DNA of 52,216 nt from Desulfobacterales bacterium (GTDB lineage Bacteria > Desulfobacterota > Desulfobacteria > Desulfobacterales > UBA11574). This document shows, piece after piece, positions 1 to 52,216 of this stretch (the stretch's first letter is position 1; each line of letters starts with the position of its first letter). Location of the stretch: assembly GCA_041548585.1 (NCBI GenBank), contig JBFESJ010000001.1:1-52216 (forward strand), written 5' to 3'. A program made the position numbers and the translations under genes. The notes under the pieces are model-generated. The model was not told where the DNA came from. It saw only the letters and a list, made by a program, of their open reading frames with translations, and ran no database searches.

Positions 1-26
1 AACTAAAAATCCAGAAAAAATGTTTG

Positions 27-56
27 TTGACTTATACCAATATGTTAAAATATTAT
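27..56 (+). promoter_or_regulatory. candidate sigma70-type promoter (TTGACT-N18-TATTAT)
   Basis: TTGACT is at 27-32 and TATTAT at 51-56 with an 18-nt spacer, oriented toward the ORF at 249. This is a motif match only. Confidence 0.3.
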
Positions 57-106
57 TCATTTTATAATTATTCTATAACAAAGATAATTTTGCCCAACGT
101 GAGTGA

Positions 107-168
107 CTGACAGACAATCCCCTCGATGGTGGCAAAAAACGCTCGCTATCGAGGGGATTGTCTGTCAG
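107..168. repeat. perfect 21-bp inverted repeat with a 20-nt loop (strong stem-loop)
   Basis: ctgacagacaatcccctcgat (107-127) is the exact reverse complement of atcgaggggattgtctgtcag (148-168). Confidence 0.9.
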
Positions 169-248
169 CGATACGATGTGCTTTTTCACATTCAATCTTT
201 TACTGTTTTCATATTTAAATTTATATTCAAAATTATGGAGGATGAACC

Positions 249-653
249 ATGACCGAAAAGTTGAAGGCCGGCATCACCCATGAAATGGAACGAGAAACCA
301 CTGAAGACATGTCTGCACAAAAGGTCTATCCTCATGTGCCGAACGTTTACGCCACCAGGGCCATGGTCGGGCATATTGAAGAGGTATGTGCGGATCTGGT
401 TCTTCCCTATCTCGGAGAGGGAGAGCAAACCGTCGGAACCGGTATGAAATTTAAACACATGGCAGCTACGCCTTTGGGGATGAAGGTTCGGTACAGTGCC
501 AAGTTAGCGGAAGTCGACGGCCCCAAACTGACGTTTGAGGTGGAAGGCTTTGATGAGGTGGACAAGATTGGCGTCGCCACACACCAGCGTTTTATCATCA
601 ATGCTGAAAAGTTCAACAGCCGGGTTGCAAAAAAGGCAGAGAAAACAACGTGA
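249..653 (+). CDS. hotdog-fold thioesterase (fluoroacetyl-CoA-thioesterase-like small family)
   Basis: The ORF is 134 aa with a GGAGGA RBS. The blocks GTGMKFKHMAATPLGMKV..AKLAEVDGPKLTFEVEGFD..IGVATHQRFII are typical of this family. Confidence 0.65.
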   Translation: MTEKLKAGITHEMERETTEDMSAQKVYPHVPNVYATRAMVGHIEEVCADLVLPYLGEGEQTVGTGMKFKHMAATPLGMKVRYSAKLAEVDGPKLTFEVEGFDEVDKIGVATHQRFIINAEKFNSRVAKKAEKTT

Positions 654-786
654 CCGGAAATCAGGGGTCAGGGATCGGGGTTCGGCAATAAAGGCTTAGG
701 GCTTCATTTATTTTTGACATTTAATGAACCTGTTAATTGTCGATCTTAAATCGAAAATCTTCAATTACAATCAAGGGAGGTAGACC

Positions 787-2808
787 ATGGCAGTGACGGA
801 TCCCATTCGCCAGCTGGATGCCATTCTGAGACCCAAAAGCGTGGCCGTTATCGGTGCCTCAACCAGCCCGGACAAAATGGGCCATGAAATTCTGAAAAAC
901 ATCATCGACAGCGGCTTTGAGGGCGCTGTTTATCCCATCAACCCCAAGGCTGATGTTATTCTTGATCTTGCCTGTCACAAGAGCGTCAAGGACATTGCCA
1001 AACCACCGGACCTGGCTGTTATCATCATTCCGGCTCGATTTGTACCCCAGGCAGTTCAAGAATGCGGTGAAGCCGGTGTGAAGGGCGCGGTGATCATTAC
1101 CGGCGGTTTCAGTGAGGCCGGCGAGGAAGGCGAACAGCTTCAGAATCAGGTCGTTGAAGCCGCGCAAAAATTCGGCGTTCGTATCATCGGGCCCAACTGC
1201 CAAGGCGTAAACAATCCCCATCACCCCCTGTGTGCGTCCTGGCCGCTGCTGACTTACCAGGGCAAGATCGCGCTCATTTCCCAGAGCGGTACCGTTGGCG
1301 CTGCCATGATGGACTGGCTGTCCGAGGATAAACTGGGGACTTCAAGCTTTGTCAGCATGGGCAATCGCGCCGATGTCGATGAAACCGACCTTATTGCCTA
1401 TTTCAATCAGGACCCCAACACCGGGGTCATTGCTGCTTATATCGAAGGAATCAAACGTCCGGAACGATTCATTCAGGCGGTGGAGCAGCTTCAAAAGCCA
1501 CTGGTGGTTCTAAAGTCCGGCCGTACACCCAAAGGGAAGGTGGCAGCCGAGTCCCACACCAAGGCTTTGGCCGGTGCTGATGCTATTTATGAATCCCTTT
1601 TTGCAAAATATAACATTTGCAGGGCCTATACGGCGGAAGCATTTTATGATTACACCAAGGCTCTGGCTTATCTCAAACCACCGAAGGGCAATCGTATTCT
1701 GTTTATCACCACATCCGGAGGTGCTGCTATTCTGGCAACGGATCAGGCCGAACAAGAAGGTTTAGACGTATCTCCGCTGCCCGAAGCGTTGGTGGAGGCC
1801 ATAACGCCGCTTATTCCGGCCCATGCAATTAAGGCCAACCCCATTGATCTTACCGGAGATGCCACTGCTCAGATGTTCGGAGATGTTATTGAGGTCACCC
1901 GAAAGCACTACGACACCCTGGGGGTGATTTTTGGAGATCCGGTGGAAGATGCCTCCCGTGTCGTGACGCCCAATGCCAATGAGTTGATTATCTTTTATGG
2001 GGGGGCAGACGTCGAACGTTATGAACGTGAACGCATGCACCTTAAAGGAATTCCGGTTTTTCCCACTCCCGAAAGGGGAATAAAGGCACTGGCCCAGGTA
2101 CTTGAGCGTAAAGCGTTGGATACACCACAGAATCCGACCCTGACTGTCCCGGCGGCCGGCCGCCAACTGCCGCTTCATCGGGCATTTTCACGCATCGCCG
2201 AACAAGGCTTGCCCTGTACCGAATTTGCCCTGGCGGACAGCCAAACCAGTGCCGTTCAGATTGCTCAGGAACAAGGATTCCCGGTAGCGCTTAAAATCAG
2301 CTCACCTGATATTCTACACAAGAGCGATGTCGGAGGGGTAGAGCTCGATCTAAATTCTGCTGAAGCCGTTGAAAAAGGCTACGATGCGTTGCTGTCGGCT
2401 GTGAAACGCAGCAATCCAAAAGCTCAGGTGGATGGCGTGTTGGTGAGCAAAATGGCGTCACCCGGATTGGAGGTCATTGTAGGAATGAACCGTGACCCGC
2501 AGTTCGGTCCGGTGATTCTTTTTGGCCTTGGCGGTATCATGGTGGAGATCTTTCAGGATGTGAGCCTCAGACTTCTTCCCTTGACAAAGGAAGAGGCCAT
2601 GACCATGATACGGGAAATAAAAGGCTACAGGCTCATTGCCGGTTATCGCGGCAGGCCTGCAGTGGATGAACAGGCGTTGGCAGACTGTCTGTTAACTGTT
2701 GCCCGGCTGGCAGAAGGGTCTCCGGATATTATTGAGATCGATCTTAATCCGGTCTTCGCCTATCCGAACGGAATACAGGTGGCAGATGTCAGGATTATTG
2801 TAAAATAA
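787..2808 (+). CDS. acetate--CoA ligase (ADP-forming) family protein, fused alpha/beta
   Basis: The ORF is 673 aa with a GGGAGG RBS. It has an N-terminal CoA-binding/SCS-like region (VAVIGAS..PINP, GPNCQG, SQSG) and a C-terminal ATP-grasp (FPVALKISSPDILHKSDVGGV). Confidence 0.85.
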   Translation: MAVTDPIRQLDAILRPKSVAVIGASTSPDKMGHEILKNIIDSGFEGAVYPINPKADVILDLACHKSVKDIAKPPDLAVIIIPARFVPQAVQECGEAGVKGAVIITGGFSEAGEEGEQLQNQVVEAAQKFGVRIIGPNCQGVNNPHHPLCASWPLLTYQGKIALISQSGTVGAAMMDWLSEDKLGTSSFVSMGNRADVDETDLIAYFNQDPNTGVIAAYIEGIKRPERFIQAVEQLQKPLVVLKSGRTPKGKVAAESHTKALAGADAIYESLFAKYNICRAYTAEAFYDYTKALAYLKPPKGNRILFITTSGGAAILATDQAEQEGLDVSPLPEALVEAITPLIPAHAIKANPIDLTGDATAQMFGDVIEVTRKHYDTLGVIFGDPVEDASRVVTPNANELIIFYGGADVERYERERMHLKGIPVFPTPERGIKALAQVLERKALDTPQNPTLTVPAAGRQLPLHRAFSRIAEQGLPCTEFALADSQTSAVQIAQEQGFPVALKISSPDILHKSDVGGVELDLNSAEAVEKGYDALLSAVKRSNPKAQVDGVLVSKMASPGLEVIVGMNRDPQFGPVILFGLGGIMVEIFQDVSLRLLPLTKEEAMTMIREIKGYRLIAGYRGRPAVDEQALADCLLTVARLAEGSPDIIEIDLNPVFAYPNGIQVADVRIIVK

Positions 2809-2970
2809 AATCGTGTTACGATTTTATAAAACTCCCTCAGCATAGGCTGCGGGAGCAAATTGACGATTCAGCCGTCGTAGCTGAGCACTCAATCATTTGT
2901 AATAGAATAATGATATCGTTTAGATTTGTTTTGCCACAAAAAACAAAAAATTTACCATTAAGGAACGTAG

Positions 2971-3945
2971 ATGAATGAATTTGATGGTCTTGTTTCAAGG
3001 CTCAAGAACAAGTACCCCATGTTGCAAAATTTTACCGATCGTACCTTTGGTGTGGAGATCGAATTTTTCGGGCTGAACTATGTGATAACACCATTGGACA
3101 ATAGTATCATCAAACCCTACTGCATTTCATCCCGCGCTAAAGACGGGCGCCACATTTCAGATCTTTACAAGGATTACAATATAGTTCTTGGCAACAGCCG
3201 GGACACATGGCACTTTGAGCAAGATAGTTCCGTCAGAGGCAAAGGACACACCAGATGTGGTGCTGAACTGATCAGCCCGATTTTAAGCGGCATGGAAGGA
3301 CTGGTGCAAGTCTTCAACGCTTTCCAATTTCTAAAAGCTATTGAAGGAATTGATATTGATGCAAGTTGTGGAATGCATGTTCATCACGGTGTTGACCCTT
3401 CCGCTTACAACTGCAAACAACTCCAGCAGCTTGTACACATCGTTCATCACTATGAAGATCTCTTTTACCTGCTTATCCCGGGAGAACGTCAGGATGCTGA
3501 AACCTGTCGGCCCATGGAAATTGACGTGAAAGCCTTCCTGGATGTCTGTGAAGGCGATGATGATGGCCGCAATTGCCGAATTAAAGATCTCTGGTATTCG
3601 CTTCAAAACCGTTACGACGAAACGTGTGGTGTGAATTCACGCTACGACAAGACCCGCTACCACGGTCTGAATCTGCACTCCTACTGGTATCGCTCTACCA
3701 TTGAATTTCGCTATCACTCAGCCCTGCTGGTAAAAGCAGATGAGGCCATCCAATGGATCATCTTTACCCAGTTCCTTATTGAGTTGAGCCAGGATCACGT
3801 TCCGGATATCTATTACTATCCTGAAGCGAACAAATGGCTGGCAACCATCTATAAGATTTACAAAGAGTTCGGCTATCAGGAACGTATCAAGAAGGCGCCA
3901 GCTAGCGTAAATCGGTCTGTAAAACATATAAAATTGTTTAACTAA
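2971..3945 (+). CDS. glutamine-synthetase-like amidoligase (Amidoligase_2-type)
   Basis: The 324-aa ORF has the blocks FGVEIEFFG, GAELISPIL, CGMHVHHG and STIEFRYHS, which are characteristic of the predicted amidoligase family. It is followed by GATase-like genes, as described for that family. Confidence 0.7.
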   Translation: MNEFDGLVSRLKNKYPMLQNFTDRTFGVEIEFFGLNYVITPLDNSIIKPYCISSRAKDGRHISDLYKDYNIVLGNSRDTWHFEQDSSVRGKGHTRCGAELISPILSGMEGLVQVFNAFQFLKAIEGIDIDASCGMHVHHGVDPSAYNCKQLQQLVHIVHHYEDLFYLLIPGERQDAETCRPMEIDVKAFLDVCEGDDDGRNCRIKDLWYSLQNRYDETCGVNSRYDKTRYHGLNLHSYWYRSTIEFRYHSALLVKADEAIQWIIFTQFLIELSQDHVPDIYYYPEANKWLATIYKIYKEFGYQERIKKAPASVNRSVKHIKLFN

Positions 3946-4098
3946 TAAATATCAAAATAATTGATGTAATAAATCAAATTCATCTTCCAAAAGTATCCAA
4001 TGTCGCTTACCAAAGAATTTTTACAAGTTTATTATTATTAAATCGGCACATTATTTTGATAACGTTGTGAGCAGAAATTATAAGAAGCAGAGGCGACC

Positions 4099-4839
4099 AT
4101 GTGTGACATTTTAGCCATCTCGGCGGGCTATAACTATACACCCAAAACGTATCTGCCCATCTTCGCGGAAAAGGGCAGTGAAAACATGAACGGCTGGGGT
4201 ATCGGCTTTTTTCGCGAGGACCAGGCCCTGGTGGAAAGGTCCGAGGAGAAGGTATTCAGCGATCAACAAGTTCACGAAAGCTTCCAAAGACTCGCCCGGG
4301 TCATCGACAGCCGGATCATTATATCCCATGTCAACTGCCCGAAGAGCGGCGGTCACCACAGTGCGCAACTCCATCCCTTCAAGCTTACCTTTCTGGATCA
4401 CGACTGGTTGTTTGCCCAGGTGGGCGTTGTTGAAAACATTAACGCATATCAAACCACAGGAACACCTCGGCTGGAAGTCGATGTCTACACGGCCAGGATT
4501 TTTGAATATTTAAGAGATCAACTGGTATTACTGAACCGCAAGAACCCGTACATCAGTGTATACATTGCGCTGCGTATTGCGATCCAAGAGCTTTTAGACG
4601 ACTATCCCGGGAATTACACTTTTTTTCTTGCCAATGAATCGTTTCTCTTTGCCTTTTGTAACTTTCGACAGCTGATGATTCTCAAGGCGTCCGAAAGTAT
4701 GGGAGATATTTTGCTGGTTACTTCCGTAAAGGAAGGGCTGAGTCGCACCGATTGGCACCCCATAACACCGGATCCTCAATCCCAAGGCGAGCTTCTGGTG
4801 ATTGCCGGTCCGGATGTGTTGTACGCTGGTGATGTATAA
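4099..4839 (+). CDS. class-II (Ntn) glutamine amidotransferase-like protein, degenerate catalytic motifs
   Basis: The ORF starts Met-Cys (MCDILAIS). It is a paralog of the next ORF but has HVNCPKSGG and AQVGVV where the paralog has HLRFRTSG and AHNGKA. Confidence 0.7.
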   Translation: MCDILAISAGYNYTPKTYLPIFAEKGSENMNGWGIGFFREDQALVERSEEKVFSDQQVHESFQRLARVIDSRIIISHVNCPKSGGHHSAQLHPFKLTFLDHDWLFAQVGVVENINAYQTTGTPRLEVDVYTARIFEYLRDQLVLLNRKNPYISVYIALRIAIQELLDDYPGNYTFFLANESFLFAFCNFRQLMILKASESMGDILLVTSVKEGLSRTDWHPITPDPQSQGELLVIAGPDVLYAGDV

Positions 4840-4892
4840 GAAACAGGTGAAAATCAAAAAAATTATGCTAATCCTATTCTCCTGTCAAAAAA

Positions 4893-5636
4893 ATGTGTGA
4901 CCTTTTTGCCCTCTCTGCCAAGAAAGATTACTCTGCCCCTGAATTTTTGCCAGTTTTTGCAGTTCGGGCCAAAAAAAATATGGACGGATGGGGTATCGGT
5001 TATTTCCGCAAACACCATGCCTTGGTTGAAAAGTCGGCTGAACAGATTTTCCACTCAGGTCAGTTGCACGATAGTTTTCAAAGACTGGCCCGTGTCGTAA
5101 AGAGCAGAATTATCATTTGCCATCTCCGTTTTCGGACCAGCGGGCTTGTGGACGAGTGCCATGCCCATCCCTTTGTGCTAAAATTCGGCGGGCATGATTG
5201 GATATTCGCCCATAACGGCAAGGCACCGGCCATTGAATCTTACAGAAGTAGCGGCATTGCCATTGAAGATGCCATAAGCGATTCAGCCAGAGCGTTTGAA
5301 TATCTCCGGGACCGTATGGAAAACCATCACAGGCATGATACAAAGCCTGAGGAGCTTTTCAATACCCTGTCAAACAGTATTTCGCAAATGATGGACCAGT
5401 ATCCGGGTGAATACAATTTTTTACTCTCCAACGGGCATCTTTTATTTGCCTTCACCAACCATCGCCAGTTTATGCTTATGAAAGGAAGCAGAAAACTGAA
5501 AGGTGCCTTTTTGCTCACCACCCTAGCGCGTGGATTAACCAAAGAAAAGTGGCTGCGTGTGGCAAAAGCCACCAATCGTCGGGGACTGCTTCTTGCAATT
5601 TCAGGCAATGATGTTATTTTACACCAATCAATTTAA
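4893..5636 (+). CDS. class-II (Ntn) glutamine amidotransferase-like protein
   Basis: The ORF starts Met-Cys (MCDLFALS). It retains H-x-R-x-x-T-x-G (HLRFRTSG) and H-N-G (FAHNGKA), as in PurF/YafJ-type Ntn amidotransferases. Confidence 0.8.
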   Translation: MCDLFALSAKKDYSAPEFLPVFAVRAKKNMDGWGIGYFRKHHALVEKSAEQIFHSGQLHDSFQRLARVVKSRIIICHLRFRTSGLVDECHAHPFVLKFGGHDWIFAHNGKAPAIESYRSSGIAIEDAISDSARAFEYLRDRMENHHRHDTKPEELFNTLSNSISQMMDQYPGEYNFLLSNGHLLFAFTNHRQFMLMKGSRKLKGAFLLTTLARGLTKEKWLRVAKATNRRGLLLAISGNDVILHQSI

Positions 5637-5991
5637 TACCTGAATAAAGATAATAAAGATTCTCATCAATTTTCATGCGAGGATTCAGGTAACAAAAAAC
5701 CGACCCAAACCCTAACGTTGCAAAAGTCGAGGGTGCTGCAGATCCGAGGCGTCAAGGGTGAAGCTGTAGTAATTTACCGCAAGCCCTTGACAACGGTGGA
5801 TATGCGGTGCCATCGGCTTTCCCGTAGGGTAAATAACATGGCTGCTTTTCACTGATTTCAGGATGCCATCTGGAGTTCATTCCAGCAGAACAGTTAAAAA
5901 AGGTTGAATAGCTTGTAATTATAACTTTTAAACCCATTTTGTCATGTTATTTATGCAACTATAGGGTAAATAGAGCGTTTCCAATAGTGAC

Positions 5992-6864
5992 ATGCAGAGT
6001 TTACCATCAACATATGAAAAGCAATTAAAGGCGTTGTTTTTAGACAAATCCGAACGGGTTATCGACTTTCCAAAATGGCTCCTCTCAGAAGAATCCATTG
6101 AAAACTACCGGTCCATTTCAAAACTGGCCTTGGTTGAAATCGCCGGCCGGGACAGCATTGCCGCTGCAGTGAAATGGGTACAAGACCATAACTTCACGGA
6201 TCTGTTACCCACTTACGCATATACCGGGACGGAATACGGCCCGTGGGACACCGTAAACCAAGCGCTTTTGCGGCTGAAGACTCGTTTGTCAAAGGTTCGG
6301 ATTCATCCTTTAATTGTACTGGGCTCCCCGAACTTTTGGAAAGCACTCAACGGTGCCTTTATCAGTGAGCTGGTGTCAAGGTACGGTTTTTATACCCCCT
6401 GTATCGGCTGCCATTTGTATTTACATGCGGTTCGGATTCCTCTGGCGCTTTCACTGGGCAATGTTCCCATTATTTCCGGTGAACGTGAACGCCATAACGG
6501 TTCCGTAAAGATAAACCAGGTCTCCGAAGCGCTGAATTCATACAAAAAAATGTCAGAAACATTCGGTGTTCAGCTCCTGCTGCCGCTACGTAATATCGAC
6601 CAGGGAAAAGAGATCGAAACGATCCTCAAAAGGAACTGGCATGAGGGAAAAGAGCAGCTCCATTGCTGTCTTTCGGGCAACTATCTCTCCATTGATGGTT
6701 CGGTTGAGATGAATAGGACACAGGTTGTGCGCTATCTCAATGACTTTGCAATACCCTGTACCAAAAAGATTATCCGGGAATATATATCCGGACAAATTCC
6801 AAATCATTTAAAAATCGCAAAACAAATCATACGAAATCTGAAATCCGCCGGGAGTGTTCAATGA
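5992..6864 (+). CDS. adenine-nucleotide alpha-hydrolase (PP-loop)-like protein, degenerate motif; function unknown
   Basis: The 290-aa ORF has EIAGRDSIAAA in place of SGGxDS. The later blocks IISGERERH and FGVQLLLPLRNI resemble Dph6/MJ0570-type ATP pyrophosphatases, and there is a CIGCH motif. The ORF itself is solid; the family assignment is tentative. Confidence 0.45.
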   Translation: MQSLPSTYEKQLKALFLDKSERVIDFPKWLLSEESIENYRSISKLALVEIAGRDSIAAAVKWVQDHNFTDLLPTYAYTGTEYGPWDTVNQALLRLKTRLSKVRIHPLIVLGSPNFWKALNGAFISELVSRYGFYTPCIGCHLYLHAVRIPLALSLGNVPIISGERERHNGSVKINQVSEALNSYKKMSETFGVQLLLPLRNIDQGKEIETILKRNWHEGKEQLHCCLSGNYLSIDGSVEMNRTQVVRYLNDFAIPCTKKIIREYISGQIPNHLKIAKQIIRNLKSAGSVQ

Positions 6865-7652
6865 AACCGAAAGTTGTTCTGTGTAACCTTTTCAATGATA
6901 TAAAACAACTCAAAGCGTTTGCCCTCGATAATGACTTTTCAGGTGTAGACTGGTCTTTTGATTTGAAGAATCTGCCGGAAAGCCCTGCGGAAGAAACCCG
7001 ATGGGTCGAACATTTGTTTATTTTAAATCCCCTTGAGATGCGTTACCATTGTCCTTTTATGAAAGTCGATCTCGGTCACGAGGATTCTTCCCAAGTCTTG
7101 TCGGCTTTGAAACTCTTCCAGCGTGTCATACGACTGGTTTCTAAAGCCGACGGCAAATTTTTGACCTTGCATGTGGGACTCGGTCATAATACCACGCGCA
7201 TACTTTCGTGGGAAAGAACAATATCCAATTTGCGGGGCTTGGTTCAGTATGGTGCTGATCGCGGCGTGAGAGTATGTCTGGAGAACCTGGCCTGGGGATG
7301 GACCAGCAAACCCAATCTGTTTGAAAAGTTGATTCGGCGGACCGGCGCGGGGGTGACCTTTGATATCGGGCATGCACTTGCCTGCGAATCGGTCAGCAAC
7401 CAATACTTTACGGCCGAAGATTTTGTTTCCCCCCATCCGGACCGAGTGTACAATGCCCATATCTACCATACCGAAATCACCGGGCAAGGACATGTCCCGC
7501 CCGATGAGATCGAAGACGTCAAAGAGCGCCTGGATACGCTGTGTAACATCGGGTGTTACTGGTGGGTCATCGAGCTAAAAAAGCCCCATCAATTGCTGAA
7601 GACAAAACAGATCATAGACAACTATATTGAAAAAACATTCACAATTAAATAG
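6861..7652 (+). CDS. sugar-phosphate isomerase/epimerase-like TIM-barrel protein (xylose-isomerase-like fold)
   Basis: The 263-aa ORF overlaps the upstream gene by ATGA. It has the blocks LTLHVGLGH, VCLENL and FDIGHA. Confidence 0.7.
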   Translation: MKPKVVLCNLFNDIKQLKAFALDNDFSGVDWSFDLKNLPESPAEETRWVEHLFILNPLEMRYHCPFMKVDLGHEDSSQVLSALKLFQRVIRLVSKADGKFLTLHVGLGHNTTRILSWERTISNLRGLVQYGADRGVRVCLENLAWGWTSKPNLFEKLIRRTGAGVTFDIGHALACESVSNQYFTAEDFVSPHPDRVYNAHIYHTEITGQGHVPPDEIEDVKERLDTLCNIGCYWWVIELKKPHQLLKTKQIIDNYIEKTFTIK

Positions 7653-7679
7653 TATTTTGGAATCAACTAAAGGTGAGCA

Positions 7680-8987
7680 ATGAAGGTTGTCCTCGTGCTT
7701 TTAGACGGATTGGGCGATCGTTCTTACAGCGTTCTGAACAATCAAACGCCCCTTGAAGCCGCAGACACCCCCAACCTGGATCGCCTGACCCAATTGGGCG
7801 GAAATGGCTTGTTTCACCCCTCGATCTCCGGTCAATGCCTTCCCAGTGAGACGGCTCATTTTTTGCTCTTTGGATACGATTTGAAAAATTTTCCGGGCCG
7901 TGCTCTATTTGAAGCTGTGGGCGAAGGGGTCCCTTTTGATGAGAATGATGTGCTGGTTTTAGCCCACCTTTCCGGTGTTGAATGGAAAAATAATCGACCT
8001 ATTTTAACTTTCGGGCGAGATAATATCAAAGGGACATTTGAAGATATCGGCCGCTGGTATTCTGTCATCCGCGATTTCGAATCTGATGGTATTAACATCC
8101 GGCTTCAGCAAACCCGACGCAACGATGCCATCCTGGTTTTAAACGGACCGGTTTCCCCGTACATATCCGACTCGGATCCGATCGTTCTCGGTAAGCCCAT
8201 CGGCAAAATTGTACCATTGTCTGAGAATCCGGAGCCGGAAGCGTCCAGCCGAAGCGCCAAAGCACTAAACCACTATCTCACCCACTGCTACCGTCAACTC
8301 AAAAAATTAGACCGCGAATATCAAAAGCAAAGAATTAAACCGCCGGGCGAACTCTTTTTGGTGACTCAGCGAAGCGGGCGCCGGGTCGGTCTGCCATCTT
8401 TTCAGGAGCACTGGGGTCTAAAAGGATTGATGATTGCCTCGGTCTCCGTTTATGCCGGCCTGGCCAATGAACTTAAAATCGACTATCGATCGGTGCAAGA
8501 CTCTGATGATCCGGGTCTGGACTTACAGGATCGGATCCGGATAGCCGTGTCCGATACAACACACGATTTTATACACGTACATACCAAAATTCCCGATGAA
8601 GCCGCCCATACCGGCGACCCGCTTTATAAAAAGGATCAAATTGCCCGGCTTGACCGGGGGCTGAAGGCGTTGGTACAGGCCGTCGAAAAAGAGGAAGATT
8701 TGCTGGTGGTTGTAACGGCCGATCATTCAACCCCGAGCATATCGCCCATGATTCACTCGGGCGAGCCTGTTCCGATGGTTATGGCCGGTCCGAGTGTTCG
8801 CAGAGATGATGTGGCGTATTTCTCCGAGATCCAGGCTGCACGCGGGTGTCTGGGAATGTTACGCGGCGCTGAGCTGATGTACATGATTCTTAATTTTTCG
8901 AATCGAGGCAACTTGTACGGGCATCAATTGGGATCGATCAAAAGGGATTATCTACCGTCCGACTATGATCCGTTTGAACTTATTTGA
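7680..8987 (+). CDS. cofactor-independent phosphoglycerate-mutase-like metalloenzyme (archaeal ApgM type)
   Basis: The 435-aa ORF has the N-terminus MKVVLVLLDGLGDR and the block VVVTADHSTP, which are alkaline-phosphatase-superfamily signatures. Confidence 0.75.
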   Translation: MKVVLVLLDGLGDRSYSVLNNQTPLEAADTPNLDRLTQLGGNGLFHPSISGQCLPSETAHFLLFGYDLKNFPGRALFEAVGEGVPFDENDVLVLAHLSGVEWKNNRPILTFGRDNIKGTFEDIGRWYSVIRDFESDGINIRLQQTRRNDAILVLNGPVSPYISDSDPIVLGKPIGKIVPLSENPEPEASSRSAKALNHYLTHCYRQLKKLDREYQKQRIKPPGELFLVTQRSGRRVGLPSFQEHWGLKGLMIASVSVYAGLANELKIDYRSVQDSDDPGLDLQDRIRIAVSDTTHDFIHVHTKIPDEAAHTGDPLYKKDQIARLDRGLKALVQAVEKEEDLLVVVTADHSTPSISPMIHSGEPVPMVMAGPSVRRDDVAYFSEIQAARGCLGMLRGAELMYMILNFSNRGNLYGHQLGSIKRDYLPSDYDPFELI

Positions 8988-9263
8988 GGAGTCGGGGAGT
9001 TTTTCTAAATATTCGCTCCATGGATAATCTTTTTTTAAAACGCGTGAACTCGTGGCAACGGCTCGTAAAGAAAGAACAGAAATCAATCTTTGAAAAATCA
9101 ATAGGTTCACTGTGCAATTTGCAATTTCTTTTAAAGATGTGATTTCGGCATGCGTCTGTTCTTTCTAACGATCCCTAAGCCACTCAAACAGCACCCCATT
9201 TAAAAAAAGATCATCCATTCCGCTAATACTTAACGATTTAGAAGAAAAACTCTCCGAGGGCTC
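8988..9263. repeat. ~275-nt imperfect palindrome filling the convergent apgM-like/nuoN intergenic region
   Basis: The arms pair around a centre near 9125. For example, atggataatctttttttaaa (9020s) pairs with tttaaaaaaagatcatccat (9199-9218), agaaagaacaga (9068-9079) pairs with tctgttctttct (9156-9167), and gagtttttc pairs with gaaaaactc. Confidence 0.75.
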
Positions 9264-9273
9264 ACTTATTTAA

Positions 9274-10707
9274 CTATAGAACGGCCGCAACCGCCTCTTT
9301 GGCAAAATCGAGAAACCCTTGAGGGAAAGTGCCCAACATAAGGATGATCACGATAAAAAAGATTCCCAAAAGGGATGTGGACAACCTGAGATTAAGGCGG
9401 GGAATCGGGGAATCTACATTGGTATAGGCCGCCCTGACCATTTTAAGATAATAAAAAATCGCGATTCCGGTATTGATCACCGCAAGAATAACCAGGGCAT
9501 ACATATCTTTTTTAATGGCGGCGGTAAAAAGAAAAAGCTTACCGGTAAAACCGATGGTCGGCGGAATGCCGGCCAGACCAAAGGCTCCGATGGCCAGCGT
9601 TAACGCCAGCAGAGGGGAGCGTTTATAAAGGCCGCTAAGACCGTCAAAGGTAATGTTTTCGCCTTGGGGGGCCAGGTTGTAAATAACGAAAAAACAAGCC
9701 AAATTCATCAAAAGATATCCTGTAATATAATAGATGCCTGAAAGATATCCGAAGTCACTGGCACAAAGGAGACCGATCATTACATAACCGGCATGGGCGA
9801 TACTGGAGTATGCCAGTAGACGCTTGAGATCGTTCTGCACCAGGGCCGATAAGTTTCCAAAGGTCATGGAGAGCACGGCAAAAATCATCAGAACCCAGGT
9901 AAACTGGCCTGCATCCATACCTGCCAAGGAAATCAGTCGGATCAACAATGCCACGGCACCAATTTTGGGAAGCGTCGCGACAAAGCCGGACGTCTCGTTG
10001 GCAGCGCCTTCGTATACGTCAGGTGCCCAGAAGTGCATGGGAAAAAGTGCCAGTTTGTAAAAGAAACCGCTAAGTAGCATGACGAGACCGATAAGCATCA
10101 GGGGTTTTTTGAGGATGACGCCGGGTATGATTTTCACAAGATCGGCAAGATATGTGGTGTGCGTCATTCCAAAAATATAGCTCATACCGTAAAGGGATAT
10201 ACCGGATGCTGCAGCGCCGAATAGAACGTATTTGATTCCCGCTTCCATGGGCTTTCGATGGGCGCCCTGTTTTCGGAACGGAATGATGATAAAAAGGGCA
10301 AAAGAGTGTATTTCAAGAGAGAGTATGATCGTTATCAGCTCAACAGCGCTGCTCATGCACATCAGGCCGAAAGCACTTAAGGCCAGAAAAAGATAGTACT
10401 CCGGCCGGAGGGCATTATCGATACCATAAAGCCCATCTCCCAAGTAGATCACGATAAAAAGGCCGAAGGCGATGATGATCTTAAATACCTGGGAAAACGC
10501 ATCCACACGATACGCATCGAAGAATAGAGACCCTACCATTCCATATGAATATACGGATACAAGAACGGCAATGGCGGATAATAAAAGACCCAGGCCTTGA
10601 AGGCGAGTCGCTTTGAAATTTCCCAAAGAAGCAAAAAAGAAAACCAGAGCCATTAGAATCAATGTCAGTTCGGGTAAAAATAATGTCATACCATTCAATC
10701 CATTCAA
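9274..10707 (-). CDS. nuoN: NADH-quinone oxidoreductase subunit N
   Basis: This polytopic membrane ORF is 477 aa, has the LSLEIHSF block and is the last gene of the nuo operon. The ORF opens at a TTG; an ATG at 10689 is an alternative start. Confidence 0.85.
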   Translation of the reverse strand: MNGLNGMTLFLPELTLILMALVFFFASLGNFKATRLQGLGLLLSAIAVLVSVYSYGMVGSLFFDAYRVDAFSQVFKIIIAFGLFIVIYLGDGLYGIDNALRPEYYLFLALSAFGLMCMSSAVELITIILSLEIHSFALFIIIPFRKQGAHRKPMEAGIKYVLFGAAASGISLYGMSYIFGMTHTTYLADLVKIIPGVILKKPLMLIGLVMLLSGFFYKLALFPMHFWAPDVYEGAANETSGFVATLPKIGAVALLIRLISLAGMDAGQFTWVLMIFAVLSMTFGNLSALVQNDLKRLLAYSSIAHAGYVMIGLLCASDFGYLSGIYYITGYLLMNLACFFVIYNLAPQGENITFDGLSGLYKRSPLLALTLAIGAFGLAGIPPTIGFTGKLFLFTAAIKKDMYALVILAVINTGIAIFYYLKMVRAAYTNVDSPIPRLNLRLSTSLLGIFFIVIILMLGTFPQGFLDFAKEAVAAVL

Positions 10708-10722
10708 AATTTCGTTAAGCCA

Positions 10723-12309
10723 CTATTTTAGGGCCAGTACATGTTTAATCGACTCTCCTACCCCGCCCAAGAACGCATGAGATTCCCCATGCCCTGCCGG
10801 TAGAACCTGCATACCGGACTCCAACTGCTCGAGAAGGTGTGTGGTACTGGTGTCCATAACTTTCAGAAAAGGCTCCGGGTTCAATCCGATCCAAAAAACG
10901 AAGACGGTGAGAAACGCCAATGTGGCGCTTTCTCTGAAGTTGAGATCAAATAGATTTGATTTGTCACCATGATGCATGTGACCGTCTGAATCGGCCCAGA
11001 CCATCTTTTGAACAAGCCTTAGCATGTACGCTGCCGCCAAAATGGCGCCAATAACCGCAAGCCCGCCCACAACTTTGTATTTGGAAAATGAAGCCAAGAG
11101 AACAAGAAACTCTCCCACAAAACTGTTGGTTCCGGGAAATGCCAACGAAGATAGAGAAAATATTACCAAAAAGGTAACATAAATCGGCATCACCATCCCC
11201 AATGCGCTATTGTCGGAGATCTCACGGCTGTGTGTCCGTTCATAGATAATACCCACCAAGATAAAGAGGGCGCCTGTGGTAATGCCGTGATTTACCATTT
11301 GCAGTATGGCGCCTTTGATGCCGGCATCATTTAAAAGAAATATCCCCAGCGTGACAAAGCCCATATGGCCCACACTGGAGTATGCGATGAGGCGCTTTAC
11401 ATCGCTTTGGCCCAGAGCAAGATAGCCGCCGAAAATAATTGATATTACGGAAATTGCAATTAAATAGGGCATGAAGTACATTGTGGCTGCAGGTGCCATG
11501 GGGAGGCAAAAGCGCAAAAAACCGTAACCGCCCATTTTAAGCAGGATACTTGCCAGAATGACACTGCCTGCTGTCGGGGCTTCCACATGGGCTGCCGGGA
11601 GCCATGTATGAACAGGCCACATGGGAACCTTTATGGCAAAGGCCAGTGTAAAGGCCCAAAAGATCCATGCTTGATAACCAAAACTGTAATGGTGTGTCAT
11701 TAAATCCGGAATAAAAAAGGTTCCGGTTGTGACATACATCACGATGATGGCGACAAAGAGAAATATGCTTCCAATCAGGGTGTAGAGAAAGAATTTAATG
11801 GATGCATAGTCTTTGCGCGGTCCCCCCCATACCGCAATGATAAGGTACATGGGAACCAGCATCGCTTCCCAAAAGATAAAGAAAAGAACGAAGTTTAAAC
11901 TGACAAAAACGCCCACCATGGATGCTTCCATAATGAGCAGGACACAAATGAACTCTTTGAACCTATCTTTAATATAACTCCATGAACAGAGAATACAAAG
12001 CGGCATCACCAACGTCGTGAGGAGGACTAAAAGAACACTGATTCCATCTACACCGAGAACATAATCGATATCTACAAACGGAATCCAGTCCCTAAATTCG
12101 GCGAACTGGTACTTGGCCGTTGTGAGATCAAAATTTGAATAAAGGGGCAAAGAAAGTACCGCGGTAATGAGTGTTACGATCAATCCCCAGATTTTCAAGT
12201 ACCTGTCACCCCGAATAAAAAGCGTAATCAGTGACCCAAACAGTGGAACAGCCACTAAAACCGTCAGAATCGGATAGCTTAAGGTATTATAAATAAGATA
12301 TTGTTCCAT
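10723..12309 (-). CDS. nuoM: NADH-quinone oxidoreductase subunit M
   Basis: The ORF is 528 aa and has the FIFWEAMLVPMY block typical of NuoM. Confidence 0.85.
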   Translation of the reverse strand: MEQYLIYNTLSYPILTVLVAVPLFGSLITLFIRGDRYLKIWGLIVTLITAVLSLPLYSNFDLTTAKYQFAEFRDWIPFVDIDYVLGVDGISVLLVLLTTLVMPLCILCSWSYIKDRFKEFICVLLIMEASMVGVFVSLNFVLFFIFWEAMLVPMYLIIAVWGGPRKDYASIKFFLYTLIGSIFLFVAIIVMYVTTGTFFIPDLMTHHYSFGYQAWIFWAFTLAFAIKVPMWPVHTWLPAAHVEAPTAGSVILASILLKMGGYGFLRFCLPMAPAATMYFMPYLIAISVISIIFGGYLALGQSDVKRLIAYSSVGHMGFVTLGIFLLNDAGIKGAILQMVNHGITTGALFILVGIIYERTHSREISDNSALGMVMPIYVTFLVIFSLSSLAFPGTNSFVGEFLVLLASFSKYKVVGGLAVIGAILAAAYMLRLVQKMVWADSDGHMHHGDKSNLFDLNFRESATLAFLTVFVFWIGLNPEPFLKVMDTSTTHLLEQLESGMQVLPAGHGESHAFLGGVGESIKHVLALK

Positions 12310-12349
12310 ACAAGAGCCGTCCTAACTCCATATCCATTAAAGATTTCTT

Positions 12350-14119
12350 CTAAACAATCAACACCAGAATCAATATGATAAATGTTAAAACAATGGCACC
12401 GCCGATATAATGCTGGATCTTTCCCGACATAAGAGACCTGACCCGGTTGCCGCCTTCAACCACCCCTCGCGCGGAACCGTCAATGGTCCAGTCGATTCCT
12501 TCCCAGTCAAACCATGAGATGGCCTTTGCCAGGGCCATGGTGAGTCTGAGCCCGATACTTCTATATACGTCGTTGATCCAGCTGTCGGATGAAAGCACCG
12601 GACGGGAGGCAAACCTCATAAATACCCTTGCGCCCTTCCGGTAAAACCAGTCCAAGTCCAGGTTTATTTTGGGTTTGGGTTTGAGCTTTTTGACCATGAT
12701 GAAAAAGCCCAGACCGGTAAATCCCAAAAGCTGCATGGTCTCCGCCAGATGATACGCGGTGTAGGGATGATAGTTCACCGGGAAGGGAAGCATTTTGTAA
12801 AGGTAGTCCGGGTAAATGCCGATGAAAAAGCACAAAAACGCCGCAATGGCCATTGCCAGATTCATATTCCAGGGCGGATCCTTGGCCTCGACACCGGAAT
12901 CTTTTCCAAACCATATAAAATACGGAAGTTTGATTCCCACCGAAAGAAATGTACCCACTGCGGCCAGGGTCATCATTACCAACAGGCCGATACGGTGGCT
13001 TTCTCCTGCTGCGGCGATAATCATCGATTTGCTGATGAACCCGCTGGTGAGGGGAAAGCCTGAAATGGATATTCCGCCGATAACCGTAAAGATCATGGCC
13101 AAGGGCATGCGTCTGTATAACCCGCCTAGCTCATTGAGCTTCGATATCCCGGTCATTTCCAGCACTGCGCCGGCACCCATAAAGAGCAGGGCCTTGTATA
13201 TAATGTGGGCATACGCATGGGAAATGGCTCCGTTAACAGCCATGGCTGTTCCGATGCCGACACCGCAGACCATATACCCCACCTGGGATACGATATGATA
13301 GGCAAGAATCCGCCGGGCATCGTTTTCGATAGCAGCGTATCCAACACCGTAAACGGTCATGATGGCGCCCAAAATGGCCAGTGCTTCAAATCCCGGGAAC
13401 CCGCGGGCCAGAACATAAACTGCGGTTTTGGTCGTAAAGGCACACATGAAAACCGCACCGGTAACTGAGGCTTCCGGATACGCATCCGGAAGCCAGGCAT
13501 GGATCGGCGGAACAGCGGCGTTGAGCATAAAACCGATCATGATGAGATAATCGGCAAACGTGGCGCCGTTTGTCGCAATCTGTACAAAGCTTAAATCATG
13601 GATGTTCTTATACCGCAGAAAAATTCCTGCTAAAAGAACAAGTCCGCCGGCGGTATGAACCAGCAGGTATCTGAATCCGGCCTCGATGGAGCGTCTTTTT
13701 TTCCGGTACCAGACCAGAAAGGTTGATGCAAACGCCATCAATTCCCAGAAGATAAACAGGGTCAGGTAATCGCCGCAAAGTGTAACCCCTAAAGACCCGG
13801 CCACGTAAAGAAACGCCGCAATATGCTGACCGGCTTCTTTGACATGTAGCCCGTAAATACAGCCGATGAGCGCCATTATTGTAAAAACGTGTAGAAACAC
13901 ACGTGTCAGCTGATCCACCCTTCCGAAAACAAGATCGAACCCCAAATAAGAAACTTGTCCGAAGCTATCGGGCAGCCAGTGGATCAGCGTAAATGCGATA
14001 AGCGGGACACCAATAAGCACCGCCTTCTTCAGTCTCGTCTTTTTGTTTAAAAAAGGAAGGAGAACGGCACCCATAATGAACCAGGTGGCTGGATGAATAA
14101 AGATCGTACTACTTATCAT
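12350..14119 (-). CDS. antiporter-like complex-I subunit with C-terminal lateral-helix/anchor extension (NuoL-equivalent, MrpD-like core)
   Basis: The ORF is 589 aa. The core block FIFWELMAFASTFLV is MrpD/NuoM-like. The C-terminus FDWEGIDWTIDGSARGVVEGGNRVRSLMSGKIQHY plus a terminal TM resembles the NuoL/MrpA lateral helix region. Confidence 0.7.
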   Translation of the reverse strand: MISSTIFIHPATWFIMGAVLLPFLNKKTRLKKAVLIGVPLIAFTLIHWLPDSFGQVSYLGFDLVFGRVDQLTRVFLHVFTIMALIGCIYGLHVKEAGQHIAAFLYVAGSLGVTLCGDYLTLFIFWELMAFASTFLVWYRKKRRSIEAGFRYLLVHTAGGLVLLAGIFLRYKNIHDLSFVQIATNGATFADYLIMIGFMLNAAVPPIHAWLPDAYPEASVTGAVFMCAFTTKTAVYVLARGFPGFEALAILGAIMTVYGVGYAAIENDARRILAYHIVSQVGYMVCGVGIGTAMAVNGAISHAYAHIIYKALLFMGAGAVLEMTGISKLNELGGLYRRMPLAMIFTVIGGISISGFPLTSGFISKSMIIAAAGESHRIGLLVMMTLAAVGTFLSVGIKLPYFIWFGKDSGVEAKDPPWNMNLAMAIAAFLCFFIGIYPDYLYKMLPFPVNYHPYTAYHLAETMQLLGFTGLGFFIMVKKLKPKPKINLDLDWFYRKGARVFMRFASRPVLSSDSWINDVYRSIGLRLTMALAKAISWFDWEGIDWTIDGSARGVVEGGNRVRSLMSGKIQHYIGGAIVLTFIILILVLIV

Positions 14120-14357
14120 AATAATCTTCCTCTTTTTCTAACCAGACATGGGAAAGACCTTTACAAATGACAATCATGCCAAGACATCCCAGAACACCGA
14201 ATAAGGACCAGAAGCCGATGATGGAATCACCGAAAAAATGCGGTTCATGCCTTGCTGCGTAAAAATCGAACACCACGGTCAGCGCCAGAAAGACAAAAAA
14301 CAGCCTTTTTAGCATACGGGAATGCTTATTTAGGTAATTGAGTATACGTAAAAGCAT
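14109..14357 (-). CDS. small two-TM membrane protein inside the nuo operon
   Basis: The 82-aa ORF has two hydrophobic segments. Its ATG overlaps the upstream stop (TAATG) and its 3' end overlaps the next gene by 11 nt, so it appears translationally coupled. Confidence 0.6.
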   Translation of the reverse strand: MLLRILNYLNKHSRMLKRLFFVFLALTVVFDFYAARHEPHFFGDSIIGFWSLFGVLGCLGMIVICKGLSHVWLEKEEDYYDK

Positions 14358-15850
14358 TATCTCACCACCATCAAATTGATTATTTTAAGAAATAGATCCG
14401 GAAAAATGCCGAACAGAACCGAAGCCACAGCACAAAAAAACAGAGGAATCACCATAAACATAATAATGGGGGCGCCCTCTAAAAAACCGGAATTGGGGTT
14501 ATCCCCGGGATTCGGTTTTCCGAAAAACGATGTATAGACAACCGGTACGAAATAGCCGGCGTTGAGAAGGCTGCTCACCAGGATGACCGTCAGCAGGATC
14601 ATATTATGGATGTCCAGAGTCCCCAGTGCAAGGAACCATTTTGTTACAAAACCACTGACCGGTGGGACGCCGATCATGCTCAGGGAGGCAAGGCCGAAGG
14701 CAATCATGGTAAATGGCATGCTCCAGCCGATTCCACCCATCTCGGATACGTTTTTTTTATGGGTTGCCACAAAAATTGCCCCTGCGCAGAAAAAGAGTGT
14801 AATTTTTGCAAAGGCATGATTGGTGATATGGATAATTCCGCCGGTAATACTGTTGGGGGTCAACATGGCGACCCCAAGAATGATATAGGAAAGCTGGCTG
14901 ACCGTAGAATAGGCCAATCGCATTTTTAGATTGTTTTGGGTAAGTGCGATCATGGAAGCGACAATGATGGTAAAAGACGCCAGGTAGGCAGTGAAGATCC
15001 CGAGGCCGAGTTTGTTCAGGATATTGATACCGAATACCGAAAGCATCACTCTGGCAATGGAGAATACCCCCACTTTGACCACAACAACCGCATGCAGCAA
15101 TGCGGAAACCGGGGTGGGGGCCACCATTGCTGCAGGAAGCCATCCGTGTATCGGCATGATCGCGCCCTTGGCAAATCCGAAAATACAAAGGAGATAGGTG
15201 ATTTTCACCAGTAACGGCGCTGCGTTGTGGGGAAAGATGCCCGGCGCAACATTACCGATGGCAAAATCCAGGGTGCCGCACTGGACGTAAACCAGGACCA
15301 TGGCCGGCAGCAGAAACGCCTTGGATGCGAACATCAAATAAACGATATATTTCCGGCCGCCGAAATACCCTTCTTCGTCCTGGTGGTGTGCAACCAGCGG
15401 ATAGGTAAAGATGGAAACGATTTCGTAAAACAAATACAGGGTGAACAGATTTGCGGAAAATGCCGCTCCCATGGCGCCGCCCACGGCTACGGCGTAGCAA
15501 AAGTAAAATCGTGTCTGGGCATGTTCGCTGAGCCCCCGCATATAGCCGATACAATAAAATCCGGCCATAATCCACAAAAATGAAGACGTCCCTGCGAAAA
15601 GTATACCCAGACCATCCAGGTGAAATTTTACGCTGACACCGGGGTAAAGCGTAAACAGCGTGTATTGATAAGACCCTCCTGCCAAAAGACGGGGCAAGAA
15701 ATAGACCACGGATAGAAAGGTCAGCAGTGCGCCACAGACAGACCAGGCCTCTCTTAGGTTCGGTTTGTTCTTCGAAGCCATAATGAGAAGTGCCGAAACC
15801 AAGGGGATCAGCGGTGTCAAAACAATTTTACTTGTGATAATGGTTTCCAT
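14357..15850 (-). CDS. additional antiporter-like subunit (MrpD/NuoM-type, no C-terminal extension)
   Basis: This polytopic ORF is 497 aa, has the block LFYEIVSIFTYPLV, and lies between nuoK and the NuoL-equivalent. Confidence 0.7.
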   Translation of the reverse strand: METIITSKIVLTPLIPLVSALLIMASKNKPNLREAWSVCGALLTFLSVVYFLPRLLAGGSYQYTLFTLYPGVSVKFHLDGLGILFAGTSSFLWIMAGFYCIGYMRGLSEHAQTRFYFCYAVAVGGAMGAAFSANLFTLYLFYEIVSIFTYPLVAHHQDEEGYFGGRKYIVYLMFASKAFLLPAMVLVYVQCGTLDFAIGNVAPGIFPHNAAPLLVKITYLLCIFGFAKGAIMPIHGWLPAAMVAPTPVSALLHAVVVVKVGVFSIARVMLSVFGINILNKLGLGIFTAYLASFTIIVASMIALTQNNLKMRLAYSTVSQLSYIILGVAMLTPNSITGGIIHITNHAFAKITLFFCAGAIFVATHKKNVSEMGGIGWSMPFTMIAFGLASLSMIGVPPVSGFVTKWFLALGTLDIHNMILLTVILVSSLLNAGYFVPVVYTSFFGKPNPGDNPNSGFLEGAPIIMFMVIPLFFCAVASVLFGIFPDLFLKIINLMVVR

Positions 15851-15916
15851 ATAAATGCCTAAGATTTATCCTGTCTGGTAATCCACCTCTTTAATCGGGG
15901 TTAATGACAAAAAAAC

Positions 15917-16237
15917 CTATCCATGAAGTTCTTTGACCTCGTCCGGATCAATGGATTGATATTTACGGAAAACAGCAAGTATAAAACTCACAACAATCGC
16001 AGCTTCTGCGGCAGCAATACCCATGATAAAAAGGGTGATGATCTGTCCAACGGCCGGATCGGGAGCAAGGAAACGGTTGAAGGCCATAAAGTTCACACCG
16101 GCGCCGTTGAGGATCAGTTCGGTGGAAACCAGCATGCCGATAAAGGACTTGTGCTGGATCAACCCGTAAATACCTGCGATAAGGAGAAATACAGCCAGAA
16201 TTAAATAGGTGTTAAGATGATTACTGATCATGATCAT
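15917..16237 (-). CDS. nuoK: NADH-quinone oxidoreductase subunit K
   Basis: The ORF is 106 aa with 3 TM segments, overlaps nuoJ by ATGA and sits in the expected position. Confidence 0.85.
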   Translation of the reverse strand: MIMISNHLNTYLILAVFLLIAGIYGLIQHKSFIGMLVSTELILNGAGVNFMAFNRFLAPDPAVGQIITLFIMGIAAAEAAIVVSFILAVFRKYQSIDPDEVKELHG

Positions 16238-16821
16238 GTGGATGCTTCCCCCTTTTCTTCCTGGACAACGGCGACCTCCTTTTTGGAAGAAGGGTCAATG
16301 GCCATATTTCCGGTTCCGCCTCTGGCCAGAATGATTGCGCCGATAATTGCGATCAGTAGGATCACCGAAATCAACTCAAAGGCCAGACAATACGTGTAAA
16401 GGAACTCCTTTCCCAGATGGGCCGCTGAGAAATTCCTGTCTTCTACCACAGCAGGAATCCAATCGGTTTTAAAGATACAGGCAAGGACCAGGAAAAAAGC
16501 TGTAACCGCCGATGAAACGGCCAAAAATTTATTCCGCCAGTCTTTAATAGACTTTTCTGCAACTTCTGTCGGTGTATACCCGACCATAATGCCGAAGACC
16601 AGAACGATACATATGGCACCAACGTAGATGAGAATCTGCATCAGGGTGAGAAACATGCTCCCCAGATAAAAATAAATGCCGGCAACGCCGAGAAGTGCTA
16701 CCGCGAGCCCCAAAACCGTTTGCATGAGCATTTTCGCTCGTATGGTAACGAGGCTTCCCAATATCACCAGAATAATAAATGCGAGAAAAAGCCCTTCGGC
16801 AATGCTCTGGTAAAACGTCAT
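16234..16821 (-). CDS. nuoJ: NADH-quinone oxidoreductase subunit J
   Basis: The 195-aa membrane ORF sits between nuoI and nuoK. Confidence 0.8.
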   Translation of the reverse strand: MTFYQSIAEGLFLAFIILVILGSLVTIRAKMLMQTVLGLAVALLGVAGIYFYLGSMFLTLMQILIYVGAICIVLVFGIMVGYTPTEVAEKSIKDWRNKFLAVSSAVTAFFLVLACIFKTDWIPAVVEDRNFSAAHLGKEFLYTYCLAFELISVILLIAIIGAIILARGGTGNMAIDPSSKKEVAVVQEEKGEAST

Positions 16822-17261
16822 ATTCTCCGTTCCTCCAGCCGTTTGAGGATGTCAAAATGAAACGCTTCCTTAGAAAAGGCCGCCAGGTTGTATTCCTGGG
16901 AGTACTCGAGTGCGTCTTTCGGGCAGATTTCAACACATGTTCCACACAGGCTGCATTTGGTGAAGTCCAGCTCGAAAAGCACCAGGGTCTTCTTCTTTTT
17001 ACCCTCCAGTTTTTTACCCTTGATTTTGATACAGTCAGAAGGGCAGGATCGTTCGCACATTCCACAGGTTATACACAGGAATGTATTCTTTTCCGGGTCC
17101 AGAACAAGGTCGATATGTCCTCTGTAATTGGGCGTGATATCGATTTCTTCCCTGGGATACTGCACCGTAACAATGGGCATAAACAGCGCCTTCATGGTGA
17201 CGCCGAGTCCCTCAACCAGACTCTTTCCGCCGGTATACAATTCTGAGAAATATTGTTTCAT
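16818..17261 (-). CDS. nuoI: NADH-quinone oxidoreductase subunit I (2x[4Fe-4S])
   Basis: The ORF contains the cluster motifs CITCGMCERSCP and CSLCGTCVEICP. Confidence 0.9.
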   Translation of the reverse strand: MKQYFSELYTGGKSLVEGLGVTMKALFMPIVTVQYPREEIDITPNYRGHIDLVLDPEKNTFLCITCGMCERSCPSDCIKIKGKKLEGKKKKTLVLFELDFTKCSLCGTCVEICPKDALEYSQEYNLAAFSKEAFHFDILKRLEERRI

Positions 17262-18241
17262 AGTTTAACAATTACTGCTGTTATCAAGAGGTTCACAAAA
17301 GAAAAGGGGACCAAGTACTTCCAGGCAAAATTAAGCAATTGATCAAAGCGTACCCTGGGATATGTCCATCGCACCATAATCATCAGGAACAACAAGAAAT
17401 AGGCCTTTGCGAAAAACCAGACCACGCCTAAGTATTCACCGTAGGGGAGATTCGGTCCGTGCCAGCCTCCCAAAAAGAGAACTGTTGCCACCGAAGCGAC
17501 AATGAACATATTGGTGTACTCTCCCAGGAAAAAGAGCGAGAATCCCATTCCGCTGTATTCGGTATGAAATCCTGCTGTGAGTTCACTTTCAGCCTCTGGC
17601 AGGTCAAATGGGGCACGGTTGGTTTCGGCAAGTCCTGCAATAACGTAAATGAGGAAGGCAATCGGTTGTAAAAAAACGAACCATATTTTTTGCTGTGCGC
17701 CGACGATCTCCTTAAGGCTGAATGTATTACACATGAGGATTACGGCGAGCATTGAAAGCAGAATCGGGATTTCATAAGCAATAGACTGGGCCACGGCCCG
17801 CATGGCACCGAACATGGAATATTTGTTGTTTGAACCCCATCCGCCGACCAAAAGCGCCATGACATTGACCGCTCCCATGGAAACGATGAAAAGAAGACCC
17901 AGATTCAGGTCCCTTGCCTGAAGTTTTTCGCTAAATGGGATCACGAGAAGGGGAAGAATCACCGGTGTAAATGACAAAAGGGGTGCCACCCTAAAAAGGG
18001 TGCGATCCACATTGAATGGGATCAGCAGCTCTTTTGCCACCAGCTTTACGCCATCGACAATCATTTGAAGGATGCCATGAGACCCCACTTCCATGGGGCC
18101 GGGGCGCCGTTGAACGTGCCCTGCGATTTTCCGTTCCGCGTAACCCATCATGATGGCGTTGACAAAAAGGAATGTAATGATGATGATGACCGCGATCACC
18201 ATCCGGATCAGTTCAGGCGGTAATATTGAAATCGTTTCCAT
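17258..18241 (-). CDS. nuoH: NADH-quinone oxidoreductase subunit H
   Basis: The ORF is 327 aa with AERKIAGHVQRRPGP near the N-terminus. Confidence 0.9.
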   Translation of the reverse strand: METISILPPELIRMVIAVIIIITFLFVNAIMMGYAERKIAGHVQRRPGPMEVGSHGILQMIVDGVKLVAKELLIPFNVDRTLFRVAPLLSFTPVILPLLVIPFSEKLQARDLNLGLLFIVSMGAVNVMALLVGGWGSNNKYSMFGAMRAVAQSIAYEIPILLSMLAVILMCNTFSLKEIVGAQQKIWFVFLQPIAFLIYVIAGLAETNRAPFDLPEAESELTAGFHTEYSGMGFSLFFLGEYTNMFIVASVATVLFLGGWHGPNLPYGEYLGVVWFFAKAYFLLFLMIMVRWTYPRVRFDQLLNFAWKYLVPFSFVNLLITAVIVKL

Positions 18242-18307
18242 AAGCTGTTTTTTATAAGCGCGTTAATATAGAATTCGTTAAATAGTTATACGCTTTCCGT
18301 TAGATAT

Positions 18308-19420
18308 TTACCGGTCCATTTCCGGTATCACCAGATCAAAGCTCCCCAAGATGGATACCAGGTCGGGCAACAGAATTCCACGTGCCAGCTCCGGAAGGCA
18401 GCTGAGGTTGGAATAGGACGGAACCCTAACCTTCAAGCGGTAGGGCGTGCTTGTCCCGTCTCCCACCAGATAATAGGAAAGCTCCCCCCTTGCGGCTTCT
18501 ACAGCGAAATTACAGTCGCCTGGACTCAGCTTTATATTTTTCGGCACCTTTGACCGAACCGGCCCGTCCGGCAATCGGTCTAATGCCTGCTCAATAATCC
18601 GGAGGCTCTGCTCGATCTCCCGGACACGAACCATGTATCGATCCAGACAATCCCCTTGCTTTCCCACCGGTATCTCAAAATCAAATTCAGGATAAACGGA
18701 ATACGGTTCATTTTTGCGAACATCATAAGCAATACCAGATCCTCGGAGGTTCGGACCCGTCATTCCGTATCGAAGGGCCATATCCGGCGAAACAATCCCG
18801 ATATTTTCTGCACGTTTGATGAAAATAATATTTTTGGTTACCAGTTTTTCATAGATAACATAACGTTTACGCAATCGCTTAATAAAGGCACGGGTTGCTT
18901 CCACAAACTTGTCGTCGATATCCTGATAAACGCCGCCGAAACGGTAATAGCAGTAAGTGAGCCTCGAGCCGGTGACACTTTCCAGAATATCCAAAATGTG
19001 TTCTCGGTCATCAAAGCCGTATAGAATGGGGGTAAAAGCGCCAAGATCGAGAAGATAGGCGCCGAGCCAAAGGAGGTGGCTGGCGATCCGGTTAAGCTCC
19101 GACGTAATGACCCGAATGTATTCCGCTCTTCTGGGGACCTCGATTCCCGCTTTCCGCTCAATGAGGGAGACATACCCATGATTGTACGGAAGCGCACAAA
19201 CATAATCCATTCTTGCGGTATTGGGCATAAAGCCCGGACACGGTCTGGACTCTCCCATCTTTTCGTGCATGCGGTGGATGAAACCAAGCACCGGTTGAGG
19301 ATCGAGGACATATTCTCCGTTCATCTCCAGCACAATCAGAAGCACACCGTGGGTGCTGGGATGCTGGGGCCCCATATTCAAAAAGAACCGGTTATGTTCC
19401 TGAAATTCTGATTCGAGCAT
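18308..19420 (-). CDS. nuoD: NADH-quinone oxidoreductase subunit D
   Basis: The ORF is 370 aa with NMGPQHPSTHGVL near the N-terminus. Confidence 0.9.
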   Translation of the reverse strand: MLESEFQEHNRFFLNMGPQHPSTHGVLLIVLEMNGEYVLDPQPVLGFIHRMHEKMGESRPCPGFMPNTARMDYVCALPYNHGYVSLIERKAGIEVPRRAEYIRVITSELNRIASHLLWLGAYLLDLGAFTPILYGFDDREHILDILESVTGSRLTYCYYRFGGVYQDIDDKFVEATRAFIKRLRKRYVIYEKLVTKNIIFIKRAENIGIVSPDMALRYGMTGPNLRGSGIAYDVRKNEPYSVYPEFDFEIPVGKQGDCLDRYMVRVREIEQSLRIIEQALDRLPDGPVRSKVPKNIKLSPGDCNFAVEAARGELSYYLVGDGTSTPYRLKVRVPSYSNLSCLPELARGILLPDLVSILGSFDLVIPEMDR

Positions 19421-19457
19421 GATGTATTTATCTTTTTTAGTCGGTTATAAAGTCAAA

Positions 19458-20003
19458 CTATCGGCCGGTTCCGGCCTCGGTTTCTTGTACGTCACTTTCC
19501 GGCGCTCCTGACGACCATGAAACCTCATTGAGCGGTTTCAGTTTTGTTTCTTCCTTGAGTAGGGGATGAAAATCCGGATCTTCTTCAGAAAGCAGAAGCG
19601 GTTTTAAGTTGGGATGGCCGTCAAAAATAACACCATAAAAATCGCGGGTTTCTCTTTCGTGCCAGTTGGCTCCCTGATAAATGTCGGATATGCTGGGAAT
19701 CTCAAGGTTCATGGGCACGGAAGCGCGGGCCTTAATTCGATACTGCCGATCATACCTGGCGAATTGATAAACCACTTCCAGTCCGGAATTTCCCGTATCA
19801 TTTTCTTCATCTGGCCGGACATGAAATCCTGTGACAAAGACCAGATAGAAACCGAGTTCATAAGCTGTTTCGGCAAATTTTCGAACCTGGTTCACATCCA
19901 ACACAACTTCCAGGTGGTATCCCCGCTGGTCGTAGTCCGTCTCACTTGCATCAAACCCTTGAGTTAGAAAATCAACTTTATAATCTTTGATTATTTTATC
20001 CAT
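19458..20003 (-). CDS. nuoC: NADH-quinone oxidoreductase subunit C
   Basis: The ORF is 181 aa with the block ANWHERETRDFYGVIFDGHP. Confidence 0.85.
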   Translation of the reverse strand: MDKIIKDYKVDFLTQGFDASETDYDQRGYHLEVVLDVNQVRKFAETAYELGFYLVFVTGFHVRPDEENDTGNSGLEVVYQFARYDRQYRIKARASVPMNLEIPSISDIYQGANWHERETRDFYGVIFDGHPNLKPLLLSEEDPDFHPLLKEETKLKPLNEVSWSSGAPESDVQETEAGTGR

Positions 20004-27882: not shown

Positions 27883-30825
27883 CTATCGATGAAATCGTTC
27901 AAAATCAAACAGTTCGATTTCTTTACCAATCGTCTTATCCGCCCGTTTGACCTTAATCTTGACTGTACTTCCAATCTTGCCGTAAAACAAGGCAAGTTTC
28001 AGATCCGCCAGTGATTGTATGGGTCGTTCTGCAACCATCTCGATTACGTCACCTTTCTGAAGTTCGGCTTTTTGTGCAGGACCATTTTGACTCACCCCCA
28101 TGATCACCAGACCCTGATCTTTTTCTTCGACCATTACCCCCAGTTTTGGCGACTTTTTCCCGCTGAGTTTTGTGGTTAACAGTACAAAATCTGCCACACC
28201 GTCTTCAATCGCTTCATCCTGAACAACAACGGTGAATGGTTGGTGGTTCCGCCGATAAAGTCGGTCCGGAATTCCATATTTATGCCTGACATGACCATTG
28301 CCCGCCAGAATTATCATTTTATGATCGGGATGGTTTACCAAAAAGCGATGCGCGGACTCGGCCATGCCTTCATCCCATACCATTTGAGCCTGTAAAAAAT
28401 AGTTGAAGTTCTGGAGATCTTCTTGTTTATTGTGCACAACAAATACCTGGTTCAAATCCTTCCGGTACGTTTCATTTGAAAAATTCATGTCAGAAGGCAA
28501 TTGTTTTTTTTGCTTGTCAGGCAGATCGTACATCCCTTCCCGTGCAATTTTACGGGTGAGATCTCCCTGAATATTTAAGGCAACAAGCGGGATGCGCTGT
28601 TGTTTGAGATAATCGATAATCGGTTTATACAAATTGTAATCGTATCTCCACCTGCTGAAATATTCTGTCTTTTTTAAAAAAGTAAACTCGTCAATCCGTC
28701 CGACCAGGTAGTCATCCACGACTTGTTGATACGGCTTTTGGAACATTTCCATGCCCACAGCCAGAGAATATCCGGCGTCGTGGATTTTTTTGATCACTTT
28801 CAACTGGTTCATATGATGCGCAAATTGGTCGTGGGTTTCTCCAACGTAAATAATACGCGAAGCCGTAAGTTGTGGGATAATATCGTCTATTGTTGCAAGT
28901 GCATCAGGCTTAAGCGCCCTGACTGCCGGACGGGATAACATCTGAATGCCGTTTTCTGATTCGGCAATCGCTTTGAAGGTGTTTCGGCCGTCTTCAAAGG
29001 CAAGCTCGGTATATTTTCCATAGTGCGATATTTTATACTGAACCGCCTGTGCCTCCTGTTTGTCGGCGGCATTTAACAATGCAACACGTTCCCTTTCATT
29101 ATACGGATTTTTATATACTTTTACATGCAATCCGTCTTCTGAAAACGTCTGTTTGCCAAAAAGCATTTTCACGACAGGATTGTCATAGCCTGCAATGAGC
29201 AACGAATTTTCTTGAATCTGATTAAAAGTAATATTATCCGGTGTTGCATAATCAATCGTTTTAATCCCCATAGCATCAATCAGCGGTTGGTATGTTGAAC
29301 GTTTTAAAGATGAGATCACGGCAATCAGCTTTTCCTTGCCCATGATGCCGGCCAAAACCGGAGGCGCTTCTTCAGGAGCTAAGTGTCGCATCAGCGCGTA
29401 ATTTTCGTCCATAACGACTTTATTGGGGGGATCATCAAGGGTCAGCGAAATGTTTTCTTTTGAATTTTTCACATCAACCCATTGTGTATGTTTGTGTTTA
29501 CCGGCATAAAACGTAATGGGGATGTTCAGAGGATAGGGCTCATCATGCTGCAAAAGGTCAAAATTCAGCTTTAGTTTACCCTCCGTCACATACAACTTGG
29601 TATTTTTCACATCAAGACGAGGAATATTTTTTCGGGTTAGCCAATCCCCGAAATAGGTATACAGCTTTTCCCCGGTCGCTCTTTCAAAAGCGTGCTGGAT
29701 GTCAAGCCAGGAAGCCTGGTGGAACCGATTCTGTCGAATAAAATCTTTAAGAGCTGCATAAAAGGTTTCATTACCGTAAAGCCTATGCAGCCCGTGAAAC
29801 AGCATGGCGCCTTTCCCATAGCCGATAACACTCTGGGCCTTGTTGCCTCGGCTTGTAAAATCGCTTAATTGCATGGCATTGTCCGCATGGACATACGCAT
29901 TGTAATCCACCAGGATCTGTTTTCGATAGGCAGTATCTTTCCCTTCTAAAGCGGCATAGTAATGATCGGAGAGATAGGTCGTTAGCCCTTCCGCCCAATT
30001 GCCGGATACAAAATCGATATAAACGGAATTACCGAACCATTGATGTAAAATTTCATGTCCCAGAGAGGTCTTGACAATAAACGGCAAACGCACCACCTGG
30101 TTGCCCAGAAGGGTGAATGTGGGCATGGAGTTTCCGGTGGGCAATATATTTTCTACAATGGCAAAGCGCCGGTATGGGTAGGACGTGAGCATCTTTATGT
30201 ACATGTCCAGATATTTTTTTGTATAGGCAAGATAAGCATCTGCAAGATGGGCGTCCTCTTTAAAGAAATACGCTTCAATGTCGACGTTTTTATATCGATC
30301 TTTTTTTTGAACATAGCGGTTTGAAGCGGCCAGGTGCAAACTATCCAGGGGATGATTAAACTCAAACACAAAGGTTTTTGCTCTGCCCTGTTTTTGAATG
30401 GTTGTATATTCAGATTCAGATATGGCAATAAAATTTTCCGGCAAGGTCACAGAAAGCATATACTCAACCAGATCATCGGGCTGTGGATACCAACCGGATG
30501 TTAAAACTACATGATCTTTATCGATAAAGTTAATCCGGCTTTTGTTAATCAAGGCTTCATAGCGAATCTTGATTTCCTTGCCGCTTTGCAATGAAAGGTG
30601 AAGAATGTCACCGGTTGCGTTGGTGATGTCGCTACCCTCCAAATTCAATACCTTCAAATTCTGAACGGAAAGATCAAGCTTGATATCGGCATCCGCTTTC
30701 AAACGGGCAATGCCGGTGATTTTTTGTTCGGCGGTGTTTATTTGCACATCAAGTGTATATTTCATATTTGCACTCCAGGCCGTCACGGGTAGACAAATCA
30801 TCAAGACAAAGAGTAATTTTTTCAT
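27883..30825 (-). CDS. secreted multidomain protein: M1-type gluzincin peptidase + ChaN/Tiki-like domain + PDZ
   Basis: The ORF has a signal peptide (MKKLLFVLMICLPVTAWS) and HEILH-x18-E (WAEG). The block IIYVGETHDQFAHH is ChaN-like, and the C-terminal block GLVIMGVSQNGPAQKAELQKGDVI is a PDZ domain. Confidence 0.75.
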   Translation of the reverse strand: MKKLLFVLMICLPVTAWSANMKYTLDVQINTAEQKITGIARLKADADIKLDLSVQNLKVLNLEGSDITNATGDILHLSLQSGKEIKIRYEALINKSRINFIDKDHVVLTSGWYPQPDDLVEYMLSVTLPENFIAISESEYTTIQKQGRAKTFVFEFNHPLDSLHLAASNRYVQKKDRYKNVDIEAYFFKEDAHLADAYLAYTKKYLDMYIKMLTSYPYRRFAIVENILPTGNSMPTFTLLGNQVVRLPFIVKTSLGHEILHQWFGNSVYIDFVSGNWAEGLTTYLSDHYYAALEGKDTAYRKQILVDYNAYVHADNAMQLSDFTSRGNKAQSVIGYGKGAMLFHGLHRLYGNETFYAALKDFIRQNRFHQASWLDIQHAFERATGEKLYTYFGDWLTRKNIPRLDVKNTKLYVTEGKLKLNFDLLQHDEPYPLNIPITFYAGKHKHTQWVDVKNSKENISLTLDDPPNKVVMDENYALMRHLAPEEAPPVLAGIMGKEKLIAVISSLKRSTYQPLIDAMGIKTIDYATPDNITFNQIQENSLLIAGYDNPVVKMLFGKQTFSEDGLHVKVYKNPYNERERVALLNAADKQEAQAVQYKISHYGKYTELAFEDGRNTFKAIAESENGIQMLSRPAVRALKPDALATIDDIIPQLTASRIIYVGETHDQFAHHMNQLKVIKKIHDAGYSLAVGMEMFQKPYQQVVDDYLVGRIDEFTFLKKTEYFSRWRYDYNLYKPIIDYLKQQRIPLVALNIQGDLTRKIAREGMYDLPDKQKKQLPSDMNFSNETYRKDLNQVFVVHNKQEDLQNFNYFLQAQMVWDEGMAESAHRFLVNHPDHKMIILAGNGHVRHKYGIPDRLYRRNHQPFTVVVQDEAIEDGVADFVLLTTKLSGKKSPKLGVMVEEKDQGLVIMGVSQNGPAQKAELQKGDVIEMVAERPIQSLADLKLALFYGKIGSTVKIKVKRADKTIGKEIELFDFERFHR

Positions 30826-31045
30826 AATGAAATCATCCTATTTTCTGCTTTCATGCTATTTTTTTGTTGACGACCGATCACACAGGCGGGGCTGCCCCGG
30901 GTCCTGCAAGAATTGGGTTATACCTAAAAAGATATTAAATCTATAACACAATGGCGCAATTTGAAACGCTCAATTTAGGGTATAATAATCTGTGTTATTT
31001 TCAAAGGAGAAAATTGATAATGATTCAAACCGAGTAAGACCATGG

Positions 31046-31666
31046 CTAAGGTTTCATACTCGTTTTTAATTTTTCAACCAAATCTTTGACGGGCTGTCCG
31101 GTTGGCGATGTTGCAGCAGGATTTCTTTTGACAAGTTGTTCCCATGCATGAATGGCACCATCAAGGTCATTTAAGTCGTGCATGAGCACAATTCCTTTGT
31201 TAAATAGTGCTGTCTCATGTTTGGGATCGATTTTCGCTGCTTTATCAAATGACGCAATGGCTTTTTCTGGTTCACCGGATCGGCGGTACATGATCCCCAG
31301 GTCGGTCATCACGTTGGCATTGTTCGGGTTCAACGCAAGTGATTTTGAATATGCCGTGATCGCTTTTTTATGGTTGCCGGTATCAAAATACAGATTCCCC
31401 AGCGTTGTCCACGCGGCAACATCATCAGGATTTTCTGATGTCTTTTTTTCGAGTTCAAAAATTTGGGCCGCGCTTTCTACGGAAGCAACCGGATCTTTTT
31501 CGGCCGGCTGGGTAAGCATCGGTTTCTGTATGGATTCATCAGTGCCGGATTTATAAACGCCGAAAGCGACACCTGCTAAAAAACCAGCCACCAGGGCAAT
31601 GGAGGCGACCATCCACATGGTCTCCTTTTTCACCGTTTTGCTATCAGATTTTATATGTTTCTCCAT
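31046..31666 (-). CDS. membrane-anchored TPR-repeat protein
   Basis: The ORF has an N-terminal TM segment (MWMVASIALVAGFLAGVAFGV) followed by TPR-like repeats (AWTTLGNLYFDTGNHKKAITAY...). Confidence 0.7.
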   Translation of the reverse strand: MEKHIKSDSKTVKKETMWMVASIALVAGFLAGVAFGVYKSGTDESIQKPMLTQPAEKDPVASVESAAQIFELEKKTSENPDDVAAWTTLGNLYFDTGNHKKAITAYSKSLALNPNNANVMTDLGIMYRRSGEPEKAIASFDKAAKIDPKHETALFNKGIVLMHDLNDLDGAIHAWEQLVKRNPAATSPTGQPVKDLVEKLKTSMKP

Positions 31667-31914
31667 ATTACTTTCCTAAGTAACGAAAAATCCTTGTTCC
31701 GAAACTCCCCCAAAAGACTCTGCAACGCCTTTAATGCAACACTTCAACACTCTTATGGCACGTTGTGGCATATCAGTCAACGTTTATAAAAATTGGCCGT
31801 TTATAATACCATTTATAGCGGAAGAATCCTGGCAGATAAAAGAAGTATTCGGATTGAACATCTTAAATATTGCGGGTAATTTTACAGGTGAATTTTATGG
31901 GGTTATCTAATGCC

Positions 31915-32184
31915 CTATTTTATGGCTTCTTTTAAATGTTTTCCCGGTGTAAACCGGACGACATTTTTTGATTTTATTTTTATTTTTTCACCGGTTTGTG
32001 GATTTCTCCCCTTTCTTGCTTTAAGTTTGGATACTTTAAACGTTCCAAAACCGGTTAGCGTAACCGAATCACCTTTTTTTAATGTATCGCTAATGGCTGA
32101 AAGTAAAATTTCTAAAACTTTCTGAGCTTCTTTAGTGGAATCCAACACTTTTGCCATGTCGTTAATCAATTCTTTTTTTGTCAT
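31915..32184 (-). CDS. hup: HU-family nucleoid-associated DNA-binding protein
   Basis: The protein MTKKELINDMA...GFGTFKVSKLKARKGRNPQTGEKIKI..VRFTPGK is HU-like. I prefer the ATG at 32184 with an AAGGA RBS over the longer ORF that opens at 32223. Confidence 0.85.
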   Translation of the reverse strand: MTKKELINDMAKVLDSTKEAQKVLEILLSAISDTLKKGDSVTLTGFGTFKVSKLKARKGRNPQTGEKIKIKSKNVVRFTPGKHLKEAIK

Positions 32185-32223
32185 TGCGTTTTTCCTTTCT
32201 TCCAATAAGATTCTAAACAGCAA

Positions 32224-32445
32224 TTAATCATAATCTTCATCGAATTTCATCCGATAATGTTTTTTTTTACTTTTAAACTTCCTATTTTCCTCATGTTGGA
32301 GATTTCGGGATTTATGTTTGCGGCACTGAGGGCAACGCAAGGGTGCATTAAACCCTCTCTTGTTCAATTTTTCTTGTTCCTCAACCGAAAAATCAAAATC
32401 TTCCTGGCACTGGATGCAAGTAATCACCTTATTTTCCATAATCAA
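32224..32445 (-). CDS. small zinc-ribbon protein with basic tail
   Basis: The 73-aa ORF has the CxxC pairs CIQC and CPQC followed by a Lys/Arg-rich C-terminus. Confidence 0.6.
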   Translation of the reverse strand: MIMENKVITCIQCQEDFDFSVEEQEKLNKRGFNAPLRCPQCRKHKSRNLQHEENRKFKSKKKHYRMKFDEDYD

Positions 32446-32477
32446 ATCGTTTTAAATCTTTTCTTTAAAAAGTTTTC

Positions 32478-32732
32478 TTAATTGTCTATCACTTCGAAGC
32501 GATTTACTTCGATATTGAACTTCCCGTCCGATCGCTCAAACACCTTGCCGAAAACCGTTATCTTTTTCTTGATGAAATCAAGCAAGTCTTTGTCGTCCAG
32601 ACAACTTTTTACGATATACTCATTTTCATCAAAAGCCTGTATTGAAACTCCGATGACATTGTTTTTATCATCCCATTTATCAGGGATTAGAATACCACTG
32701 ACAGTTCGTTGAAGCATGCCTTTCGATTTCAT
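32478..32732 (-). CDS. small protein, family member 1 (paralog of 35012-35260; distantly of 42874-43170)
   Basis: The 84-aa ORF aligns with the 82-aa ORF: VSGILIPDKWDDKNNVIGVSIQAFDENEYIV matches ITGIVVAAGWDDNGNVALISIQGYDEKEYIV. A sigma54 motif lies 65 nt upstream. Confidence 0.7.
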   Translation of the reverse strand: MKSKGMLQRTVSGILIPDKWDDKNNVIGVSIQAFDENEYIVKSCLDDKDLLDFIKKKITVFGKVFERSDGKFNIEVNRFEVIDN

Positions 32733-32796
32733 GATTTTATCCTTAAGAAAAGGACGTTATCTGCCTCATTCGCTAAATTGGACGTACAGCCTAAAA

Positions 32797-32812
32797 AGCA
32801 ACGAGCATGCCA
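32797..32812 (-). promoter_or_regulatory. sigma54 (-24/-12) promoter
   Basis: The minus strand reads TGGCATGCTCGTTGCT, an exact fit to TGGCA-N7-TTGC. Confidence 0.8.
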
Positions 32813-33231
32813 AATTCGTTTTTTATTTGCGATTAATCAAACTTGAAAAAAACCTATTATAATTTATTTCAACAAGTTGATTCTTTTTCTAAAAACAGCA
32901 CAAACATTAAGCTAAAAATGTTTAAACTTATTTTTTATGTTTTATGGCACCCATAATGTCCGTACTGGCACAAAACAAGAACGGCGAGTTCTGATTTTAT
33001 GCAAATTCGGAGCTGAATATTCCGAACTCGACTCGAGTTAAAATAAATGATGATGATATTTTATCAAAAAAATGCGTACATATTAGACCATGCCCACTTC
33101 ATCTGAATTCCGATAACGACGGTTAAGTTTTCAGATTACTATGGAATACTGTTTAGTGACATTAAGAATTCTTATAAGCAATTGTTCGAGTCATCGGGAA
33201 TCCAGAGGATCAAAAGGCGGATAGTTGGATT

Positions 33232-33247
33232 TGGCAGAGTTATTGCA
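33232..33247 (+). promoter_or_regulatory. sigma54 (-24/-12) promoter
   Basis: The motif is TGGCAGAGTTATTGCA, 97 nt upstream of the DksA-like ORF. Confidence 0.8.
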
Positions 33248-33343
33248 TTATTCAATCCGTTTTTATTAGATTTCCATATCCATATAAGACCCGAAGATAC
33301 TCAAATTTCCCAATGAAATAAGCAAAAATGAAGGAAAAGTTTA

Positions 33344-33697
33344 ATGAAAGATGAGGACATTTATTTTTTCAAGCATTTGTTGACCGAACAGTTGGAGGCA
33401 CTTTTGGGACGGGCTGATATTATGGTTCATAATTTAATAGAAAAAGACCATGAAATATCACCGGATCCCTTGGACCGTGCATCTTTTGAATCCGAACGCG
33501 GAACTATGCTTCGAATCCGAGACAGAGAAAGCAAGCTTATTAGGAAAATACAAAGATCACTCGAAAATTTGGAAAACGGTTTTTTCGGAATCTGTGAAAT
33601 GTGTGAACAAGAGATTGCAGTTGAACGCCTAAAAGCGAGACCGGTTACGACCCATTGTATTAAGTGCAAAACGAAAATGGAGGCGTTGGAAAGATGA
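33344..33697 (+). CDS. DksA/TraR-family C4 zinc-finger protein
   Basis: The 117-aa ORF has CEMCEQEI...HCIKCK at the C-terminus, preceded by a region that looks like a coiled coil. Confidence 0.8.
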   Translation: MKDEDIYFFKHLLTEQLEALLGRADIMVHNLIEKDHEISPDPLDRASFESERGTMLRIRDRESKLIRKIQRSLENLENGFFGICEMCEQEIAVERLKARPVTTHCIKCKTKMEALER

Positions 33698-33918
33698 AAT
33701 CATCTATTTTAAAGGCGAAGACAACATTAGAATCATCGACAGCCACAAAACATAAAGGACCAAGAAACGTCAAAGCTAAAGACCATTATAAGAGTTTCCG
33801 AAAAAAGAAAATAAAATCAGGAAGAAAATGTAGAATCTGTGGAAATGATCCCTATCCAAATTATTTCTTCTGTCCGGCCTGTCATCATAGAATCGGTGTG
33901 TATGAAGAAAATGAATAA
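33694..33918 (+). CDS. small basic zinc-ribbon protein
   Basis: The ATG overlaps the DksA-like stop (ATGA). The ORF has a Lys-rich N-terminus followed by CRICG...CPACHH. Confidence 0.55.
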   Translation: MKSSILKAKTTLESSTATKHKGPRNVKAKDHYKSFRKKKIKSGRKCRICGNDPYPNYFFCPACHHRIGVYEENE

Positions 33919-34445
33919 TAATTAATGTCATTCTATTCCCCATTCACCTGCCGTGATTGTTATCGAAAGAGATGCATTTTTTTGTGAATGGGCTCTTTTT
34001 AGTTTTGATTTAAGTGTTATTCTAATATGAAAATTCCTTCTCAAATAATTTAGAATCTCAATTGAGCGAAAGTCGAGAATGCTCCAGATCCCACCGATGG
34101 CGGGATCTCCGTTTCACTACGAGCGGCATAAAGAGCAAAGCTTCGCTATTCAAGGCAGGATAGACCTTTGCCGTCTAATGTGGCCCCTTGAAAACCAAGG
34201 AGATTCCCGCTTAAGGTGAGATTCCGCTGTGCTCAAGACGCATTCATCGGATTTCCTTACGGGTAAACAAAATAATGAAATAAACCCCTGTTGATACCTG
34301 TACTATATCCGTTTTATCGCAACCGAATTATAGTAGGGTAGCAGTCTGTAGTTTTATGTTTTTATATTTGTTTTTCGGCATGATTGAGGTAGAATCAAGC
34401 GGTAGATGCTATCCTCGGTGAGATATAGTTATTTTGGAAGGGCAG

Positions 34446-34975
34446 ATGAGGTCTGGCCTGATTACTTCGGAAAAATCGGGAGTTTAAAGGAAAATTCATA
34501 ACGCGTTAACCTTGGGAAGTTTTATCGACAAAGCCACCGAAATAAATGGGGTGGTTAAAGTCCTTGGATAAAAGCGGAGTGTCCTGGCCAAATTAATTTA
34601 CAGATACGGCAATCGGGAATATACTCAATTTATCTGTCTCCACTGCGGAGCTGTCCCGGATGCTCTTTTGGAAAGGGAGTTTTTCCGTTATGAAAAAAGT
34701 GCTTTCACAGGCGCTTTGAAAAAAAGTTGGGCAAATTTGAAATTGTGAGAAATGGGTCCTTGATTCTTGATAAGATCGGCACCATAATGCCTTTAGCTGC
34801 AAACGCCCGTCAAAAGGCTGTACAAGGTTTCGAAGAGCAATATATTAAAAAGACCTTCTGTTAAGAAATAAGGAAAAATAAACCTATCTGCTGCCCAAAA
34901 GGCCGGAATCAGGACCCGTCAACTGCATAACTCCACGCTTAAATACGGCCTTCGAAAAGAAGACTTCAAAACACA
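34446..34975 (+). pseudogene. decayed, internally deleted copy of the sigma54 activator gene at 39411-40817
   Basis: The nucleotide sequence is colinear with 39411-39540, about 39950-40185 and about 40640-40810 of the intact gene. The copy has frame disruptions and lacks roughly 400 and 455 nt. Its upstream region 33962-34060 matches 39258-39360. Confidence 0.85.
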
Positions 34976-35011
34976 TCGTCTTTACTTTCAAATTTAAAAG
35001 GGGCCATTGCC

Positions 35012-35260
35012 TCAAATGAGATCATATTGATTGACTTGGATTAAATGTTTGCCGTCTACCCTGTCAGAAATGTTCCCGGAAACCATGACTTTGCGGTTTA
35101 TAAAATCCATTAGTTCTTTTCCGCAACGGTTCATTTTAACAATATACTCTTTTTCGTCATAACCTTGAATTGATATTAAGGCGACATTGCCATTATCATC
35201 CCAACCAGCTGCAACCACAATACCGGTAATAAATGGTTTTAGGTTTTTCATCGCGTTCAT
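35012..35260 (-). CDS. small protein, family member 2
   Basis: This 82-aa ORF is a paralog of 32478-32732 and has a consensus sigma54 motif 65 nt upstream. Confidence 0.7.
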   Translation of the reverse strand: MNAMKNLKPFITGIVVAAGWDDNGNVALISIQGYDEKEYIVKMNRCGKELMDFINRKVMVSGNISDRVDGKHLIQVNQYDLI

Positions 35261-35324
35261 TTTAGTTTTTTAAAGTAAGTCTTCTATTTTTTAAAGTTCA
35301 TCGCGTTCATTTTGACTGAAAATC

Positions 35325-35340
35325 TGCAAAGGGCGTGCCA
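35325..35340 (-). promoter_or_regulatory. sigma54 (-24/-12) promoter
   Basis: The minus strand reads TGGCACGCCCTTTGCA, a full consensus match. Confidence 0.85.
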
Positions 35341-35612
35341 AAATATGACCTATTGAAATACGCATGTTTTTTTGATTATTATCATCTATCAATAAGAACC
35401 GAATGTAGCGGTGAACCCTGTTAATCGTATGCGTTGTTACAGTTGTCGTTGATTAATCCAAATTGTATAAATATAATTTATAAACAGGGCTGCAATCAAA
35501 ACCGGTTCTTTGGAATTGGAGGTTTTATTTCGGACGATGTGAAAAATGGATGAAATCAAGACTGTATTTTCAATACATAGCGCCATGTTTACAATCATAC
35601 CAACGCGTTTTA

Positions 35613-35627
35613 GGAACTGGAAGTTCT
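35613..35627. promoter_or_regulatory. candidate enhancer-binding-protein site (GGAAC-N5-GTTCT palindrome)
   Basis: The sequence is GGAACTGGAAGTTCT. Its centre lies about 60 nt upstream of the GG of the 35678 sigma54 motif. Confidence 0.5.
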
Positions 35628-35677
35628 TTTAATGGCGTCCAAATTATAGATATAGTGTTATTTTAAAATGTTATATC

Positions 35678-35693
35678 TGGCATGTTTCTTGCT
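35678..35693 (+). promoter_or_regulatory. sigma54 (-24/-12) promoter
   Basis: The motif is TGGCATGTTTCTTGCT, upstream of the SET-domain gene. Confidence 0.8.
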
Positions 35694-35865
35694 ATTTGGT
35701 GATCCCTTTGCTAAACGAACGGTTTAACCAGAACATCCATCATAATAATTGGATAGTTCCCTGCAACCTCGACTCTAACGGCCGCAGGGAGCTCCAAAAA
35801 AAGTCTGGGCTTACTCTTTTCATGAAAACCAACTTTAAGTATAGTGAATAAGGGGGCGTTGAGAC

Positions 35866-36402
35866 ATGTGGCTGAATTTTAGTGTCAGGAAAAAGCTTTG
35901 TTTGAGTGATTGTTTACATGGAAAAGGTGTTTTTGCGGCTGAAGACATCCATGCAGAGGAAGAGATTTTACAATTCGGAGGACCTATCATCGGGCTCGAA
36001 GAACTCCCAAAACCATATACGGCCCAAGATGACTACTATCTTCAAATCGGTGCAAACATGTTTCTTGGCCCTTCCGGAAAATTGGATGATTATATAAACC
36101 ATTCGTGCACCGCAAATACTGTCGTGATATTTGATTCCGGTGTTATAAAACTTGTAGCTATCATTTTTATTCCCGCAGGGAATCAGATAACTTATGACTA
36201 TTCCACCACGATGGATAATTTCTGGTGGGAAATGGAGTGTGCCTGCGGTTCGGAAAATTGCCGACGAAAAGTAAAAAACTTTTTGGATCTTTCAGAACAG
36301 TTGCAATCGAAATATATCAATATGGGCATTGTGCCGGAATACATTCTTAAAAAACTGCCAAGGATACAATTGAGCATATCTGATAGTTGCCATGCTTTAT
36401 AA
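35866..36402 (+). CDS. SET-domain protein (putative lysine methyltransferase) with post-SET Cys motif
   Basis: The 178-aa ORF has an AAGGGGG RBS and the blocks GKGVFAAEDI, INHSCTANT, ITYDY and CACGSENCRRK. Confidence 0.75.
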   Translation: MWLNFSVRKKLCLSDCLHGKGVFAAEDIHAEEEILQFGGPIIGLEELPKPYTAQDDYYLQIGANMFLGPSGKLDDYINHSCTANTVVIFDSGVIKLVAIIFIPAGNQITYDYSTTMDNFWWEMECACGSENCRRKVKNFLDLSEQLQSKYINMGIVPEYILKKLPRIQLSISDSCHAL

Positions 36403-36454
36403 AAGATAAAGTTTAATTTTAACCAAATAACATTATGCATTCTGAGGTTTTAAA

Positions 36455-37012
36455 TTGAATAAAATAATTCCTAAATCTATGTTTTTTACCAAAGGCGTGG
36501 GGTATCACCGCAACAAATTACAAAGTTTTGAGCTGGCCTTGAGGCAAGCCGGAATTGAAAAGTGCAATCTTGTTTTCGTATCCAGTATTTTCCCGCCGGA
36601 TTGCAAAATTATCTCAAGAGAAGCTGGAATGAAAAAATTGAAAGCCGGACAAATTACCTTTAGCGTGCTTTCCCAGGAAAGTACCAACGAACCCAATCGC
36701 CTGATTTCAGCCGCCATCGGATTAGCTCGACCAAAAAATAGCAAACAGTATGGATACCTTAGCGAACACCATGCCTATGGCGAAACCATGAGAAAATCAG
36801 CCAATTTTGCTGAAGATTTGGCAGCCACCATGCTGGCCTCCACCCTGGGAATCGAACTGGATCCTGATGTGGCTTGGGATGAGCGCAAACAAGTATACAA
36901 AGTCGGCAAGCGTATGTTTAAATCTCGTAGCGTTGCCCAATCGGCAAAGGGTCATAAAGACGGATTGTGGACAACTGTTGTCGCCAGTGCGGTTTTTCTG
37001 CTGGATGAGTAA
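36455..37012 (+). CDS. pdaD: pyruvoyl-dependent arginine decarboxylase
   Basis: The ORF starts at a TTG with a GAGG RBS. The blocks FFTKGVGYH and NLVFVSSIFPP (Ser-Ser self-cleavage site) are typical of PdaD. Confidence 0.85.
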   Translation: MNKIIPKSMFFTKGVGYHRNKLQSFELALRQAGIEKCNLVFVSSIFPPDCKIISREAGMKKLKAGQITFSVLSQESTNEPNRLISAAIGLARPKNSKQYGYLSEHHAYGETMRKSANFAEDLAATMLASTLGIELDPDVAWDERKQVYKVGKRMFKSRSVAQSAKGHKDGLWTTVVASAVFLLDE

Positions 37013-37084
37013 GCACAATTAATGGGATTGCTTTTAGTTTATTATGGCCACTCCAAGTTTAATGAAATTCAAGGACGATTCAAA

Positions 37085-38152
37085 ATGCCAAAAAAATCTA
37101 TATTCATAGACTTCCCTAATATTATTCCACCGTCCATTTCTAAAGGGATGTCGATTTCAGACCTGGTAGATGCCTTGGGACAAACATCTTTTGAGGCCCG
37201 AAATGTCTTTCGCGGAACCCGGCTTTATAAACGTATGATAGACGATAACGATACAATCTGGCTTGGTATCGCTGGAGCAGGTGTCGCTGGTGGTATGGGT
37301 GGAATGTTGAGTTCTTTACTCGAAGCCGGGTTTGTTGATGTTATCTGTTCAACCGGGGCCCAAGTATATCACGATTTGCATTTTGCTTTTGATCTCCCGG
37401 TCAAAGCCATATCGCCTTTTTGCAATGACGACGTTCTCAGGCGTCACGGTGATACCCGCATATATGATATCGGCATCCGAGAAAAAGAAACGCTTCAGGC
37501 TCAAGATGAAATCATACGTAGCTTTATCAGAGATTGTTTTCGAGATCACCTATCAAAAGGTTCACTTGCCAGTTGGGAATTTAACTTTGAGCTTGGGAAT
37601 TGGGTATTAAACAACAGTAAATACCCGGAACGAAGTTTCGTTGCTTGTGCAGCCCGCCATAAGATTCCGATATTCTGGGATTCTCTGGCCAATCATTCCA
37701 TTGCAATGAATCTAGTGCAAACAGACAGAGAAGGCTTTCCGATAATACTGTCCGCCCAAAAAGATATTTTTGATTCAGCAGCAATTGTTTTCTCATCCAG
37801 CCGTACAGGTTTTATTGTGCTTGGGGGCGGTGGGCCTAAAAATTTTATACAGCAAACCGGACCGACCATCAGTCAAATTCTCAAAATAAATTATGAGGGT
37901 GCGGGGCGCGGACTTCAGATCGGGAGCGCCATTGAAAAAGAGGGAAGCTTATCCGGATGTACCTTCAGCGAATCGGTAACCTGGGGCAAATACCGATCGG
38001 CAGATGAAGAGATGTTGGTCCAGATCTGGGGTGAATACAGTGTTATCTTTCCGATTATAGCTGCGTATTTGTTGGACAATTGTGAAAATAAATCTTCAAA
38101 AAAAATAATGGCTCGCATGCCGGAGTACATCAAAAATCTAGAACATTCTTAA
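37085..38152 (+). CDS. deoxyhypusine-synthase-like protein (possible homospermidine-type aminobutyl transferase)
   Basis: The blocks are GGGGPKNF and ESVTWGKY, the latter giving the catalytic-Lys context. I prefer the ATG at 37085 with an AAGGA RBS; the ORF opens at 37022. Confidence 0.75.
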   Translation: MPKKSIFIDFPNIIPPSISKGMSISDLVDALGQTSFEARNVFRGTRLYKRMIDDNDTIWLGIAGAGVAGGMGGMLSSLLEAGFVDVICSTGAQVYHDLHFAFDLPVKAISPFCNDDVLRRHGDTRIYDIGIREKETLQAQDEIIRSFIRDCFRDHLSKGSLASWEFNFELGNWVLNNSKYPERSFVACAARHKIPIFWDSLANHSIAMNLVQTDREGFPIILSAQKDIFDSAAIVFSSSRTGFIVLGGGGPKNFIQQTGPTISQILKINYEGAGRGLQIGSAIEKEGSLSGCTFSESVTWGKYRSADEEMLVQIWGEYSVIFPIIAAYLLDNCENKSSKKIMARMPEYIKNLEHS

Positions 38153-39072
38153 TGAAATTATATTCCAAACAATTTCTTGGTATCGGTTCGGAGTTTTCCG
38201 AATTCAAGCGTTCGGCTGTTGCCGTTTTGCCACTTCCATACGAAGGTGGTTGTACCTATGGCAAAGGTACGGCCGGAGGACCGGATGCAGTGATTGAAGC
38301 GTCTTATCATTTAGAGCTGTACGATGAGTTTTTAGCCGCCGAACCATATAGAATGGGAATTGTAACCGTTATGCCACCGGAAATCTGCTCGGATCCAAAC
38401 AGGATGCAAGAAGCTATTTACCAGAGTTCATTAGCGCTGATACAAGAAAAAAAATTCGTTGTGGCGGTTGGGGGTGATCACTCCATCAGCATCGGTTATT
38501 TTAAGGCGCTATATGAAAAATACAATCAACTATCAATCATACAACTCGATGCCCATGCAGACTTAAGAGAAACCTATGATAACAATCCCTTTAGTCATGC
38601 GTGTGTGATGTCTCGCATCCGGGAGTTTACATGCGATACTCTGCAAATCGGTATTCGAAGTATGTCTTTAGAAGAAGCCCGTCGAATAGAAAGAGAAAAT
38701 ATAGCGGTTTGGACAATGTCTGACTATCGAAGGGGGAAGTTTGACTTGGATAGTGCAATGGACTGTCTTCCGAACCCGGTATATTTAACATTTGATGTTG
38801 ATGTCTTTGACTGGAGTGTTGTTCGCAGCACGGGCACCCCTGAACCGGGTGGTTTGTTATGGGACGAAGCGATGACATTATTGCAAAAAATCTTTACAAA
38901 GAAAAACATTGTCGGATTTGATGTTGTAGAACTTTCCGGCAACCGTCATGACCGGAACTCAGCCTTTGCAGTTGCCAAGCTTATTTATAAAATGTTGGGA
39001 TTTAAACTTGATGGGGAAGTGCACAGAGGGTTGCTGAAATGGCCGGAGAAACCCTCTGGAAATTTATTTTAA
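38152..39072 (+). CDS. speB: agmatinase / ureohydrolase (arginase family)
   Basis: The ORF has the Mn-binding blocks GGDHSIS, LDAHADLR and LTFDVDVFD. Confidence 0.85.
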   Translation: MKLYSKQFLGIGSEFSEFKRSAVAVLPLPYEGGCTYGKGTAGGPDAVIEASYHLELYDEFLAAEPYRMGIVTVMPPEICSDPNRMQEAIYQSSLALIQEKKFVVAVGGDHSISIGYFKALYEKYNQLSIIQLDAHADLRETYDNNPFSHACVMSRIREFTCDTLQIGIRSMSLEEARRIERENIAVWTMSDYRRGKFDLDSAMDCLPNPVYLTFDVDVFDWSVVRSTGTPEPGGLLWDEAMTLLQKIFTKKNIVGFDVVELSGNRHDRNSAFAVAKLIYKMLGFKLDGEVHRGLLKWPEKPSGNLF

Positions 39073-39228
39073 TCACCCCCCCCCCTCATTTTGCGTTCAC
39101 GTTTAACGAAATTTGTTAGTTTCATAAAAATTTATAAATCTCTTATCATCCTGCGGATCTTTTTCCAGCTGCAGTCTATCTTTCCTTCTCTATGCTTCAC
39201 TATAAGCTTTCGGAATGCCCACCAAATA

Positions 39229-39243
39229 AGAATTTTGAGTTCC
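39229..39243. promoter_or_regulatory. candidate activator-binding palindrome upstream of the activator gene (AGAAT-N5-GTTCC)
   Basis: The sequence is AGAATTTTGAGTTCC, directly followed by cccTTGACA. The half-sites match those at 35613, 41017 and 43332. Confidence 0.35.
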
Positions 39244-39410
39244 GATTCCCTTGACAAAGATAGTCATTGAAAGAGAATCATTTTTTTTTGCACGGGCTCT
39301 TTTTATGTTTGATTTAAGTGTTGTTCTAATATAAAAATCCTGTTCTAAAGAATAAAGAATCAGGCGATAAAGGTCATTCCCTGTAAGATATAAATATTCA
39401 GGAGAAACAG

Positions 39411-40817
39411 ATGAGGTATGCTCTTATTGCTTCGGAAAAACCGGAAGCTTATAGAAAAATTTATGATGCTTTAAACCCAGGATATTTCATCGACAAAACC
39501 ACCGAAGTAAATGGGGTGGTTAAAGCCCTTGGAAAAAAGCGTTATGATCTTATTTTTATTGATATTGAGATTCTCTTTCGTTCGACCCAAGGCGCTGATT
39601 ATACAGATGTTCTGCAAAAGTTTAAACAATTATGTCCTACAATTGATATCGTTGTTATGGCCAGACCGGACATGATCAGAGAGACGGTCAAAGCCGTAAA
39701 AGCAGGTGCCAGTGATTACCTTACACTCCCTTTAGATCCGGATGAAATTCAACTGGTGACCGAAGACATCCGCGAATCGATTATTAAAGAATCCGAGCTC
39801 GATTATTTAAGAGAACAGCTCTGGAGATCGGATTTGCTGGAAATGGCTCATACCGATAATCCTGTTGTAAAAGAAGTTTTTAAAAAGTTGCGTTCAGTTG
39901 CACCGACAAAAACGACTGTTTTACTGAGCGGTGAAACAGGTACGGGAAAAGGTGTATTGGCAAAATTAATTCACAGGTATAGTAATCGGGAACATGCTCA
40001 ATTCATTTGTCTTCACTGCGGGGCCGTTCCAGACACTCTTTTAGAAAGCGAGCTGTTCGGTCATGAAAAAGGCGCTTTCACAGGCGCTTTGAAAAAAAAG
40101 TTGGGGAAATTTGAAATTGCGAGAAATGGAACCCTGTTCCTTGATGAAATCGGCACCATAACGCCTTCAGCGCAGGTTAAACTTTTGCAAGTTTTACAAG
40201 ATGGCACCTTTAGTCCCGTGGGTGCTGAAAAAACCATATCAACCAACGCAAGAATTATTACCGCAACGAATTCCGATCTAAAGAAAATGACCGAGGATGG
40301 TGATTTCAGAAAAGACTTATATTATCGTCTCAATGTCTTTCCTATCGAAATTCCGCCTTTAAGAAAAAGAAAAGAGGATATTCCTTTACTGATCCAATTT
40401 TTTCTAAAGAAACTGAGCAAAGATTTCCAAAAGGATATCAAAGACATACATCCTCAAGTCAAAGAAGCTTTTAAAAAATATTCATGGCCGGGAAATATCA
40501 GAGAGTTGGAAAACCTTTTAGAGCGGGCGTATATATTGGAAACTTCTGATTTGCTAACTCCCGAAAGTTTCCCTGCCGAGTTGTTTGAAAAAGAAATGTC
40601 ATCGGCTGTTTTGTCGATGGATACGGATGTTTCCCTCTCAGAAGCGCGTCAAAAGGCCGTACAAGGTTTCGAAAGACAATATCTTAAAGAGCTGATGTTA
40701 AGAAATAAGGGAAAAATAAACCAATCCGCCCAAGAGGCTGGCATCAGTACCCGTCAACTCCATAAACTTATGCTTAAATACGGTATTCGAAAAGAAGACT
40801 TTAAAAAGAGGGCCTGA
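39411..40817 (+). CDS. sigma54-dependent transcriptional activator (NtrC family) with atypical receiver domain
   Basis: The 468-aa ORF has Walker A GETGTGKG, the sigma54 contact loop GAFTGA and a C-terminal Fis-type HTH. The N-terminal receiver-like domain lacks the acidic DD pair and the KP lysine. Confidence 0.9.
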   Translation: MRYALIASEKPEAYRKIYDALNPGYFIDKTTEVNGVVKALGKKRYDLIFIDIEILFRSTQGADYTDVLQKFKQLCPTIDIVVMARPDMIRETVKAVKAGASDYLTLPLDPDEIQLVTEDIRESIIKESELDYLREQLWRSDLLEMAHTDNPVVKEVFKKLRSVAPTKTTVLLSGETGTGKGVLAKLIHRYSNREHAQFICLHCGAVPDTLLESELFGHEKGAFTGALKKKLGKFEIARNGTLFLDEIGTITPSAQVKLLQVLQDGTFSPVGAEKTISTNARIITATNSDLKKMTEDGDFRKDLYYRLNVFPIEIPPLRKRKEDIPLLIQFFLKKLSKDFQKDIKDIHPQVKEAFKKYSWPGNIRELENLLERAYILETSDLLTPESFPAELFEKEMSSAVLSMDTDVSLSEARQKAVQGFERQYLKELMLRNKGKINQSAQEAGISTRQLHKLMLKYGIRKEDFKKRA

Positions 40818-40827
40818 TTCTGTCGGG

Positions 40828-41000
40828 AAATAATTAAAGCGAGTACACCACCTGAATCGAGATGCGAAATTGGCGCGTTCTTTAAAAATGAGTACGTGCC
40901 CACGGGGTTGCTTTCCCGCCACTACGAAGACTTTTTTTCTCCACTTCTACGGTCTTTCCGATATGATTCAATAAAGTTGAAAATCACATCCGAATAGGAA
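40828..41000 (-). pseudogene. remnant of a small-protein gene plus terminator (copy of 42811-43011)
   Basis: Positions 40828-40885 match the terminator region 42811-42870. Positions 40931-40998 match 42953-43011 inside the 98-aa gene at about 75% identity by eye. No intact ORF remains. Confidence 0.5.
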
Positions 41001-41016
41001 TCATTTGACCACAACC

Positions 41017-41031
41017 GGAACTCTTGATTCC
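41017..41031. promoter_or_regulatory. candidate enhancer-binding-protein site (GGAAC-N5-ATTCC palindrome)
   Basis: The sequence is GGAACTCTTGATTCC. Its centre lies about 62 nt upstream of the GG of the 41085 sigma54 motif. Confidence 0.5.
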
Positions 41032-41084
41032 GATTTTTCATAAAAAAAAGTAAAATAATTCTTTAATATTGACAGGTTATGATC

Positions 41085-41100
41085 TGGCATACCTCTTGCT
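41085..41100 (+). promoter_or_regulatory. sigma54 (-24/-12) promoter
   Basis: The motif is TGGCATACCTCTTGCT, 45 nt upstream of the speD ATG. Confidence 0.8.
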
Positions 41101-41145
41101 ATCTTGAAGCCACAAAATTCAATTGTTATTTAAGAAGGTGTGCTG

Positions 41146-41550
41146 ATGAAATCTTTGGGTAACCATCTCATCATTGAACTTTATGACTGTAAAGCAGAGA
41201 TTATTAATGACCTCCATAGGGTTGAAGACATCCTTATGGAATCCGTTAACATATCTGGTGCGGAAATCATATCACCGGTCTTTCATAAGTTTAATCCACA
41301 CGGAGTAAGCGGCGTCATCGTCATTGCAGAATCTCATTTTTCCATACACACATGGCCTGAATACGGCTATTGTGCGGTGGATATTTTTACTTGCGGGGAT
41401 ACCATCGATAGCCATAAGGCTCTGATCTTTATAAAAAAAGCTTTTAAAGCAAAATCAATATCCGTTGTTGAAACCAAACGCGGTATCCTGAATTTGCCCG
41501 TTGAAAAAATCAAATACAAACCTGAACAGGTTGACCAAAATGTTGTATGA
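41146..41550 (+). CDS. speD: S-adenosylmethionine decarboxylase proenzyme (class 1, SpeH/SpeD type)
   Basis: The ORF has MKSLGNHLIIELYDC and the self-processing block VIAESHFSIHTWPEYGY. I prefer the ATG at 41146 with an AAGAAGG RBS. Confidence 0.85.
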   Translation: MKSLGNHLIIELYDCKAEIINDLHRVEDILMESVNISGAEIISPVFHKFNPHGVSGVIVIAESHFSIHTWPEYGYCAVDIFTCGDTIDSHKALIFIKKAFKAKSISVVETKRGILNLPVEKIKYKPEQVDQNVV

Positions 41551-41941
41551 TAAAGAATATGCTGAACTCAAATCACGCTTTGAAGAGAAACGGTCATGGG
41601 GGATGCTGTCAAGTATCGACCTTTATGGGTGCGACCCTGCTCTGATACGTGATGCTGACAAGATCAAGGAATTCGTTAAATTATTATGTGAAAAGATAAA
41701 GATGAAGCGGTATGGTGAAACGGTTGTGGTCCATTTTGGCCAAGATCCGAGAGTCTCCGGATTTTCAATGACACAACTCATTGAAACATCACTCATCTCA
41801 GGACATTTTGCCAATGAGTCAAACAGCGTATATATTGACGTCTTTAGCTGTACGTTTTATCATCCGTGGAAAGTTGCCGAATTTACAAAAGCATTCTTTA
41901 AAGCCCAAAATTATAAAATTCATATTGTATTGAGAAAATGA
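41540..41941 (+). CDS. divergent AdoMetDC-fold paralog (Thr-Ser instead of Glu-Ser at the processing site)
   Basis: LIETSLISGHFANESNSVYIDVFSC aligns with VIAESHFSIHTWPEYGYCAVDIFTC of speD. The ATG at 41540 overlaps the speD stop by 11 nt. Confidence 0.6.
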   Translation: MLYDKEYAELKSRFEEKRSWGMLSSIDLYGCDPALIRDADKIKEFVKLLCEKIKMKRYGETVVVHFGQDPRVSGFSMTQLIETSLISGHFANESNSVYIDVFSCTFYHPWKVAEFTKAFFKAQNYKIHIVLRK

Positions 41942-42759
41942 AATGGATTCGTGATAAGTGGGCGCCTAATGGAGCGGCCACAAATGTAAAAGTTGTAAGA
42001 CACCTGGAATCTTATTCCTCTAAATTTCAGAAAATTGATGTATATGAGACAGCAAAGCTCGGGAAGATGCTTTTACTGGATGATATCATCATGTTAACGG
42101 AATATGATGAGTTCGCATATCATGAAATGATCGTACATCCGGCACTGCACGTTCATCCGAAGGTAAAAAAAGTATTGGTCGTTGGCGGGGGAGACGGAGG
42201 AACTGTCAGGGAGATATTGAAACATTCCGATATCCAAGAAGTCCATGTGTGTGAAATTGATGAAGAGGTCATCTCGGTCTGTAAAAAACATTTTCCAACC
42301 CTTGCGTTGGGATTTGATGACCCTAAAGTAAAGATATTTTTTGAAGACGGGGCTTTCTTTGTTCAGGAAAGAAAAAATGAATATGATCTGATTATTGTGG
42401 ATTCATCCGACCCCATCGGACCGGCGGAAGTCCTTTTTCAGGAACAGTTTTACAGAAACATGTTCGATGCTTTAAAGGAAGACGGTATTACCGTAACTCA
42501 ATCGGAAGGCATGTTCTTTGATAGAGAAACCATCAGAAAATTGTTTGCATTCAATCGCAACATCTTTCCAATCCTTTATTACTATTTCACGATGGTACCG
42601 ACATATCCTTCCGGTACCATCGGATTTTCGTTTTGCTCAAAGAAACACCATCCCATAAAAGACATATATACAAAAAAAGGAATCACGACAAGATATTACA
42701 CCCCGGACATACACAAGGGCTCATTTATCTTGCCAAGATTTATGGACGATATCGTCTAA
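41938..42759 (+). CDS. speE: spermidine synthase (aminopropyltransferase)
   Basis: The ORF has the blocks VLVVGGGDGGTVREILKH and IIVDSSDPIGPA and overlaps the upstream gene by ATGA. Confidence 0.88.
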   Translation: MKWIRDKWAPNGAATNVKVVRHLESYSSKFQKIDVYETAKLGKMLLLDDIIMLTEYDEFAYHEMIVHPALHVHPKVKKVLVVGGGDGGTVREILKHSDIQEVHVCEIDEEVISVCKKHFPTLALGFDDPKVKIFFEDGAFFVQERKNEYDLIIVDSSDPIGPAEVLFQEQFYRNMFDALKEDGITVTQSEGMFFDRETIRKLFAFNRNIFPILYYYFTMVPTYPSGTIGFSFCSKKHHPIKDIYTKKGITTRYYTPDIHKGSFILPRFMDDIV

Positions 42760-42819
42760 CTCGGCGTCTTTATTCCAGGCAGATAGAACATTTTGGTAGA
42801 TCAGAACCATGAAATAATA

Positions 42820-42869
42820 AAAGCGAGCGCACGACCTGCATCGAAATACGAGATCGACGCTCGCTTTTA
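42820..42869. terminator. bidirectional intrinsic terminator between speE and the convergent 98-aa gene
   Basis: AAAAGCGAGCG (42820-42830) pairs with CGCTCGCTTTT (42859-42869). A/T runs flank the stem on both sides. Confidence 0.6.
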
Positions 42870-42873
42870 AAGA

Positions 42874-43170
42874 TTATGATTCTGTTTTTTCCAGTATTTT
42901 ATAAGATTTTACATGAATGACCTTGGCGCCTTCCTCTTCGATGACTTCGCCGATGACTTCTACGGCCTTACCGACATGATTCAACAAATCGTTGCCCATA
43001 TCCGTATCTGCAACTTCATACACGGTGCCGTTTTCTGCAACAATCTGATATGTGTCGTTGATCGTTCCGGTTATGGTGATTTCGTCGGCGAATACCGGAT
43101 TTGAACACATCAATATAAACGAAAAAACGCATATTATTCCTGCTGCAATCCATCTGAACTTTTTATCCAT
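42874..43170 (-). CDS. small secreted protein, family member 3 (signal peptide + same core pattern)
   Basis: The 98-aa ORF has the signal peptide MDKKFRWIAAGIICVFSFILMCSNPVFA. The core ITITGTI...VYEVADTDMGNDLLNHVGKAVEVIGEVIEEEGAKVIHVKSYKIL follows the pattern of the 84/82-aa proteins. Confidence 0.65.
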   Translation of the reverse strand: MDKKFRWIAAGIICVFSFILMCSNPVFADEITITGTINDTYQIVAENGTVYEVADTDMGNDLLNHVGKAVEVIGEVIEEEGAKVIHVKSYKILEKTES

Positions 43171-43262
43171 TTTATGTCTCCTCTCATTCTGGTGTTTAGT
43201 TTAAAAAGACAACCGCGATGACTTTTCACGAGTCTACCAAGCGTTCTATGAAAGACTAACTT

Positions 43263-43278
43263 AGCAATATGTATGCCA
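43263..43278 (-). promoter_or_regulatory. sigma54 (-24/-12) promoter
   Basis: The minus strand reads TGGCATACATATTGCT. Confidence 0.8.
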
Positions 43279-43331
43279 GTATAAATAAAGGCTGAAAATA
43301 ACGGAATTCAATTCTTTACAAGAGGCGTTTC

Positions 43332-43346
43332 AGAACTCAGGATTCC
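43332..43346. promoter_or_regulatory. candidate enhancer-binding-protein site (AGAAC-N5-ATTCC palindrome)
   Basis: The sequence is AGAACTCAGGATTCC. Its centre lies about 62 nt upstream, on the minus strand, of the GG of the 43263 sigma54 motif. Confidence 0.5.
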
Positions 43347-43697
43347 GAGCGTTTAAAAGAAATTCTTGTTTTGCGGTTGTTGGGGCAATTTTATTAAGAC
43401 ACACCATTTAAAAAAAGTGACATCCTTATTTTAAGAATAAGGGAATTTTATGAAGCAATAGTTCCGATTTTCTTAAAGGAGAACTTAGCGTTCGGTTTTA
43501 CGACGCAAAAACGTATGTTTTCTCATAAAAACCATTCGGTTTAATTGAATATGTCTTTCCGGTTTTTGCTGATAATTCTCAAATTTTAAAATGATTTAAA
43601 ACCGATATTCACATTTTATTCTATCGTTTTTAATAAAAATTTAGATAGTTAATCAAAAATCGCATCGTTGATTTTAAGCCAAGACCCAGTTTTTAAA

Positions 43698-43729
43698 TCA
43701 TAACCAAGAGTCCCGGAATCAGGTTATGA
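43698..43729. promoter_or_regulatory. 8-bp perfect inverted repeat (TCATAACC-N16-GGTTATGA) upstream of the 43766 sigma54 promoter
   Basis: The repeat is seen directly and its centre lies about 54 nt upstream of the promoter GG. The sequence differs from the GGAAC-type palindromes. Confidence 0.35.
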
Positions 43730-43765
43730 AAATTGACCCTATTAAAATCGGATCATTGACTTTTT

Positions 43766-43781
43766 TGGCATGACTGTTGCT
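43766..43781 (+). promoter_or_regulatory. sigma54 (-24/-12) promoter
   Basis: The motif is TGGCATGACTGTTGCT, 62 nt upstream of the methyltransferase::ATP-grasp ORF. Confidence 0.8.
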
Positions 43782-43842
43782 CTTATCTATGGGTGAAGGA
43801 ACTGGTAAAATGTGAACCAATCAACCCACTATTAAAGGAGGC

Positions 43843-45846
43843 ATGTCACCATTGAAAAAGACAGCCAAAAAGTCTTTAAAAACGAAAAAGAAAACAGACA
43901 AGCGCGTCACCACTTTAGGACCCGTAGAGGACCTTGAAAACTACGTTCCGTCGGATTGGTGGAACTGCATCTTTAATTCGCTTTATCTTAAAACGGATTC
44001 GGACGTTGTGGAAGATATTCATATGACACGTAAAGAAGTCGATCTGTTTTCTAAGATTGTCGACCTGAAAAATGAGGACAATATTCTTGATCTATGTTGT
44101 GGTCAAGGGCGACACGTTTTGGAACTTTCTCGAAGAGGGTTTAAAGCCGAAGGACTGGACAGGTCGCGCTTTTTGGTTCAAAAGGCAAAAGCAACGGCAA
44201 GAAAAGAGAATATCAGTGTTAGAATCAGGGAGGGAGATGCCAGAAAACTCCCCTTTTCTCCGGACGCTTTTGAGGTTGTCATGATGCTTGGAAACAGCTT
44301 CGGATATTTTGAAACTGTCCAGGACGACCTGAGGATATTAAAGGAAATATTCAGGGTGTTAAAACCCTGGGGAAGACTGCTTCTTGATGTGACGGACGGT
44401 GAATATCTTAAAAAGAATTTTCAAAACCGATCATGGGAATGGATTGATAAGAAACTATTTGTTTGCAGGGAACGCACCCTTTCCGCAGACGAACAGCGTC
44501 TTATTTCAAGAGAAATCGTAACGGATGTGACCAAAGGAATCATTGCAGACCAGTTTTATGCCGAAAGGCTTTACACAAGAGAAAATCTTCTGAAATTAAT
44601 TGAAAAAGCGGGTTTTTCCGATGCAGTAGTTCACGGTGAAATCTCTACAAACTCGGTAAGGAATCAGGATCTTGGAATGATGGAAAAACGAATCATCATC
44701 ACCGGAAAGGTAAAGAAAGAGTGGAGCCGCGTCCCTAAAAAATTAAAAAAAGATCCCAAAAAAAAGATCGTCGTTATTTTCGGTGATCCAAACAAGCCCG
44801 ATTCATTGAAACCTTGCGGAGTTTTCGACGACGACGATTTTTACACCATTGACCAATTGAAATCGGCGCTGCAGACATTGCCCGAATATGATTTCAGCTA
44901 TCTGTCTAACCACGATACCATGATTCAGGATTTAAACAAAAAGTCCGGAAAAATTCATTTTGTCTTTAACCTCTGTGACGAAGGCTTTAACAATGATCCT
45001 CGAAAGGAACTTCATCTTCCGGCACTACTTGAAGTACTTGATATACCTTACACCGGGTCTTCCACCCAGTGCCTTGCATTCTGCTACGACAAATCACTGG
45101 TACGCGGGATCGCTAGTGAAATGGGAATCCCGGTTCCAGAAGCGTTTTTCATCGAACCGGATGACACGACCTTTAACTTGCCGTTTTCCTTTCCGGTCAT
45201 TGTTAAGCCCAACTATGGAGATTCCAGTTTCGGCATTACACAACAAAGTGTTGCAAACAACCATGAGCAACTCCTCAACGCAATCTCTATGATTCGAGAA
45301 AAATTGGGTTATGACAAACCGATTCTTGTTGAAGAATTCTTGACCGGAAAAGATTTGAGTGTCGGTATTATCGGGAACCCCCTGACATCTTATAATGTTT
45401 TGCCCATAGCAGAAGAGAATTATTCGGCTGTTCCTAAAGAACTGCCAAGGGTTTGCGGATATGAAGCAAAGTGGCTTCCGGATTCCCCGTATTACAAAAT
45501 CAAAACTGTTCCAGCAAAATTGCCGGAAAAAACAGAAAAGTTCATTGTGGAATGCTGTATGAAGTTGTTTGAGAGACTGGAATGCAGGGATTACAGCCGG
45601 TTTGACTGGAGGCTCGACGCAAAAGGACATCCCAAGCTTCTGGAAGTCAATCCAAACCCCGGCTGGTGTTGGGACGGTCATCTGGCAAAAATGGCAAAAT
45701 TTGCAGAAATGTCCTATGCGGAGATGGTACAGGCGATTCTGGGCGCTGCTGAACAGCGACTTCAAAGTACTCATGTTTCAGACGTTCCTGTTTGCACAGA
45801 AGAAACCCGCACAGTACAACCGAAAACCGCTTTTAACCGGAGCTAA
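43843..45846 (+). CDS. fusion protein: class-I SAM methyltransferase + D-Ala-D-Ala-ligase-like ATP-grasp
   Basis: The 667-aa ORF has an AAGGAGG RBS and a Lys-rich N-terminus. Methyltransferase motif I is ILDLCCGQGRH. A Lys-rich linker leads to the ATP-grasp blocks FPVIVKPNYGDSSFGI, ILVEEFLTGKDLSV and LLEVNPNPGW. Confidence 0.75.
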   Translation: MSPLKKTAKKSLKTKKKTDKRVTTLGPVEDLENYVPSDWWNCIFNSLYLKTDSDVVEDIHMTRKEVDLFSKIVDLKNEDNILDLCCGQGRHVLELSRRGFKAEGLDRSRFLVQKAKATARKENISVRIREGDARKLPFSPDAFEVVMMLGNSFGYFETVQDDLRILKEIFRVLKPWGRLLLDVTDGEYLKKNFQNRSWEWIDKKLFVCRERTLSADEQRLISREIVTDVTKGIIADQFYAERLYTRENLLKLIEKAGFSDAVVHGEISTNSVRNQDLGMMEKRIIITGKVKKEWSRVPKKLKKDPKKKIVVIFGDPNKPDSLKPCGVFDDDDFYTIDQLKSALQTLPEYDFSYLSNHDTMIQDLNKKSGKIHFVFNLCDEGFNNDPRKELHLPALLEVLDIPYTGSSTQCLAFCYDKSLVRGIASEMGIPVPEAFFIEPDDTTFNLPFSFPVIVKPNYGDSSFGITQQSVANNHEQLLNAISMIREKLGYDKPILVEEFLTGKDLSVGIIGNPLTSYNVLPIAEENYSAVPKELPRVCGYEAKWLPDSPYYKIKTVPAKLPEKTEKFIVECCMKLFERLECRDYSRFDWRLDAKGHPKLLEVNPNPGWCWDGHLAKMAKFAEMSYAEMVQAILGAAEQRLQSTHVSDVPVCTEETRTVQPKTAFNRS

Positions 45847-45914
45847 AAACCTGCTGAAAGACTGTTGTCCAAAACACTTTTCGTTGGCTCTGAAACGTTT
45901 TTTGATAAATCAAA

Positions 45915-46898
45915 ATGAACGACAATAAAACCAACCCACTAAACCCAAAAATCCGATACTCATTTTTCAAAATACCCACAGGATCCGATCTTTCGAAAAG
46001 GCGGTTACCGATTATGTCTGCGGACAGCGGAAATCCGGGACCCGTTGTGTGGCTGACGGCCTGTAGTCATGGCGACGAAGTCGGAGGTGTTGTAATTATC
46101 CAAGAGATATTCAAAAAAATCCGTCGGGGGAAAAATCTTATTAAGGGCGCTATTTTTGCTTTTCCCCTGATGAATCCGATCGGTTTTGAAACGGCCTCCC
46201 GGCATATCACGTTAAGTAAAGAAGATCTCAACCGTTCCTTTCCGGGCAATAAAGACGGCTCTCTAGGGGAGAGAATAGCGGATATTATATTTACGACGAT
46301 TCTTAAAACGAATCCCAGGATTGTTTTGGATCTTCACAATGATTGGATCAAATCAATGCCTTATGCGTTGATTGATCCGGATCGCGATCCCAAGCTTTCC
46401 GATGTCAACCGAACCAGCGAATTTTTTGCTTCAACAACCGGATTATTGGTGGTGCGTGACACGGAAGAACTTCACAAATCTCTTTGCGCCAGTTTGCATA
46501 AACACAATATACCGGCACTGACACTGGAACTTGGAGAACCTAATATTATTAACGAAAAAAATGTCGAATATGGTGTAAGATCCATCGAAAAAATTTTGTT
46601 ATATCTTGAAATGATTAAACCGGTGAACGAGCCGTTCCAATATCAGATCCCCGAGATTTACAACGGTAAAATCCTCAAATATTTCGCCAAGCCCTACAGT
46701 ACAACCAGTGGTATAATCAGATTTCTGGTTAAGCCGGGAGATGTTGTTAAAAAAGATCAGAACCTGGCTAAAATCTACAATACGTTTGGGAGATTACAAA
46801 AAACGCTGACCGCTTTACACGACGGCATTGTTTTAGGGCATTGCGACTCTTGTGTTGCATTTCCCGGAATGCCGGTTCTGGCATTTGGAATAGAATAG
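45915..46898 (+). CDS. succinylglutamate-desuccinylase/aspartoacylase-family (M14-like) zinc deacylase
   Basis: The 327-aa ORF has the blocks ACSHGDEVGG (HxxE) and VLDLHND. Confidence 0.7.
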   Translation: MNDNKTNPLNPKIRYSFFKIPTGSDLSKRRLPIMSADSGNPGPVVWLTACSHGDEVGGVVIIQEIFKKIRRGKNLIKGAIFAFPLMNPIGFETASRHITLSKEDLNRSFPGNKDGSLGERIADIIFTTILKTNPRIVLDLHNDWIKSMPYALIDPDRDPKLSDVNRTSEFFASTTGLLVVRDTEELHKSLCASLHKHNIPALTLELGEPNIINEKNVEYGVRSIEKILLYLEMIKPVNEPFQYQIPEIYNGKILKYFAKPYSTTSGIIRFLVKPGDVVKKDQNLAKIYNTFGRLQKTLTALHDGIVLGHCDSCVAFPGMPVLAFGIE

Positions 46899-47038
46899 AT
46901 GAAAGTCTATCGCTAAGTTTCTATTTTTTTACACTTAAAAAATCCTTACTGACGACATCCATTTGATCTTCCAATTCCACCAAAATATTCTGTATTCAAG
47001 ATTTAAAGCTTTTCAACACATTCGCTTACTCAAACGGA

Positions 47039-48262
47039 TTATTGCTCATTGTTTGGAAAATCAGTACCACAAAGGGCAAAAAAAGAAGTCCCTGCGATAC
47101 CAAACAAAAATGCAACAATAAAGTTGGTGGATGGGCCAATCTGCCAGAGAAAAGCACCGCCAAAAGCCGCGATGGAGACAACGATATCCCGAAGAAGATA
47201 ATACAGACCAAACATGGCGGCTTTCCGGTCTTCAGGCGCAAGATCCATTATCAGTGCTTTCCGGGTCGGCTCACCAAACTCCTTGAGACCCCGCAGGATA
47301 AAAGCCAATACCAGCCATTTAAACGATTGGCAGAACAGAAGCACCACCGGAAAGATCGTAAAAAACCCAAACGTTATGACGACGAACGGCTTTTTGGTCG
47401 TTTTATCCGCCAGATACGCCACCGGAATATAGACCAGCATGGCTGTGGTCATTTCAATGGCTGTTAAGATGCCGAACGATAACGCCGTTACCGGTTCGGT
47501 AATGGTCTTCATGCACCAGACCACGACAAACGCATAGGGGATCTGTTCGCAAAACCGAACCAGAATGTCGGAAACCAGTAATCGTTTGAGCGACGGACCC
47601 ATCTCACGTAATACCTTTATGGGATTTTTTTCAGGTGCTTTCGAAGATGATTCAACGGCACTTCTGGGTGGGTCTTCTTCGATGAGAATCTGTTGGAGTA
47701 TCGTTGCCACAATCGCCAGCAAAAAGGCACACACAAAGGCAAACCGAACACCGTTACGCTCACCCCATAGACCGATACACACGCCGCCCAAAATGGGTCC
47801 GAGTCCCATGGGGATTCTCCTCACCAGAGAGTGCATGGAAACCCCCATGGTTCGTTTGTTCATGGGCAGCACCCGGGCGATAAGGCTCATGGTTGCCGGC
47901 AAAGAGATGGCCGACCATGAAAGAAAAAATATGGCCCCCAATACCACCGCCTGCCAGGAAGGGATCAGTATCACGATAAGAAATCCGAACATGGCAGTGA
48001 CGTTAAAAACAAGCAGGGCTTTTTTGGTGCCCATGCGGTCGGAAAGATAGCCTCCGGGAAAGGCATAGAGAGCGGACAAAAGGTTGTCAAGACCGTTGAG
48101 AAGGCCGATGGATATGGCGCCGCCCCCCAGAGCGATGAGATAAATCGGTAAAAATCTCTCGGCCATCCGCTCGCCCATACCCACAAGGATAACCATGAAC
48201 AGCATCCCGACGGTACTTTTTCGAAGGCCGAGAAAATCGGAAATATGTGTCCGTATGGACAT
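47039..48262 (-). CDS. MFS transporter
   Basis: The 407-aa ORF has about 12 hydrophobic segments and the loop motif GYLSDRMGTKK between TM2 and TM3. Confidence 0.8.
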   Translation of the reverse strand: MSIRTHISDFLGLRKSTVGMLFMVILVGMGERMAERFLPIYLIALGGGAISIGLLNGLDNLLSALYAFPGGYLSDRMGTKKALLVFNVTAMFGFLIVILIPSWQAVVLGAIFFLSWSAISLPATMSLIARVLPMNKRTMGVSMHSLVRRIPMGLGPILGGVCIGLWGERNGVRFAFVCAFLLAIVATILQQILIEEDPPRSAVESSSKAPEKNPIKVLREMGPSLKRLLVSDILVRFCEQIPYAFVVVWCMKTITEPVTALSFGILTAIEMTTAMLVYIPVAYLADKTTKKPFVVITFGFFTIFPVVLLFCQSFKWLVLAFILRGLKEFGEPTRKALIMDLAPEDRKAAMFGLYYLLRDIVVSIAAFGGAFLWQIGPSTNFIVAFLFGIAGTSFFALCGTDFPNNEQ

Positions 48263-48745
48263 AACGATACTACCTTAATATGTGCCCAACTCTAATCGGT
48301 TATATTCTGAGCATTTTGATGCTCTGAATCAATAAAAGAATTTTACACAGTTGTGGTATATGGGATTTTAGCCATCACTCCAATAAACCGGTTAACAAAT
48401 AACGAACGAACGGAAGATTCTGAAACATCTTCTAATTCTTTATGTTATGTGAATTCAAGCCATAAGTGCAATACCCCATGCGTTGTTTTTCTCTTACAAA
48501 AACAAAATGGCGGCTTAAACGCCCAACTGTTTTTCTTATTGTTTGTATCTATGGTTTGATCTATACTTAACATGCTCAATTAACAGCCAAAATATCTTTT
48601 TGTTGACAAAATGCTACAATGTAACATATATGGTCAAATGTGATCTTTCCCGCAAAACGGATATTATTTGCTTTATTTCTCAGATTGTACTGAGAGATTT
48701 TTTCAATAAAACAGAGCAAAAACCGTAGATAGAGGAAATGTTGAT

Positions 48746-49564
48746 ATGTCGCTCATTACCCTAACAGCCAGTATCGGATGTGGTGCCATGAGCATTGCAA
48801 AACGTGTCGCTGAAGATCTTCAGATAGTGCTTTACGATGACGACCGCCTTCAAAAAGAAGCCCTTGAAATGGGCATATCTTCTCGAGACCTTAAGGGGTT
48901 TGACCAAAAGGCTCCCGGTTTATTCAGCCGGCTTCTCAGGCGCAGGCCGGAAATCTATTTGGAACTTATGGCGGCTGTTATCTACGAGGTGGCTCGGCGC
49001 GGGGACGGAATCATCATCGGACAGGGAGCCCCTTATTTTTTAAAGGACTTCGACTGTGCCTTGCATTTGCGATTGCATGCGTCCGAATCTTTTCGTACGC
49101 ATCGGCTGGCACATCAAATTCAGATCACCCTGGAAGAGGCCGGAAAAATGATCGAAAAGCGGGATAGTGAACTCAAGGGGTTTTTGCAGTTTTCGTTTCA
49201 GATGGATTGGAATGATCTGTCATTATATGATCTGGTTATTAACACACACAAAATGGGCATTGAGGCGGCTGTCGATTTGGTTGTAAATCTGGCCAAAAAT
49301 AGACATATTCAAGAGTGCAGCCTCGCTGCATTGGAATCAATGGGGAAATTATCCACATTGAAAAAGGTTGAAGCCGCCATTATCAAGGCAAACATCAACC
49401 CCCAGGAATTGGATATTGAAGTTCCTGAAAAAGGCGTGGTAAAGCTGACAGGCTTAATTAATCCCATGCGCACTGTGGCGGGTGTGACCGAAATCATAAA
49501 ATCCGTTTCCGGTGTAAAAAAGGTCATTTGCGAGGCCGAAAGGCATCCTTTACCCAGTATTTAA
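48746..49564 (+). CDS. cytidylate-kinase-like P-loop protein with C-terminal BON-like domain
   Basis: The N-terminus is ITLTASIGCGAMSIAKRVAEDL. The C-terminus, VVKLTGLINPMRTVAGVTEIIKSVSGVKKV, resembles a BON domain. Confidence 0.5.
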   Translation: MSLITLTASIGCGAMSIAKRVAEDLQIVLYDDDRLQKEALEMGISSRDLKGFDQKAPGLFSRLLRRRPEIYLELMAAVIYEVARRGDGIIIGQGAPYFLKDFDCALHLRLHASESFRTHRLAHQIQITLEEAGKMIEKRDSELKGFLQFSFQMDWNDLSLYDLVINTHKMGIEAAVDLVVNLAKNRHIQECSLAALESMGKLSTLKKVEAAIIKANINPQELDIEVPEKGVVKLTGLINPMRTVAGVTEIIKSVSGVKKVICEAERHPLPSI

Positions 49565-49840
49565 ATCCAATGACCTTATATGGCTGTATGCTATAATTCG
49601 TCGATATTTTATGATGGTTTTTATGCTGATCATTCATTTAGCTTTATTTCAAACACAACGTGCGCTTTGATAATTTGAAAGTCTTAAGTTGACTTCTAAG
49701 AGGGGTTGTGATTGATTGCTTGTATGTTTAGAAAAACTCAACTATTCGATATAACTGATTAATCTGAATAGTTTTTTGAACATTTACATCTCTAAAGAAA
49801 CAAATCCGCTGAAGATCTGAGCGGTTATACTGGACGTGTA

Positions 49841-51334
49841 ATGGGCCAAGATATTGAAAAAGAATATTTACTCAAGGCGATTGGCGCTTTTAAAAGACGG
49901 TTCATCGTGGTTTCACCCGACTTTAAAATCCTGGCTGCCAACTGCCGGCCGAACGATATTTCCGATTCTAAAGTCATTGGAAAATGCTGTTATGAAGTGT
50001 TTTATGAACGATTATCTCCCTGTGAAAATTGTGCGGTAAAAGAGTCTATAGAAAAGCGTAAACCCACACTAATGCCCAAACCGGAAAACACATTGGATAT
50101 CGATGAAATGCCGTGTTATTTTGCGTATCCCATCTATTCCGGGGATGATATCGAAGCTTTTGTCAGCATGGATTTTGATCTGCCCACCCGGGGTGGGCTG
50201 GAAGAAAAACTGCAACGTTCCAATGCCTTTTTACGCAATCTCATTTTCAGTGCCGTGGATGGTGTTATTGCATCTGATAAAACCGGCAAGATTCTCATCT
50301 TCAATGATGCCGCCACCAATGTTTTTGGCTATTCGGTGGATGAAGCACTCCATCATCTCAATGTTCGGGATATTTATCCCGATAATAATGCGTATGAAGT
50401 CATGCGAAACCTCAGAAAAGACGATTACGGTGGAAAGGGTAAACTCCAATCGTATCAGGTCGATGTAATCAGCAAGCATGGAGAAGTTATTCCCATCTAC
50501 CTGAATGCAAGCATTATTTATGAGAATGGACAAGAGATTGCAACCATCGGATTTTTTCATGATCTTCGAGAAGAGCTCCGAATGAAAGACGAACTGGATA
50601 AAACCCAGCTTCAGCTTCTTCAGGCAGAAAAGATGTCGTCTTTAGGCAAACTGGCCGCTGGCGTAGCACACCAACTAAACAATCCCCTTGGAGGAATTAC
50701 GCTGTATGCCAAACTCATCCTGGAAGAATATGACCTGGAAAAGGGCGCTAAAGAAGACCTGGATAGAATTATAAGGGACGCTAAAAGATGTCGGGATACG
50801 GTAAAGGAGCTGCTCGAGTTTACCCGACAGACACGCCATTTAATGAGACCCCATGACATTAACCGCGCGATTACCCGGACGCTTTTTCTTTTGGAAAGCC
50901 AGACCTTGTTCCATAATATCGTAATTAAAAAGGACCTGGCCCCATCACTCCCCTTAGTCCTGTCGGACGTCCAGCAGCTGTACCATTTGTTTATGAATAT
51001 CATACTCAATGCAGCACAGGCCATGGGAGGAAGGGGGACGCTTACAGTAAAAAGCCGTTTGCTTCCTGATGTGAACAGAGTTTGTATAGCCATATCCGAT
51101 ACAGGTCCGGGAATATCCGAAGCGCATCTTCCCCAAATCTTCGAACCTTTTTTTACGACCAAAGACGAAGGAAAGGGAACCGGTCTGGGCCTTAGTCTGG
51201 CCTATCGAATCGTTCAAAATCATGGAGGTCGTATCCGTGCTGAAAGTTCACCCGGCAAAGGAGCGACCTTTACGATAGAGCTTCCCATTGGGCCTAAACA
51301 TGATGAAGGAGACGAAAGTGGAAATAAGACCTGA
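49841..51334 (+). CDS. PAS-containing sensor histidine kinase with N-terminal Cys cluster
   Basis: The ORF has the Cys cluster [16 protein letters not shown], a PAS region, the H-box [12 protein letters not shown] and the HATPase blocks DTGPGI and GTGLGLS. Confidence 0.85.
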
Positions 51335-52216
51335 CGCCTTGGTATTGGTTGTCGATGATGAGCAGGATATTCGTGATGCATCTGAACGTATCCTTTCTCG
51401 AGCCGGCTATCAGGTCCAAAAGGCGTCTCGTGGAGACGAAGCACTGGATATCATTAATAAGAACAGTGTCGACATTGTGCTTCTTGACTTAAAGATGCCG
51501 GGTATGGACGGGCTGGAAGTATTGGCGCGAATTCGGGAGCGGAACGCCGAAATTCAAGTGATTGTTATTACAGGATATGCTACGGTAGAAACCGCTATCG
51601 AAGCTATGAAACAAGGGGCCTATGATTTCATTCCCAAGCCCTTTGAACCGGATCAGCTTAGAATCGTTGTCCATCGGGCCTGGGAGAAGATCCGATTTAT
51701 CCGTGAGGCTGAAAAACTTGAGCAGGAGAGAAATCGGACCTTGTCCGATCTGGATACGGAAAAAAGCCGCGTACGCACCATTATCGAATCTTTTCCAAGT
51801 GGCGTTGTTGTGACCGATTCTAAAGGAAGGGTGGTGTTGATGAACCCGGCCTTCAAGCAACTTCTCGGTCTTGATTCCAGCCTGAAAGCCGGCAAAGGGA
51901 TAGAGGCGTATCTTCCTGACAAAGAGTTGTGTCAACTGGTCATGGAAATCTCCCGAGGAAAATACGTGGATTATGATGATCTCGGTGATTATGAATTTTC
52001 TGTCTCAAATGAAAAACATCTCATGGCCAGGGGGCAGCCGGTTTTGGGTGAACGAAATGAATGTCTCGGAGCGGTTCTCAATATTGTGGATATTTCTGAT
52101 TTGAAGCTTTTGGATCAACTTAAATCGGAATTTGTAGCAAAGGTGTCGCACGAACTTCGATCCCCCCTTTCAACCATTCATGAGCAACTTGCTCTGGTTA
52201 TCAAGGACATGGTCGG
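51300..52216 (+). CDS. response-regulator receiver + PAS + HisKA hybrid sensor kinase (3'-truncated by window end)
   Basis: The frame stays open to the window end. It has LVLVVDDEQD...LLDLKMPGMDG...PKPF (a canonical receiver), then a PAS region and SHELRSPLS (H-box). The start is uncertain: ATG at 51300/51303 or GTG at 51318 with an AGGAG upstream. Confidence 0.8.
   Translation, partial: MMKETKVEIRPDALVLVVDDEQDIRDASERILSRAGYQVQKASRGDEALDIINKNSVDIVLLDLKMPGMDGLEVLARIRERNAEIQVIVITGYATVETAIEAMKQGAYDFIPKPFEPDQLRIVVHRAWEKIRFIREAEKLEQERNRTLSDLDTEKSRVRTIIESFPSGVVVTDSKGRVVLMNPAFKQLLGLDSSLKAGKGIEAYLPDKELCQLVMEISRGKYVDYDDLGDYEFSVSNEKHLMARGQPVLGERNECLGAVLNIVDISDLKLLDQLKSEFVAKVSHELRSPLSTIHEQLALVIKDMV

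Follow-up and report, generated by a model that had tools for sequence, protein, structure and literature searches.

Amidoligase_2 genes next to class-II GATase genes are common in phages and bacteria and have been discussed since 2009. In that year, Iyer, Abhiman, Burroughs and Aravind reportedly predicted such gene pairs in both, and they are said to have proposed a tagging-type role for amidoligase systems. In the phage pairs (phiEco32, LUZ24-like, OM43, and Arthrobacter phages; ORF23/25 of UFV-P2), the gene of a GS-fold amidoligase is directly followed by that of an Ntn GATase. In Arthrobacter phage Ottawa (gp65-gp66), Amidoligase_2 is directly followed by GATase_6, a class-II subfamily other than GATase_4, and in a Bacillus phage, Amidoligase_2 is found four genes away from the gene of a gamma-glutamyl cyclotransferase (GGACT). 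The literature that we searched contained no experimental study of the function of the Amidoligase_2-GATase pairing, no characterised Amidoligase_2 member, and no demonstrated substrate or target, which agrees with the original prediction for the present locus that no product or target was known experimentally.

In the mycobacterial ergothioneine pathway, the GS-fold ligase EgtA works with EgtC, a characterised stand-alone GATase_4 gamma-glutamyl amidohydrolase, i.e., a hydrolase and not an ammonia donor. PuuA/PuuD, NpaA1, and gamma-glutamylmethylamide synthetase stand for ATP-dependent glutamylation of an amine with later hydrolytic removal. The hydrolases paired with such GS-like gamma-glutamyl-amine synthetases are class-I (triad) GATase-like and not Ntn enzymes. 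In PurF, GlmS, and AsnB, the glutaminase is fused to the synthase, and ammonia is channelled. PA1307 (PDB 1te5) and other YafJ-type GATase_4 proteins are encoded by single genes without a characterised function.

Here, we analysed a window (the whole stretch of DNA under study) of 52,216 nucleotides from a Desulfobacterales bacterium. The three ORFs of the original prediction and the motifs quoted for them were all found on the + strand, exactly where they had been placed:

2971..3945, + strand: AL, a 324-aa Amidoligase_2 protein with GS-fold, predicted to be an ATP-dependent carboxylate-amine ligase
4099..4839, + strand: GATa, the upstream paralog, a 246-aa GATase_4 protein with a re-tooled pocket
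4893..5636, + strand: GATb, the downstream paralog, a 247-aa GATase_4 protein with a complete class-II (Ntn) glutamine/gamma-glutamyl site

The trio is a variant of the predicted pairing of Amidoligase_2 and class-II GATase in which the partner is duplicated and one copy re-tooled. In contrast to the phage pairs, it is chromosomal and syntenic in Desulfobacterota, and AL shares only 25-30% identity with the phage proteins. The partner is a GATase_4 instead of a GATase_6, and similarity between GATb and Ottawa gp66 is undetectable by BLASTP. A duplicated and re-tooled partner occurs neither in the Ottawa locus (the one phage locus with an adjacent GATase) nor in the phage-pair descriptions consulted.

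EgtA/EgtC is alike in that a GS-fold ligase has as its partner a Cys-Ntn amidohydrolase of the GATase_4 family, stand-alone and about 230-250 aa long, for gamma-glutamyl removal. EgtC is also the top NCBIfam match of GATb and belongs to the structures that GATa matches best (TM about 0.7). However, AL belongs to Amidoligase_2 and EgtA to the GCS2 family, and EgtC has no degenerate paralog as a partner. The GS-like gamma-glutamyl-amine synthetases are GS-family proteins of the dodecamer type with about 440-490 aa, whereas AL has 324 aa and matches them at a TM of 0.3-0.4. PurF, GlmS, and AsnB have Cys1, Arg73, Thr76, Asn101-Gly102, and Asp127 in common with GATb and the fold in common with GATa, but the GATs of the trio are stand-alone proteins beside a ligase of another fold, and an ammonia channel cannot be inferred. 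The closest solved structure is PA1307 (3e-11 to GATb by sequence; 2e-14 to GATa by fold). PA1307/YafJ-type proteins agree with GATb in size and in their HxR, HNG, and DS motifs; the motifs are absent from GATa, and the tandem arrangement differs from the single genes of this type.

The amidoligase AL

With Pfam Amidoligase_2 (PF12224), AL scores 105.5 bits (E 5e-30; cutoff 22 bits), and the match spans positions 2-242 of the 245 in the model. This bears out the family predicted for the 324-aa ORF. AL also matches phrog_2443, "amidoligase enzyme", with an E of 4e-23. Its motifs are FGVEIEF (26-32), CGMHVHHG (133-140), and STIEFRYH (242-249), and a Shine-Dalgarno-like AAGGA lies 6 nt upstream of the ATG. 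Searches of AL against the PDB by sequence and by profile gave no match. The best Foldseek matches of the AlphaFold model (pLDDT 72, pTM 0.77) are glutamine synthetases, the 1-naphthylamine GS NpaA1 (8wwu/8x6z), YbdK (1r8g, 1tt4), and GshF (3ln7); GmaS (9qur) is also among the fold matches. The probabilities are 0.9-1.0 at E about 1e-4, with a TM of only 0.3-0.4 and 9-14% identity. As modelled, AL has a glutamine-synthetase-like fold that is matched remotely and at low TM. As the GS-fold matches are only remote, the acyl donor of AL is not readable from homology. The enzyme types matched by the model (GS, gamma-glutamyl-amine synthetases, and gamma-Glu-Cys ligases) speak for a pathway of the EgtA/EgtC kind.

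Among 16 orthologs, down to 53% identity, the residues E29, E31, E99, H136, H138, R229, E245, and R247 are invariant. They sit on the predicted beta strands 25-33, 97-101, 134-140, and 243-249, except for R229, which is in a low-confidence loop of the model. By analogy to GS, the ExE...E...HxH...ExR residues may bind metal and ATP.

Pocket residues of the two GATase_4 paralogs

Both paralogs begin with Met-Cys, and their predicted Ntn-amidotransferase-like nature is real: GATase_4 is matched by GATb with 100.6 bits (E 9e-29) and by GATa with 56.7 bits (E 2e-15) against a cutoff of 23, and the two share 41% identity across 242 residues (E 3e-72), with a single gap overall and none around the motifs. 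GATb also matches GATase_6 weakly. In NCBIfam, GATb matches EgtC (2e-10, best) and PurF (1e-5), both far below the cutoffs; against the equivalog cutoff of 218.65 bits for EgtC (TIGR03442), GATb scores 40.4 and GATa 23.6 bits, so that neither is a member. By sequence, GATb finds EgtC in the PDB at 1e-2, after 1te5.

The glutamine-site positions were mapped in an alignment that included the E. coli PurF glutaminase domain, in a sequence whose numbering reproduces the literature positions:

PurF R73: R79 in GATb, N79 in GATa
PurF T76: T82 in GATb, K82 in GATa
PurF N101-G102: N108-G109 in GATb, V108-G109 in GATa
PurF D127: D130 in GATb, Y130 in GATa

GATb carries HLRFRTSG (77-84) and AHNG (106-109). 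With the N-terminal Cys after Met and the equivalents of Arg73, Asn101-Gly102, and Asp127, it agrees with a class-II enzyme. C2, R79, N108, G109, and D130 are invariant in 48/48 sequences, and position 82 is Thr in 45 and Ser in three of them. Judged by these residues, GATb is probably a stand-alone Cys-Ntn amidohydrolase of the EgtC/YafJ type with a complete catalytic site, and its pocket appears suited to glutamine or a gamma-glutamyl group with free alpha-amino and alpha-carboxylate groups. The residues fit free glutamine, i.e., a glutaminase, equally well as a gamma-glutamyl amide, which counts against an EgtA/EgtC-like pathway. Ahead of GATb, there is no clear Shine-Dalgarno sequence at this locus.

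GATa reads HVNCPKSGG (77-85) and AQVG (106-109) instead. The alignment with PurF confirms that one copy lacks the canonical glutamine-site residues, and four side chains are missing where the original prediction had listed two elements (Arg and Asn-Gly). Across 64 orthologs, the replacements are Asn or Ser at position 79 (S31/N29), Lys or Leu at 82, Val or Ile at 108 (V52/I12), and Tyr or Phe at 130 (Y52/F4). Each of positions 79 and 82 alternates between two states, as would be expected of relaxed constraint at these sites. Of the glutamine-site elements, only C2 (Cys1), in 64/64 orthologs, and Gly109 are kept. GATa has a conserved set of its own, consisting of C80 (64 of the 64 orthologs), P81 (62), G85 (62), H87 (62), H101 (64), and E180-S181 (64); C80 aligns with PurF Y74 and hence with the pocket. 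As the Asn oxyanion donor is missing, GATa may be a poor catalyst or none.

The GATa model (pLDDT 90.7, pTM 0.91) has an intact Ntn fold. Its best matches are 1te5, EgtC (4zfj/4zfl), and then PurF and GlmS, with TM values of 0.65-0.77, up to 0.77 to PurF. GATa is a member of the structural superfamily and should not be called a glutamine amidotransferase. In a library of 1.84 billion proteins, GATa-like sequences make up only four representative clusters, and all other relatives keep HxR, HNG, and DS. A divergent GATa-like cluster, P0125, has even lost Cys1.

The motifs of the upstream copy had been described as "eroded". This description does not hold, as the replaced positions stand within the GATa-specific conserved set, and GATa, with Cys1 kept throughout, is on average the most conserved protein of the trio (mean pairwise identity 0.69 vs 0.66 and 0.65 for the other two). 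A decaying duplicate or pseudogene, or an artefact of alignment at the missing residues, would account for the lower GATase_4 score and the four lost residues, but is refuted by the data: the GATa ORF is intact in 64 loci, its dN/dS over 119 genome pairs is the lowest of the trio (0.130, similar to 0.157 for GATb and 0.17 for AL), its alignment with GATb has no gaps around the motifs, three independent alignments agree, and the model is intact and of high confidence. GATa is a re-specialised protein under selection and not a decayed one. We trace it to a tandem duplicate of a GATb-type hydrolase that retained the fold, the Cys nucleophile, and the oxyanion Gly. The alternative offered by the original prediction, a repurposed copy, is a better fit than its heteromer of active enzyme and pseudo-enzyme.

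Gene order and flanking genes

The three genes are co-conserved: of 65 informative loci in Desulfobacterales/Syntrophobacterales, i.e., those with enough downstream sequence, 52 contain the full trio in the same order. The original prediction thereby held on all three points named as its possible failures (amidoligase family, catalytic completeness of both paralogs, and co-conservation). In 62/62 loci with full-length copies of both genes, AL is directly followed by GATa, at a median distance of 136 nt. The gap between GATa and GATb has a median of 103 nt and a minimum of 11 nt, and the two genes overlap in locus L082. The trio is a self-contained chromosomal module restricted to Desulfobacterales and Syntrophobacterales.

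Variants of this arrangement exist. A three-genome clade keeps AL and GATa without an adjacent GATb; one metagenomic locus has a GATa-like/GATb-like pair without an adjacent AL; a sub-clade (L022, L043, L044) has lost both GATs together and kept AL; and a clade of AL paralogs has no GATs, with AL directly after a PLP-dependent decarboxylase in four loci (33 nt in L019). Because of the AL+GATa-only clade, the GAT pair without AL, and the GAT-less AL clade beside the decarboxylase, separable enzymes acting on amines fit the presence/absence patterns better than an obligate complex, and the patterns argue against an obligate glutamine-dependent amidotransferase complex. The first two of these variants also somewhat weaken the heteromer reading.

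A glutamine-dependent amidoligase complex is nevertheless a serious rival, even if we regard it as improbable. In such a complex, GATb would act as a glutaminase that feeds ammonia to AL, AL would amidate an ATP-activated carboxylate, and GATa, without catalytic activity, would serve as a pseudo-subunit or adaptor, either paired with GATb or linking it to AL. This is the heteromer idea of the original prediction. For the complex, the GATb residues are exactly those of the PurF/GlmS/AsnB glutamine site; against it, characterised stand-alone GATase_4 activity, that of EgtC, is hydrolysis and not ammonia donation. An adaptor would agree with the intact GATa fold without glutamine-binding side chains, but the constraint on GATa, which is at least that on GATb, the universal Cys1, and the pocket-aligned invariant residues exceed the needs of a scaffold. 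Adjacency in a fixed order with short or overlapping GATa-GATb junctions and the sufficiency of three genes without a further enzyme favour the complex. Against it, the AL+GATa clade would hold an adaptor lacking its glutaminase, unless GATb is located elsewhere in those genomes, and the GAT pair exists without a nearby ligase. In favour of it, the joint loss of the GATs with AL kept is expected if AL can use free ammonia.

The genes around the trio are lineage-specific. In the window, they are:

249-653, + strand: FlK-type hotdog thioesterase (Pfam FlK 5e-35), context only
787-2808, + strand: fused ADP-forming acyl-CoA synthetase (ACS; Pfam ATP-grasp_5, Succ_CoA_lig, CoA_binding), context only
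5992..8987, + strand: unannotated 290-aa ORF, xylose-isomerase-like TIM barrel, and apgM-like metalloenzyme, context

FlK-ACS-AL synteny, with a Liv-type ABC transporter ahead, extends over about 40 loci. FlK-ACS stands upstream of AL in Desulfobacterales and not in Syntrophobacteraceae. The trio could be the tail of this uptake/acyl-CoA operon, acting on an acyl-amide or N-acyl amino acid, with GATa as a Cys-Ntn amidase with a hydrophobic pocket and AL as the reverse ligase. The same-strand order ABC-FlK-ACS-AL-GATa-GATb in most Desulfobacterales and some Syntrophobacterales loci is in line with this, as are the persistence of FlK-ACS-AL despite GAT loss (in L022, L043, and L044) and the less polar pocket that the GATa replacements (Val, Tyr/Phe, Cys-Pro) make. 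We consider the operon tail very unlikely, as the trio occurs without FlK-ACS in 19/19 Syntrophobacteraceae-type loci (L062-L080), the ACS-AL gap is sizeable (163 nt here, median 147 nt), and no chemistry connects an ADP-forming synthetase with a GS-fold ligase.

The block at 5992..8987 starts after a gap of 356 nt from GATb and sits between GATb and nuoN in the closest relatives only (L002, L004, L006, and L032; partly in L001 and L008). In other genomes, nuoN/nuoM follow on the opposite strand directly after GATb or after AL itself. The block is probably not part of the module. No homologs of EgtB, EgtD, or EgtE are annotated among the neighbouring genes scanned.

Proposed function of the trio

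Our tentative proposal, which we favour with reserve, is a ligate-then-hydrolyse pathway like that of EgtA/EgtC, built on a gamma-glutamyl-type amide and with GATa as a re-specialised partner of AL. With ATP, AL would couple an amine to a carboxylate, for which the gamma-carboxylate of glutamate is the most plausible candidate, giving a gamma-glutamyl-type amide. GATb would later hydrolyse the glutamyl amide, so that glutamyl serves as a removable handle, as with EgtA/EgtC in ergothioneine synthesis and with PuuA/PuuD. GATa would stay with AL and, with its more hydrophobic pocket, bind or cleave the same intermediate, either in its part outside the glutamyl group or at a second amide bond. The analysis itself shows families and folds, residue patterns, purifying selection, and synteny; which acyl donor AL uses, in what order the reactions proceed, and whether GATa is catalytic are our inferences. 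The occurrence of Amidoligase_2 near a GATase_6 or a GGACT gene in phages is an independent recurrence that we count in favour of the pathway. Against it, the conserved core holds no enzyme for a step between ligation and hydrolysis; ligase and hydrolase by themselves would cycle futilely if neither GATa nor genes elsewhere provided that step.

Reversible tagging of peptides or proteins is another reading, and one that we hold to be quite unlikely. AL would decorate a protein or envelope target with an amino acid or peptide through an amide or isopeptide bond, and the Ntn paralogs, as thiol peptidases, would take this tag off or process it. For the amidoligase-GATase pair of phage phiEco32, cell wall modification has been suggested (PMC10580990, citing Iyer et al.). 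A canonical relative of the GATs is found in a cluster with VWA, CDC48_N, and transglutaminase-core proteins and a protein with a faint precomputed GCS2 match, which a direct Pfam scan did not recover. An E1-like/AAA+/JAB-like gene set near the trio in Syntrophobacteraceae also points towards tagging, but this set is clade-specific and sometimes inverted or separated, and therefore not operonic. We found no gene for a candidate tag or target that is conserved alongside the trio, and the six proteins encoded between 2971 and 8987 gave no match to PADLOC defence models at E <= 0.01. In addition, the Arg/Thr/Asp triad of GATb recognises a free alpha-amino acid moiety, which is typical of small-molecule glutamyl substrates and not of a peptide chain.

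It is also possible, if rather doubtful, that GATa represents a new functional class in the class-II GATase/Ntn fold: a Cys1-dependent enzyme or ligand-binding subunit that has lost glutamine recognition and is an obligate partner of Amidoligase_2. Together with GATb, it would make or recycle a novel amide metabolite or a reversible modification, either of them peculiar to the sulfate reducers and syntrophs of the Desulfobacterota. Its elucidation would then assign a biochemical function to an Amidoligase_2 protein for the first time, the widespread phage members of the family included.

With only three strongly syntenic genes, the trio is a clean and tractable test system, in which GATa and GATb, differing precisely at the glutamine-recognition positions, are a built-in control. 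A catalytic GATa would show how the pocket of an Ntn amidotransferase gets re-specified, and a non-catalytic one would provide a well-documented case of a pseudoenzyme partner that is strongly selected. In both cases, the biochemistry is probably transferable to the phage systems. Among cultured organisms, at least Desulfoferrobacter suflitae DRH4 (L068) carries the trio.

A GS-like ligase gene followed by two GATase_4 paralogs

Three consecutive open reading frames lie on the same strand where the original prediction had placed an amidoligase and two Ntn-amidotransferase-like genes, and every motif quoted for them is found there:

2971–3945, forward strand: AL, 324 aa, Pfam Amidoligase_2
4099–4839, forward strand: GATa, the upstream paralog, 246 aa, Pfam GATase_4
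4893–5636, forward strand: GATb, the downstream paralog, 247 aa, Pfam GATase_4

Both family claims hold in Pfam. AL matches the Amidoligase_2 model over nearly its full length with 105.5 bits, where 22 bits is the cutoff (E = 5e-30), and GATase_4 is matched by GATa with E = 2e-15 and by GATb with E = 9e-29. At 41% identity across 242 residues, with a single gap in the alignment (E = 3e-72), GATa and GATb are clear paralogs. In both, the most upstream possible start codon yields an N-terminal Met-Cys.

No PDB entry matched AL by sequence or profile search, and AL was placed remotely, by fold comparison alone. The AL model has moderate confidence (pLDDT 72, pTM 0.77), probably because the alignment is shallow and its sequences are at least 67% identical. 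It matches GS-fold ligases with a probability of ~1 and a TM-score of only 0.3–0.4, among them glutamine synthetases, a 1-naphthylamine-glutamylating GS (8wwu/8x6z), gamma-glutamylmethylamide synthetase (9qur), YbdK (1r8g, 1tt4), and the gamma-GCL part of GshF. The invariant residues E29/E31, E99, H136/H138, and E245/R247 are located on predicted core strands, a layout that, by established GS enzymology, would be expected where GS-fold ligases bind metal and ATP. Given these fold matches and core-strand invariants, it is very probable that AL is active as an ATP-dependent carboxylate-amine ligase. Homology cannot tell its substrates.

Glutamine-site residues and constraint in GATa

Both paralogs and canonical relatives were aligned with the glutaminase domain of E. 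coli PurF. The numbering of the PurF sequence used matches the literature positions.

Glutamine-site residues of PurF and the aligned residues of the two paralogs
PurF R73: GATb R79, GATa N79
PurF Y74: GATb F80, GATa C80
PurF T76: GATb T82, GATa K82
PurF N101-G102: GATb N108-G109, GATa V108-G109
PurF D127: GATb D130, GATa Y130

The residue mapping onto PurF proposed earlier is correct. It had named only the Arg and Asn-Gly elements; the glutamine-site side chains missing in GATa number four. Column statistics cover the window's own copies and their orthologs, 64 for GATa and 47 for GATb. In GATb, C2, R79, N108, G109, and D130 are invariant (48/48), and position 82 is Thr in 45 and Ser in 3 sequences. 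GATa keeps C2 (64/64) and G109 (61/64), and has Ser or Asn at position 79, Lys or Leu at 82, Val or Ile at 108, and Tyr or Phe at 130. It also has invariant residues of its own that are not found in GATb, namely C80 (64/64), P81, G85, H87, H101, E180-S181, Y18, and Y151.

On average, GATa is the most conserved protein of the trio. Mean pairwise identities are 0.69 (GATa), 0.66 (GATb), and 0.65 (AL), and the median dN/dS values are 0.130, 0.157, and 0.173 in the same order (119 genome pairs with unsaturated dS). The AlphaFold2 model of GATa shows an intact Ntn fold (pLDDT 90.7), with lower confidence only at residues 81–90, which follow the equivalents of PurF R73–T76, and at 121–130. The structures matching it best are those of PA1307 (1te5, E = 2e-14) and EgtC (TM ~0.7), followed by PurF and GlmS. 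The word “eroded,” which had been applied to this copy, is therefore wrong, as GATa has its own invariant set, the highest mean conservation, the lowest dN/dS, and an intact predicted fold. GATa is re-tooled, not eroded. The same data reject a decaying pseudogene or an alignment artefact as the origin of the pattern, an explanation to which we assign almost no credence.

An exhaustive HMMER search of 1.84 billion representative proteins gave only 163 clusters at E ≤ 1e-3. Among the full-length matches, HxR, HNG, and DS are kept in every relative except four GATa-like clusters; hence, the GATa state is a rare, derived innovation tied to the AL-GAT system.

Two of these four differ further. The divergent GATa-like protein P0124 (locus L082, 3100–4589) keeps the Arg and has FTG in place of HNG. 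In another divergent GATa-like protein, P0125 (L083, 98–844), the nucleophile Cys1 is replaced by Gly, and a second gene follows with overlapping stop and start. The GATase_4 relatives P0135, P0143, P0146, and P0154 carry 14–163 residues ahead of the catalytic Cys, with the motif HECDL/ECDL, which implies a self-processed propeptide or an N-terminal fusion; the N-terminal domain of P0135 is Cys-rich and 163 aa long. The canonical relative P0128 (L084, 3971–10762) is clustered with VWA, 843-aa, and transglutaminase-core proteins and an acetyltransferase. The 843-aa protein has CDC48_N domains and a faint precomputed GCS2 match, absent from the direct Pfam scan.

Gene order, exceptions, and neighbors

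One genome per GTDB species was scanned, which gave 131 AL relatives. The best 80 of these 131 loci were compared by tblastn of the window's proteins and by clustering of the neighboring ORFs and of the AL sequences. They come mostly from Desulfobacterales, Syntrophobacterales, and other Deltaproteobacteria/Thermodesulfobacteriota MAGs, and include one cultured organism, Desulfoferrobacter suflitae DRH4 (L068). A few loci, such as L002, L018, and L030 (70–88% identical to the window's AL), and the partial homolog P0094 (90% identical) carry the MAG labels Nitrospinaceae, archaeon, Neomarinimicrobiota, or Anaerolineales. As the synteny is of the Desulfobacterales type, binning errors are the probable cause of these labels.

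Co-conservation of the three genes, also part of the original prediction, is borne out: among the best 80 of 131 loci, the order AL-GATa-GATb is present in 52 of the 65 with enough downstream sequence. GATa directly follows AL in all 62 loci with both genes full-length (median gap 136 nt), and the gap from GATa to GATb has a median of 103 nt and can be as short as 11 nt. Apart from the trio, no gene is universally linked in these 80 loci.

The exceptions concern different parts of the trio. A separate AL paralog clade has no GATs (L015, L019–L021, L023, L025–L028, L030, L035), and several genomes contain both AL paralogs. In L019 (8628–10927), L020, L021, and L025, AL lies immediately 3' of a PLP-dependent group-II decarboxylase gene (33 nt in L019); an M3-like peptidase and, judged from sequence, a putative aminopeptidase adjoin these pairs. 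In the clade of L055, L058, and L060, within which AL is ~79% identical, AL is accompanied by a genuine GATa-type protein with no adjacent GATb. On the metagenomic contig L082, a divergent GATa-like gene and a canonical GATb-like gene overlap, and no ligase gene lies close by. An arrangement of AL with GATb only was not seen among the best 80 of 131 loci. Thus, the parts are separable, with GATa tied closest to AL.

In Desulfobacterales, genes for a Liv-type ABC transporter and the following pair lie ahead of the trio:

249–2808: FlK-type thioesterase and fused ADP-forming acyl-CoA synthetase

The sub-clade L022, L043, and L044 keeps this pair with AL and has lost both GATa and GATb. Such a joint loss, like the sufficiency of three genes, could be explained if AL were a glutamine-dependent amidoligase with GATb as ammonia supplier and GATa as a pseudo-subunit. 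We consider this chief alternative unlikely; the clade with AL and GATa only and the depth of constraint on the pocket-aligned residues of GATa both fit it poorly. Ranked below it are protein or peptide tagging, which is improbable, and integration with the upstream acyl-CoA genes, which is slightly less probable still; the neighbor-ORF comparison found no ABC transporter, FlK, or acyl-CoA synthetase genes before the trio in Syntrophobacteraceae loci.

Downstream of GATb, the window contains a further block:

5992–6864, forward strand: 290-aa ORF with an AGRDS motif (possibly PP-loop-like) and a CIGC motif
Overlapping it by 4 nt, forward strand: xylose-isomerase-like TIM barrel, weak CbiR match (7e-10)
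Then to 8987, forward strand: apgM-like metalloenzyme, below the apgM cutoff, PhpG-like match (4e-46)

The 290-aa ORF had no match in Pfam, NCBIfam, PHROG, PADLOC, or PDB sequences. The block was rejected as part of the system since it is confined to the nearest relatives and follows GATb after a 356-nt gap. In other genomes, nuoN/nuoM genes on the opposite strand abut GATb or AL itself, and the block is a lineage-specific insertion between GATb and nuoN.

Near the trio in the Syntrophobacteraceae loci L063, L065–L069, and L071–L074 (e.g., L072, 4036–6892) lies a clade-specific set of genes for a ThiF/E1-like protein, a ClpX-like AAA+ ATPase, and three proteins without Pfam match: two of 372 aa and 198 aa and a third whose HSH...S..D motif is JAB-like. 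The set may represent a module for ubiquitin-like conjugation or one of the immunity type. As it varies in orientation and spacing, it is not operonic and was rejected as a functional partner.

The intergenic regions of window 1–12000 were searched for RNA elements and attenuators and gave no Rfam match at E ≤ 0.1. Within 1–9400, terminator-like hairpins are fewer than expected (3 versus 10.9 in shuffled sequences) and sigma-70-like promoter matches about twice the expectation (27 versus 13.2). The spacers around the trio are markedly AT-rich.

A possible pathway and related systems

All three genes evolve under purifying selection, their order is fixed, and parts of the trio can be present or absent separately. 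Together with the residue patterns and the assignments to families and folds, these features lead us to infer, tentatively, a ligate-then-hydrolyse pathway. AL would make a gamma-glutamyl-type amide on an amine, and GATb, as an EgtC-type hydrolase, would later remove the glutamyl group. GATa would stay with AL and use a less polar pocket to bind or cleave the non-glutamyl part. This pathway is weakest in having no conserved enzyme for its middle step. Of the original interpretation, the family assignments, the divergent paralog, and co-conservation stand, and “eroded,” its central descriptor, falls; the heteromer it suggested corresponds to the chief alternative above.

Of the characterised systems, EgtA/EgtC comes nearest in logic and fold. 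Membership in EgtC itself was rejected, as both paralogs score far too low for the equivalog cutoff and the gene context is not that of ergothioneine synthesis; a role as a defence system was rejected for lack of a PADLOC match.

That Amidoligase_2 is associated with a class-II GATase is a prediction already known, and such pairs have been reported in phage genomes. In Arthrobacter phage Ottawa (L088, 3309–5284), an Amidoligase_2 gene is directly followed by a single GATase_6 gene. The phage ligases are only 25–30% identical to AL, and the phage GATases belong to another subfamily; BLASTP detects no similarity of GATb to Ottawa gp66. Bacillus phage 055SW001 (L087, 3444–5852) encodes a gamma-glutamyl cyclotransferase (GGACT) four genes from its amidoligase, a weak hint at gamma-glutamyl-amine chemistry. 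No experimental characterisation of any Amidoligase_2 protein was found in the literature searched, and a 2023 paper describes the functions of the phage pair as still to be explored. Three other papers were discarded as leads: one on DUF71/COG2102 deals with PP-loop enzymes, one on Klebsiella CfmP with an ATP-grasp protein, and a thymidine-hypermodification paper merely lists amidoligase and amidotransferase Pfam matches as uncharacterised. AL-GATa-GATb is a new version of a predicted, uncharacterised Amidoligase_2-GATase system. It is not startling, and it offers an unusually clean, testable way into an enzyme family without known substrate.

Other gene sets in the window were also noted. 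A polyamine cluster occupies 35866–42759 (forward strand) in a low-GC stretch (0.35–0.41), with genes for a SET-domain protein, pyruvoyl arginine decarboxylase, a deoxyhypusine-synthase-like protein, agmatinase/arginase, a sigma-54 activator, and spermidine synthase. It is unusual for a bacterial SET-domain gene to head a polyamine operon. Just 3' of it, at 43843–46898 (forward strand), a 667-aa fusion of methyltransferase and ATP-grasp (D-Ala-D-Ala-ligase C-terminal type) precedes an AstE/AspA-type deacylase, which gives the window a second ligase-plus-amidohydrolase pair. At 27883–30825 (reverse strand), a 980-aa protein combines M1-peptidase, ChaN/Tiki-type haem-binding, and C-terminal PDZ domains.

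What the first reader, a model, noticed from the sequence alone, without database searches (positions are those of the whole stretch)
35613..43346. Shared RGAAY-N5-RTTCY palindrome at a fixed ~60-nt distance from three sigma54 promoters, plus one upstream of the activator gene
GGAACTGGAAGTTCT (35613-35627), GGAACTCTTGATTCC (41017-41031) and AGAACTCAGGATTCC (43332-43346) each have their centre 59-63 nt upstream of the -24 GG of a sigma54 motif. The downstream units are the SET-pdaD-DHS-speB operon, the speD operon and the 98-aa secreted protein.

A fourth copy, AGAATTTTGAGTTCC (39229-39243), lies about 170 nt upstream of the NtrC-type activator gene and abuts a TTGACA hexamer, which suggests autoregulation. 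The constant spacing is what an enhancer-binding-protein UAS would show.

The other four sigma54 promoters lack this palindrome and carry different repeats: AAGAATTCTT at 33164 and TCATAACC-N16-GGTTATGA at 43698. This hints at more than one activator input.
Basis: partly seen in the sequence, partly recalled or inferred. Interest (0 to 1): 0.65.

Follow-up and report, generated by a model that had tools for sequence, protein, structure and literature searches.

The report
Activator binding sites at sigma-54 promoters
A short palindromic DNA motif next to several sigma-54 promoters is very probably the docking site of the activator protein encoded in the same gene cluster, which appears to switch on polyamine synthesis and stress genes in sediment sulfate-reducer-like bacteria; the design is classical, but this regulator, its motif and its gene set seem undescribed.

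Summary
All four palindromes lie at the stated coordinates, three of them 59, 62 and 62 nt upstream of the -24 GG of exact sigma-54 promoters.

The main interpretation, that the palindrome is an activator site (UAS), is strongly supported by comparison, not by experiment.
- The full motif is ATCGGAAC-N5-GTTCCGAT.
- Half-sites are conserved and spacers vary in loci whose activator is 52-91% identical.
- A metagenome scan with a free 40-60 nt gap gave 130 hits, 99 of them with the centre 61-65 nt from GG.
- 36 of the 120 loci found by DNA pattern alone encode an ortholog of the window's activator.
- About 70% of these modules carry an IHF-consensus box 14 nt upstream of GG.
- About half also have two unselected distal sites, 103 and 133 nt beyond the proximal one.

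Two side claims fail or stay open.
- The divergent zf_Tbcl/dksA region does carry the motif, as a conserved tandem pair. A second activator input is therefore not needed.
- Autoregulation through the fourth copy is plausible but not conserved in close relatives.

Targets in relatives include small beta-proteins, GroES, Hsp20, USP, HU, DksA and polyamine genes. The architecture is classical; the regulator family and regulon look new. Interest is moderate.

The parts
41014..41034 (.). Site 2: ACCGGAACTCTTGATTCCGAT. Activator site with centre 62 nt upstream of the GG of the speD-operon promoter.
   Evidence: Best motif-matrix score in the window, 25.9 bits. In L081/L082 (activator 91% identical) it is ATCGGAACTATCTGTTCCGAT at 61 nt, with a different spacer.
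43329..43349 (.). Site 3: TTCAGAACTCAGGATTCCGAG. Centre 62 nt upstream of the GG of the minus-strand promoter of the 98-aa secreted protein.
   Evidence: 17.7 bits. Homologs of the 98/84/82-aa proteins are the commonest gene class behind the same module in metagenomes, 34 of 95.
35610..35630 (.). Site 1: TTAGGAACTGGAAGTTCTTTT. Centre 59 nt upstream of the GG of the SET-pdaD-DHS-speB promoter and 281 nt from the divergent 82-aa promoter.
   Evidence: 16.0 bits; the core is perfect but the flanks are poor. In L156 a SET-pdaD-DHS-speB operon has the same module at 63 nt, next to an activator ortholog 66% identical.
39226..39246 (.). Site 4: ATAAGAATTTTGAGTTCCGAT. No sigma-54 promoter nearby. Centre 175 nt upstream of the activator ATG.
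   Evidence: 21.7 bits, second best in the window. It ends 5 nt before the -35 of a sigma-70-like promoter. It is not present upstream of the activator gene in L081, L083, L087, L088 or L090.
32975..32995 (.). Distal member of a tandem pair in the divergent region.
   Evidence: 17.0 bits. Half-sites are conserved and the spacer varies in L081, L083 and L087 (alignment A3). It lies 174-179 nt from the conserved minus-strand promoter in five loci.
33006..33026 (.). Centre 31 nt from site A.
   Evidence: 13.7 bits. It reads TCGGAAC-N5-RTTCCGA in L083, L087 and L088, 205-210 nt from the minus-strand promoter.
39411..40817 (+). Enhancer-binding protein, 468 aa: atypical receiver, AAA+ sigma-54 interaction domain with GAFTGA, and a Fis-type HTH.
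   Evidence: Pfam Sigma54_activat 3e-65 and Response_reg 2e-9. HTH_8 scores 20.6 bits, against a cut-off of 22. Orthologs 48-66% identical lie in 36 of 120 loci found by DNA pattern alone.
35678..35693 (+). Sigma-54 promoter TGGCATGTTTCTTGCT, driving SET-pdaD-DHS-speB (35866-39072).
41085..41100 (+). Sigma-54 promoter TGGCATACCTCTTGCT, driving speD, a speD paralog and speE (41140-42759).
   Evidence: Conserved in L081/L082.
43263..43278 (-). Sigma-54 promoter TGGCATACATATTGCT, driving the 98-aa gene (42874-43170).
   Evidence: Metatranscriptome contigs of relatives cover the gene and its leader up to 43232, with nothing further upstream.
32797..32812 (-). Sigma-54 promoter TGGCATGCTCGTTGCT, driving 84aa - zf_Tbcl - HU (32732 down to 31915).
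   Evidence: It reads TGGCATGTTCGTTGCT in all five relatives examined.
33232..33247 (+). Sigma-54-like promoter TGGCAGAGTTATTGCA (1 mismatch), driving dksA plus an 84-aa zinc-ribbon gene.
   Evidence: TGGCAG/A-N5-TTGCA is conserved in L081, L083, L087, L088 and L090.
35325..35340 (-). Sigma-54 promoter TGGCACGCCCTTTGCA, driving the 82-aa small beta-protein (35012-35260).
   Evidence: The nearest strong site is site 1, 281 nt upstream.
43766..43781 (+). Sigma-54 promoter TGGCATGACTGTTGCT, driving the methyltransferase/ATP-grasp fusion and an AstE-like gene.
   Evidence: The nearest strong site is site 3 at 428 nt. There are weak sites centred at 43458 and 43487, scoring 7.4 and 4.2 bits.
32870..32882 (-). 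Perfect IHF consensus AATCAACTTGTTG, centre 65 nt upstream of the GG of the 32811 promoter, between the tandem pair and the promoter.
   Evidence: YAA-N4-TTGAT is kept in L081 and nearly kept in L083 and L087 (alignment A3).
41067..41079 (+). Degenerate IHF-like box TATTGACAGGTTA (2 mismatches), centre 13 nt upstream of GG.
   Evidence: In relatives, 52 modules have a box with at most 1 mismatch exactly 14 nt upstream of GG. The window's own boxes are weak.
39251..39278 (+). Sigma-70-like promoter TTGACA-16-GAGAAT just downstream of site 4.
   Evidence: 10 of 12 matches. This is a consensus match only.
33955..34971 (+). Decayed duplicate of the activator locus: upstream block, 5' end and two internal pieces.
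   Evidence: blastn 77-82% identity and tblastn 63-72% identity to the activator. It shows that the SET-pdaD-DHS-speB block was inserted between dksA and the activator in this lineage; compare L081.

Best explanation
The palindrome is the core of a 21-bp dyad, consensus ATCGGAAC-N5-GTTCCGAT. It is the upstream activator site of the sigma-54 enhancer-binding protein encoded at 39411-40817.

Proposed mechanism (inferred): a dimer binds each dyad through the C-terminal Fis-type helix-turn-helix. Bound protein assembles into the AAA+ hexamer, contacts sigma-54 holoenzyme held at the -24/-12 promoter, and opens it by ATP hydrolysis.

There are two promoter layouts.
- Compact: one site centred about 62-63 nt upstream of the -24 GG, with an IHF-type bending box between site and promoter. 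In relatives this box is strong and fixed 14 nt from GG. About half of the relatives' promoters add two further in-phase sites about 103 and 133 nt beyond the proximal one, giving three dimer sites.
- Classical: a tandem pair about 175 and 206 nt upstream, with an IHF box at about 65 nt. This is the zf_Tbcl-HU promoter.

The tight spacing reflects the need to keep activator, bend and promoter on fixed helical faces.

In the window one activator can serve all seven promoters. It would co-induce polyamine synthesis (arginine to agmatine to putrescine; AdoMetDC and spermidine synthase; a homospermidine/deoxyhypusine-synthase-like enzyme), HU, DksA, zinc-ribbon proteins and three small beta-proteins. 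In relatives the same module drives GroES, Hsp20, USP, MscS-type channels and lysine-2,3-aminomutase, so the regulon looks like a stress response. The signal is unknown.

What is shown: the motif, its spacing, its conservation, and its co-occurrence with the activator gene. What is inferred: binding by this protein, a role for IHF, and the stress function.
For: Enrichment in the window: 6 matches against 1.23 expected.

Phylogenetic footprint: in the divergent region two dyads keep their half-sites while the spacers change, across loci whose activator is 91, 74 and 65% identical (A3). The same positions recur in L088, L090 and L092, the last from Desulfonema magnum.

Specificity:
- 78 loci of non-orthologous activators (837 kb) hold 10 core palindromes and no palindrome-promoter pair within 400 nt. 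Seven orthologous loci (175 kb) hold 24 core palindromes and 25 pairs.
- Among the 80 activator loci from genome contigs, only the two orthologs carry strong sites next to the gene. These are L001 and L002 (52-55% identical; L002 is labelled a Calditrichaeota MAG). Both have an IHF box plus TGGCAC.

Spacing: a metagenome scan with a free 40-60 nt gap gave 130 hits. 99 of them have the centre 61-65 nt from GG, with the mode at 63.

Unspecified positions in those hits become A-T before CGGAAC and G-A-T after GTTCC, at 58-69% each. Off-peak hits show no such bias.

Co-occurrence: 36 of the 120 pattern-found loci encode an activator 48-66% identical over its full length. Non-orthologous activators reach at most about 40%.

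Independent sites: unselected distal sites peak at 165-168 and 195-198 nt. 59 of 122 promoters that have the proximal site also have both distal sites.

IHF box: at most 1 mismatch in 70 of 99 modules, against 14.9 in shuffles; 52 lie exactly 14 nt from GG.

A matrix built from the metagenome hits separates six window sites (13.7-25.9 bits) from everything else (7.8 bits or less).

In L156 the same module drives SET-pdaD-DHS-speB next to an activator ortholog.

The recognition helix ISTRQLHKLM-KYG is conserved across orthologs and differs from that of other activators.
Against: There is no binding or expression experiment.

Desulfobacteria are reported to carry 50-70 activators per genome (PMC12316311), so a paralog with a similar HTH could be the binder.

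The window's own polyamine promoters have only one site each and only degenerate IHF-like boxes.

Site 1 has poor flanks and sits at 59 nt, off the mode of 63 nt.

The HTH_8 match is just under Pfam's cut-off.

The metagenome hits are partly related loci, so the counts are not independent events.

The motif matrix inherits the search pattern at ten positions.
Confidence: 0.8

Rival explanations
1. The dyad is a real regulatory site but is bound by a different protein: a paralogous enhancer-binding protein encoded elsewhere, or a repressor or anti-activator that gates these sigma-54 promoters. The neighbouring activator would then recognise something else.
For: These bacteria encode dozens of activators (PMC12316311). 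No experiment links this protein to this DNA. The window itself holds a decayed second copy of the activator, which shows the family duplicates.
Against: Motif and ortholog travel together across 52-91% identity, and the association apparently crosses phyla. The recognition helix is conserved with the motif. The geometry fits an activator enhancer: in-phase sites 63, 166 and 197 nt upstream with an IHF box. It does not fit an operator overlapping the promoter.
Confidence: 0.12
2. The shared palindrome and its constant distance are a by-product of duplicated promoter cassettes. The whole upstream segment would have been copied along with paralogous small-protein genes, and the palindrome itself would have no function.
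For: L114 carries four modules in 9.3 kb, two with near-identical spacers. The main target family is a set of paralogous small proteins.
Against: Within the window the three modules share little apart from the dyad, an AT-rich spacer and the promoter. In orthologous alignments the half-sites are kept while the central 5 nt and the flanks diverge. The module precedes unrelated genes: speD, SET, GroES, Hsp20, USP and a sigma-70-family factor.
Confidence: 0.04
3. The matches arise by chance in AT-rich intergenic DNA.
For: The core has only ten specified positions, four of them degenerate. One in-gene match (37301) is indeed noise.
Against: The window has 6 matches against 1.23 expected, and 0 of 100 shuffles reached 6. 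The spacing histogram is sharply peaked. The flanks are non-randomly palindromic. Control loci have almost none.
Confidence: 0.01

Closest known systems
NtrC (NR-I) sites at glnAp2 of enteric bacteria
   Same: A dimer of a receiver-AAA+-Fis-HTH activator binds a dyad with a 5-nt centre (from my knowledge: TGCACC-N5-GGTGCA). Two sites about three helical turns apart nucleate the oligomer. Here the tandem pairs are 30-32 bp apart.
   Different: The half-site sequence is different. The receiver lacks the conserved Lys and the acidic pair, so phosphorylation control is doubtful. No histidine kinase gene is adjacent in any locus examined. The protein does not reach NCBIfam's ntrC cut-off, scoring 336 against 559 bits. 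The regulon is not nitrogen assimilation.
NifA-dependent nif promoters, XylR/Pu, and the OrpR/orp promoters of Desulfovibrio vulgaris (UAS - IHF site - sigma-54 promoter)
   Same: The same three-part layout, with an IHF-consensus box between activator site and promoter. The dependence of orp operons on IHF in a sulfate reducer is reported in PMC3897727 (title and abstract seen).
   Different: The compact version here is unusually tight and rigid: site centre about 63 nt and IHF box centre 14 nt from the -24 GG. UASs are usually said to lie 100 bp or more upstream (PMC4641369). Nor is there any sensory GAF, V4R or PAS domain.
NorR-type three-site enhancers
   Same: Three dimer sites upstream of one sigma-54 promoter would deliver six protomers, one hexamer. 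That all three NorR sites are required is from my knowledge. Here 59 of 122 promoters have three phased sites.
   Different: In NorR the three sites are clustered. Here one is proximal and two lie about 100-130 bp further out. The window's polyamine promoters have only the proximal site.
Comparative-genomics regulon reconstructions for sigma-54 activators (Desulfovibrio vulgaris regulome, PMC4641369)
   Same: The same kind of inference: co-localised activator, conserved dyad and sigma-54 promoter.
   Different: None of the site lists in that paper's supplements contains this dyad. The only substring hits belong to a TGT-N11-ACA motif. A full-text search for the half-sites together with sigma54 found nothing relevant.

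Membership tests
Upstream activator site of a bacterial enhancer-binding protein | An enhancer-binding protein with an AAA+ sigma-54 interaction domain (GAFTGA loop) is encoded with the sites. | tested here: met
   Sigma54_activat 3e-65 and AAA_lid_14 3e-27. GAFTGA is present in the translation. Orthologs occur in 36 of 120 pattern-found loci.
Upstream activator site of a bacterial enhancer-binding protein | The activator has a C-terminal DNA-binding helix-turn-helix. | tested here: met
   HTH_8 at E = 3.7e-4 and 20.6 bits, slightly under the 22-bit gathering score. HTH_8 is precomputed for several orthologs. The helix is strongly conserved.
Upstream activator site of a bacterial enhancer-binding protein | A dyad-symmetric site lies upstream of a -24/-12 promoter, with position and helical phase constrained. 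| tested here: met
   Distances are 59, 62 and 62 nt in the window. The metagenome mode is 63 nt, with distal peaks at about 166 and 197 nt.
Upstream activator site of a bacterial enhancer-binding protein | The site is conserved in orthologous regulatory regions while neighbouring bases drift. | tested here: met
   Alignments A2 and A3 and loci L081-L092, L001 and L002.
Upstream activator site of a bacterial enhancer-binding protein | The activator physically binds the site, and promoter activity depends on it. | not testable with these tools
   This needs EMSA, footprinting, DAP-seq or reporter assays.
NtrC-subfamily two-component response regulator | A canonical receiver: N-terminal acidic pair, phospho-acceptor Asp, Thr/Ser and Lys. 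| tested here: not met
   Aligned to Aquifex NtrC1 (1ny5), the Asp is kept (D51). The Lys position is Leu in the window and Tyr or Cys in orthologs. The acidic pair is Ser-Glu/Lys. Thr is Ala or Ser.
NtrC-subfamily two-component response regulator | A cognate histidine kinase is encoded next to the regulator. | tested here: not met
   No kinase is adjacent in the window or in L081-L092, L001 or L002. PAS kinases lie about 9 kb away in the window and in L081 only.
Sigma-54 (-24/-12) promoter | The TGGCAC-N5-TTGCW consensus with GG and GC ten bases apart, upstream of a gene. | tested here: met
   Six exact matches and one 1-mismatch match against 0.10 expected, each 60-190 nt upstream of an ORF.
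Sigma-54 (-24/-12) promoter | rpoN is present in the genome. | not testable with these tools
IHF-assisted sigma-54 promoter | A WATCAANNNNTTR box lies between the activator site and the promoter. | tested here: met
   Relatives: 70 of 99 modules have at most 1 mismatch, against 14.9 in shuffles, and 52 sit at a fixed 14 nt from GG. Window: a perfect box at 32870-32882, but only 2-mismatch boxes at the three compact promoters.
IHF-assisted sigma-54 promoter | IHF is encoded and bends this DNA. | not testable with these tools
   The genome could not be searched. An HU/IHF-family gene (Bac_DNA_binding) lies at 31915-32223 and is itself in the regulon.

The most novel reading that the evidence does not exclude
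This would be a widespread, so far undescribed sigma-54 stress regulon of sediment Desulfobacterota, also present in a Calditrichota-labelled MAG. It would be run by an enhancer-binding protein whose receiver domain has lost the residues needed for normal phosphotransfer, so the protein would sense something other than a kinase. It would work through a rigid enhancer: three in-phase dimer sites plus an IHF box abutting the -24 element. It would co-induce polyamine synthesis, nucleoid and RNA-polymerase-binding proteins (HU, DksA), chaperones (GroES, Hsp20), and a large family of uncharacterised small beta-proteins.
Probability: 0.45. Interest if true: 0.65.

Novelty: new member of a known kind. 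Interest (0 to 1): 0.5.

Why it matters
The result gives a concrete, testable motif (ATCGGAAC-N5-GTTCCGAT) and promoter grammar for an unnamed activator family that is abundant in marine and estuarine sediment metagenomes. With it, the family's regulon can be read directly from sequence.

It places polyamine biosynthesis under sigma-54 control together with chaperones, HU, DksA, mechanosensitive channels and a large family of unknown small proteins. That gives those unknown proteins a functional context, probably a stress response.

The very narrow spacing distribution and the frequent three-site layout make this a clean natural system for studying how activator position, DNA bending and hexamer assembly are coupled.

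Tried and rejected

An exact look-up of the window's activator found no record. Rfam found nothing in the window.

The genome-contig scan returned mostly non-orthologous activators, at most about 40% identical. I used them as a negative control.

The pattern match inside the DHS-like gene (37301-37315) was rejected as a site: 4.0 bits, in coding sequence.

A hairpin or terminator reading was rejected. The arms are only 5 bp, the loops vary, and the position is upstream of promoters.

I could not trace it in more distant methyltransferase/ATP-grasp promoters, because too few N-termini were available in the loci. Its role stays open. AAGAATTCTT is kept, with one change, only in the closest relative and not at 74% or 65%.

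Metatranscriptome contigs come from 90-95% relatives and are too sparse to map transcription starts. They show only that the 98-aa gene, speD and the activator are expressed, and that no contig crosses the promoters.

The literature searches found no description of this motif or regulon. That is not proof of absence.

An earlier scan note on GTTCC-N4-GGAAC sites in Myxococcota describes a different, everted motif and was not used.

Full report
**1. Observation**

RGAAY-N5-RTTCY occurs six times in the window against 1.23 expected, and none of 100 shuffles reached six.

Seven sigma-54 -24/-12 motifs, six of them exact against 0.10 expected, all lie between 32797 and 43781. The centre-to-GG distances are 59, 62 and 62 nt.

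Pfam confirms the gene content:
- SET, pyruvoyl arginine decarboxylase, a deoxyhypusine-synthase-like enzyme and agmatinase;
- two AdoMetDC genes and spermidine synthase;
- a 98-aa signal-peptide protein;
- a 468-aa activator with receiver, AAA+ and lid domains.

Homologs of the activator that are 90-95% identical come from sediment metagenomes. Those that carry a source name are called Desulfobacterales.

**2.

I aligned the divergent region between the 84aa-zf_Tbcl-HU operon and dksA with loci whose activator is 91, 74 and 65% identical. Two dyads stand out as the most conserved blocks. Their half-sites are kept and their central five bases differ (A3). In the window they are centred at 32985 and 33016.

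The same pair sits 174-179 and 205-210 nt from the invariant minus-strand promoter in five loci. So the statement that these promoters lack the palindrome is wrong. It holds only within about 130 nt of the promoter.

**3. Specificity**

- 78 loci around non-orthologous activators (837 kb) hold 10 core palindromes, 50 sigma-54-like motifs and no pair within 400 nt.
- Seven orthologous loci (175 kb) hold 24 palindromes and 25 pairs. Their distances cluster at 59-62, 174-179 and 205-210 nt.

**4. An independent test at scale**

I scanned JGI metagenomes for CGGAAY-N5-RTTCY, a free gap of 40-60 nt, then TGGCAY-N5-TTGC. Chance hits would spread evenly over the 21 possible gap lengths. Instead 99 hits have the dyad centre 61-65 nt from GG, with the mode at 63.

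In these hits the positions I did not specify become A-T before CGGAAC and G-A-T after GTTCC, each at 58-69%. Off-peak hits show no such bias. The consensus is therefore ATCGGAAC-N5-GTTCCGAT.

36 of the 120 loci, many only 1-5 kb long, encode an activator 48-66% identical to the window's over its full length. Unrelated activators reach at most about 40%.

A matrix built from these hits separates six window sites from everything else:

| Centre | Score (bits) | Name |
|---|---|---|
| 41024 | 25.9 | site 2 |
| 39236 | 21.7 | site 4 |
| 43339 | 17.7 | site 3 |
| 32985 | 17.0 | site A |
| 35620 | 16.0 | site 1 |
| 33016 | 13.7 | site B |

The next best score is 7.8 bits. The in-gene match at 37301 scores 4.0.

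Of the 80 genome-contig loci, only the two orthologs carry strong sites beside the activator gene, each followed by an IHF box and TGGCAC. They are L001 and L002, 52-55% identical; L002 is labelled Calditrichaeota.

**5. Promoter grammar**

The spacer of the compact modules is AT-rich, with 30% G+C. It carries an IHF-consensus box (WATCAANNNNTTR) with at most one mismatch in 70 of 99 cases, against 14.9 in shuffles with a maximum of 21. The box has one orientation in 65 of those 70. Its centre is exactly 14 nt upstream of GG in 52.

Further motif sites that my pattern did not select peak at 165-168 and 195-198 nt. 59 of 122 promoters with a proximal site have both, lying about 103 and 133 nt beyond the proximal site. 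That makes three in-phase dimer sites.

The zf_Tbcl-HU promoter uses the textbook layout: a tandem pair, then a perfect IHF box at 32870-32882, then the promoter.

The window's three compact promoters have one site each and only 2-mismatch IHF-like boxes.

**6. Regulon**

Behind the compact module in metagenomes lie the following:
- homologs of the window's 98/84/82-aa proteins, 34 of 95;
- an unannotated 123-aa family, 11;
- GroES, 6;
- YitT, 4;
- in smaller numbers: Hsp20, USP, an MscS-type channel, lysine-2,3-aminomutase, a PLP enzyme, CBM48 proteins, a sigma-70-family factor, zf_Tbcl, DksA-like, speD and SET.

In L156 the module drives SET-pdaD-DHS-speB beside an activator ortholog 66% identical. 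This independently supports the polyamine operon as a target.

Neighbourhoods of orthologs also hold MscS, K+ channel, CorA and SLC12 genes. A stress regulon, perhaps osmotic or heat, is the best guess. It is an inference from gene content only.

**7. The activator**

It meets no NCBIfam equivalog cut-off. The C-terminal HTH_8 match is borderline at 20.6 bits, but the helix ISTRQLHKLM-KYG is conserved across orthologs and differs from other activators.

The receiver keeps the acceptor Asp (D51). It lacks the acidic pair and the conserved Lys, which is Leu, Tyr or Cys in all orthologs, including L001 and L002. No kinase gene is adjacent in any locus. Control is therefore probably not ordinary phosphotransfer. 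This too is an inference.

**8. Site 4 and autoregulation**

Site 4 is strong and ends 5 nt before the -35 of a sigma-70-like TTGACA-16-GAGAAT.

However, the window carries a decayed duplicate of the activator locus at 33955-34971. The 91% relative has dksA followed directly by the activator, with no polyamine block between them. There only the right half-site is recognisable. No site lies upstream of the activator gene in the 74, 69 and 65% relatives.

In some distant orthologs, sites lie about 145-175 nt upstream of the activator gene. There they are the distal pair of a divergent sigma-54 promoter. Autoregulation in this genome is plausible, about even odds, but it is not a conserved feature.

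**9. Expression**

Metatranscriptome contigs from 90-95% relatives cover the 98-aa gene and its leader up to 43232 but nothing upstream of the promoter. They also cover the activator's 3' end and speD, but not the intergenic region between them. This is consistent with separate transcripts, though the data are sparse.

**10. Comparison and novelty**

The system works like NtrC, NifA or OrpR enhancers: dyad sites, an IHF bend and a sigma-54 promoter.

It is not a canonical NtrC. The receiver is atypical, there is no kinase partner, and it falls below the family cut-offs. The compact layout is tighter than the usual 100 bp or more (PMC4641369).

I found no paper or site list containing this motif.

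Verdict: a real and well-supported activator site. It is a new member of a known kind, of moderate interest.

**11. Limits**

- There is no experiment.
- The metagenome hits are not phylogenetically independent.

Noticed in passing
window 33955-34971: A decayed duplicate of the activator locus: the upstream block, the 5' end and two internal pieces, 77-82% identical, with large deletions. An extra segment of about 330 bp (34058-34390) lies between the upstream block and the start. Compared with L081, the 82-aa gene and the SET-pdaD-DHS-speB operon appear to have been inserted between dksA and the activator in this lineage.
   Followed up: partly
window 42874-43170 (-), 32478-32732 (-), 35012-35260 (-): Three paralogous small proteins, one secreted and two cytoplasmic, with no Pfam or NCBIfam match. 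Their homologs are by far the commonest gene behind the motif/sigma-54 module in metagenomes, 34 of 95. This is an uncharacterised family with a clear regulatory context.
   Followed up: partly
metagenome loci, e.g. L184, L114, L210: A second family without Pfam match, about 123 aa with the stretch ...RKPQ.LPQAVGRDL.V.L.KDP.WVW.L..VVRK...GKHRYNVRVFD.... It follows the same module in 11 of 95 cases. L114 carries four modules in 9.3 kb.
   Followed up: no
L001 1962-4599; metagenome loci L106, L102: Lysine-2,3-aminomutase-like radical SAM genes, in L001 followed by a Ddl-type ATP-grasp gene, sit behind the module. In the window a methyltransferase/ATP-grasp fusion plus an AstE-like hydrolase (43843-46898) has its own sigma-54 promoter. 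This may be synthesis of a beta-lysine or amino-acid-derived solute; it is untested.
   Followed up: no
window 39066-39076: A run of about ten C directly after the speB stop codon, at the start of the window-specific sequence that carries site 4. It is a slippage-prone homopolymer at a rearrangement edge.
   Followed up: no
window 40761-40807 and 42818-43014 (RNA run X25, one 270-nt contig): One metatranscriptome contig of a relative joins the activator's 3' end to the 3' end of the 98-aa gene with about 27 other letters between them. That relative therefore lacks the speD-speD-speE operon at this place, so the polyamine operons are accessory insertions into the island.
   Followed up: no
window 43698-43729: The inverted repeat TCATAACC-N16-GGTTATGA lies 53 nt upstream of the methyltransferase/ATP-grasp promoter. 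Its arms are conserved in the 91% relative while the centre changes. It encloses a single CGGAAT half-site. Its function is unknown.
   Followed up: partly
window 39411-40817 and orthologs (A4): The receiver domain of the whole activator family lacks the conserved Lys and the acidic pair but keeps the acceptor Asp. It also has a 3-residue insertion after beta-3 relative to Aquifex NtrC1.
   Followed up: partly
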